Shown here: in pieces, positions 1 to 64,000 of the stretch
Position numbering within the stretch: the stretch's first letter is position 1
Layout: each line of letters opens with the position of its first letter
NCBI GenBank assembly: GCA_964016885.1
Contig: OZ024743.1
Location: 361,522,001-361,586,000, forward strand
Source of the DNA: Eledone cirrhosa
Lineage: Eukaryota
Direction: 5' to 3'
Length of the DNA: 64,000 nucleotides
Notes under the pieces: model-generated
What the model was told of the DNA's origin: nothing
Databases searched by the model: none
Seen by the model: only the letters and a program-made list of their open reading frames with translations
Translations under genes and position numbers: made by a program

Positions 1-335
<335 letters not shown>

Positions 336-744
336 TTCAACTGCGCATGTGTGGATAAGAGTGAACGCTTATGATTAATATATAAGCACATGGACATAAA
401 ATGAATGCCAATATATGTTGAATAAAATGAATGCCAATATATGTTGCATAAAATATAGATGTTATGTAAGTTTAACACACCTTGTCTCTCTATTCATTTA
501 TGTTATCTCACAATGTGTAACTACTCTCCGCTCTCATTGCACTGGAAACATGTATTAAGTAGCTTAACACACCAACCAGCACCCGTTGGTATCCAGACAC
601 AGCCCGGAAGATACAACATAACATATCACATACATACAAGCTTATATATATATATATATATAAATATATATGAATATATATATTTATAGATGTTTATGTG
701 TGTATATATATGTACGTTCGTATGTACGTCTACCTGAGTGCATT

Positions 745-804
<60 letters not shown>

Positions 805-808
<4 letters not shown>

Positions 809-915
809 GCTTTTTATTTTTGTCTTTTATAATATCAGTATATGCATACACATAAACACACGATCACATCAATACAGCACACACACACATAAATATAATA
901 TATATATATGTGAGA

Positions 916-958
<43 letters not shown>

Positions 959-960
959 CT

Positions 961-1026
<66 letters not shown>

Positions 1027-1114
1027 TTATGTGTGTGTGTGCTGTATTTATGCGATCGTGTGTTTATGTGTATGCATATACTGATATTATAAAAGACAAA
1101 AATAAAAAGCACAA
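805..1114. repeat. Inverted repeat with about 95 bp arms around a TA-rich centre
   Basis: TTGTGCTTTTTATTTTTGTCTTTTATAATATCAG... at 805 mirrors ...CTGATATTATAAAAGACAAAAATAAAAAGCACAA ending at 1114. The left end abuts (TA)n. Confidence 0.85.
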
Positions 1115-1492
1115 TATATTTTACTTATAGTTTGAGTATATACTATTTAAACAGGATTTGATTCAATACGTCACAAACTCTTTTACACATAATATATCCT
1201 TTGAAAATCTTTCTATTACCTACGTTGCAATATTTTCCACTGAATCATTGATGTGTCAGTATTAAAATTCTAAGTAGAAGGTAAGATGAGCTTTGCATTA
1301 TAAATATGGTATGATGTGAGATTCCTCACCTACTCTAACATGAAACAAGTAAATCAATGTAAACATTAGATTTGGGGATTAAAAATTATAAAGAGATGTT
1401 ATGGATATATTTCGCAAAATCTCATTGTTTGCAAATATTTTAGGATTATAATTGAGTGCAAATATTGTTTCTATCTCTCTCTCTCTCTCTTT

Positions 1493-1535
<43 letters not shown>

Positions 1536-1553
1536 TATATATACATATATATA

Positions 1554-1600
<47 letters not shown>

Positions 1601-1603
<3 letters not shown>

Positions 1604-1883
1604 AGCAAATTATAAATGTAAACATGTAAGTATGTTTTTGAAACGGTGCGCGAGTTTGAAATTATAAATTATAAATTATAAGCTTTCACCGTATTTTAGA
1701 CTAAAGAAATTTCTAGACTTATAGTGGGGTTTATAACCCTCGGAGAAATGGAAAAAGATGAGTGTTGCGGTACATTGCTCCCATGTACGGCAACACTCAT
1801 CTTTTTCCATTTCTCCGAGGGTTATAAACCCCACTATCAGGCTAGAAATTTCTTTAGTCTAAAATACGGTGAAAGCTTATAAT
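1601..1883. mobile_element. Tailed mini-palindrome in (TA)n
   Basis: Arms at 1675-1775 and 1783-1883, an unpaired left segment at 1601-1674, and (TA)n on both sides. No clear HHR core was found. Confidence 0.7.
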
Positions 1884-2010
1884 ATATATATATATATATT
1901 GGTAAACGGAAAAGAAAATGCTGAAAAATTGTTCACAGTGAAAAATAGTTTAATTAGGAATAAGTGAGAATTAGTAATAGTATTGGTTAGTATTCAGTTT
2001 TGGTTTTAAG

Positions 2011-2047
2011 TTTTACCGGTTGCGCATTTCTAATGCTTTTCAAAAAT
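2011..2047 (-). ncRNA. Degenerate hammerhead motif in a solo pLTR
   Basis: The minus strand reads TTGAAAA-GCATT-AGA-AATGC-GCAA-CCGGT-A. This is the same layout as 18008-18045, but GAAA is mutated to GCAA. Confidence 0.45.
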
Positions 2048-2230
2048 AATTTTGAGATAGAGCGTCCGTGATGTTTGCTCTAATATATATATATATAAAT
2101 TTTTTTATAGTTCTGGTATCTCGAATTAGTACCATAGAACAACAATTATATTATAGACACCCTATATATCTCTATGGGTACTTAGTACTCAGTGAGATAT
2201 TTACCTCATTTATATATATATATATATATA

Positions 2231-2912
2231 TAAATTAGCGAGAATCGTTTTCAGCTCAGGAATTAACGAAAATCAACGTCCGATATGTGTGGCAAGCGCT
2301 CGATGATTCATGTGAATCAGAGCTACAACATACGTTAAGGGCCAAACACACTGAGATGATGGTTAAACATATCATCCGCACAGCCAAAACAAACGACCAA
2401 GTAATTCGGGTCAAACAATAAAAATATATGTGTTGATACTTTCCGCCTACATAAATAATGTTGGGCTTCTGGTGAGATGATGAACAAGGAAGTCGTGTTA
2501 TCAACGGGTTTTGCTCCAAAATGCTATAGATAGTGTGGCTATTACTAACCCCACGTGGAGTTCAGCAAGGGAGGCAACACCTCTATTATGCGAATGATTC
2601 AGTTGTGTATAATATTGCGAGAATGCAAAGTATCACAAATCGAATAAAGCTCTCGGCCGAATGGTTCAATATAACAGAGCTATTCAACAGTCAATAGAAG
2701 TAACTAAAAAAATCAATAAAATTAACTGCTCAATAGCTAGACTCTGGAGATTAATACAAATATAAATTAGCGAGAATCGTTTTCAGCTCAGGAATTAACG
2801 AAAATCAACGTCCGATATGTGTGGCAAGCGCTCGATGATTCATGTGAATCGGAGCTACAACATACGTTAAGGGCCTAACACACTGAGATGATGGTTAAAC
2901 ATATCATCCGCA
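2231..2912 (-). mobile_element. Non-coding element with about 150 bp direct terminal repeats (retrozyme/non-autonomous PLE-like)
   Basis: 2231-2380 is repeated at 2763-2912 (532 bp period). It is homologous to 57806-58560, and its left end fuses with (TA)n. Confidence 0.7.
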
Positions 2913-4165
2913 TGTTTGGTTACTCCGGAGTAATGTAAAATAAAATAAAATAAATAAGTCAAATGTTTAAAATTTGGCTTCCTTTATTACTGCTATATAT
3001 ATTTCGGTGACAGCCATCTTTGGCTGTGACCTCTTCAGGCAGTCCGAATTAGTGTGGTAGAGACGAGTACACATGTTGTTGAGGTGTATAACTTTGTCAA
3101 TACTCTGATATGCCCAGTTCCTGGTTGGGTTGTTATTTCACTGAGGAACTGGAATCATATGAATTCAAACCAACGAATTTCAGCGTCAAAGGGCCTCTTC
3201 TCCTCACATTGGTCAGTTGTTAGAACATTCCTCAGTCAAAAGTCTATAGAAATTCGTTCTGAGGCAAGCCAATCTGTAGTTGTTGTTCTTGTTATTGTTA
3301 GGTACATCTTACCTCTATTCTTATGTTGGTAGTGGTGTTGTTGGCGTCACCTAAAAAAAAAGGGATAAAGTGGTAGAAGGAATAAGATGGTAAAGGAATA
3401 AAATAAAATAATCGAATAAAATGTGTGTGTATTATACACATCTCAATGTTATAAGGATTTGTAAGGTCACTCTTCCCACTGGTCTGTTTTGAGAGCATTC
3501 CTCAGTCCAAAGTCTATAGAAATTCTTTCTGGGGTGAGGCTCCCTGTAGTGTTTCTGTTTGATATTGTTAAGTACATCTGACCTCTACCCTTATTTTGGT
3601 AGTGTTGTTGGTGTTGTGGTCAGCTTATGTCTTGCTGCTGCTGACAATTTAGAAGTATCTGTGTATGTGTTTCTTCATCCCTCCTGCCACCATCTTTCGT
3701 GGTGTGTGTGTGTGTGTGGGGGGGGGGGGTATGCCATGTATATGAGGAAATAGAAGGCAATGAAATGAAGAAAACAGAAAATAAATAATAAATAGAGAAT
3801 AAATGGAAAATTAATGAAAAAGTAATGAAAAAGTAATGAAAAATGAATATGGAAAATGAAAAATGAAAAATAAAAGTGAAAAATAAAAAGGAAGATTCAA
3901 ATAAAATAAGATAAAATGTGTGTGTGCTATAAGCAATCTCAAGGTCAGAAATATGTTGGATAAAGTGGTAGGAGGAACAAGATGGTAAAAGAATAAAACG
4001 AAATAGGATAATCAAATAAAATGTGTGTGTTATAACCAATCTCAACTTAAATATCAATATAAGGTGATAAAGTGAAGAAAACAGAAAACAAATAACAAAT
4101 TAATAATGATAAATCAAAAATGAAAAATGAAAAATCAAGTAAATTAAAATATGTGTGTGTTATAA
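2913..4165 (-). mobile_element. Probable PLE 3' region (HHR plus low-complexity UTR with internal duplications)
   Basis: Carries the HHR at 2989-3043. Internal duplications occur at about 3226-3345 vs 3497-3620 and about 3363-3450 vs 3958-4045. Confidence 0.45.
2989..3043 (-). ncRNA. Type I hammerhead ribozyme
   Basis: Minus strand: ACTGC-CTGAAGA-GGTCACAGCCA-AAGA-TGGCTGTCACC-GAA-ATATATAT-A-GCAGT. It has a 5 bp stem I, a stem II hairpin, a palindromic stem III and an AUA cleavage triplet. Confidence 0.85.
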
Positions 4166-4174
4166 AGATGTTGG

Positions 4175-4288
4175 CCAAATTTTTCATTCTCAATACTATG
4201 ATATACACACACATACACCCCCATATATATATATATATGGGGGTGTATGTGTGTGTATATCATGGTATTGAGAATGAAATAGTTGGCA
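4175..4288. repeat. Palindrome centred on a short (TA)n
   Basis: CATTCTCAATACTATGATATACACACACATACACCCCC-(AT)n-GGGGGTGTATGTGTGTGTATATCATGGTATTGAGAATG. Confidence 0.85.
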
Positions 4289-5023
4289 TTGACGGCCAAT
4301 AATAATCATGATATATTACAATACGCGCCTAACTAATTTGGTTTCTCTTCTCATATTTAAATTGGAATTTATTTACAGATGGCAATATACTTCAAATACA
4401 TCCATGAAACCTTACACTAGAAATTTGCTTCACAAGCATTTAGTTAACCCAATTATGCGGCATATTATGCAGCACAATCTGGCGTTTCCAATGCATTATG
4501 AATGAAATTATGAAGCCCTAAACGGAAACACCACTTTGGAAGGAATCATCTCTTATCTCTTGAAAGTATGTCTTTCTCAGAGAAGGATACTCTGGTGTAA
4601 AATATTGAAGATTTTCTTGTTTCTGATACTTCCAAAATATAATAAACTAAGAGGTAGACGTACTATTTGAAAGATCAGTGCAAATATATACACGTTTCAT
4701 ATGCGACGCACATAAACCTCCTATATGCAAATCAAATATGGATCGTTAAACAAAGGTGATCCGTGTCGTTGTGGCAGTCGGGATATTATACGTGTATGTG
4801 ACGATAAAACAGCACCTCTTACATATTTTCATCACTTGAGACCGGACAATATTGATATAGAGCATATAGGTGTTATAGAAATTCTCCGGTTGTTGGCGTG
4901 GCTGCGTACTCTTTCACTAATTCTCTTTACGAATTAAAATTCTCGCTTAGATTTGACGGAAATAACTTGATGACCACACACACATACATACGCACACATA
5001 TTTATATATATATATATTTCCAT

Positions 5024-5922
5024 CTAGCAGTGGTACCCGGTGTTGCACGGGCTAAGGTATTTTGGAACGCGGGCCGCCAACAGACCTAATCGTGGAAAAA
5101 CTGCATGCCTGAACAATATGTAAAGAAAATAAACCGAATACTCTGATGGCTGGATAATCTTTAAGATTTTCCTCGATGAAGAAGGAAAAATGCAGGTTTT
5201 CACCTAGGGGATCATAAAATAAATTTTTGTTTATGTGCATAATATGCCTTGAAATTTCAGGAAAATCGGCTAGACGTAACGCCTCCAAAAAGCCCTAAAA
5301 AGCTGAAAAAAGTATGTTTTTCACCTAATGCGAGCCCTAGGCCATAAAAAAGTTGCATTTTCTTTCCTCACGGTATGAAGAAGAGACTGACTAATACAAA
5401 GTTACAATTTCAAAGAAATCGGTCTGACGTAACACCTAAAAAAAAACCCCTAAAACGATTTAAAACGCAGTTTTTCACCTAATGAGATCAAAAACACTCC
5501 CTAAAACATAGGTAATACACATGTAAAGTTTGAAAAAATCGGTTGTGTATTTCTCGAGTTTTAGGGATTCAAACTCACACACATACACACACACACATAC
5601 ACACACACACAGACAGACATCCTCAGGGAAGTGACGTAATGCAGACAGCCAGACATACAGACAGATATTATAAGGGCGCGACGTTATATGTATATATCTA
5701 TCTAAAAAGAGAAAGACTAAGAATTATAGAGAGAATCGTTAAATCGCCTAATGCGGTCCCCAGGTCATCGAACATTTGAAGTTTTTTTGCTCAGAACAAT
5801 CCCTGAAACATAAGTATTGCATGTGTAAAAAGGCTGAAAACAGTCGGTTGGGTGCTTTTCGAGTTTTAGGTATTCAAACTCACACACACACAGATAGACA
5901 TCCTCAGTTTTATATATATAGA
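5024..5922 (-). mobile_element. Non-autonomous Helitron-like element
   Basis: The minus strand starts TCTATATATATAAAA and ends CTAG, with the subterminal hairpin CCCGGTGTTGCACGGG. It has an internal (CA/CAGA)n tract and a duplicated segment (about 5530-5625 vs 5820-5907). Confidence 0.6.
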
Positions 5923-5924
5923 TA

Positions 5925-6345
5925 AGAGTCACAGAGGATGGATCCATATATACACTGAATTTTACAAGCGGATGCTTGAAGAGACATTGTAGTGTACTAT
6001 GATAGTGTCCTTCCCTGCGGAGACAAAATGGCCTATATACAGAATGGGATCTCCCGGATACGTAACATATGCAGCGAGGGCAGCGACAAACATGCCAGAG
6101 AGTTCTCACCAACGACGACTACCCTACATCTCTCAGCAAACACCGATATAGCAAGGCAGAGACACTTTAAAAAATAAAAGGGATACACACACCTAGAGTT
6201 CATATATGCGACCTGAAGTTGCCACATTTCAATGAAAAGATGACCACAGCCATCAAACAACTCATATGAAGAGTGGACGTGAAAATACAGCTGGCCCTCA
6301 CGGGACCTTGTCTGGGGAGACTACGCTGTAGACACCGACCTGCAT
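5925..6345 (+). pseudogene. Degenerate PLE RT thumb fragment related to the 41352-43856 element
   Basis: Translates to RVTEDGSIYT..YYDSVLPCGDKMAYIQN..LKLPHFNEKMTTAIKQLI*RVDVKIQLALTGP, compared with RVTEEGNIHT..HFRSALPLGAKFGYIKN..LKLPHFSEETTTAIRRAIRREGLDIQLAHSGP. Confidence 0.8.
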
Positions 6346-6379
6346 ACAACGATATGTGCACACATTCTTATTCTACCAT

Positions 6380-6960
6380 CAACTATACAGACGTGTGCAT
6401 AAGAGCATATGTAAAAATGTAACGTCTAGTACGTCGAAAGTGCCTTCCGCATGCTGCACATACAGATGAGGGAGCACATGGCGCCACAGAGGGACAGAAA
6501 GAAATGTGGGAAACTTCAGTTTTACAGAGGCAAATATCATCAAGAAAAGCAATACAGATAAATTATAGAGTAGAAATGGACAAAGCAGATTCGCTATTAT
6601 TACCATGTCACGCATATGTCTTTCAGACACGTAGAACAAATCTATCGTTTTTCTTTGGAACTATTTCTTGCAGAGATTATGTAATAGTACATGCCTTAAC
6701 TCAAGTGCCAATTTTTTTAATCGCTGCCACCATGCTTTGAAATATCTGTTACATAACTGGAAAGACCCGGGATAACCATAAATCTTATCTGGAATGAGCT
6801 AACTCAAACAAGAAATTGTATCCTCTACACCAGACTAAGTTAAGTTGTCTCCCATATATCAACAAATATCGCCAGTAATCGCGCAGAATCCAGTCATCTC
6901 ATATGCACATTCGTTCTCACCGCAGCCAAACACGGGATGAAAATCTACTTGGTGGAACGC
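6380..6960 (-). pseudogene. Possible highly decayed Helitron PIF1-like helicase fragment
   Basis: Scattered motifs in the expected order (RTNVHM, SRVFP, KKND, FPTFL, LCTRL). The match is weak. Confidence 0.3.
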
Positions 6961-7798
6961 ACGTCCTTGAATGGATATGCTTGATGTGGTCACTAACTAT
7001 AATTTCCGCTAACATTCTGGCCCTTTCAAAAAGAATTTAGCACACATTAAAAAATGTACGTCTTCCACTAACATCAATAGGGAAGCCAAGCACCTAGTCT
7101 CCACCATTAATTTCGATAAGAAATTGCAATGTATAGCTAAGCCTGAGGCTCTTTTAACCCTTAAGGATTATAAAGCCGACTTTGCTACTAAACACACTTG
7201 TAGACTGTTGAACCTTCATAATAAAACGCGTAAACTAGCTAGCAAATTTACTGACCTATCTAGACATGAAATCGATAGAGTTACTTCTGCTAGATGTCGA
7301 ATTATCAATTTTAAAGATAAGTATTGAACTACGAAATATTGACCTCACTATGATATGAGACATAGAGATTCTGCGCAGGTTGGATTATTTATATAATATA
7401 AATTTAACGTTTAATTCCCTCGTGTACAAGATGAACTATACAGAGACGATGCGTTAGTTACCCTTAATAAATTTAACTCTTAATTAGAAAAAATGAGGAA
7501 AATCGAACATAAATTTTCTAAAGATTATGGTCAAACTATTATTATTGATAGAAGTTCGAAAAGTGTTAAATTTTTAGACGTTGCTATAGAAGTAGATGCA
7601 TTAACATGAAGCGGGAGAACATCTTTACTGAGCACATAGTCATTCAAATTACCATAGGGGTACAAATAATATAGTAGGGAATATTATTTCCAATGGAAAT
7701 CTAGATTGTCCGCTAATATAGATATTTTAAATCAAAGTGTTGACTATTATAATGAAGAATTTGCTAGATCTGGATAAAATTACATTTTTTCCGGGTAA

Positions 7799-7983
7799 AA
7801 ATAATTGTTTCTACTTTTGGCACAAGGCCAGCAATTATCCCAGTGCATTACTGGTACTTTATTTTATCGACCCCGTAAGGATGAAAGGCGAAGTTAACCT
7901 TGGCGGGACTTGAACTCAGAGCATAAAGGGAAGTAACTATATGCTTCAAAGCATGGTGTCCGTCCCTCTACCGATACTGCCAA
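7799..7983 (-). mobile_element. tRNA-derived SINE with Meta-like core
   Basis: B-box GAGTTCAA, core GCCTTTCATCCTTACGGGGTCGATAAAATAAAGTACCAG, and an (ATT)-type tail. More than 10 copies occur in the window. Confidence 0.85.
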
Positions 7984-8064
7984 GTAAAAATAAGGATTTA
8001 AGAACTGACTTCCGTAATACAGACACCATTAGGAGTAGGAATAAAGAGAAGCCTAATAAAATAT

Positions 8065-8281
8065 AATAATTGTTTCTAATTTTGTCACAAGGCCAGCAAT
8101 TATCCCAAAGCATTAGTGGTACTTTATTTGATCGACCTCGTAAGGATGAAAGGCAAAGTTAACCACGGTGGGATTTGAACTCAGATTGTAAAGGGCCGTA
8201 ACTCTATGTCGCAAAGGGCCGTAACTCTATGCTGCAAATCATGGCGTCCAACCCTCTACCGATACTGCCAATCCAGTACCC
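8065..8281 (-). mobile_element. tRNA-derived SINE (same family)
   Basis: Same core, with a short internal duplication of AAAGGGCCGTAACTCTATG. Confidence 0.85.
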
Positions 8282-9541
8282 TAAAATCTAATAATATTGG
8301 ATCATCTGACAAAAAAATAATCATATAAAATATCGTAACAGTTGACCAAACAGTGTTCCAAGATAGTAACCTGAGCAAATGAATATGCTCTATATAAGGA
8401 ACATTAAATGTTAGATCCCCGTTGTTTAAAACTAATAAGGAAAAACATACTTTAGATAATACTGTTAATCTGAAATAGCACACCTTTGAAAATAATAAGA
8501 TACACCAACCATTGTTTAATCAAAACCTATGGAGACGACAAATTCTTGGTATAATCCAAGTAGCATTTAATATGCTTTAGCTATGCTTTGAAATCATTAA
8601 AACGATTTTTCCATCATACCATGAGGTAATAAATAAAAAAAATTCAGTTAGGCATTCTTTCTCTACTATACCTTCACTTACCAGATTATATAGCTCGGGA
8701 AAAGTAATACGCATATCTCTAACATAAAGAAAAGCATAAACATCACACTATTCCATCCAAAAATCTAGTGAAAGAAGCTTCAATTATAAATAGTAAATCT
8801 AATGATTATTTGGGCACTAAGTATAATTTAAATTATTATGTCCATTGAGATAAAGGATCGCCTATATCCCCGAATAACAAAGTTGAGCGTAATTATAGAG
8901 TATATAAAATGTGACCTCTTAATATTCTCAGGGAAACATGCTCCATTTTTTTCCTTTCTCTTATTTCTTCTCTTCATATACTTTATAAATCATAAAGTAG
9001 ATTCTATATTTCTTACCTTCCCTTTCACTCGCTCTTTCTATATGATATTTTCCACACATTAGCCTTCACTTTTTCTTTCTTTGTGGCTCCCATCATTCTT
9101 TAATGTAATTTAATTTCTTCTAAACATTTCAGTTATTTTAATGGTGGTGCCCCAGCATGACATCAGCCTTTCGGCTGGAACACGTAATAGAATAATAGAA
9201 TATCGTTTTCCTCATCTTAAACATGAACTTGTTTTAATTTAACGATGTTATGATAGAGTGATCTCTTTCAGGCATCATTGTGATATTGTGATTCCCAGTC
9301 GCTTTTCTAAGGAGATTTGCTTTACCTACAATACTTTTTAATGTCTCTGAAGATACACATGAGATAGAAAATGTGTTAGAATAAGTTTTGGTTTTATGCT
9401 AGGATCATAGTATTTAGATTTTCTTCTATACATTGGAATACAGATAAATTGGAACATCTATCAGACAATTTCTTCGTCTTCATTTGTTGAAATGCATGTA
9501 AGCCGGATAAAGATGTCTTAAAGATGACGGAATTTGTGGAT

Positions 9542-9670
<129 letters not shown>

Positions 9671-10219
9671 ATGTGTGTGTTTATGTGCGTGTGCGTGCGT
9701 GTGTGAGTGTGCGTGTCTGAATGTTTATGTGAGTTCATGCGAGGTGAGGCAGAAATATTTCGGAAAATGAGTTCAGGTAAGAACTTTACAACACACCCGC
9801 GTATAAATATAATACACGCTCTTATACACATTTTCTTTTTCATGACATTGTCCTCATTCTACATCCATTATGCTCACTCTAATCATTCTCGTGTCGTGTT
9901 TACAGGAAGCAGACTGTATTCATGAATGGACTCAAATAAGGGTTCTGGAATATGATGTATGTTTATTAATTGCAAATTTGTAATTTTTTTCAAAATATAT
10001 TTAAAATAAAATAAACATTAAAAGATTATCCCAGAACGTTCTTCTTAGAAGTTATACATTATGTTGTCAATATTGTTAATCAAATACTCTGCAAACAAAG
10101 GTGAGCTTAAAATAACATAATATCAAATCAAGCAGAAACGCAAATAAAGCACACAAACACACACAAATTAAAAACGAAACGAAAATAATAACTTCGTTAA
10201 TATAAAAAAGAATTCGACA

Positions 10220-10660
10220 ACAAAGATAATAGCAGCAACAACAATGTAAACAAAGCAACACGTCATTAGCAAAAACAGCAGAAACAACAACAAACAACAA
10301 CAGCTGCAACAGCAAATCAGAGTAATCATCTAAGGCTACACCAACAAATGTAACGGAATAATGAAATTCATCATCATCATTATCGTCGTCGTACTCGTCA
10401 TCATCATCATCATCATCATTGTCACCACCATCATTATCATTATCACGACAACGACGACAATTACCACCCAATGACAACCACCGCCACCGAAAACAACAAC
10501 ATTGTCCTGTTACCCCATCATCATCATTATCATCATAATTTCGCGTTCTAGGCATTCTAATCAACATCATTATCATTCTTATTCATTATTGTTATTATTC
10601 GCTTTCTCCCCATCTCACACCTTCTTCTCCTCATCATCATGATCACCATTAGCATCAGCT
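10220..10660. repeat. Degenerate (CAA)n/(CAT)n trinucleotide low-complexity tract
   Basis: Directly visible. Confidence 0.85.
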
Positions 10661-11340
10661 TTGACTACAGCCACATCCTCTTTAAAAAATCTTTTTCTTT
10701 AGACATTCCACTAGTTATTTCCTCATATCTTAACTGTTGTCTTTGAAATAAAGATGACATCACGAAGTAATCAGTTTTATCAATGGCTGAGAAAGAATTA
10801 ACAACCGAAGTGTAAAACACGAAGAATAATATAAAACGAAATATTTAGAAAAAAATTCATTCACAATTTTCCATTGGGATTCTCTAAGAATCTTGATTAA
10901 CATGAGAAAGAAACGTTGTTTTAGCCACAATATCTCCTGGAGAGAAAATAATACTCCCCAAAATATGTGTTGATGATTTTCAACTTAAAAGTTGGAATCA
11001 AATGATAAAATCACGAAGGAATGTTTATATAGGCTCATATTTTAGAGTATGTTAATATAAAATGTTAATATTTATATAAATCTTTATTTAGACTTCATAA
11101 TGCACAATTAAATGTAAAATAACAAAAGCGATCAAAGTAAAAATAAATAACAAACTCTACACTTTCGATCAAATAATATATCTCAATGTCACGCAGGAGA
11201 TAAAACAGCCACATTCCAGAACACGGGCTTCTTCTTTAGAGTGATGCCCTCATATTTATTTGGCGGAAAAATATGATAGTATTTTATCAACGGCACCAGT
11301 TGTCTCGGTCGCAACAGACACAAATTGTTAGTACCCATTA

Positions 11341-11444
11341 ATTATTTCTACTTTTGGCACAAGGCCAGCAATTACCCAGTACATTACTGGTACTTTATTT
11401 TATCGACCCCATAAGGATGAAAGGCAAAGTTAACTTCGGCGGGG
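11341..11444 (-). mobile_element. SINE 3' half (same family)
   Basis: Core and tail only. Confidence 0.8.
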
Positions 11445-11599
11445 ACATGTAATCACCTGTTGCACCTGCCAAAGTTTATAGGGAAATTATAATAAAATTA
11501 TAAGAAAAATACTTGCATTTAATTAACTTATTGATTAGTTTCTAAAGAAAAAACACATGTTAAAGAATATTTAATGCCATTCCAAACATATTAGAAACA

Positions 11600-13370
11600 A
11601 AACTGGAATAAATAGAGTTAGGCATCTTATTGACGTTTTGAGTTCAAATCATACAGCGGACCATTTGGGTGACAGATTTAGTACGTCCAGTTTAACACAC
11701 CCATCTGGCTCAAGAGTATATGAAACGAAGTCCGATCTGTTGCATACAATAAAACCAGCTCTTCCCGTCATCCTTCATGTCACTGATTTACTACACACAT
11801 ATCAAAACTGCCTAACGGCTACATAATTAGATTTGTTTTAGAAGTTAAACAAACACAAAGTACACAAACACAAATTAATTAATGAGACATGCAACATGTT
11901 GAAAACCAATGGTGTTAATATACCCGTATCAACTGAATTAAATCTAAGACCTATTATAGCAGGCGCAACTTGCGAAATACACCACCAAAGCAATTACTTA
12001 TTGAAATCTCTCCTCAAACACATTCTATCAGATAATGTAAGCTAAAACACTAACTTGGTCCCTTTGGATGTTGTGATCCTATACAGAAACATTTCATACG
12101 ATTACGGAATCGAAGCCGTAAAATACTGTTTAGAGTCATTCCCTTATGAACTACCAGAACTCTTCAATAATAATTTCGTCGTATACGAACTTGAAGTCAT
12201 TGTAAAAAAAAAAACGTTATTGTTCAATTAAATAGTTTACCAACAGAAATCAGGGACAGCTATGGGGCAACAGTTGCGTCAACATAAGTCAAATTAGTCA
12301 CTGGACGCCGTGAATTAAAAAAAAAACAAATTATAAATTTAGGGGAATAACTTCGGTGACTACACGAAAAGAAGGAATAGGTACTTGGATGACTGCTTCA
12401 TATTGTGGGGGGAGAAGTTTGACCAACAAAAGAAATTCCAAACCCCCATCAATTATATAAACCAGAATATTTAATTCAATGAGGATTTTAGATATCCAAA
12501 TAACAAACAGAATCAACATTAGAAACGGACATATATTTCAAACATACTGACTCCCGACAATACCTCCTCTTTACATTTTCTCATTCATCAGATACCTGTA
12601 CCATCATCCCTTTTAACTTAGTCAATGTGTACGATAGTCTCAAACCCAGCAACCAGAGACCGCAGACTAGAAGAGATTAAACAAATACTTATCAAGAGAA
12701 AATGTCCTCAGAATTTAATCAACAATAGTATACAAAAGTAAGTCAAACCAGAAGCCGAACACTCCAAGAAACAAAAACAAAAGAAGAAAAAAGGTCATAC
12801 CATATATTTCAACTTCCAATCCAAAGAACAAAGAGATATACACACACATACAACTAAACATACCTATCTTACTAAAGGACAAGAAAATGAAAAACATCTT
12901 AAACCATCGCCCAATCATAAAAAGTAAACGACAAACAAAATCAATAAATACGATACTAAGGAATGTAAAACTGAAAAGTGTTACTAAAGAGCACGAAATA
13001 AAAACGTGCAATCGCCCTCACTGCAATCGCCCTCACTACCTGTTTCAGCGCAAAAAATTTAATTTCAGTGACGGCCCCATCATTAAAATTTTAAATGATT
13101 TCTCTTGCAACTCGGAGAATCTAATATATATTTATTGGACAAAACAAACACTTCATTCCAAATACGAATGAAGGTTCACCGTCAACAAATCGGGGACCCC
13201 TCGAGCAGAAAGATCACTGAAAGCCAACATATAAAGGAATGTGGAGGACGAATTCAGGTTAATTTTGATGTTTTCCCATTCTACTAGTGTAGTAAAAATT
13301 TCACTCAGGCAAAATGTATTATTAAAGAAAGATATTTCATAAGTAAATTCAAATCAAATCAATTTGACAC
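11600..13370 (+). pseudogene. Degenerate PLE (Neptune-like) RT plus GIY-YIG
   Basis: LRPIIAG (about 11945), LDVVILY, QQKSGTAMG (about 12241), RYLDDCF (about 12379), then CNRPHC, FSCNSENLIY and RMKVHRQQI. Frameshifted. Confidence 0.8.
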
Positions 13371-13426
13371 ATTTAAATATATACACGCACGCGCACATAT
13401 ATAATGTGTGTTTATATATATACAAT

Positions 13427-13491
<65 letters not shown>

Positions 13492-14388
13492 GCGCGAGTG
13501 TGTGTGCATGTGTGTGCGTGTGGATGTAGGAATATGAGTATTTATGTGCTTCTCTTAATCTATAGCAGCATGTACAGTTATATAAGTCACATTAATCTAC
13601 ACCGGATGAAAGAAATCTAAATTTAAGCTTCAAAATGCACTATGTTCACTACACATTTTACAAAATCCAGCGTAGGAGTGAGAAATATCGCCTTGGCAAG
13701 TCAATTTTTTAAGAAATCAATCAAACAATCTTTCAAAATAAATTCAAAAAATATAATTTAGATATTTACCTATCCATATCGCTTTTACCGACGGTTTCGC
13801 CTCACAAAAGATTGGAAATCCGAGGGACTTCCAATGGAAAGTTCGGCTCTTCAGGAAGCATTTTCCTTTACATAGGACATAAAGTCCCACAGCCGGCAAA
13901 TATATTGCCTTCAGCCAGCTAGTGCAGGATCGAATGGGGCCGTAAACCTGACATACACGTGAACTGGTCGTTAATAGAAGCGGGAGTATCATAGACGTGT
14001 TGTCTCCCACACCACTAAAAATAGCAGCTATGTAAACAACAGATTTTGTCTCTACACATGGGAGAATTTAGATAAAATGAGATCAATATCCCCACAGGCA
14101 CTAAGTGCCCTCGGAAATATACAGTTGTTGTTCAATGGTATTAATTTGACATACCAGCTGTATGTATATATAGGGAGTGTAATGTGCATTTACCGTGGGT
14201 TCACCCGAGTGAGCACTCGATGCGTAGTTTCACATCTGTAACGAGGTGTAGAACTAAATGGAGTGTAAATATAATAATAAAAGGACGGGTCAGATCGATA
14301 CAGATCGGACCTTGAGCTGATCAATAGCGAAAAGCGCATCACTACTCAATAAACGTAATGAACACATAACAAATCGTCCTTTTATTAT

Positions 14389-14552
14389 TCGGACGCCATG
14401 CTTTCCAGCATAGTTACGTCCCTTTACGATCTGAGTTCAAATCCCGCCGAGGTTGACTTTGCCTTTCATCCTTACGGGGTCGATAAAATAAAGTACCAGT
14501 AATGCACTGGGTAATTGCTGGCCTTGTGCCTAAAGTAGAAACAATTATTATT
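14389..14552 (+). mobile_element. tRNA-derived SINE (same family)
   Basis: B-box plus Meta-like core. Confidence 0.85.
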
Positions 14553-14742
14553 GGGGGTTTGGCAGTATCGGTCGAGTATCTGACAACAGGCTTTGCAGCA
14601 CAGAGTTACGCCCCTTTCTGACGTGAGTTCAAATCCTGCCGAGGTTAACTTTGCCTTTCATCCTTACAGGGTCGATAAAATAAAGTACCAGTAATGCACT
14701 GGGATAATTGCTGGTCTTGTGCCAAAAGTAGAAACAATTATT
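14553..14742 (+). mobile_element. tRNA-derived SINE (tandem second copy)
   Basis: A-box-like TGGCAGTATCGG, B-box and core. Confidence 0.85.
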
Positions 14743-15021
14743 ATATACATATAAGTGTGTGTGTGTATTGAGTAAAATAACAGAAGGCCAGACTGTTGAA
14801 ATTCTTTCAAAGATTGAAGGAACTTTCCCAGTCCGGTGTCCTGTCATTAATTAACTCTGTTCTCGCACCACCAACAAGATTCAAGATCAAAGATGAATGG
14901 GTTGCATAACGTCGAGTGCTTTTCCTAAATTTACATTATGGTTAACTATATGTAATGATCAGTTCTATATAGTGGGGAACCCCAAACTTAAATGAATATA
15001 TATATATATATATATATATAT

Positions 15022-15206
15022 AACGAAGGAAATGTGGTAAGGAACCAGGTGGACCATAACGCACCAAAGTACTCAATACTTGAGGTAGTAGAGTGGGTAA
15101 TAGGAACCAGTAAGACCCCGACAGCTGAGCTCAAGCCGTTTCGACGGCTTGGTCCAGAATTAGCCGTCGAAACGGCTTGAGCTCAGCTGTCGGGGTCTTA
15201 CTGGTT

Positions 15207-15211
<5 letters not shown>
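15022..15211. mobile_element. Tailed mini-palindrome of the same PLE family as 32555-35797
   Basis: Tail 15022-15099, arms 15100-15149 and 15162-15211. Both termini match those of the 3.2 kb palindrome. Flanked by (TA)n. Confidence 0.9.
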
Positions 15212-15252
<41 letters not shown>

Positions 15253-15294
15253 TTTGCTTAAACTTTAATCTGTTATTTTAATATATATATATAT

Positions 15295-15411
15295 AGGCGT
15301 GTGGCTGAGTGGTTAGAGAATTGGATTCGCAATCGCAAGGTTGTGAGTTCGATTCCTGGACCAGGCGATGCGTTATGTCCTTGAGCAAGACACTTTATTT
15401 CACGTTGCTCC
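15295..15411 (+). mobile_element. Second tRNA-derived SINE family (CORE-like)
   Basis: A-box TGGCTGAGTGG, B-box GTTCGATTCC, then TGTCCTTGAGCAAGACACTT. Confidence 0.75.
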
Positions 15412-15519
15412 TTCTATCTGGAGTTGCGACCGATAGATAGTATTAGCAATTGGAAAGACCAACGGAAACATTGTTCCCTCGGTCCGATTTGACGAAAGTC
15501 GATCGTCCTTTAAAAAATA

Positions 15520-15565
<46 letters not shown>

Positions 15566-15597
15566 TAATATATATATATAAGATATATGCAAGAAAT

Positions 15598-16044
15598 GCT
15601 TAGGATTATCCTGAATGCAGTAATGGTTAATTACTATACTAGATAGAGTCGACGTACGGTGAGGGGTTACTCAACGAGTTATGAAAGAATAGTTAAAGAA
15701 ACTCGGTTTCCGATTCTTCTGTATTCCGGAGTGTAGATAAAGAATGAATAATAAAACAGGTAGACATCATAAAAAGGTAATTTATTCCGAGTGCTTACAT
15801 ATGTTTCTACAGTAGTTACACAGCCTTGTCATACTATGTGCAAATTGGTAGTTATTTATTTGCAGATATTCAATTTTCAAATGCTGTTTATCCTACCGTG
15901 TCTTCAGAGCAAATGGCTAAAGTGTAAATTCCCTTGTATTTTTTAAGGGGAAGATAGGGTAGAAAAGGAAGAAAGAAAGAAGGGTAGAGAGAGAGAGAGA
16001 GAGAGAGAGAAAAAAAGAGAGAGAGAGAGAGAGAGAGTGAGAGA

Positions 16045-16082
<38 letters not shown>

Positions 16083-16852
16083 TGTAGGGGTCGGAGAAAT
16101 GGGAGAGAGTGGTTTGAAGAATACAGATAGCTTAATCTAAATGTTGTGATAGGGTTCCAACAAGTGGTTTTATTATACTGCTTACTCTCAAAGTGACAAC
16201 TTCGGTATTGTGTTGATATTGTCAAGTCAAGTTTGGAATTATTTATTGCCACAGAGAGCAGGTTGATAGATATGGAGAAGGAGGGAGATAGACAGAGGGC
16301 GAGAGAGAGAGAGAGAAAGGGAGAGAGAGAAAGAGAGATAGAGAGAGAGAGAGCGGACAGAAAAAAGCTAAGAGAAGGGGAAGGAAAGGCGGTATACACC
16401 GAGTTCGTAGTTGTAGTTTGCTGATCACACCTCAGTATCCATTTATTATGATAAGCAAGGTACTCGCTTGTAGTGTGTGTGTGGGAAGGGGGGGGGGGGG
16501 GTTAATATAGTTAGGAAGTAGTTATTGAGTGAAATTAGTTAGCGAGAAAGTGGTGTAGTAATCTCGGTTCATGTTGTTATTTTATAGTGAGAACATTTAG
16601 CCTTCAGTTAGTATAACGATCGTTCGATTCTGTCATTTAGTAAGTTGTTTTTAGATTTCAAGATATAAAAGAGTTCAAGGTTGCATGATCTGCAGTACTT
16701 CAATCCACTCCGATATGCACTAGCGCTGGATAATTTGTCCCATTTCAAGGTGAACTGCCGGTTATATTCACGGAGTTGCCAGGTCTTATTGGCGAGCGTG
16801 GTTACAAAACGGTGTTCCGGATGTTTAATCGAAAATCGATGACGATACCGAT
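15598..16852 (-). mobile_element. 5'-truncated Naiad-type PLE: GIY-YIG C-terminus, UTR and pLTR
   Basis: The minus strand reads RYRHRFSIKHPEHRFVTTLANKTWQLREYNRQFTLKW..SASAYRSGLKYCRSCNLEL. The pLTR matches 63488-63784. Confidence 0.8.
15792..15911 (-). ncRNA. Type I hammerhead ribozyme with long stem II
   Basis: TGCT-CTGAAGA-CACGGTAG...CTACTGTA-GAA-ACATATGT-A-AGCA. Confidence 0.75.
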
Positions 16853-16853
16853 G

Positions 16854-16919
<66 letters not shown>

Positions 16920-17442
16920 TATTTCAAAATATATAGACCAGCATTAAATGGTTAATATACATTATGTCAACACCATAACATGCTAACCATCCAAACAGAC
17001 ACATACACACACACATAACACCTTCTACTTTAGAAAATAAAAAATAAAAACCCGAACTAAATAAACCTTAACATACGTTTGCACTGACAAATAAGTAAGG
17101 AAAATATGTTCATTCAAAAATATTCCTATTCAAAAATCATTTTCCTACACACACACACACACACACACACAATATATATATATTCTCTTCATCTTAATAT
17201 GCTAACCATACTCCCACACACATAACACCCATACACACACATAACCTCCACACCCACATACATAACTCCCTCCCCCATTTCTACTAATAAAATCACTTTC
17301 CTACACACATATATACACACACACAAAATATATATTCTCTCCATCTTAACATACTCCCACACACACACATAATACCCATATACACACACACACAACTCTC
17401 TCCCCCATTTCTACTAATAGAATCATCTTCCAATACACACAT

Positions 17443-17487
<45 letters not shown>

Positions 17488-18007
17488 AGCACACAAATAA
17501 ACATACACATCTTTACTTCAATAGAAAATCTGAATTCTGACACCCCAGGGAACTAACCATATTCACTGAACCAGAACAATTCTCCCATCCCATTTCTCTT
17601 GACCATTATCTTTTACTTATCATAAAATTCTCTAAAAAGGCTAAAGAATGGATTTCCAAATAAGGGCGCGAAAATTTAATGAAAACTTGTTCACGTGACA
17701 GCCATAATTTCATTTATAACCAATCAAATTGCGCTTATTTAAAAAAAAGCCTTCGTGAACCCCTTTTTTGAAGTAAAAAGAAATTCAAACACTCATATAT
17801 GAAAAATCAACCTGTGACACCCCCCCCCCCCTTGTTTGAAGAATTTTGTAACGCGAACTGGCGCGAAATTTATTATAATTATTGACCAACCAATCAAATT
17901 ACTTCTCGAAAAACCTGGCATTTCGAGCCACTTTTTCCATATAAAACAAGTAACATTCAGAGACCAACCAGATGTGAGAAAAACCACAGACCCTCCATCT
18001 CAACTCT

Positions 18008-18045
18008 ACTTTTGAAAAGCAGAAGAACTGCGAAACCGGTAAAGG
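18008..18045 (+). ncRNA. Minimal hammerhead ribozyme, U3-A8 variant
   Basis: CTT-TTGAAAA-GCAG-AAGAA-CTGC-GAA-ACCGGT-A-AAG. It lies in a pLTR (to about 18188) that ends in (TA)n. Confidence 0.75.
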
Positions 18046-18181
18046 AACCAAATAAATATATATATATTTTTTTTAAATATATATGCAAATCCAGTTGCAT
18101 TTTCGATTTCATCTTTTTTTCTTTATACTTTCACTCGTGTAAGACACCTCCGTTATTTTTCATTTTGTAAACAAAACTCAC

Positions 18182-18268
<87 letters not shown>

Positions 18269-19255
18269 CTACCAGCATGAGCGGTAATTATACGCAAATT
18301 AGAACATCCACTTTAGGAGAGCCTAAGTGATGGTGTACATAATTATTTGTATTACGTATTCCTTGTAGGTGTTTAGATGACATACACGCTTTCTAATGAA
18401 ATTCTAACTATTCTAACTAGGCTTGAAAACCGATTAAATGTATTTATCATTGTTTCACTTTACTGGGAAATACATATGTTTGGTATGTTTACATATCCAT
18501 ATACTAAACATGTGTAAATGTTGATACATATTTACACAGTTTGGTTTATTTTTAATCTGCATAAATATAGGGATATAAATTTATCATATTCTTTGTAAAG
18601 TCTCTTTAATTAACTATTTATTTCCTCAAAGTAAAAGCTATTTTTCAATCAGAACTTTTCATTCCATATATTATCTGCATAAAAAAGACATTATATTTCA
18701 ACCTTTGGCAACCGATGAAAATTAACATATATCTAAAGCATATTTTACCTATAATTGTTCTCGTAAACAAAGTTCTGATCATACCAGTCCATTTAAATAA
18801 AACATAAATTATTCGGTAATTGTAAATTCATCGTAAATTAAAATAACATCGAATGCATTATTAATTATTATTCAATATTTTTCTATACAATTTAATGTCA
18901 TTCAATATTATTCAATATTAATAATGTATGACTCACAATATGTGACTTAGCATTGTTAATGTTTAGATTAATTTCACAGTAATATTAATATATAATTAGT
19001 AATTTATGTAAGGGATCAACAAACCGATGTCATGGCAAGGTTTCAATTTCACATTGAATTAAAATATTCGTATATTATTTTATTAGTTTCAGAAAGACAG
19101 CACCCGTGCTGGCCTTAAAAGTATTTTAGTCGTTTGTATTAACACTAGTACATAGTTTCTGTTTGGTTCACATTTTATCGATTTCAATTCGATAAACTGG
19201 TATTTTCGGACTATACACACAGACGCACAAACATAAACACAGGACTATGAATGAG

Positions 19256-19750
<495 letters not shown>

Positions 19751-19819
19751 CGCTCGTGCCCTGTCGCAGCCTTCCCGGCTATATATATATATATATATAC
19801 ACGCACACATATTTTTTTC

Positions 19820-20032
19820 AGTGTAGTCTGCCTCTGGTGGTAGGGTCCGTACTGTAGATAGAACTCAATGTAATCGGATGGCGAATAACATAGTGAACTC
19901 TGTAGAGAAGTTCCGTGTTCCGCCGAGTTAATTCCTTAGATACAGAGTCAGATATTAGGTGATAAATTAACAATGAAAATAAAAACAACTTAACTTCGTT
20001 GTCTTTTTATATTTTCATTGTTAATTTAATAC

Positions 20033-20038
<6 letters not shown>
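19820..20038. mobile_element. Tailed mini-palindrome related to the 20112-32197 family
   Basis: The tail shares GAACTCAATGTAATC and TACAGAGTCA with the family tail. The hairpin at 19953-20038 runs into (TA)n. Confidence 0.65.
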
Positions 20039-20120
<82 letters not shown>

Positions 20121-20165
20121 TAAACAAATAATGAATAAACAATTCCTTATATTAAACAAAAAAAG

Positions 20166-20319
20166 TTCATTATTTAACGATCGTTTCTAGGATATATATG
20201 TGTTAGAGTTGGCATGCATATTCAACAGATCTATGTACAAAATTATACAAAATTATACAAACTATCAAGATTAAATATACATACCAACACATATATACGC
20301 CGTCTTCAGAAATAATGAA
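20166..20319 (-). ncRNA. Hammerhead ribozyme (mirror of 31858-32011)
   Basis: Reverse complement of the right-arm HHR. Confidence 0.8.
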
Positions 20320-21205
20320 ATATATTTATTGATAATAACAACAATTCAAACTTTCAGGTCCGTTTGGGAACAAAATTGACCAATGAAAATACAAAAGGTT
20401 TAATGCCGTTCGGTGTGTGTATATACATGTAATAACCCTTACACATATTTTACAAAAATGTATGCACAACCTGTATACTCATACAAAAAGGATGGATGCA
20501 AATACAAAATTTCAAGGTTAATGTCTCTGTAAGTTTATAATGCACAGATAAGATGCGTATAGATACATAAATATGAAATAAGTGTATACACATATTTTCA
20601 TACTAACACATATCCGTACAATCACACATACACGCGCGTATATGCATAAACATACACATAAACTACAAACATACAAACACACACACACCACCACTCACAT
20701 ATATATATGTGGATATAAAATCCTAAGCACATGGATATTAATTCACTCACGTAAACACTGGCACACACATTTAGATAAAGATACAGAAATTAGGTGGGAG
20801 GGGGGGGGGAGGTCAGTATTCAATGGTTTGGGCTGCCTGCTTAATATAGATGTATCTATAAACTAAGAAAATAAAAAATAATAATAAATAATAAATAAAC
20901 ATTAAAAAGGAAAGAAAAGAAAAAGAAAAAAGAAAAAAGAAAAAAGAAATATATCAAGAAAATATATATATATATATATATATACATATATCCACATATA
21001 TATATCTATATATATATATACATACATATACATATACATACACATACATACACACACACACACACATATACATATACACATACACATATACAAACACATA
21101 CATACATATACACACATCCACACTTAGAACATAACATACACACACATATATAAACATATACATATACACACATAGATACAAATACACACATACATATAAA
21201 TACAC

Positions 21206-21272
<67 letters not shown>

Positions 21273-21836
21273 CATACACTCATACATAGGCATATAATCA
21301 CACATACTATATAGACACACATATATATACACACATACATACACATATACCTACACTTACATACATATATACATACAGATATACACATACATACCTATAT
21401 ATACACACAAATACATACAGACATATATACATACATAGAGACAAATACTTACGCATCTATATATCGGTATATACATACAAACACCACTACACTCTCACAC
21501 AACTCAGACATACAAAGAAAAAGGTATATACCCATACACATATACATATACAAATAGAGAAACATATACATATATATATATATATACACATATATATACA
21601 TACATATATATATATATATACATACATATACATATACACATACACACATACACATATAAACACATACATACATGTACACACACATAGATATATATACACA
21701 CACATACACACATACACATACATATATAGTCATACACACACATACACCTACACGAACATACACATACACATATACAAAGATATATATACACACACACACA
21801 CACATACACACACACACATATATATAAAAAAAATAA

Positions 21837-21903
<67 letters not shown>

Positions 21904-22847
21904 TATACATACATACACATACATACACACATACAAAGACATATATGTACATACATACATATACATAGATACATACACATACATACATACATATATATAT
22001 ACACACATAGACATATACATACATACACACACAACATACATACACACATATATACTCATACATAGAATTAGATATATAAACATACATACATACGCACTTA
22101 CATATACTCATATATACCAATACAAACGCATCCATATATGCGTATATACATAGAAACACCACTACACCCTCATCCAATTCAGATATACAAAGAAAAAGGC
22201 ATATACATATACATATATACACGCATCAATAGAGATATATATACACATATATATATATATATATATATGTGTGTACACACACACACTTATATACATATAC
22301 CCACACACACATACAACCATAAATACACATACAAACACCCACATATATATATATATACACACACATAAAAGACAGACATGCACACATATATATTTTTTTA
22401 CACATATATATACACATATATATACATATACACACCCTCACATATACACTTACACATAAGTTATATTATAATAATAAATAATATATATATATATACACAT
22501 ACATATATATATATATATACATATATACATATACATATATATATATATACACACACATACATATGAATATAGACATATAAACACACATAGATATATATAC
22601 ATACATATATACACATACATATACACACACACACATATACACATTCACATATACATGTGTGTGCATACACACATATATATACATACACACATATACACAT
22701 AAACACATATATGTGTATACATGCACACACACACATATATCCACATAGATACGAAGATATACATATAAATAGAGAGACATACATATATATACACACACAC
22801 ACATATACATACATACATACACACACATATATATATATACATATACA

Positions 22848-22899
<52 letters not shown>

Positions 22900-23700
22900 C
22901 ACATACAGACATACACATACACATACATATACACACATGCATATATACACACACATACACATACATACACACATATATATATATATACACACAATCATAC
23001 ATTCTTATTTGCATGCGCATATATGTATTTTTACATTCAGATATAAATACCCAAATATATATACACCTACCTACATATATATTCATACATACACGCTTAC
23101 AAACACAGATGATAATAGTATGGGGGAAAGGGGGGGGGGTGGAGAAGGGGATTATAGTAAATATATGTTTCAAGAAACATAGAATATTATCTGTATCTAG
23201 ATCCAATGTATGTTTATACATAGTATCAGTGTTAGGAAATATAATAAACAAGGAATAAGGCAAAATTTATGCAATTCAAAATAAATAAGTATACCATTAA
23301 TTATATGTTAACTAAACTAAAGATAGTTAACATATTGATTTCTAAGGTGTAAATTAGTTAGGTTTATAATATTTGAAGCAGAATTTTGAAGTTAAATAGT
23401 AGTAGAGTATTAATTATAGTATAACTAAATTAAAGTTAATAACTTTATGGTATCAATATTAGGAAATGAATTTAGTAATAGGGAAAAAACAAATAAAGTA
23501 TTACATCGGTAGTAGAATATAAAATATAGGTTAATTAAATTAAAAATTATATATTTATTTCTATAGTATATGTTAATTAGGTATATAATAAATTAAACAG
23601 ATATTGTATTTTATCAATAGCAGAATATAATTATATGCAAATAGAAATCAAAATTAATACATATACATATACATATACATACACATACATATATACACAT

Positions 23701-23739
<39 letters not shown>

Positions 23740-24248
23740 TACGCACATACATACACATACACATATACATATACATATTTTTTCAAAAATTGCAAAGAAT
23801 ATATTAACTAGGTATAAATCCAAAACACATCCCATTCTATGATTAGATGACATTCTGCAATTCGTCTGTATAAGGATATTAATTTTAAGCCAATTAAATT
23901 AAATTTTTAGGTTGATTAAAATTAAAACCAAATTATAAATATATTTCTAAAATGTATATTAATTAGGTCTATATTACTAAAAATTATTTCTCTGTCATTG
24001 GATACACTATATTTTGTTATATTTTATCTGTAAAAGAATTATAATAAAAAAAATTATAATAAAAGGTTTAAATAAATTAAAATTAATCTATAAATTAAAA
24101 TACTAAGTATATATTAGTAATATTTAAAGGTTTTTCACAATTTATGATTACATAATATTTTATATTCTCATCTGTAATAGAATTTTAATTAAATTAAATT
24201 TATAGGTTAACTAACATTTAAATTAAATTAATTTCTAAAATAATGTTA

Positions 24249-26617
24249 TTAATTAGGTTTATAATATTTAAATGTTTTTTTTAGTTTATGATTACACGAT
24301 ATAATTAATTCCTGTCGTTTATTTAATAGGATATCCTTAGATTTCATTATTTCAAATAGTTCTTGGGAACATAATCTACATTCATTTCTATTATTTTGAT
24401 AAGGGGTGGCTCTTTTGAGCACACTCCAGGTCAAATCATATTCTATATTCTTATTTTTATAACTATTGATTTTTTCTGCTAGAGATGTTGTATTAGCCAG
24501 TGCGGCATTTTTAAAACTATGCTTATGGGTATTAAACCTTGTCTTAAAATTGTTAGAGGTAGCTCCTATATATGAGCAAATAGAATCTTTAGTTTTAACA
24601 TTACATTTATAGACTATGTTGTTAACAAGACAATTCCCTTTTAATGGGCAGTTTGCTTTGTTTCTACAGTTACAACCTTTCGTTAATTCTGTATTTGAGG
24701 AGATATTATGGTTAATTTGATGTACTGGTGGTATACTTATGGTTTTCTTACATTTATATGCATTATAGGCACTTATATTTTGTTTTATGTTATTTGTTGT
24801 AGAGTATGAGAATTTAACTGTAGACCTATTTAAGATTTGATGGTATTTGTGGTTTGGCGGGAAGTTTTTCTCTAGGATATAAAAAAATTTTTTAGCAATA
24901 TTATCCTTAATTTGTAAATTAAATGGAGCATTATACCAAGTAACCCGTCTATTACGGTTTCTATGTTGTTTATTATTTTTATTATTTTTATAGGTTGTAT
25001 CGTGATTTTTACTAGGAGGATTAATGTTAATGAACTCACCACAACCATTTTTAGTTATATTTGTAGATTTAGGTGTTTTATCCTTTTTATTAGGAGTTTT
25101 ATTAATATGATAAGTAGTTTTTTGAGAGTTACTATACTTTATATTAGAAGATTTGGTATTTTGGGGTATAGTGTGGGTGGCATTTAGGTGTGTACTTTTC
25201 ATTTGGTGTTTGTTGGTAATATTAGGTTGTATGCTTTCAGTATTTTTAGTAGAAGGTATATATTCTAATCTATTTTTGTGGCCACTTCTATCTAGAGCTT
25301 CGTTATAGAAGGTCGCATTTTTATCAAATACATCCTGGTTAGAAGAAAGGTTAGAAATTCTAAGTGATATATTATATGCAAGGTTTTTAAGGATAGATTT
25401 AGGGTGATTAGATTGTGAGTGTATGTAATGTAAGTTTTGGTTTGGTTTATGGTAAGGTTGGTAGATACCCGTAGCTAAATCTAAAGTTATATCTAGGAAA
25501 TTTACTACTTTACTTGTTTTTTCAAATGTAATATTAAGATTATAATAGTCTTTAAGGAAAGTTCTAATATGTTTTTTGTTTTTTTCAATTTCTGAAAGGC
25601 TAAGGTTGTTAGAAAGAAGAAGACAGTCATCACGATATAAACCACCTTTGAGGTGGGGAAAGGAGGCATTTATGTTGAAAAGGAGAAAGAGGCCCACAAG
25701 ATCAGTAATTTGGGCGGAATCGCTTGAACCCATAGTAATATCAAAAAGATTACTATATGTGTTTCTGGTCCAGTATTCATTCTGAAATTCAATAAGTGTT
25801 AGTCTAGCATGTGTAATAATATTAATGTCATCCAAAGTTAAGTTAGATCTATTTTTAGCAAATATCAATGCTTTGTTCAGGAGTATAGGTGATATAGAAC
25901 AATAGTAATTATCTATATCAAATTGTAGAAATGAAGCAGAAGATTTACATCTAATATTTTTAAACCAGTTAATTACCTGGGAGGTGTTTTCCCAGAGTGG
26001 TAAAATAACGTGTTTTCTTATTTGTGGGATGACTCTATCCAAAATTTTTTTGCTAATTATTCCAATATCTGATTTGGAGGGACATATAAGTCTAATAGAA
26101 GGATTTGAGTTAAAATTTGATTTATGATCCTTCAGGTTGAAGTGTGGTCTTTTCAATGCCAAAGGTTCAGTTCTATCTTCAATGTTTAGTTTTTTTACTA
26201 TGTTGTGTGTTTTGTTGTTGATGTTGGTGAGTGACGCATTATTAGATTTTTTATAATTTTTTCTGAGTTCTTTATATATGAATTCATTATAATGCTCAAT
26301 ATCCATATGATACAAGTTACCAGTTTTGTCCGAGTGGACATGGATTTTTTTAGACTTTTTTAGGTCCAATAGGGTAGAATCAAGGTCCTTTTGAAAGACG
26401 GATTTATACTTTTTAAATTTGAGGTGTTTAATTAAATTAAAAAGGTCTTTCTCGAAGTCTTCAAGTAAAAAGTTGTGTGGTGGATTCTTGTAAGTATTGA
26501 AATCATACATATATTTCCGATCTGCTTGTTTAGATTTTCTATCGAAGTGGTAGGCTCTCCATCTAACCCTTCTGATAAAATTATTAGTTTTCTGAATCAT
26601 AAGGAGTAAGAAGTCAA
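24249..26617 (-). CDS. PLE reverse transcriptase plus C-terminal GIY-YIG endonuclease (Naiad-type), slightly 5'-truncated
   Basis: FIRRVRWRA, LKDHK..RLICPSKSDIG, QFDIDNYY, ITMGSSDSAQ, LYRDD, GCNCR..CPL..C..IVY, YIGAT, C..C..E and LLNKR. The frame is uninterrupted. The first codons of the track ORF come from the inversion junction. Confidence 0.92.
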
Positions 26618-27892
26618 GAAAAAACAAGTAAAGTAGTAAATTTCCTAGATATAACTTTAGATTTAGCTACGGGTATCTACCAACCTTACCATAAACCAAA
26701 CCAAAACTTACATTACATACACTCACAATCTAATCACCCTAAATCTATCCTTAAAAACCTTGCATATAATATATCACTTAGAATTTCTAACCTTTCTTCT
26801 AACCAGGATGTATTTGATAAAAATGCGACCTTCTATAACGAAGCTCTAGATAGAAGTGGCCACAAAAATAGATTAGAATATATACCTTCTACTAAAAATA
26901 CTGAAAGCATACAACCTAATATTACCAACAAACACCAAATGAAAAGTACACACCTAAATGCCACCCACACTATACCCCAAAATACCAAATCTTCTAATAT
27001 AAAGTATAGTAACTCTCAAAAAACTACTTATCATATTAATAAAACTCCTAATAAAAAGGATAAAACACCTAAATCTACAAATATAACTAAAAATGGTTGT
27101 GGTGAGTTCATTAACATTAATCCTCCTAGTAAAAATCACGATACAACCTATAAAAATAATAAAAATAATAAACAACATAGAAACCGTAATAGACGGGTTA
27201 CTTGGTATAATGCTCCATTTAATTTACAAATTAAGGATAATATTGCTAAAAAAATTTTTTATATCCTAGAGAAAAACTTCCCGCCAAACCACAAATACCA
27301 TCAAATCTTAAATAGGTCTACAGTTAAATTCTCATACTCTACAACAAATAACATAAAACAAAATATAAGTGCCTATAATGCATATAAATGTAAGAAAACC
27401 ATAAGTATACCACCAGTACATCAAATTAACCATAATATCTCCTCAAATACAGAATTAACGAAAGGTTGTAACTGTAGAAACAAAGCAAACTGCCCATTAA
27501 AAGGGAATTGTCTTGTTAACAACATAGTCTATAAATGTAATGTTAAAACTAAAGATTCTATTTGCTCATATATAAGAGCTACCTCTAACAATTTTAAGAC
27601 AAGGTTTAATACCCATAAGCATAGTTTTAAAAATGCCGCACTGGCTAATACAACATCTCTAGCAGAAAAAATCAATAGTTATAAAAATAAGAATATAGAA
27701 TATGATTTGACCTGGAGTGTGCTCAAAAGAGCCACCCCTTATCAAAATAATAGAAATGAATGTAGATTATGTTCCCAAGAACTATTTGAAATAATGAAAT
27801 CTAAGGATATCCTATTAAATAAACGACAGGAATTAATTATATCGTGTAATCATTAACTAAAAAAAACATTTAAATATTATAAACCTAATTAA
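26618..27892 (+). pseudogene. Inverted 5'-truncated copy of the same ORF (thumb plus GIY-YIG)
   Basis: Near-identical to the left copy, but with YIG to YIR, FF to IF and an early TAA at 27854-27856. Confidence 0.9.
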
Positions 27893-28401
27893 TAACATTA
27901 TTTTAGAAATTAATTTAATTTAAATGTTAGTTAACCTATAAATTTAATTTAATTAAAATTCTATTACAGATGAGAATATAAAATATTATGTAATCATAAA
28001 TTGTGAAAAACCTTTAAATATTACTAATATATACTTAGTATTTTAATTTATAGATTAATTTTAATTTATTTAAACCTTTTATTATAATTTTTTTTATTAT
28101 AATTCTTTTACAGATAAAATATAACAAAATATAGTGTATCCAATGACAGAGAAATAATTTTTAGTAATATAGACCTAATTAATATACATTTTAGAAATAT
28201 ATTTATAATTTGGTTTTAATTTTAATCAACCTAAAAATTTAATTTAATTGGCTTAAAATTAATATCCTTATACAGACGAATTGCAGAATGTCATCTAATC
28301 ATAGAATGGGATGTGTTTTGGATTTATACCTAGTTAATATATTCTTTGCAATTTTTGAAAAAATATGTATATGTATATGTGTATGTGTATGTATGTGCGT
28401 A

Positions 28402-28440
<39 letters not shown>

Positions 28441-29242
28441 ATGTGTATATATGTATGTGTATGTATATGTATATGTATATGTATTAATTTTGATTTCTAT
28501 TTGCATATAATTATATTCTGCTATTGATAAAATACAATATCTGTTTAATTTATTATATACCTAATTAACATATACTATAGAAATAAATATATAATTTTTA
28601 ATTTAATTAACCTATATTTTATATTCTACTACCGATGTAATACTTTATTTGTTTTTTCCCTATTACTAAATTCATTTCCTAATATTGATACCATAAAGTT
28701 ATTAACTTTAATTTAGTTATACTATAATTAATACTCTACTACTATTTAACTTCAAAATTCTGCTTCAAATATTATAAACCTAACTAATTTACACCTTAGA
28801 AATCAATATGTTAACTATCTTTAGTTTAGTTAACATATAATTAATGGTATACTTATTTATTTTGAATTGCATAAATTTTGCCTTATTCCTTGTTTATTAT
28901 ATTTCCTAACACTGATACTATTTATAAACATACATTGGATCTAGATACAGATAATATTCTATGTTTCTTGAAACATATATTTACTATAATCCCCTTCTCC
29001 AACCCCCCCCCCTTTCCCCCATACTATTATCATCTGTGTTTGTAAGCGTGTATGTATGAATATATATGTAGGTAGGTGTATATATATTTGGGTATTTATA
29101 TCTGAATGTAAAAATACATATATGCGCATGCAAATAAGAATGTATGATTGTGTGTATATATATATATATGTGTGTATGTATGTGTATGTGTGTGTATATA
29201 TGCATGTGTGTATATGTATGTGTATGTGTATGTCTGTATGTG

Positions 29243-29301
<59 letters not shown>

Positions 29302-30264
29302 GTATATGTATATATATATATGTGTGTGTATGTATGTATGTATATGTGTGTGTGTGTATATATATGTATGTCTCTCTATTTATATGTATATCTTCGTATC
29401 TATGTGGATATATGTGTGTGTGTGCATGTATACACATATATGTGTTTATGTGCATATGTGTGTATGTATATATATGTGTGTATGCACACACATGTATATG
29501 TGAATGTGTATATGTGTGTGTGTGTATATGTATGTGTATATATGTATGTATATATATCTATGTGTGTTTATATGTCTATATTCATATGTATGTGTGTGTA
29601 TATATATATATATGTATATGTATATATGTATATATATATATATATGTATGTGTATATATATATATATTATTTATTATTATAATATAACTTATGTGTAAGT
29701 GTATATGTGAGGGTGTGTATATGTATATATATGTGTATATATATGTGTAAAAAAATATATATGTGTGCATGTCTGTCTTTTATGTGTGTGTATATATATA
29801 TATATGTGTATATATTTATATATGTGGGTGTTTGTATGTGTATTTATGGTTGTATGTGTGTGTGGGTATATGTATATAAGTGTGTGTGTGTACACACATA
29901 TATATATATATATATATATATGTGTATATATATCTCTATTGATGCGTGTATATATGTATATGTATATGCCTTTTTCTTTGTATATCTGAATTGGATGAGG
30001 GTGTAGTGGTGTTTCTATGTATATACGCATATATGGATGCGTTTGTATTGGTATATATGAGTATATGTAAGTGCGTATGTATGTATGTTTATATATCTAA
30101 TTCTATGTATGAGTATATATGTGTGTATGTATGTTGTGTGTGTATGTATGTATATGTCTATGTGTGTATATATATATGTGTGTATGTATGTGTATGTATC
30201 TATGTATATGTATGTATGTACATATATGTCTTTGTATGTGTGTATGTATGTGTATGTATGTATA

Positions 30265-30329
<65 letters not shown>

Positions 30330-30897
30330 TTATTTTTTTTATATATATGTGTGTGTGTGTATGTGTGTGTGTGTGTGTATATATATCTTTGTATATGTGT
30401 ATGTGTATGTTCGTGTAGGTGTATGTGTGTGTATGACTATATATGTATGTGTATGTGTGTATGTGTGTGTATATATATCTATGTGTGTGTACATGTATGT
30501 ATGTGTTTATATGTGTATGTGTGTATGTGTATATGTATATGTATGTATATATATATATATATGTATGTATATATATGTGTATATATATATATATATATAT
30601 GTATATGTTTCTCTATTTGTATATGTATATGTGTATGGGTATATACCTTTTTCTTTGTATGTCTGAGTTGTGTGAGAGTGTAGTGGTGTTTGTATGTATA
30701 TACCGATATATAGATGCGTAAGTATTTGTCTCTATGTATGTATATATGTCTGTATGTATTTGTGTGTATATATAGGTATGTATGTGTATATCTGTATGTA
30801 TATATGTATGTAAGTGTAGGTATATGTGTATGTATGTGTGTATATATATGTGTGTCTATATAGTATGTGTGATTATATGCCTATGTATGAGTGTATG

Positions 30898-30968
<71 letters not shown>

Positions 30969-31183
30969 GTGTATTTATATGTATGTGTGTATTTGTATCT
31001 ATGTGTGTATATGTATATGTTTATATATGTGTGTGTATGTTATGTTCTAAGTGTGGATGTGTGTATATGTATGTATGTGTTTGTATATGTGTATGTGTAT
31101 ATGTATATGTGTGTGTGTGTGTGTATGTATGTGTATGTATATGTATATGTATGTATATATATATATAGATATATATATGTGGA

Positions 31184-31214
<31 letters not shown>

Positions 31215-31857
31215 TTTCTTGATATATTTCTTTTTTCTTTTTTCTTTTTTCTTTTTCTTTTCTTTCCTTTTTAATGTTTATTTATTATTTATTATTATTT
31301 TTTATTTTCTTAGTTTATAGATACATCTATATTAAGCAGGCAGCCCAAACCATTGAATACTGACCTCTCCCCCCCCCTCCCACCTAATTTCTGTATCTTT
31401 ATCTAAATGTGTGTGCCAGTGTTTACGTGAGTGAATTAATATCCATGTGCTTAGGATTTTATATCCACATATATATATGTGAGTGGTGGTGTGTGTGTGT
31501 TTGTATGTTTGTAGTTTATGTGTATGTTTATGCATATACGCGCGTGTATGTGTGATTGTACGGATATGTGTTAGTATGAAAATATGTGTATACACTTATT
31601 TCATATTTATGTATCTATACGCATCTTATCTGTGCATTATAAACTTACAGAGACATTAACCTTGAAATTTTGTATTTGCATCCATCCTTTTTGTATGAGT
31701 ATACAGGTTGTGCATACATTTTTGTAAAATATGTGTAAGGGTTATTACATGTATATACACACACCGAACGGCATTAAACCTTTTGTATTTTCATTGGTCA
31801 ATTTTGTTCCCAAACGGACCTGAAAGTTTGAATTGTTGTTATTATCAATAAATATAT

Positions 31858-32011
31858 TTCATTATTTCTGAAGACGGCGTATATATGTGTTGGTATGTAT
31901 ATTTAATCTTGATAGTTTGTATAATTTTGTATAATTTTGTACATAGATCTGTTGAATATGCATGCCAACTCTAACACATATATATCCTAGAAACGATCGT
32001 TAAATAATGAA
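31858..32011 (+). ncRNA. Type I hammerhead ribozyme with about 115 nt stem II
   Basis: TTCATTATTT-CTGAAGA-..TATATATGTGTTGG...CTAACACATATATA..-GAA-ACGATCGT-T-AAATAATGAA. It has a 10 bp stem I, a palindromic stem III and a GUU triplet. Confidence 0.82.
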
Positions 32012-32196
32012 CTTTTTTTGTTTAATATAAGGAATTGTTTATTCATTATTTGTTTAATATTTTATCTTGACTCTGTATACCGTTTATCTTTCACCGAAAG
32101 TGATTTTTCATTACATTTCTTCTTTCCATGATATCCGGAATACATTGAGTTCTTCATACGGATTGGACACTACCGTAAACTCTTGGTAGATTTATC

Positions 32197-32535
<339 letters not shown>

Positions 32536-34161
32536 CATATATATATATATATATAACGAAGGAAATGTGGTAAGGAACCAGGTGGACCATAACGCACCAA
32601 AGTACTCAATACTTGAGGTAGTAGAGTGGGTAATAGGAACCAGTAAGACCCCGACAGCTGAGCTCAAGCCGTTTCGACGGCTAATTCTGGACTAAATGAA
32701 CATTTATCCTGGTATTTAAATAGCCGATCTTCTCAAGGGGTAATTCCATATATGGTCAAAGTGATTGTCAAAAATCAGTAGTAATTCTGTGGTTGCAAAT
32801 TAGTAGGGGAGATGGTGGCTAAACCTGCCAGTAGGAGAAAGAGGGGAGGGGGTGGAGTAGACCCAATCAAGCGTTGGTAGTGCCAGCTACAGCTGGGCAT
32901 GAGGTCAAAGAAGATACAGGGGAGGGGGAGGGGGAGGAAGTCGGAACGGTAGGTAGAACAATGGGGGGTAGAAATAGGAAAGAAAAAATACTGAGAGTGA
33001 AGGAAAGCAAATAAGTGTAAAGAAAAAATTAAATTCTACGACCTAGGTGTCAGGCTATTGTTAGGCGAGAATAAAATAAAGAAAGAAAGAAAGAAGTAAA
33101 TAAATAAATAAATAAATAAATAAGGAAATAAGTATAGAACTAGGTGGGACGAATTAGGCAAGGACCCTTTTAAGAGGTATAAGTACGTAAATGATACGGT
33201 GACTGGTCAACAAAAGGGGCCAAAATACTAAAGAGACTACCACGAAATAAACAATAAAGGTTTCCATCCCGGGCCAGCAACGACCCAGTGCAGCAAAGTG
33301 AACTTGTACGACATAATAATTCTGAGTCCCGAGAAAAATATATACTAATGCTAACTCTAAAAGATCTAAAACAAGCTACATGAAAGTTCGTACGAAATAA
33401 AGGTAGAATACGGAGAAATAAGTTCAGAATCCACCCCGCCCAGAAGAAAAGCGAAGCAAGAAATACTGAAACGAAAAAAATAAGGCATAAGTGCCACTAA
33501 GAAATATAGAGGGCACAGAGAATAGTGGGAGCGGTCGGAAAAGGGGGGCAAGTATCCGGGGTCTAAGCCAACTGCTATAAAGGGCGGAGTCCGCCAAATC
33601 TATCAAAGACTAGGGGAGGGGGGAGTGGGGGTACTAAGGCTACATGGGGCCAAAGGGCAGCCTCGGGTGGGCGAGAAAAGACGCCGACAAAGGAGAAGAG
33701 CTGGGGTAGAAGGACAAAGGAGAGAGGGGGGAAGGAAATAAAGGATGCGATAAATGAATACAAAGAAGATCTTACGTCTTCCTTGGCAAGCAGGGGTTAC
33801 CCATTGCAAAATCGGCAACTGGGGTGTTATAGCCCTAGTCTACCCCCCCGGGTCATTATGGGGTTTGAGGGCGAGGTAAGTCCTACGCAATCTATGTTTA
33901 CATGCAGTAACCAGTTCATCTTTCTTGTTTAGGAGTTGGTCCGTCGAAAACAGCATTTGTAAAGTTTCCTCCGAGCATAAATTGCACGGACGGCGTCCTC
34001 CCGTGTAAGAATTGGCTCTGGACAGTAATCTCCAAGTGAGATCATAGGTGATGTTGTTGTCCTTGAGGTCCCATATGTGGCCCGAAAGTGTAGTGGCGTG
34101 ACGCCGGGCCGGGTTTCGGAAGGTATGTCTATGTTGGTATAGCCGGGTCTTCTATCTTCCG

Positions 34162-34590
34162 GATAGATCTATTTGCCCACTCGACAATAGATGCAGAGAC
34201 CGTAATGTGATCTACCAGTGCAACGTGAGGACGGATACCTCCAACAAAGCCTATATAGGACTTACCGCATGTGACTTCAAGACCCGGCTATACCAACATA
34301 GACATACCTTCCGAAACCCGGCCCGGCGTCACGCCACTACACTTTCGGGCCACATATGGGACCTCAAGGACAACAACATCACCTATGATCTCACTTGGAG
34401 ATTACTGTCCAGAGCCAATTCTTACACGGGAGGACGCCGTCCGTGCAATTTATGCTCGGAGGAAACTTTACAAATGCTGTTTTCGACGGACCAACTCCTA
34501 AACAAGAAAGATGAACTGGTTACTGCATGTAAACATAGATTGCGTAGGACTTACCTCGCCCTCAAACCCCATAATGACCCGGGGGGGTAG
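34162..34590 (+). pseudogene. GIY-YIG endonuclease domain of a 5'-truncated PLE
   Basis: DRSICPLDNRCRDRNVIYQCNV..AYIGLT..FKTRLYQH..CNLCSEE..LLNKKDEL. The RT is absent. Confidence 0.88.
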
Positions 34591-35688
34591 ACTAGGGCTA
34601 TAACACCCCAGTTGCCGATTTTGCAATGGGTAACCCCTGCTTGCCAAGGAAGACGTAAGATCTTCTTTGTATTCATTTATCGCATCCTTTATTTCCTTCC
34701 CCCCTCTCTCCTTTGTCCTTCTACCCCAGCTCTTCTCCTTTGTCGGCGTCTTTTCTCGCCCACCCGAGGCTGCCCTTTGGCCCCATGTAGCCTTAGTACC
34801 CCCACTCCCCCCTCCCCTAGTCTTTGATAGATTTGGCGGACTCCGCCCTTTATAGCAGTTGGCTTAGACCCCGGATACTTGCCCCCCTTTTCCGACCGCT
34901 CCCACTATTCTCTGTGCCCTCTATATTTCTTAGTGGCACTTATGCCTTATTTTTTTCGTTTCAGTATTTCTTGCTTCGCTTTTCTTCTGGGCGGGGTGGA
35001 TTCTGAACTTATTTCTCCGTATTCTACCTTTATTTCGTACGAACTTTCATGTAGCTTGTTTTAGATCTTTTAGAGTTAGCATTAGTATATATTTTTCTCG
35101 GGACTCAGAATTATTATGTCGTACAAGTTCACTTTGCTGCACTGGGTCGTTGCTGGCCCGGGATGGAAACCTTTATTGTTTATTTCGTGGTAGTCTCTTT
35201 AGTATTTTGGCCCCTTTTGTTGACCAGTCACCGTATCATTTACGTACTTATACCTCTTAAAAGGGTCCTTGCCTAATTCGTCCCACCTAGTTCTATACTT
35301 ATTTCCTTATTTATTTATTTATTTATTTATTTACTTCTTTCTTTCTTTCTTTATTTTATTCTCGCCTAACAATAGCCTGACACCTAGGTCGTAGAATTTA
35401 ATTTTTTCTTTACACTTATTTGCTTTCCTTCACTCTCAGTATTTTTTCTTTCCTATTTCTACCCCCCATTGTTCTACCTACCGTTCCGACTTCCTCCCCC
35501 TCCCCCTCCCCTGTATCTTCTTTGACCTCATGCCCAGCTGTAGCTGGCACTACCAACGCTTGATTGGGTCTACTCCACCCCCTCCCCTCTTTCTCCTACT
35601 GGCAGGTTTAGCCACCATCTCCCCTACTAATTTGCAACCACAGAATTACTACTGATTTTTGACAATCACTTTGACCATATATGGAATT

Positions 35689-35782
35689 ACCCCTTGAGAA
35701 GATCGGCTATTTAAATACCAGGATAAATGTTCATTTAGTCCAGAATTAGCCGTCGAAACGGCTTGAGCTCAGCTGTCGGGGT
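35689..35782 (+). ncRNA. Type I hammerhead ribozyme, U3-A8 variant (mirror copy at about 32648-32741 on minus)
   Basis: ACCCC-TTGAGAA-GATCGGCTA...TAGCCGTC-GAA-ACGGC-TTGAGCTCA-GCTGT-C-GGGGT. All three stems pair, with GUC cleavage after 35777. Confidence 0.85.
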
Positions 35783-35792
35783 CTTACTGGTT

Positions 35793-35852
<60 letters not shown>

Positions 35853-36262
35853 ATATATACATATATATATATATATGCCCAGACAGAGATAGAGGGAGAG
35901 AGAGGGACAGGACAGGTAAAAAAAGAAGACTGCGATGCTTAGTGATTTCGGCCTGTATTGAGTATTGCACCTGAGGTTAGAGAACCGGTTTGGAATCATT
36001 ACTCCATTATACAGTTGTGGCCATAATGGGACCCCAAAACCTCAGTTCATGCATATATTTTAAGTGTATGAACTTTAATATATTTTAAATAAGGTCCATA
36101 GTACTATATTAAGCATTCTTTTCATTTTCCTTTTACCTACTGATATCCTACATACACACACCAACCCTATATATATATACGTGGTGTGTGTATGTGTGCG
36201 TATGTTAGTGTGTCTGTGTGTGTGAAGAGAGAGAGAGATGTATGTATGTATGTATCTATCTA

Positions 36263-36329
<67 letters not shown>

Positions 36330-36335
36330 GTATAC

Positions 36336-36384
<49 letters not shown>

Positions 36385-36387
<3 letters not shown>

Positions 36388-36449
36388 CCCACTCTACTAC
36401 CTCAAGTATTGCGTTATGGTCCACCTGGTTCCTTACCACATTTCCTTCG

Positions 36450-36451
<2 letters not shown>
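36385..36451 (+). mobile_element. Solo tail of the 32555-35797 family between (TA)n tracts
   Basis: Reverse complement of 32555-32632 with a deletion of about 12 bp. Confidence 0.85.
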
Positions 36452-36481
<30 letters not shown>

Positions 36482-36485
<4 letters not shown>

Positions 36486-38611
36486 AAATAACAGGAGGCC
36501 GGACTTGTGTAAATCATTGAAAGTTTTATTATACTATGATCATTTCAATGACCGGGTTCCGTATGAATCCGGTGATATCATCAGGTATTCGAAATATAAT
36601 AAATGAATGTAACAGATAAAAACCATGGGGCTGAAAATCATAGACCCGAGGACGACCGACCATCTAGCATCTTCCACTTTAGCCGGTCGACCGCAAGTCT
36701 ACTTAAGGCTATCTGATGAGGGGGCGAAAGCTTATAATGTGCTACTAACCTCCCGGTCAAAGAGAAGAAAAGAAAAAAAGTCAGAAAGAAAGAAGAAAAG
36801 TCAGCGTTAATGTCACGCTACAATCAGGCTAGGAATTGCCGCGAAAAATGTTATTCTAAAGAACCTATATCTTAACAGAGGTATATATTATAACAGAGGT
36901 ATATATAGTGGGCGTCTGCATGGTATAATGAGTGAACAGAAAATTGGAACGTTCATTTTTTGTTTAGATTTATAGGATGAAAATAAAAATAAAAAATTAA
37001 ATTAAAGATTGAATTATAAAATTTAAAAAAAATTAGGAAATTAAAAATTAAACGTTTAATAAAAATTTAAGGTTTGGGTTGCGAGATTTAGTTAAAAAAT
37101 TTACAGAGAGAGTCGTTTATGAAAAGACTTTAAGTTTATTATTAGAGATCCTCGATTAGTTTTCAGGGTGGGATATAGAGTAAAGGTTAAGTCCTTGTTT
37201 AGCAGTCAAACAGCACGCGACGACTGCAGACTCCGGCCGGCCCATCCTAACTACGTGTCAGCCATTCCGAGTGCAATCGTCTAGCGAAAGATATGGAAAT
37301 CAATTTTTCCGAGCACTCGAGGAATGTAAATGTTCTAGGCTTCGGATGTGCTAGTGGGAAGTCAGCCATTGTCGTTAGGCCATCTTTATACCAAACGAGT
37401 ACTATTAATTTACACAGGAGGGGGATTTGTTTAAGTGCCAGTAGACGGTGGCATGATACAGCTAATAGTTATGATCAGGCCTAGAATTTAACGGTACTAT
37501 ATGGCGGTCAAAAATGGCGGCGCCGCGGGCCCTGGGGGGAAGTAAGTCGCTCCGAGTAATTTCCATTACCGAAAGAAGGGGAAATTTATTTTTCCAAGCA
37601 CTCAAGGGAGGCTTATGCACCAGAGCGCCGGGCGCGCAGCCAGGAAAACCACTACACCTGTCGGATCATCGCGTGTAATCAATTATAAAACCCGATGAAA
37701 AGCGCAAATAGACTATATCTAGGTCCCGTGATAGTCCGGGTTATAAGTATTGTGGTTCTCAGGGGGAGATATTCTAGTGTCGTGTGCTAATGAGTACAAT
37801 GATAAGTACTTAATGAGAGTAAAGCGAGTAAAAACCTAAATAAAAGGAACAGTAAGCAAAAAACAAAAAATACATAGATAAATAAAGGCAGAATACGAAG
37901 ATAAAAACACATTAATAAAGTAAAAAGGTAGAAATAAATAAACAAATAAATAAATAAATAAAGCGCCGTCATAGCTAGGGTGGTGGTGGAGTAAAACGGA
38001 AGTATATAAGAACATATCGGAGAAATCAAAACACAGAGGAAATACAATATAGATCAAATTTGCAGTTAGATAATGCATATAGATACGGAATCAGTGTGTG
38101 TTCGAGTCTCAGAATTGAGTGTGAATTCCAAAGGCCATGAAGTATAGGGTAGAGAATTCAGTCAATACAGTACAGTACAATACAGGTTATGTTATAATCC
38201 GTAGAATGTTGTCGAAGTCTGAATATTCCGAGAGGGTATTAGCATTGGGCCAGGTGGCGGTAGACAAAGCGCAGAGTAGCCAAAATCCGAATGGTGAGTA
38301 GATCAAGTCAGTCCCATGCCGCTGTTCATTATTACACCTGGAAGTGCTCAACATTTCAGGAGCATTATTTATTTAGGTTTGAAGGTTCACCACTGGATAG
38401 AGTTGGTCATTCCGTATGGTCAATCTTGATGTAATAATATGGAGAGTACTCAACGTAAAGCAGCGCAACCGTCTTCGTTTGTGTAGTTGGTGATGCGAGT
38501 ACGGAGTTAATTATTATAATAAAATAACAGGAGGATGGACTTGTGTAAATCCTTGAAAGGTTAATTATACTATGATCATTTCAATGACCGGGTACCGTAT
38601 GAATCTGGTCA
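36482..38611 (-). mobile_element. 2.1 kb non-coding element with HHR-bearing direct terminal repeats
   Basis: 36482-36573 is repeated at about 38518-38609. There is no credible ORF. The left end fuses with (TA)n. Confidence 0.75.
36531..36588 (-). ncRNA. Type I hammerhead ribozyme
   Basis: ATAC-CTGATGA-TATCACCGGATTC-ATAC-GGAACCCGGTCATT-GAA-ATGATCAT-A-GTAT. Confidence 0.8.
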
Positions 38612-38669
38612 TGTATGTGTGTGTATATATGTGTGTTTATTTATTTATATATATATATATAAACATATA

Positions 38670-38893
38670 TGTATGTAAAAGGTATACAGAAATAACAACA
38701 CAATCGGTACAGTATATGGAAGGTATATATAAGGTTAACGCTTGATATAGCAGGAAAAGGGTCTTAACTTTTCGGACGCTAGTCTTTCATCAGAAGAAAG
38801 AATGATAAATAAGATAGATTGAGGGGACGGGCGGGATGAAATTGGAAAAAATGTCTTTAGATAAAAATAACAAGTCCATTCATGTTGACATCT
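38670..38893 (-). mobile_element. Solo pLTR with minimal hammerhead (second copy of 32311-32535)
   Basis: The minus strand reads TCTTCTGATGAAAGACTAGCGTCCGAAAAGTTAAGA. Confidence 0.75.
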
Positions 38894-38935
38894 CTCACAC
38901 ACAGACACACATACACACACACACGAACACACACA

Positions 38936-39046
<111 letters not shown>

Positions 39047-39622
39047 AGGAGGTTATAGTTCACTTGAAGCATTGTGTAATGAGGTATAAACGTTAGAATA
39101 TGTGTAATAAGGCCAAGACAATGCAGATATGGACATAGAAAAAAGAATGCAATAGTGAAAGATATTGATGAGAATTCGTCTTTCACCTTGAATTTATTTA
39201 AATGTCCTTAATTTTCGAGATAATATCTCTTCTTCGGAGGGAAGTAAAAGTCTCAGACCAGCGTCTAAATTTCCAATGAAGCCATGCTGACCGGAAATAG
39301 TATAGAGTTCTAACTTTAATATCAAAGAATTAAAATTAGGTGGGTAAAGAGTAGTCTCCCTTTAAGAGGGGTTTGTTTATGTTTTTGTTGTGTTTTTTAA
39401 AATTTTATATGCGTGCCTGTATATGTGTGTGGGAGAAAGCATGAAGGTGTAGGTATGTGGGTGTGTGTGTGTGAGTGTGGGAAGATAGGTCTAATCGTAA
39501 AAGTGGGGGGTAGGTGTTATCTGGTGTTAGAACTGGTTTTGTGTGTGTATGTGTGAGAGAGAATAAGTGGAGGTGTGCGCGTGCGTGTGTGTGGGGTGTG
39601 TAAAGTGGGGCTAGAGGCCCTA

Positions 39623-41351
39623 TCAGGTTATAAATTGGGTGTTGAGCTCTAGTCTATTATTGATTGGTGGATGTGTTCTATCTATAATGAGTGCTTCCTT
39701 GATTCTAAGATTGCCGAGGTTTCTTTCCTTAGTTTCTATCCTAACTGTTATGTTTTTATCAGTGTTTTTGCATTTAACTAGGTGTTTCTTAAATGAGGAA
39801 GCGTTAGTATTGAGGTGTTCTTTTATTCTTATGTGGAGTGGTCTGGTGGTGCTACCTACGTAGAAGTTGTTGCATTTGTCACACTCTAGTCTGTAAACTA
39901 CGTAAGCCTGGTGGCATAGGTCTGTGTCGTTGATGGGGCAGTTGGCTAGTCTGCAGCAGTTGTCATGTCTGGTGGAGTGTCTCTTAGCTAGCCGTCCACG
40001 CAAAGAAGGACCCGAATGGGCCAGTTGAATATCCAGACCTTCTCGTCTGATGGCTCTGCGGATGGCTGTTGTTGTTTCTTCACTGAAGTGTGGGAGCTTC
40101 AGGAAGCAAGTGTTAGTGCCTCGGGTGTGGTGTCCTCTGTTCTTTCTGGCACGGTTTGTGGTGGATGTCGTGTATCCGTTCAGTTTGAGTACTTCCAGGA
40201 AATGTGTGGTGTGTGTGTCTCGGTCTCTGGCGTCGGTGCATTTGTTCTTGATACGTGCCAGTTCGTTCTTTATGTATCCGAACTTGGCACCGAGTGGGAG
40301 GGCCGATCTGAAATGTACGAACAGGTCCCTGCTGGCGGCTTTTTTATAGAAGCAGGTGTGGATGTTTCCTTCCTCTGTTACCCTGAGTTGGAAGTCCAGC
40401 AGGGATAGGGATCCGCGGTCATCGGGGTGTTCTATGCTGAACTTTATACTGGCGTCCATGCTGGAGAATGTTGTGTATATTTTCTCTGCCTCCTCACGGG
40501 ATGATGTAAGGATGAGTATGTCATCTACATATCGGGTGAAGAAGGCATGGGAATGGCAGGTGTTGAGGGCTCGGCATTCTAGTTGGTTCATGTAAGTGAT
40601 GGCCAGCAGGCCAGAGAGGCTGGATCCCATGGGTAATCCTGTTGTCTGTCTGTATGTGTGGTGGTGGAAGGTGAAGTACGTGTTGTCGACTGTGAAGGAC
40701 AAAAGTTGGTGTATGTCCGTCGGGTGGAGGCCGTAGCAGTGGATGTTCTCTGCGACCACGCAGTCCGTCAATAAATCGACAGCTGGGTGAGCGGGGACTG
40801 TAGTGTAGAGGGAGACAACGTCGAGGCTAAAAGCGTATTTATTAAGTTTAAGTTGTTCTGGCTGGAGTTGGTGTAATCTACGTATAACTTCGTCGGAGCT
40901 ACTGACATGTCCGGGGAAGGTGGAGAGTAGAGGCTTGAGGACCTGGGAGAGAAGCCAGGAAATTTTGTGTAGGGGTCCTTCTATGCTAGAGACAATGGGT
41001 CTTATATGCGTCTTAGTGCTATTCTTGTGGGTCTTGATGAGGTGGTAGAAAGTGGGCAGTCTGCTATTTCTAGTGGTGTAGTTGAGTTTAATTTTATTCG
41101 GGAGTTGTCTTCTCCTACAGATATCGAACCAAATGGAGTTGGTCTGTTTTTCGATTTGGGCTGCGGTCATGTCCGGGATCACTGTGTACAGTTCACTGTC
41201 GCTTAGGTGTTCGAAGGCTAGGTTATTGTATGTGGCTTGAGAGATGACGCAGAACTCTTTACCTTTGTCGGATGGTAAGTAAATAAGTTCTTTATTCCGT
41301 AGGTTCTTCAGGGCGAGTTGTTGTGTCCTGGAGAGGTTAGGGGCCATCTTC
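39623..41351 (-). CDS. Inverted 5'-truncated copy of the PLE RT-GIY-YIG ORF
   Basis: The protein is identical to the plus copy from KMAPNLS onward. Confidence 0.85.
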
Positions 41352-43856
41352 CAGCTATCTGAAAAGCGCGCCAAAGCCGGCTGCCAAATAAATTTCCTAA
41401 AACGATGCCTGAATAACAACATCATTCCCAAAACCATCAAAAATTTACACCTACCAACATGCTTCAAATCACCAGGCCTCAAGCGATCACTCAGTTACAT
41501 ACAAAAATTCTGCCTAAGAAAACTCATACAACACCTACACCGCACGCTACAACATCACATACGGACTATCTCCAGCCTTGTACCACAACTCGCTGAAACC
41601 CCAGAACCTCTGTCCAAGGTCATCTCCGCCACTATAGACAGGTCATACCACCACCGCCGAGACTACGAGAAAATACGCCTAAAACAAAAATTTCTCAAAC
41701 TCAGGACGGCCAACTGTCTTAACAACATCCCAACGCTAAACACCAACAGAGGCGAACAATACGTTACCAACACCGAACCTAGCGGCACCCCGACCAACAA
41801 CACACCTGACGCAAAACACCTCGTCACAGACTTGACAGGATCCCTCTCCCGAGAGGAATTAGACCTCCTCAGCCTGGGTCCCAAGTTCATATTGAAACAG
41901 AGACTGGACGACAGACTATGGCTCGACATAGAAACGAATTTCTGTCGGACTGCCTACCAACTGAAATGGATATCGACTCTCGACAACAACACCACGGAAT
42001 CCACCACACCCAGATTCCCGATATACCAACTAGATCGCCCACTCTATCCACCGCCCGCCAACCGCGAGCTGGAAGAAAAACTCTCGAGGCTAAAACATTC
42101 CGTATTTAACATCTTACGAAAACAGAAGAAGATGGCCCCTAACCTCTCCAGGACACAACAACTCGCCCTGAAGAACCTACGGAATAAAGAACTTATTTAC
42201 TTACCATCCGACAAAGGTAAAGAGTTCTGCGTCATCTCTCAAGCCACATACAATAACCTAGCCTTCGAACACCTAAGCGACAGTGAACTGTACACAGTGA
42301 TCCCGGACATGACCGCAGCCCAAATCGAAAAACAGACCAACTCCATTTGGTTCGATATCTGTAGGAGAAGACAACTCCCGAATAAAATTAAACTCAACTA
42401 CACCACTAGAAATAGCAGACTGCCCACTTTCTACCACCTCATCAAGACCCACAAGAATAGCACTAAGACGCATATAAGACCCATTGTCTCTAGCATAGAA
42501 GGACCCCTACACAAAATTTCCTGGCTTCTCTCCCAGGTCCTCAAGCCTCTACTCTCCACCTTCCCCGGACATGTCAGTAGCTCCGACGAAGTTATACGTA
42601 GATTACACCAACTCCAGCCAGAACAACTTAAACTTAATAAATACGCTTTTAGCCTCGACGTTGTCTCCCTCTACACTACAGTCCCCGCTCACCCAGCTGT
42701 CGATTTATTGACGGACTGCGTGGTCGCAGAGAACATCCACTGCTACGGCCTCCACCCGACGGACATACACCAACTTTTGTCCTTCACAGTCGACAACACG
42801 TACTTCACCTTCCACCACCACACATACAGACAGACAACAGGATTACCCATGGGATCCAGCCTCTCTGGCCTGCTGGCCATCACTTACATGAACCAACTAG
42901 AATGCCGAGCCCTCAACACCTGCCATTCCCATGCCTTCTTCACCCGATATGTAGATGACATACTCATCCTTACATCATCCCGTGAGGAGGCAGAGAAAAT
43001 ATACACAACATTCTCCAGCATGGACGCCAGTATAAAGTTCAGCATAGAACACCCCGATGACCGCGGATCCCTATCCCTGCTGGACTTCCAACTCAGGGTA
43101 ACAGAGGAAGGAAACATCCACACCTGCTTCTATAAAAAAGCCGCCAGCAGGGACCTGTTCGTACATTTCAGATCGGCCCTCCCACTCGGTGCCAAGTTCG
43201 GATACATAAAGAACGAACTGGCACGTATCAAGAACAAATGCACCGACGCCAGAGACCGAGACACACACACCACACATTTCCTGGAAGTACTCAAACTGAA
43301 CGGATACACGACATCCACCACAAACCGTGCCAGAAAGAACAGAGGACACCACACCCGAGGCACTAACACTTGCTTCCTGAAGCTCCCACACTTCAGTGAA
43401 GAAACAACAACAGCCATCCGCAGAGCCATCAGACGAGAAGGTCTGGATATTCAACTGGCCCATTCGGGTCCTTCTTTGCGTGGACGGCTAGCTAAGAGAC
43501 ACTCCACCAGACATGACAACTGCTGCAGACTAGCCAACTGCCCCATCAACGACACAGACCTATGCCACCAGGCTTACGTAGTTTACAGACTAGAGTGTGA
43601 CAAATGCAACAACTTCTACGTAGGTAGCACCACCAGACCACTCCACATAAGAATAAAAGAACACCTCAATACTAACGCTTCCTCATTTAAGAAACACCTA
43701 GTTAAATGCAAAAACACTGATAAAAACATAACAGTTAGGATAGAAACTAAGGAAAGAAACCTCGGCAATCTTAGAATCAAGGAAGCACTCATTATAGATA
43801 GAACACATCCACCAATCAATAATAGACTAGAGCTCAACACCCAATTTATAACCTGA
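41352..43856 (+). CDS. PLE reverse transcriptase plus GIY-YIG endonuclease; open frame extends upstream of the track ORF, start codon lost
   Basis: The frame is open from 41352 (QLSEKRAKAGCQINFLKRCLNNNIIPKTI...). Motifs: PSDKG, IRPIVS, SLDVVSLYT, GLPMGSSLS, RYVDD, VVY..C..C..YVGST.R....RIKEH. Confidence 0.92.
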   Translation, partial: QLSEKRAKAGCQINFLKRCLNNNIIPKTIKNLHLPTCFKSPGLKRSLSYIQKFCLRKLIQHLHRTLQHHIRTISSLVPQLAETPEPLSKVISATIDRSYHHRRDYEKIRLKQKFLKLRTANCLNNIPTLNTNRGEQYVTNTEPSGTPTNNTPDAKHLVTDLTGSLSREELDLLSLGPKFILKQRLDDRLWLDIETNFCRTAYQLKWISTLDNNTTESTTPRFPIYQLDRPLYPPPANRELEEKLSRLKHSVFNILRKQKKMAPNLSRTQQLALKNLRNKELIYLPSDKGKEFCVISQATYNNLAFEHLSDSELYTVIPDMTAAQIEKQTNSIWFDICRRRQLPNKIKLNYTTRNSRLPTFYHLIKTHKNSTKTHIRPIVSSIEGPLHKISWLLSQVLKPLLSTFPGHVSSSDEVIRRLHQLQPEQLKLNKYAFSLDVVSLYTTVPAHPAVDLLTDCVVAENIHCYGLHPTDIHQLLSFTVDNTYFTFHHHTYRQTTGLPMGSSLSGLLAITYMNQLECRALNTCHSHAFFTRYVDDILILTSSREEAEKIYTTFSSMDASIKFSIEHPDDRGSLSLLDFQLRVTEEGNIHTCFYKKAASRDLFVHFRSALPLGAKFGYIKNELARIKNKCTDARDRDTHTTHFLEVLKLNGYTTSTTNRARKNRGHHTRGTNTCFLKLPHFSEETTTAIRRAIRREGLDIQLAHSGPSLRGRLAKRHSTRHDNCCRLANCPINDTDLCHQAYVVYRLECDKCNNFYVGSTTRPLHIRIKEHLNTNASSFKKHLVKCKNTDKNITVRIETKERNLGNLRIKEALIIDRTHPPINNRLELNTQFIT

Positions 43857-44237
43857 TAGGGCCTCTAGCCCCACTTTACACACCCCACACACACGCACGC
43901 GCACACCTCCACTTATTCTCTCTCACACATACACACACAAAACCAGTTCTAACACCAGATAACACCTACCCCCCACTTTTACGATTAGACCTATCTTCCC
44001 ACACTCACACACACACACCCACATACCTACACCTTCATGCTTTCTCCCACACACATATACAGGCACGCATATAAAATTTTAAAAAACACAACAAAAACAT
44101 AAACAAACCCCTCTTAAAGGGAGACTACTCTTTACCCACCTAATTTTAATTCTTTGATATTAAAGTTAGAACTCTATACTATTTCCGGTCAGCATGGCTT
44201 CATTGGAAATTTAGACGCTGGTCTGAGACTTTTACTT

Positions 44238-44274
44238 CCCTCCGAAGAAGAGATATTATCTCGAAAATTAAGGA
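44238..44274 (+). ncRNA. Minimal hammerhead, U4C variant (mirror copy at about 39205-39241 on minus)
   Basis: CCT-CCGAAGA-A-GAGAT-ATT-ATCTC-GAA-AATT-A-AGG. Confidence 0.65.
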
Positions 44275-44599
44275 CATTTAAATAAATTCAAGGTGAAAGA
44301 CGAATTCTCATCAATATCTTTCACTATTGCATTCTTTTTTCTATGTCCATATCTGCATTGTCTTGGCCTTATTACACATATTCTAACGTTTATATATATA
44401 TATATATATATATACATATATATAAGCTGTAGCATAACGTTATTCATAGTAGAGGTGTATACGGTATAGTTTTGCGCTTATCGCATGTACGATCAGTATA
44501 TACACTAAACGTTTCTGTTTGGTAAACCTACTGGTATATTGTTATGCATTTATTTCATCTTTATATTTTGTCTGAGGAACTTTAATATGACTCACAAGT

Positions 44600-45228
44600 G
44601 GAATTCCACTGATGCAGGTGGAGAGATTCAAGTATCTCAGGGCCGTATTCATGAATGTTGGTAGGCAGGAGGCTGAATTAAGTGCACAAATTGTAGGAGC
44701 TCTTGCAGTAATATGCCAGCTTCAGTATTCGTTCACCTGAAGAAATGCTGTAGGTTTAAAAACCAAACCCCTATGTTCGATTCGCTATTTGTGACAACTC
44801 TTATATATGGTCATGAACCTTGGGTAATGACCAACCGAATACCATCATGAATGCAAGCACCCCAAACGGGGCTTCTTCCAAGGGTTTCTGGAGTGCGTTG
44901 CTCGGAGATCAGAGAGTCGATCCAGGTAAGCCGCTATTTTTCCGAATCGAGAGACCACAGCTCTGATATTAGGGTCAAGTGGTTGAAATGTCTCAGAAAA
45001 TAAAACCTGAATAGATTTTCTGTGCAGAACCAACCGACAAGATTCCCAGAGATAGACCCTTGCATAACATCCATGAGCCCATCAGGTTTTAATTGGGCAT
45101 CCAGTCGGATCAATTGGATATGATTCCTTCTGACAGGAGCCGCTAGAATACATGCCAGACACCTTTCAGGAAGAAGAAGAAGAAGAAGAAGAAGAAGAAG
45201 AAGAAGAAGAAGAAGAAGAAGAAGAAGA
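44600..45228 (+). mobile_element. RTE-clade LINE 3' remnant with (GAA)n tail
   Basis: QVERFKYL..ELSAQI..LIYGHEPWVMT, followed by (GAA)n at 45170-45228. Confidence 0.7.
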
Positions 45229-45254
45229 TTGACACTTGTGGTGAGTTGTCTTAA

Positions 45255-45448
45255 AATAATTGGTTCTACTTTTGCACAAAGCCAGTAATTACTCCAGTGC
45301 ATTGCTGATGTTTTATTTCATGGACTCCACAAGGATGAAAGGCAAAGTTAACCTCGGTGGGATTTGAACTCAGATCATAAAGGGATGTAATTCTATGCTG
45401 CAAATCATGGCGCCGACAATCTACGTACACTGCCAATCTATCGCCCTT
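45255..45448 (-). mobile_element. tRNA-derived SINE (Meta-like family)
   Basis: Core and B-box match. Confidence 0.85.
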
Positions 45449-45929
45449 GAGCTGTCTCAAAATGATATGAGTCAATGAGTGATATGTTAGTTCCGGTTGC
45501 AAATCTGAAGAATTTTTAATTAATTAAAATTATAACTTTAGTGATTGGAACAATTATTTAGTGATCAGAAAAGCTAGGACAAATCTCCAGGATTTTGACT
45601 ATTTAACATTAATTACACATGGTATGAAGCAAGCAATCTAAGTTTTGTAATTAACAGAATGGTATGATATACACTTGCTTTTAACGCACTGCACAATTTC
45701 ATCTAGTTAGCTTTCTTTAATATAATGATTATCAAATATAACGGCCTAAGAATTCTTAATTCTAAAGCAAAACTTCTCTTGATATAGAACAGCTACAACT
45801 TATTGCGTCAAAGAGACTAGGGTGAGGAGCAAATTTGCCCTCACCGTACCTAAATAACTGATATACACCACTCTAATATTATCATGGAGGTCACTTTTAT
45901 TTTTAAAGATAGCAAGCAAATTTCCCCCA

Positions 45930-47712
45930 GCAAATGGAACAGCCCTCTCCCATACAAGCCCCCCCCCCCCCCAAGTAACCCTTATACCTAGGACAGACCT
46001 CAAAATGAGCCTCAAGGTGACAACACCAAGGCCACGACAAACATGGACGAGAGAGGAATACAAAGCAGTGATGGCTGCGTACTATACTGTCATCCTGTTT
46101 CCAAGAGAATACTCCCCAACTCGAGAAACCTATGGTATCTGGAGGAATTTCAAACCTATCTCCAGAGAATACATGGACATGAATAAGCTAGCTAAGGTGA
46201 GAAAAGACATTATGAGGAACAAAAGTCTCACTGAACGACCAAAGTGGGGATAATTGAGCAACATAATAACTCCAGTTGCAGCACGCGGTACGAGTACTGC
46301 TAAAACACCTACAGATGAGAACCTCCTTGCACATGAACATGTAGGTGATGGTTCATTGTTTGATGTTGCTGTCTGGACAATGAAGGAAGTTATTCTACGT
46401 GAGTGGGAGATTCTGAAAACGCAAGATTTGATAGACCGGACAAAACACCAGAAAATGCCCGAATTGACACATCAGCTGAAGAAGAGGGCCAACCTAGCTA
46501 AGGAAGCGCTAGATGTAATTCAAAATGAACACAGAAAACCACTGACTGACTCATGATGACATTAACCAGCTGCTATTTACCACTCCAACTATGACCTCTG
46601 GCAAGCTGCACCCGAAAATACGAACAAGGTACATATACACAAATCCAAACCCAAAATGGCAGACAACTAGAAAATGACATAAACCCCAACAACCTTTCTA
46701 GGCTGAAGAAGAAATACAAGTCGAATCGGGGAGCAGACTGGAAAGAAATTGCAAAAGATACGGGAAAATGTGTAAGGACTAAGATGTAAAAAAAGGGCTA
46801 ACTTCTTTAAACAGAACAAAATGTTTGAGAAGATTTTACAGAGAGTTAAGCAAGAAGAATATTGAAGTAAGACAACAACTTGAGCATGGTTAGGTGTAAC
46901 ACTTTTTAAGCAAATATCTGGGGAAAAGCTAAAGACAACAGCTTCAATGCCAACAGCGTTCGAAACTGGGAATCACCGGGCAGCAATGACTTGCAGAATT
47001 TCTAGCTGAAACAACTGAAATTTGCTCCGTCAAGCCTTGGATGCTGAATTATCCAGGATTGTATCAAACCCAAGAGAGGTCCCAAACTGGATGACAACTG
47101 GCGTAACATATCTTTTCCCGAAGAATGAATGCACAGAAAATCCAAAGAACTACACACCAATTACAAGGCAGTTATATCTGTGATTACCAACAGGGTCTAC
47201 AATTACCTCGTTAGTTGAGATCTATTGCAACCTGAACAAAAAGGCTGCAAACGAGAGATATGGGTGAAAAGATCAGCTACTGATAAATAGACTCATTACT
47301 GAAAAAATTACAAAGAAAAACCTGGAACCGAAGCAGATCAAGGTCAATCGTGAAATATTCCAAGGCGGCTCATTGTCCTTGTTTTTCTAGTCTGTATGTC
47401 CCTTATTCCACTAAGTCGGTTACTGTGGAAGATAGGGTATGGATATTAAATTGACAACATACACTACAGTCATCTTCTTTTCATGTATTTTGGAAACAAT
47501 GATGGGCAGCTGGATTGTGTCCTGCACACAGTGAAACATTCAGTCATGATATCCATATGGAATTGGAACTAGACAAGTGTAACCATAAATATGTTATCAT
47601 AGACCAACAAACCACCATAATGGAAATTAACAGTGAAGAGTTCTACAAATATCTTGGATTTAATGAAGAAGATGGAATCCAGCATTCAAGTACGAAGGAA
47701 AAGATATGGAAG
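45930..47712 (+). pseudogene. Degenerate R4/Dong-like LINE, N-terminus and RT
   Basis: RQTWTREEYKAVMAAYY, NPKNYTPIT, PEQKGCK, DQLLINR, IFQGGSLS, SHLLFM and YKYLG, with many frameshifts. Confidence 0.75.
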
Positions 47713-47908
47713 AAATAATTGTTTCTACTTTTGGCACAAGGCCAGCAATTATTCCAGTGTATTGCTGGTAGTTTATTTTATCGACCCTGTAAGGATGAAA
47801 GGCAAAGTTAACCTCGGCGGGATTTGAAGTCAGATCATAAAGGGAGGTAACTCTATGCTTCAAAGCATGGTGTCCGACCCACTACCGATACTGCCAATCC
47901 ACCACCCT
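47713..47908 (-). mobile_element. tRNA-derived SINE (Meta-like family)
   Basis: Core and B-box match. Confidence 0.85.
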
Positions 47909-47919
47909 CAATACGGAAG

Positions 47920-50900
47920 TAATAATGCTTTCTTTATTAACCACAAGGGTTTACATAAAGTAGACATTAAGGACAGTACATGACAATACAGGACGGTACA
48001 AATGGGCATTTCTGCGTGTAAAAAAACAGAGGATGTAATAAAAATAACAATGAAAAATTCCAAAATAGGGGGGAGACTTCCGAGGGACATTTGCGCAGAA
48101 AACCCATTAACAGGCCACTGTGACCCTGACCACCAGGGCAAGTGCCCTCTCCCAGTTTTCCACCTTTAATTTACAGACACATACTCAGAGTAGGCCCATT
48201 CAGTCTTTCAACAAAATTCTGGGAAGAGAGCACTTCCCTCTTTACCCTGATTTTCCTTTTCAAATGAAATTTGAAAAAGTTAATCAGGGCATCACCGAAG
48301 AGGTAAGTGCTCGTCTTCAGCCCTTTCAAACGTGTCCACCATGCTATCTCTTTCGCCATGACCACCAGACAGATAAAAACTGCCTGCCCTTCCCGGCTAC
48401 AGGAAGAGGGCGGGGCAACCCTCACGATGGATTCAGCTGATAGCTCGATCCTTCCTACACGTGACAGCAGGTGTTCGACATAAACCCACAAGTCAGCAAT
48501 GCTCGGACACTGGACGAGTGCGTGCAGGGCGGTTTCGTCGCCCTGCGCGCATCTCGGACATGCCCGGCTGAGAGCACCTCCATGACTGTAGAGTTTATCC
48601 CGAACTGGCAAAGATCCTCGGTAGCACTTCCAGGCCAGGGATTTCTGGAAGTTGTCCATAGGCCCCGGCCCTAAATTTCTTCCGAAGAGATTGGCTAGTT
48701 GATTTTCGTCGATGCTTAGAGTTTCTCCAAGTACGCCGTCGCTCTTCCCCTCCACAAACCCTCTATAGAACGCCAAGGTGGAGTTTCCACCGATCACATT
48801 GCCCGATTGGTCGAGGGCTGTGAGCGCCTGAAGACATTCCAGTCTCCAAGCGCTCCCTCTCGGTCTTCGCTTGACCCAGGACTGCAGCTCGGTCAAGGAG
48901 ACGAGCTGGGGAAAGACGCTTCTAGCAAACGGCGGACACACCTGATCACCGTCGAGGAAGAGGTGGCGATGTCGTAGCCTGAGCGCGTGTCTGCGCATCA
49001 TCAGCCACGAGATGCCCAGCCCTCCACGTAGCGGGTGTTGACAGCAGATGGACCGCCTGACCATCGGAGCGCGTCCCTTCCACAAAAAGCGAAAGAGCAA
49101 ACGCCCAGCGCAGTCAGGCGGGGCTTAGGACAAGGTACGACGGTCAGGCGGTAGTAGATGACGGACGCGATGTACGCGTTAGCCACCTCCGCTCGACCTT
49201 TCAGGGATAGCTTCCTCTCCGCCCATTTCTGGGTGAGAAGCCACCCTGCTCGTCACCTCGTCCCAGTTTTTGTACGTCTGGAAGTCCGGACCGAACCAGA
49301 CCCCTAGCAATTTAACCGGTCTGTCCGTGCAGAGCCCGACGACGCTGTTGGACGGCATCGACCTGCCTCTCCAGGTGCCGAGCTGCAGGCCCACTGACTT
49401 TTTCTGGTTGACCATTGCTCCTGTCACCGCTTCGTATTCTCTTAGTGTAGTGCCGATCGCCTCGATGTGTTTGGCGTTCGACACCAATACGGTGACATCG
49501 TCCACATATGCTGACACGGTTCTTCCGCATCCTAGTTCGCGCGGGACCACCTCAACGTCTCCAGTTTGTGCAGTAATGGCTCGAGAGTCAATACGTACAA
49601 GAGGGACGAGAGAGGACATCCTTGGCGGACCGAGCGCATGATGTTGAACGGTTCCAAAAGGTGACCGTTCACTCTCACCACAGAGCAGATGTCGCTGTGC
49701 ATGGCAGCGATCCAGCCTCTGAAGACGGGCCCAAAGCCAGTCGCCAGCAGGACTGCCGCTAGGTAACGATGGTCGACCCTATCGAAAGCTTTCGACTGAT
49801 CTAAATTGATCAACGACCCACCCGTGCCAGGTTCCCTAACTACCCTTTCTACGATGTATCGCATGAGGCGGAGGTTGTCGTGGATGGATCTGCCGGGAAT
49901 GGCGCATGTCTGCGCCTCTCCCAGCAGACCACCAACGACAAGCGCCAATCTCTCTTTTAGTACCTTGGCCAAAATCTTGAACTCTGTGTTTAGCAGAGTT
50001 ATGGGCCTGAAATTATCTGTTATCCTCCTTGTTCGGATCCTTTCTCAGCAGTTCCACAGCTCCTCGGCTCACAGAGCTGGGAATTCTCCCGTTCTGTTGC
50101 CAGTAGCTGTAGACGTCCGCTAAGAGGTCTTCGAACAAGTCTGGCGTCTGTACTTAAAGTTCATATGGCAGACCATCCAAACCAGGCGATTTACCCCTTG
50201 TGCAGCCAGTCATTGCCTCCCGCACTTCAGCGGCTGTTATCAGCTTTTAGACTTTAGTGTCTACCTCGACGGACTGCCGCAGCTCTCCGCCTCAGTGGCC
50301 GAGAGCTGCGGCAGTCCGTCGAGGTAGACACTAAAGTCCATCCCTCGACCCGGCCCGCCGCTGCCAGCGAACACCTGTGCGAAGTGTCGCTGAAAAGCTT
50401 CACACATTTGCCCGGGATCGAGTAACATGCGCCCGTCGTGGTCCACCAAAGACCGGATCGGGCCCTTTGAACGGATTTCGTCCCCTCGTGTCTGAGAGCA
50501 TGCACCCTAGCTCTGACAACGCAGCCGTCGTGCTTTGCATTGAAGAATTGGTCAAGGGACAATTTCGCCGCAAGTACGTCGGTCGCGATGCCTTTGCTAA
50601 GCGCCTCGTCCAATTTTCTAACTAGTTCTCCCTCTGCTCTATTTTTCTCTGTTGCTAAAGCCTTACTAAACCTAATGGACTTTATTCTAATCGCTCTTTT
50701 CAGAGCAAACCACCACTCGTTGTTGACGATGGCCCCCGTCAACGCCCGCTTAACTAGTTCGCTAATCCGGTCTTTTTAGGCCTTGTGCGCTGGTAAGGAC
50801 TCGTTTAGCTTCCAGTAGCCGGGTCCTCGTCTATGAAGCCTATCTAAGTCAAGCACAGAGATCACGAATTTGTGGTCCGTGTAGCTGACTATCTTGAATT

Positions 50901-51070
50901 GTGGACAGCCCTTGCTACACCTATCTATTTCGCTACAAAATACTCTATCTAGATATGATCAGGATGACCGTATGCGATTTGTCCAAGTCCACATTGGCAC
51001 ATTCGGGAAATCTAATCGGTACCTGTCAGACAGTTCAAAATGCCTGAGCAGGTTGGTGAGGCTCTTGCAC
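47920..51070 (-). mobile_element. Tx1/L1-clade LINE ORF2 remnant (end of APE, RT, Cys-His domain, 3' UTR), frameshifted
   Basis: WTW..RLD-like, TDHK, GYWKLN, LDQSKAFDRVDH, VRQGCPLS, AYVDD, FLWKG and CPRC..ETALHAL..C. Confidence 0.88.
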
Positions 51071-51456
51071 ATATTGCTACTGCTTATATTTTTAGTGTTG
51101 GCAAACGTAGTAATATTTACAATGGTGGTGTCGGCGTGAGGTGTTAGTTTGTGGGGAAGGCTCTCAGCTACTGGGTTCAGCTGTGAGTCGGCCACAATGT
51201 TTCAAAGAAATTTTTCTTGTTTGATTATTATAAAAGTTTAAATTTTGGGCTCAAGGCCCCAATCTTTTTGAGTGTCCTTTTGAGAAAACAATGTGTGCGC
51301 ACTTATATACAATTAACAATAAAATTTTTCCATAAATGGCAATTTTAAACAACTGAAAACAACAAACCTTTGCGGAGCACACGATCACGATGATATGATT
51401 TACTACGTAGGTCACCAATAATAATAATAATAATAATAATTATAATAATAATAATA

Positions 51457-52168
51457 AACCATATTTACAAGGAGGAGGCTAGCCCACTGTGCAGGATATG
51501 TGGAGGAGAGAGGGAGGAAACTGTGGCTCACATTGTATCCGAGTGTAAACACTTTTAGCCCAGACTCACTATAAAGGCTGGAGACATGATGTGATGGGCA
51601 GGGTGATCCACTGGCATATATGCAAAGTAAACAATTTACCACATTCTGAGAAGTGGTTTGAGCATAAGCCAGAGTCGGTGATAGAAAACGATCAGGTGAA
51701 GGTGCTATGGGATTTTAGGATACAGACGGACAAGAAACTGGAACACAATAGACCTGACCTGGTGGTTTTGGACAAGGAAAAAAGATCGTGCCTGATTGTG
51801 GATGTGGACTGCCCATTCGACACGAGAGTGCAAGAGAATGAGAGGAAGAAAATTAACCGATACCAGGACTCAAAGTGGGAGGTAAAAAGGATTTGGAACT
51901 GCCATGAAGTCAAAGTGGTTCCGATTGACACAGGAGCACTAGGTACTATCTCAAAGAGTTTTCAAGGATGGTTGAAGAAGATTAGTCCAGCCCCAGTTTT
52001 TGGAACGCTTCAAAAGGCATGCTTGCTGGGAACAGCAAGAACACTCCGATACGTCCTGAATATCTAAGGCTGCAGGTAGTGGCTTGATATTCATTTCAAC
52101 AAACTTTCCAGTAAACTAACATCAATGACTGAGACTCAAAGAACAATAATAATAATAATAATAATAAT
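51457..52168 (+). mobile_element. R4/Dong-like LINE 3' end with restriction-like endonuclease, in (TAA)n
   Basis: C..C...ETVAHIVSEC, RHD, WDFRIQTDK..NRPDLVV..IVDVDCP..K..Y. (TAA)n tracts at 51418-51456 and 52145-52168. Confidence 0.85.
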
Positions 52169-54350
52169 GAATTCTTTATTGGCCACAAGGGCTGACATCA
52201 AGAAAAAACATTACAGACGGCACAGGACGGTATAGGACGGTACGATGTGGGTTTTGTGCGTGTAAATATTTTTATTATTTATATAAGAAAAGAAAAAAAA
52301 GACATAGAAACATATATATATAAACAATAAAAATGAAAATTTTAACAATGAAAAATTGCTCAATAGGAGGGGAAATTCCGAGGGTTACTCCTGGCGAAAA
52401 CCATACAAAAGACCACGGCCACCCTGACCACCAGGGCAAGCGCCCTCTCTCAATTTGTCCATCTCTCAAACTGCAGACTTATATTCAGAGCGGTCCCGTT
52501 CACTCGGACCATTCTCGCTACATTCACCCACCTTTCAACAAACTTGCTAGAAAGCAGCACTTGCCTCTCCACCTTGATTTTCCTCTTCAAGTGAAACTTG
52601 AAAAAGTTTATTAGGGATTCGCCGAAGAGGAAAGTGTCTGTCTTTAACCCTTTCAACCTTGTCCACGACACAATCTCTTTCGCCATGGCCACCAGGCAGA
52701 TGAAAACCGCCTGCCCTTCTCCTCGAAGGAAGACGGCGAAACCATCTGCACAATGGACTCAGTCGATAACGGGATCAGTTCTACACGCGACAGCAACTGT
52801 TCGACGGAAGCAGAGTCACCTGCTCAACGACCTCAGGTCATTAAACAGATGTGGTGGCCATCAGTGAGACCAGAATCTCCGAAGCACAAGCCTTCGCACC
52901 GATCTTCGGCGTCTACGATGTATACGCATCTCCCAGGCGTCCAGGATGGGGAGGAGGGGTTGCCGTCCTTATTAGGAGAGGCTTGGATCTCGCCATACGG
53001 GCCATCTTCCTAGACCTAGAAGGGAAGTCGGTGGTGCTGGACTTGACCAGCAGCGAAGGCAATGCTTTCAGGCTAGTAGCCGTCTACGCCCCAACAGGGG
53101 CAGGACGGCCAGATTTCTTCAGACGTCTAGAGACCTTTCTTGGAACGTCCCGCTCTTTAGTGTTAGTGGGCGACTGGAACGGTATATTGGATGCAAGTTG
53201 GGATTGTGTGGGGCTAGTGGATAGGGGAGGAGGATACAAGAGCCTCACCAACCTGCCCAGACGTTTTCAACTGTCTGACAGGTATCGACTGGATCACCGA
53301 ATGTGCCAATGTGGACATGGACAAACCGCATCGGATCATCCAGACCGTATCTCGATAGGGTATTCTGCAGAGAACTCTATAAGGCTAGTATAAGTTGTCC
53401 ACAATTTAAAATAGTCGCCTACACAGACCACAAATTTGTGATCTGTGAATCGACATAGACAAACTTCATAGACAAGGACCCGGTTACTGGAAGCTGAACG
53501 CGTCTTTCCCGGCTCGATGGCCAATACGAACAAGAGCAACGAGAGGGGACAACCCTGGCGGACCGAGCGCATGAGGCTGAACGGCTGTAACTGATGACCG
53601 TTCAGCCTCACAACTGAGCAGATGCCGCTGTGCATCGTAGCGATCCAACTCCTGAGAATCGGTCCGAAACCAGCCGCCGCGAGGACCGCCGCCAGGTACC
53701 AATGGTCGACCCTATCAAATGCCTTAGATTGATCCAAGTTGATCAGGGCCCCACCCGTGCCAGGTTCCTTATCCACCCTCTCTATAATGTAGTGCATGAG
53801 GTGGAAGTTGTCGTTGATGGATCTGTCTGGAATAGCGTATGTCTGCGCTCTCCACCCAGATCACCGACGACAAGCGGCCAATCTCGTTGCTAACACCTTG
53901 GCCAAAACTTTGAAATCTGCGTTTAACAGAGTTATGGGCCTGAAGTTTTCTATAACATCCCCCTTATTCGGGTATTTTCTCAACAGCGCCACCGCTCCCG
54001 GCTCACAAAACTGGGAAAGCTCCTGTTCTGCTACCAGTTGCAGTAGACATCTGCTAAGAGGTCGCCGAACAAGTATGGCATGTACGCATAAAGTTCGTAG
54101 AGCAGACCATCCAAACCTGGCGATTTACTCCTCGAGCAGTCAGACATCGCTTCCTGTATTTCACCTGGTGTTATCGGCTTTTCGTAATACTGCGCTGCGG
54201 TCGTTGAGGCTGTGGCATTCCCTCGAGGTATACACTGAAGTTCATACACCGACCCGGCCCGCCGCCGCTCCCAAACAGTTGTTCAAATTGCTGCTGAAAA
54301 GCCTCACACATCTACTCGGGTTCGAGTAACATGCGTCCGTTTTGGTCAGG
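52169..54350 (-). mobile_element. Second, rearranged Tx1/L1-clade LINE remnant
   Basis: The 3' end at 52169-52800 is on minus, the APE segment at about 52850-53510 is on plus (GGGVAVL, AVYAP, VGDWN), and the RT segment at 53511-54350 is on minus. Confidence 0.8.
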
Positions 54351-55134
54351 TAAACATTGAATTGTGGCTTTGTTTCCACATCGTGCCTCCACCACCCGTA
54401 GAGCAGACCATCCAAACCAGCGATTTACCTATCGTGTAGTCAGTTATTACTACCGGTATTTCAACGGCTGTTATCAATCTTTCACAACGCTGCGCCCGAG
54501 AGGCCGAGAGCCGCGGCCGTCCATCATCTTCATAATCAATAGCCTTACCATGAATAAGTCCGGCAGTGACACTACTACAACACCAATACCATTACCATCA
54601 CCATCACTATCACTATCCTCTCCACCAACACCACCATTGCCACCACCACAACGACCATCATCTTCATCATCATCATCATTATCATCACTATCACCTTCAT
54701 TTATAAATGTGAAAAATATTTTCTATCATGTAAACATTATACACTTATCTGTAATCTGCATCGAAATCTTGAAAGTATAGTTCATTTTCCTTTCTCTTAT
54801 TAGTAATAATTTAAAAGCAATGCTAGAAGCTAATGAATTTTAATTAGGTTAGTTACAAAAGGCAGATTTTAGTTACACATGTTTCGGGCTAAATGAGAAA
54901 ATGCCATCTGTTTCATAATACTGTTTCGATTTTTTGCTTCAAGATAAGTATCAATAGCGTTTGATTCAAAAACAACAAACATAGAATTAATTGGAGAAAT
55001 TATTAATAATGTCACCGTAACATAATTTACTATTTATAATGATGTCCGCATTTGCAGCTCTTTAATACGCACCAGAAAGAAAAGAGCCAACTAACTAATG
55101 ATCTGGGGGAAATTAAAAGCTTGATAAAACTGAT

Positions 55135-55263
55135 AAGAATCGTTAGAGCATCGGATTAGATTGCTCGTGGTATTTCTCCTGGCTATCCATGCTTTCAGTT
55201 CAGATATCAGCGCGGAGAATTGTGCTTTTCATCCTTTTGAGATCGATGAACAAAATACCAGTC
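55135..55263 (+). mobile_element. Old degenerate SINE
   Basis: GCTTTTCATCCTTTTGAGATCGATGAACAAAATACCAG resembles the SINE core. Confidence 0.55.
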
Positions 55264-55865
55264 TATGGCAATGTATTGGCTGAACTGCTAGAGCGCCACA
55301 CGTAATATGTGTTTTAGCTCTGCGCTTCCCTCTTGCCGTGACGTTACTTGTACCAAGCTATATTGAGGTTTGTCTTTCCCTTCCATGCTCTCAGACGAAG
55401 CCCAGCGTCCAAAACTTTTGTTACTGCATTCATAGTAGAAACAAATACATGGAATACACCTGTCCAGCTTATCTCGGGACAAATATGAGATCATCACCAG
55501 TTTTCTAGGAATTTACCCTAATCAAACATACATCGGACAAGTTATTCACAGCGATTGGCAACCATCGGACATCCAAAAAATTAAATTCAGTCACTGATAG
55601 TTTATAACGATATCTTTTAATGATACTATGTAAGGAATGAATATTTTCTGAGCTGAGAGCATTGCATTTAACTCCTACTACAAATAAGACTCTGCCTTAA
55701 CTAGACCAGCATCTTTAAAACAACTGATTAGATTAAAGATTATAACCGCATTTATTTCTTAGCTATAAACCTACCTTAATAGTGTGTATTGTATGCACCG
55801 AAATTCAATGATACCTCTATTTTGATAATTGCCATGTTTAACAGCAAAATAGGACGACAAAGAAA

Positions 55866-56058
55866 GTAATTGTTTCTACTTTAGGCACAAAGCCAGCAAT
55901 TACCCAGTGCATTACTGGTACTTTATTTTATCGACCCTGTAAGGATGAAAGGCAAAGTTAACCTCGGCGGGATTTGAACTCAGAATGGAAAGGGCCGTAA
56001 CTCTATGCTGCAAAGCATGGCGTCAGACCCTCTAACGATTCTTCCAAGTCACCACCCT
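55866..56058 (-). mobile_element. tRNA-derived SINE (Meta-like family)
   Basis: Full-length match to the other copies. Confidence 0.85.
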
Positions 56059-56413
56059 CACAACAAAGAAAATAATGATACTTTGAATAAATCTAGAAAT
56101 ATATTTCGAAGAAAGAATCGAACGATCCAACAATGAATCAATTGATACATACATTAACACAATCATATTACTGGTATTCATTTTTAGGACTTTGGCGATG
56201 AAGAAGAAACTTGATTCAAAGGAGATACGAATTCTAAACCTAGTAAAATATTTTAAAACTTTAGATCAGTACTCATGAATATTATATATTTATTGGCGTG
56301 TCTACATATAGACAGTGGGATGAAAGTCACTTATATTACAGGTACACATAGAAACTTTATTTGAGAAGGCGTAGTGACAGAAAGAACATGCAGGATATGC
56401 TTTTCATTATTAA

Positions 56414-56523
56414 TGCCGCCGAGGTTGAATTAGCCTTTCATCCTTACGGGGTCGATAAAATAAAGTACCAGTAATGCACTGGGTATTTGCTGGCCTTGTG
56501 CCAAAAGTAGAAACAATTATTAT
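56414..56523 (+). mobile_element. SINE 3' half
   Basis: Core and tail. Confidence 0.8.
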
Positions 56524-57424
56524 CAGAAACGGTGGCGACAGCCTGCTGAATGAATCAAGAAATGGGTTTCCAAGAGGGCAAAGGAAACTGCTGTTCATGC
56601 AAAACCGACTGTTACAGTTCAAGAACAATGCTTGGATTTGAATGTGAGCAATATCATAATCCATCGTAAATTGAAAAGGCTTGATAAAGTTTCAAATGCT
56701 GGAGAATGGGTTCCACGTAATCTTTCAGAAGACAATCGCAAACAATGTGGCCACTACTGTGCATCATTGCGTTCTCCTGAGATAAAAATATGTTTTTTGA
56801 AAAGTCATTTCTGGATACGTTATTATAATGTTATGTCATTTCTGGATACTTTATTATAATGTTAAGCGAAGACGTCAGAGGGTTAGTCGTGGTGAAAAGC
56901 CAGCTCAACAGCTCAGAAATGGCCTGCATCCACCCAAGATTATTTTGGATGTGTGGTGGAATGGCAGTATAGTTCATCACGGGCTGCTAGGCCTTAATCA
57001 AACAATAACAACTGAAATCTACTGCCAACGGCTAAGACGTTTGAAAGCAGCAGTCCTGCAAAACTGCCCATCACATTGCACAAAAGACCAAAGATCTCAT
57101 AGAAAAATATGCATGGGAAATTATGCTCCACCCACTATATTCCTCGAATCTCGCTCTAACAGATTGGTATCTATTTAGAAGTATGAAAAATCATATGAGT
57201 GGATTAAGATTTACGTGAAGACAAGACATCGAAAATGAGTTAGTTTCATTTTCTTGTTCGAAACCTAAAACATTTTATGAATGTGGCATTAAAAAGCTTA
57301 TTAACAGATGGAGAGAGGCCAAAGGGAAGAATTGTTACTACATTAATAGCTAAATAAATCTATTGTTTTCGTTTTATGGTTTATTGGGCCTTAAAAACAG
57401 ACAGACCTTCATTACAACCTGATA
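56524..57424 (+). mobile_element. Mariner transposase remnant
   Basis: GEWVPRNLS (WVPHEL motif), LHPPKIILDVWWN, TITTEIYCQRL and HPLYSSNLALTD (YSPDLAPSD motif). TIR-like end TTCATTACAACCTGATA. Confidence 0.85.
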
Positions 57425-57440
57425 TATTATTATTATTATT

Positions 57441-57640
57441 AAGGGCAGTGGATTGGCAGTATCGGTAGAGGGTCGGACGTCATGCTTTGACACATAGAGT
57501 TACGGCCCTTTCCATTCTGAGTTCAAATCCCGCCAAGGTCAGCTTTGCCTTTCATCCTTACAGAGTCGATAAAATAAAGTACCAGTAATGTACTGGGTAA
57601 TTGCTGGCCTTGTGCCAAAAGTAGAAACAAGTATTATTAT
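57441..57640 (+). mobile_element. tRNA-derived SINE (Meta-like family)
   Basis: Full length, with A-box, B-box, core and tail. Confidence 0.87.
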
Positions 57641-57762
57641 GGTGCCTGATTGTGGCTTATTTCAGTTAAATGCCCGTACTAAGTCATATCTTTCCAATTA
57701 TGAATTTGTTGACCCACACAGACACAAACCCTCCACACACAAAACCACAAACACATACATTC

Positions 57763-57805
<43 letters not shown>

Positions 57806-58560
57806 CCATCGTCTCAGTTTTGTATGACCTTTTTAACTTATATTTATAGCTCTGGTATCTTCATATCCATAGAGCGCTTGTCAACACACTACGGAAGTTG
57901 CGTTTCGCTAATTTCTACCCGCCGAAATGCGATTGTCGCTAAATTTTAGTTTGTATTAGTCTCTCAAGTCTAGCGATTAAGCAGTTAATTTTTTTAGTTA
58001 ATTCTATTGACTGATTAATCGCTTAAGTTTATTTTAAAAACCGCTCGGTCGAGAGCTTAATTCGTTTTGTGCTATTTTTGCAAATTTTTGCAATAACTAC
58101 GCATGCTGAATTCACTGGCCAAAATAGGGGTTTTCTCCCCTTAGAACCTCATATGTGCTTTCATACCCTGTGAGATTCTGGCGCACGAAGAACAAATTGC
58201 CTGTTGAGAAAGTGATTCCTTGTTCGATCATTATACAAAAAGCTTATTATCTTTTATAAGCAGACGGTATTATTGATTTAGGTGTCGCAGAAACCCTATA
58301 TCGGAGTGTACCATCTTCCCCGAGGGTCCGGGTAACTATTTAAATCATATCTTGTTTTGTTTGACCCGTTTAGCTTGTTCGCTTTTTTGGCTTAGGTGGT
58401 TAATGGCCTCTTATCCATCGTCTCAGTTTTGTATGACCTTTTTAACTTATGTTTATAGCTCTGGTATCTTCATATCCATAGAGCGCTTGTCAACACAATT
58501 CGAAGTTGCGTTTCGCTAATTTCTACCTGCCGAAATGCGATTCTCGCCAAATTTATATTT
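57806..58560 (+). mobile_element. Non-coding element with about 140 bp direct terminal repeats (same family as 2231-2912)
   Basis: 57806-57946 is repeated at 58415-58555 (609 bp period), with (TA)n on both sides. Confidence 0.75.
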
Positions 58561-58563
58561 ATA

Positions 58564-58674
<111 letters not shown>

Positions 58675-58929
58675 TGGCTGCAAACTCACAGTAAGAGTAT
58701 TGCAATCGGTTGTCAAATTTATGTGTAAAGCCTCGGATATGGCTTTTCAAGCTTACAGGAGATTTGTACTACTTCGTACATTGACGACAACTATGGTCCT
58801 CCATGCCCTTGTGTCTTGCATCAGGTCGCCTGTGAACCTTCACGTGCTGCTTCAGTCCTGCCACAGATCGACATTATTTGCCACTTTCATTACATTTTGC
58901 AATACCGTGAAGATCACTAGTTCTCTCTG

Positions 58930-59470
58930 AACATGGCTGCCACTGTGGCTCTTGAGCCAAATTTCCACAGCTTTCCACACACAGGGCAGACTAGTTCAAT
59001 GGAGACACCGATCGTTTGAAGAGACACACCAGAGCATTGCTTAAATAAACCCCGTTTGTTCTTCTCGTGCTCTATGCGTCTGTCCTCAAAATTATGGACC
59101 CATCATTCATCATCCCACACCAAGTTGCTCTTTCAAGAGCTATTATCTCCTAGTCAGCACCATCAAAGCATTTTTTTTTCAATGAGCCCTTTACACAATC
59201 TTTGAATCGAAGCTTTAGATTGTGACAATGTCTCTTAACTTTACGAAGCTCGCTGTACAAAGGCTGTTTCGGGATTCAACCATCATCCATTCGGTCTACT
59301 GCAAACGACGTTGGGGGGGGGGGGGTGATACTTTCAATGCTCCGACAGTCACTTCTCTCAGAAGCACTGCTGTTGAAATTGTTCCAGTGTTTTGATATGC
59401 CGTTTGTAATCAACCCATGTCTCACACGCATACAGCAATGCTGACAGTATACATGCGGCATACACTTTTA
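58930..59470 (-). pseudogene. Degenerate RTE (BovB-like) LINE C-terminus
   Basis: LYACETW, LYSELRK....KLRFKDCVK, and a terminal Cys motif. Confidence 0.6.
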
Positions 59471-59857
59471 TCTTGGTATCCATTGTGATTCCTTGACTGC
59501 ACCATATATATATTGGTTTTGTTCAATATGTTTCGAAATTTTGATTTAATTACAGTTTCTATGGTAGATGGTATCAGTAAACTCAATCAATGTGATAATT
59601 GTGAAAACAAAAAGCCCAATAATTAATAAAATATATATAACCTATGCTTGGAAATTGTCTCTCTCAAACGATTTTAGTGAGTCTATTTCTCTTTTTATTT
59701 TAATTAAATGTCTATCATTATATCCTCAGAAAAGGGTGAGTGAGAGGCAGCTGTGTTCTTATTTACCTAAAATTATTAGTGCTACAAAAGAGGGCGGTGG
59801 ATTGGCGGTGGATTGGCCTTGTGCCTAACATAGAAACAATAATTAATGCTGCAAAAT

Positions 59858-60051
59858 ATTCGGTGAGTTAGCAGTATCGGTAGAGGGTCGGACGCCATGC
59901 TTTGACGCATAGAGTTACGGCCCTTGCAATTCTGAGTTCAAATCCCGCCGAGGTTAACTTTGCCTTTCACCCTTACGGGGTCGATAAAATAAAGTACCAG
60001 TAATGTACTGGGTAATTGCTGGCCTTGTGCCAATAGTAGAAACAATTATTA
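59858..60051 (+). mobile_element. tRNA-derived SINE (Meta-like family)
   Basis: Full length. An internally deleted copy precedes it at about 59790-59845. Confidence 0.85.
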
Positions 60052-61159
60052 GTGCTGCAAAATATTCGTTTCGTTTGGCTAAGTACAATTTCAATTGGCG
60101 TATAAAATTTCAAATTGTGGTATGCAAGTTTTTTCCAATGTATTTAAAGCGCTAATGTAAAATGAATTTCCTTCAATGGAGATTAGAAAGCGGTCTGTGG
60201 TATTGACTAATATGAACCTAGTCTTGTAGGTGATGGTGCAGAACGATAACATACATTAGGAGATCGACTTTAAAATTCATAGTTTAAAGAAACAAATATC
60301 ATCAGCACACAAGGAAATTTGCCAAGAAAAGAAAAAAGAAATGAAGCGGTGATTCATTTGTGAAATGGGGACACTTCATCATACAATCCTGTTTATGTCT
60401 ATTATGAACACTTTTAATGATACTGCATCTGTTACTTTGAGCAAAACGTAAACATCTTTCATTTTCTAATGGAAATTTAGTAATTTGACATGTATGAATT
60501 GATATGAAAGGCGAGTATTGTAGAATATTAATCAAACGGTTGATCGCCGGAAAAAAATCAATACAAATATTAAATTGATTCTGTTGGATAATTTGTTTAT
60601 GAAACAATGGTGTAATTAATTAATTTGGCACCAATATATTTCTGGTACACGTTTTTTCAATTTTCGAATGTATGAAAATCAGATCAGTTCTATCGTGTTT
60701 GGTTTACTCACGTGCCACATTAGAGTCATTAAGTAAGGAAGGATTTCATCGCTTAATCAATCGATTAATAGAGATATTTTATTGATTCACTGAACAATAT
60801 ATATCTATGCACAATGGAAAATGTGATGTGATGAGTCAAGAATTAATTTATGGACATTAACTTTAACTGATTACGAATATTATCTGGGGCTTATTGATTT
60901 ATAACCTCGTGGTTCGAATGATTGATATCTGGATAGCTTCATTGAATATTATCTGAAAACCATGATTGATACATACCTGCAAATGTTCAATCGTACAGGA
61001 AATACATTAAAATCAATTAAGGAATTTAAGCTTCGATCATCAACTCTACATATTTCTTCTATTATTATTGCGGTGAGGTGGCGGCTCTTATGCTTATCTT
61101 GTTTTACAATACATATTTAATATGTTGTCCTATTTCAAGGGTTTATATGTAGGTAATAT

Positions 61160-61191
<32 letters not shown>

Positions 61192-61202
61192 CATATACAT
61201 AC

Positions 61203-61654
<452 letters not shown>

Positions 61655-61670
61655 TAATTAAATATACATG

Positions 61671-61701
<31 letters not shown>

Positions 61702-62615
61702 ATATATAATATGTGTGTGTGTGTGTATGTATATATTTGTGTGTGTGTGTCTGTGTCTGTGTTTGTATGTGTGTGTCTGTGCGTGTGTTTGTGGTGATTG
61801 AGGTGTATGTGTGTGGATTGTACATAATCCCAGATACTAGCCATCCAGTTGAATTAATGTTCAGTACACTTCTATAATAAGATCTCTTGAGAGTCTTGCT
61901 TATATGTGAATCAGTGATACATTTAGATGGAACAAGTGAAATACTATATTTAAAAGCAAATATGTAGAAAATGTTATAATATACTCTTAATTTAAATATA
62001 ATTTCCAAACATCTTGAATTGATAGCAAATTCTTCTATCTTGCCATGTAATTCATTTTGTCGTTATAAACTAATGAGTATATATAACCTGACAGAAATAC
62101 GAATCAATGAAGATCGCCGTTCTTGAATCCTTGTATATTTTAAGGATTATCTGTCGTCCAAGCCAATGTTGAGAAGCATATTTCGTTTACAACTGAAATT
62201 GCAGAGATAGACAAGAATAGTGGAATTAATCTACCAATTTCAAACATAGCATATAAGAAATTCAGTTCATAAAGTAATTCTAAAATGGTATTGCTAAACC
62301 TACAATTTTTAGATGTTAATGACTTCCTTTACCTAGGGGGGTGTAACCTAAAATAGTTGAGTGTTACGCTGCAAACCATTTGTATAATGCATAAATGAGT
62401 AAATACTTGAAACTTCTTCATGTCAAATTATTCAATATACATATTTCTCAGCGTCATCAAATCCTTCCTTCAATGATAGTCCTGAACTTTTTTGAAATTC
62501 ACCACTTTATAGTTCATTCGGTTTTTTCTTTTTCTCTTTATAAGACACATTTTAGAATCATCTTGTTGGTCCACGCCCCTTACTTTTGTTTTTGACAATA
62601 TTTTGAAAATGTTCA

Positions 62616-62682
<67 letters not shown>

Positions 62683-62806
62683 TTGAGTTTTTCGATTCAT
62701 TTGCAACTATGCAACCAGCGTCTTTAAGCCATGTCAGTAGAATGATCCCGTCAATCTTGCTCTTGTGTTGGCATATAAACAAAACGGCAGACACTAATGT
62801 ACATGT

Positions 62807-62862
<56 letters not shown>

Positions 62863-63099
62863 CAAATAGTTTTATCGATGTACATGGCTGAATGTATTGG
62901 AATTTCGTATTTCTAAAGAAATACAGTATGTTTATAAATAAACATTTAGAAAGCTGTAGCTATGAAAACACCGGCGGTGTCCAGCCGAAGCCAGGGGGAT
63001 AATCATCGATGCATTTCAAACTGAACTGCTTTCTCTTCAGGACGATTCCTCTCGCTCTTGCAACTTGAAAACAGGCGAGAATATATGGTTTTCTCATAT

Positions 63100-63285
63100 A
63101 GGGTAAAGGGTAAAGACGCCCTTCAGTCACGAGTGACCATCAGATTTGAGCCTAGATAGTTACCCGTCTGAGCACAAGTCCTGGTAAGGTTTTTTTCATG
63201 GAAGACTCGCAGTTGCCCATGCATACCAGGCTCTCCTTCCCACGCAACCAAAGTTTGTTCAAGGGAAAGGCAATGGCCAATACTA
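63100..63285 (-). mobile_element. SINE/LINE 3' tail with (TTTACCC)n end
   Basis: The minus strand ends ..GTGACTGAAGGGCGTCTTTACCCTTTACCCT, an RTE-type tail. Confidence 0.5.
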
Positions 63286-63433
63286 CTCGGCAGAAGTAAC
63301 TTCGCAACTCACTTTTACAGTTGAGTAAACAGGAATATCTAACAAAAATATTTACGTTCAATCTTGAATTATAATAGCGGCGTGGACTCGGAAGGCCTGA
63401 CTCCACCCGAATAATTAAGAAACGAAACAAAAC

Positions 63434-63487
<54 letters not shown>

Positions 63488-63491
<4 letters not shown>

Positions 63492-63936
63492 GTATAGGAT
63501 TACCCAAGATGTAGTAATGGTTAATTACTACACTGGATATGGTTGACGTACGGTGAGAGGTTACTCTACGAGTTATGGAAGAATTGTTGAAGAAACTTAG
63601 TTCCTGATCCTTCTGTATTCCGGAGTGTATATAAAGAATTAATAATAACAGGTAGACATCATAAAAAGGTAATTTATTCCGTATGCTTACAAATGTTTCC
63701 ACGGTGGTACTACAGCCTAGTTATGTGCAAATCTACAACTATTTGCAGAACTCTAATATCCAATGCTGTGACCACTGTATCCTGAGGATACAGTGGTCAC
63801 AGCATTGGATATTAGAGTTCTGCAAATAGTTGTAGATTTGCACATAGCATAACTAGGCTGTAGTATCACCGTGGAAACATTTGTAAGCATACGGAATAAA
63901 TTACCTTTTTATGATGTCTACTTGTTATTATTCATT

Positions 63937-63945
<9 letters not shown>
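63488..63945. mobile_element. Tailed mini-palindrome of the 15598-16852 PLE family
   Basis: Tail 63488-63627, arms 63628-63783 and 63785-63945, centre CCT-G-AGG inside the HHR CTGAGGA box. (TA)n flanks. Confidence 0.85.
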
Positions 63946-63982
<37 letters not shown>

Positions 63983-64000
63983 TTTGCTTAAACTTTAATC

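Follow-up and report, generated by a model that had tools for sequence, protein, structure and literature searches.

Copies of Penelope-like retrotransposons (PLEs) that are truncated at the 5' end, carry an inverted copy at that end and have a tail of 30-40 bp at one end only are presented as typical in the text of PMC8557442, PMC3846280 and PMC8969392. According to the text of PMC8557442, the diagnostic features of the Hydra clade of PLEs are an RWK-like motif, DKT, CxCX5C, CxxC/CxH around a conserved E and N, absence of CCHH and a (TA)n target; the same text notes that Penelope-13_HM has, at its 5' end, a 5'-truncated copy in inverted orientation and that Hydra-1_Obim has a common terminus. 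For PAc, which is a Poseidon element and belongs to another clade, the text of PMC11167929 describes that in vitro the protein introduces a nick into each strand of the target and extends both, and that RT starts at two internal RNA sites which bound the tail. How the inverted copy is formed is called undefined in the text of PMC8557442 and the later steps are called unvalidated in that of PMC11167929; the available text of the latter holds no explanation of the inverted arm, and the word "inverted" is used in it once, for a blocking group. The locus described here was found in a 64-kb stretch of DNA, all of which was analysed and is called the window in this text. We consider the finding to be real and to be largely explained by published PLE biology, and what it adds are countable regularities on the inversion step, as the window gives predictions that can be counted on tail polarity, arm-length coupling, TA overlap and tail-only inserts.

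The 190-bp mini and the 3.2-kb large copy

A unit of 190 bp, called the mini here, and a unit of 3,243 bp, called the large copy, are both bounded by (TA)n in the window. Their parts, together with the sequences within and beside them that are discussed below, are these.

14996-15021, no strand: (TA)n target run to the left of the mini
15022-15099, minus: mini tail, 78 nt, carried by the inverted arm alone and unpaired; it is the element's long 3' end and is identical to 32555-32632
15100-15149, minus: mini inverted arm, 50 bp, perfect
15150-15161, plus: mini loop, 12 nt, of which 10 nt extend the right arm and 2 nt (TG) are the junction
15162-15211, plus: mini tailless arm with the short end GGTTCC/TAT and the 3' half of the hammerhead only
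15209-15248, no strand: (TA)n target run to the right of the mini, 3 nt common to the element
32555-32632, minus: large copy tail, 78 nt
32633-34151, minus: large copy inverted arm, 1,519 bp, 0 mismatches to the right arm
34152-34278, plus: large copy loop, 127 nt, in frame with the right arm
34162-34590, plus: P0001, C-terminal GIY-YIG endonuclease fragment, Hydra-type CxxC-E...N-CxH, 5'-truncated, without RT
34279-35797, plus: large copy tailless arm with the end of the ORF, the 3' UTR and the short end
35689-35782, plus: type I hammerhead predicted by pattern and fold, with a U3-A8 core, the cut site GUC at 35777 and its mirror on the minus strand at 32653
36383-36451, plus: tail-only copy between two (TA)n runs, starting in the same TAT as the short end

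When the two units were compared, 15022-15149 of the mini was the same as 32555-32682 of the large copy at 128 of 128 positions, and 15149-15211 matched 35735-35797 at 62 of 63, the final 60 nt being exact and the single difference lying at the junction. On both sides the exact identity ends where the shorter (TA)n run ends. The preliminary description was thus correct in that the mini and the large copy have identical ends next to (TA)n, and it was also correct in placing the common end 19 nt past the predicted cleavage site, as GGTTCCTA ends at 35796 and the GUC is at 35777. The 16-mer AACGAAGGAAATGTGG is present exactly at 15022 (+) and 32555 (+), the two copies that had been listed, and at a third exact site, 36436-36451 (-), that had been missed; together with one match that has 3 mismatches this makes four matches in the 64-kb window, which was reached in 0 of 100 shuffles. 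The inversion points do differ, as had been stated: the mini has arms of 50 bp and a loop of 12 nt with its turn point at an AGCCGT-CGAA-ACGGCT hairpin, whereas the large copy has arms of 1,519 bp and a loop of 127 nt that opens, at the junction, with a short TCTATC/GATAGA fold-back. Both had been called palindromes, and inverted arms are indeed present in both, but neither is symmetric from end to end: by fold and comparison, the 78-nt tail at 15022-15099 and at 32555-32632 is unpaired and is carried by the left arm and not by the right arm. Since the left arms carry 78 nt that have no partner, the two ends of each unit are different positions, a long end and a short end, in the 3' region of the element. 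CTGGTTCCT (32556-32645, minus strand) is found at the short end and is repeated near the long end; a motif common to the short site and the long end was present in three of five families (null fractions <0.03) and absent in two. In all three copies of the family of the mini, (TA)n flanks both sides.

Past the (TA)n runs the flanks of the mini and the large copy are unrelated, and therefore the mini is not a segmental duplicate of the large locus. In a BLAST of flank against flank there were microsatellite-like matches only, plus one match of 48 nt at 75%, which belongs to an older repeat family that lies to the left of the mini but to the right of the tail-only copy and in a different order. 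The mini as a duplicated and deleted derivative of the large copy had been named earlier as the thing to check; as the flanks are not duplicates, flank duplication as the source of the mini is ruled out by this comparison and the earlier proposal of independent insertions with sequence-defined termini is upheld. A plasmid BLAST of the mini gave no match and was uninformative. To the right of the mini, between (TA)n runs, there is a segment of 32 bp (15249-15280), of which 22 nt recur after (TA)n at 63979-64000, and this segment is possibly the end or a tail-only remnant of another family.

From the published PLE layout and the two start sites mapped in vitro, shared termini with variable turn points would be expected, and since this layout is already known the shared ends are unsurprising to a PLE specialist. 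That fixed unequal ends are the known tail signature of PLEs had been overlooked in the preliminary description.

Endonuclease fragment and assignment to the Hydra clade

The fragment P0001 carries VIY...YIG, and it aligned with the C-terminus of P0002, the 805-aa RT-EN frame in 20114-32199, at 43% over 136 aa (E 2e-39), and was barely similar to the other RT-EN frame, P0003. Among the atlas look-alikes is a GIY-YIG cluster at 0.96. Pfam recognised no family for P0001 or P0002, and a search for longer relatives of the fragment gave 49 candidates of which 0 were significant. The homologues of P0002 amounted to 34 matches, and P0002 and its homologues align with P0001 at 30-43%. A PLE-type RT has been truncated away in the mini and the large copy, the window holding none for their family; one is present in the relative P0002 and in its homologues. 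RWR, DKT and CxCX5C are all found in P0002, and of CxCX5C only the last Cys is left in P0001; in both, CxxC-E and N-CxH are present and CCHH is absent, and C115, C118, E121, N134, C143 and H145 are invariant in 5 of 5 aligned sequences. Compared by eye, P0002 follows the Hydra rows of the alignment given in the supplement text of PMC8557442. The PLE layout, an inverted 5'-truncated copy with a tail at one end, is present in the mini and in the large copy; as for direct pseudo-LTRs, no copy of the family in the window is long enough for them, and they are not required of truncated copies. Judged from the sequence, the mini is very probably a separate and very heavily 5'-truncated insertion of a Hydra-clade PLE, arranged head to head with the tail on one arm, and with the same high confidence we take the 3.2-kb unit to be a less truncated insertion of the young family to which the mini belongs.

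Predicted hammerhead ribozyme

A hammerhead at 35689-35782 is plausible. Its predicted parts are a stem I of ACCCC/GGGGU, a core of UUGAGAA...GAAA and the GUC at 35777, and its U3-A8 core variant is reported in Schistosoma PLEs in the text of PMC4209133. A relaxed pattern scan of both strands of the window gave five candidates, two of which are mirror copies of this motif; the MFE fold had the topology of a three-way junction with an unremarkable z-score of 0.21, and Rfam at the gathering threshold gave 0 hammerhead matches in the window. No complete hammerhead was found in the mini, in which the core and the 5' strand of stem I are missing. The predicted cut precedes the short end by 19 nt and the long end by about 98 nt, and ribozyme cleavage was therefore rejected as the cause of either end. 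As both ends lie past the cut site, the template RNA would not have been cut there, and this agrees with the text of PMC11167929, in which unprocessed RNA is the substrate in vitro. The link to the ribozyme that had been implied by measuring the common end from the cut site is weak, as the distance from the cut to the short end is 19 nt here and about 124 nt (163 nt to the long end minus the 39-nt tail) for the candidate motif of the family at 39046-44390.

Tail-only copy and other one-tailed palindromes in the window

The tail-only copy at 36383-36451 has an internal deletion of 12 nt and is otherwise identical to the 78-nt tail; some 590 bp separate it from the large copy, with whose right arm it is in line. 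It may be a by-product of the event that gave rise to the large copy, or it may represent a captured-spacer layout like that of Pen1_Av, and it could also be an ordinary truncation at TA microhomology; TA-type sites number six in the last 250 nt, of which two are inside the tail.

About nine further one-tailed palindromes, some with diverged arms, were seen in the 64-kb window, including the following.

805-1114: possible one-tailed palindrome, short, adjoining (TA)n
1601-1882: short one-tailed palindrome adjoining (TA)n
14773-14993: one-tailed palindrome of an older form, an old mini directly to the left of the 190-bp mini
19800-20035: one-tailed palindrome of an older form, a diverged mini related to the 20114 family
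20114-32199: one-tailed Hydra-type PLE palindrome of 12 kb, with 5.4-kb arms, a 1,094-nt loop, a 134-nt tail on the right, the 805-aa RT-EN frame and a 3' region that is long and rich in microsatellites
39046-44390: one-tailed palindrome of a different PLE clade, with an 857-aa frame (Pfam RVT_1 and GIY-YIG), a 39-nt tail on the left and a candidate hammerhead with a CCGAAGA core, 163 nt from the long end
61370-61670: short one-tailed palindrome adjoining (TA)n, whose minus strand holds a hammerhead-like motif with its cut at 61478
63488-63945: one-tailed mini palindrome, its tail being 140 nt and its loop 1 nt long

Tail lengths among the neighbouring families range from 39 to about 145 nt. 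The arms of three one-tailed palindromes differ by 2, 3 and 15 substitutions, which indicates that these three have aged in the genome. The end of the mini at 19800 and the short end of the 12-kb palindrome are homologous sites, which makes these two palindromes a second pair of a small and a large unit. Relatives that are not inverted also occur: 19370-19780 is a tailed copy and a diverged relative of the 20114 family, and 15580-16858 is a tailed relative of 63488-63945 with a remnant of a Hydra-type endonuclease at 16587-16847. A relative of 14773-14993 at 36479-38612 is a partial tandem that ends at the short site and is without an inverted arm, and this element may have lost an inverted arm later.

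Regularities that bear on the inversion step

Arm lengths were compared within seven palindromes with arms from 50 to 5,412 bp, those at 805, 14773 and 19800 being left out, and in all seven the ratio of the longer to the shorter arm did not exceed 1.34; only 2 of 5,040 re-pairings were as tight. The palindromes had been chosen by eye and by BLAST, a procedure with a bias towards small loops. When inverted pairs with spacers of up to 8 kb were scanned, there was no layout of a short arm with a long arm. Judged from the reading frame or a reference, the loop is an uninterrupted extension of the tailless arm in all four cases in which this could be examined (the mini, 32555, 39046 and 20114), a result that a coin toss would give once in 8 (two-sided) and in which the case of the mini rests on 10-13 nt. 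The overlap of the short end with (TA)n was 3, 4, 3, 2, 6 and 6 nt in six families and hence at least 3 nt in 5 of 6; the chance per site was 0.012-0.26 and about 0.001 when combined by hand (Fisher), the divergent old palindromes at 14773, 19800 and 61370 being left out. Two usable 3' ends are suggested by the tailed non-inverted copies at 15580 and 19370, by the partial tandem ending at the short site (36479-38612) and by the tail-only copy. In the literature that was searched, which is short of older papers and of figures, where the rule may be drawn, we found no description of the polarity rule, of tail-only inserts or of PLE minis misfiled as MITEs.

Proposed mechanism and alternative explanations

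In LINE-1 twin priming, two target nicks prime on one RNA and this gives a 5' inversion. Duplication of the 3' end is not known from L1 inversions; in the present elements this end is duplicated and so an extra fold-back is needed. The best explanation, to which we assign a probability of roughly 0.6, is that there are two priming sites and that the cDNA folds back. The endonuclease would nick both strands of a (TA)n run, and one nick would prime at the distal site and copy the 78-nt tail, while the other would prime at the proximal UAU site, with TA pairing helping, so that the body is copied from RNA that is uncut at the ribozyme. The length at which the body cDNA stops would vary, being about 60 nt in one case and about 1,640 nt in the other; this cDNA would then fold back and copy itself, and the fold-back strand, upon reaching the short end, would run on along the tail cDNA and join the other side of the target. 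The ends would then be set by the two start sites and the size by the turn point of the cDNA. Taken jointly, the steps on tail and body priming, on the turning back of the cDNA and on its joining to the tail cDNA have in our estimate an even chance of being right. Coupling of the arm lengths is what would be expected if a single cDNA had copied itself and not if there had been two independent truncations, and the short hairpin at the junction of the large copy also favours a fold-back. The side on which the loop lies makes the tailless arm the template, yet the copy has 78 extra nt, and hence a further step is needed; a simple fold-back of one cDNA that lacks such a step was rejected, as the copy arm has 78 nt that are absent from the template and, had the start been on the tail side, the loop would have to lie on the other arm. 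A model with two starts would also yield tail-only inserts, tailed and tailless non-inverted copies and the layout of Pen2a_Av. All these mechanistic steps draw on one 64-kb window in which the counts are small, and a further point against them is that PAc started at sites without homology to its target (text of PMC11167929), unlike the TA overlap observed here.

The palindromes are fitted equally well if a cDNA started from the long end forms a full hairpin, which the endonuclease nicks at an internal target-like TAT and which is opened by strand displacement, the short end then being a DNA cut site. This sequence of events would give the observed order of tail, inverted arm, sense loop and tailless arm, the near-equal arms, the loop polarity in 4 of 4 cases and tail-only leftovers; in addition, the context of the short end holds ATT, the motif that PAc prefers to cut in the text of PMC11167929, and the tail is attributed to EN-mediated resolution in that of PMC8557442. 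However, neither a non-inverted copy that ends at the short site (36479-38612) nor the layout of Pen2a_Av, an inverted pLTR with a full ORF (text of PMC3846280), is readily given by it, and the two start sites were mapped in vitro (text of PMC11167929), and we consider it unlikely. We think it less likely again that the mini goes back to the insertion of a longer palindrome whose centre was lost later, which would leave the same ends with a new centre and for which perfect arms of 1.5-2.4 kb are found nearby. Long perfect palindromes tend to lose their centre. Microhomology-mediated deletions are reported in PLE copies in the text of PMC3846280; but a central deletion would have had little time, because the mini equals the large copy at 128/128 and 60/60 positions, and moreover the centre of the mini shares the polarity of the centres of the large palindromes and long perfect palindromes persist in the window.

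The mini could also belong to a non-autonomous family whose 190-nt unit is copied by the PLE protein, since the tail and both ends are kept and non-autonomous PLE derivatives are known (text of PMC8557442 and of bioRxiv 10.64898/2026.07.22.740005). Its junction, however, was found in 1 copy only within 64 kb, and the hammerhead core and the 5' strand of stem I are missing and there is no tandem, so that it is not a retrozyme as defined, and this makes such copying improbable. The mini as a retrozyme was in fact rejected for having no tandem units and no complete hammerhead. For the palindromes to be fold-back artefacts of the library or the assembly speaks that the arms of three large palindromes are 99-100% identical, but the symmetry stops at the element ends, the flanks differ between the two sides and the layout is found again in palindromes whose arms differ by 2, 3 and 15 substitutions; we regard an artefact as highly improbable. 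The mini and the large copy had been called the best control against an artefact, which was an overstatement, as the palindromes of the same layout with diverged arms are better evidence. Hardest of all to credit is that the mini is a true Tc1/mariner-type MITE with a mobility unrelated to PLEs: 15103-15208 does have perfect inverted ends of 47 bp with TA on both sides, but the left TA is element sequence that runs into 78 nt identical to the retroelement and the whole unit is colinear with the 3' end of the PLE. The mini as a MITE was rejected also because the 78-nt one-sided extension belongs to the unit and the termini are therefore not both inverted repeats.

MITE annotation and other repeats in the window

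That such minis would be mis-annotated as MITEs, as had been suggested, is plausible from the sequence, since 15103-15208, which is flanked by TA and whose inverted ends match perfectly over 47 bp, could be called by a structure-based MITE finder. In one octopus annotation MiteFinderII was used and, in the text of PMC13282606, active Penelope families and MITEs are listed, which shows only that the matter can be tested. The window also serves as a warning that some TA-flanked short hairpins that are called MITEs may be retrotransposon ends. A wider and decidedly tentative proposal, which we doubt more than we believe, is that PLE palindromes obey a strict rule by which a long cDNA starts at an internal TA site and folds back and a second short cDNA or an endonuclease nick closes the structure and gives the tail, that failed events leave tail-only inserts between (TA)n, and that Hydra-clade elements seed a continuum of hairpins of 0.2-12 kb, the smallest of which would be an unrecognised share, produced by retrotransposons, of annotated MITEs.

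Other repeats were noted in the window. Two copies of about 220 bp (32316-32536 and 38675-38895) are 91% alike and have the same start, and with a minimal hammerhead in the first they resemble a solo pLTR or a retrozyme monomer. Related units of 0.7 kb at 2233-2912 and 57804-58566, with direct terminal repeats of about 150 bp and located between (TA)n runs, are candidate non-autonomous PLE derivatives. A dispersed repeat of about 185 bp, SINE-like by appearance, is present in at least 12 copies (7800-7983, 14389-14742, 45252-45436, 47713-47908, 55860-56084, 57420-57637, 59814-60051 and others), and fragmented remains of a LINE-type retrotransposon (zf-RVT, RVT_1, Exo_endo_phos) occupy 48045-54476, where there is also a short palindrome at 50250-50338.

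Comparison with known systems

The EN+ PLEs of the Hydra clade (Craig et al. 2021, PMC8557442; Hydra-1_Obim and Penelope-13_HM), as they are described in the text of that article, share with the locus studied here the (TA)n target, a hammerhead near the 3' end, CxxC/CxH and the absence of CCHH. The tail is 78 nt here, whereas 30-40 nt is printed for PLEs in the text of PMC8557442, and the family of the mini differs from the Hydra clade also in the U3-A8 core with a long stem II of its predicted ribozyme and in truncation down to about 60 nt. PAc of Anolis carolinensis (Frangieh et al. 2024, text of PMC11167929) has, like the elements here, two fixed 3' ends that bound the tail and are both past an uncut hammerhead, and its targets are AT-rich; in contrast, it is of another clade and initiates at sites not homologous to the target, whereas the short ends here overlap (TA)n.

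In the text of PMC3846280, Penelope of Adineta vaga resembles the present elements in its head-to-head inverted repeats, its palindromes at the junction and its optional tail on one arm, and self-priming is proposed for it; in Pen1_Av the last repeat is set apart by captured host DNA, which recalls the tail-only copy and its distance of 590 bp to the large element. The Adineta vaga families differ in that what is inverted is a pLTR, next to a full ORF, in having target duplications of 8-10 bp and in that the self-priming is on an antisense template. Finally, the non-LTR retrozymes are, according to the text of bioRxiv 10.64898/2026.07.22.740005, short, non-coding and derived from the terminal region of a PLE just like the mini, but they are tandem repeats with complete type I hammerheads, whereas the mini has an inverted structure and holds half a hammerhead.
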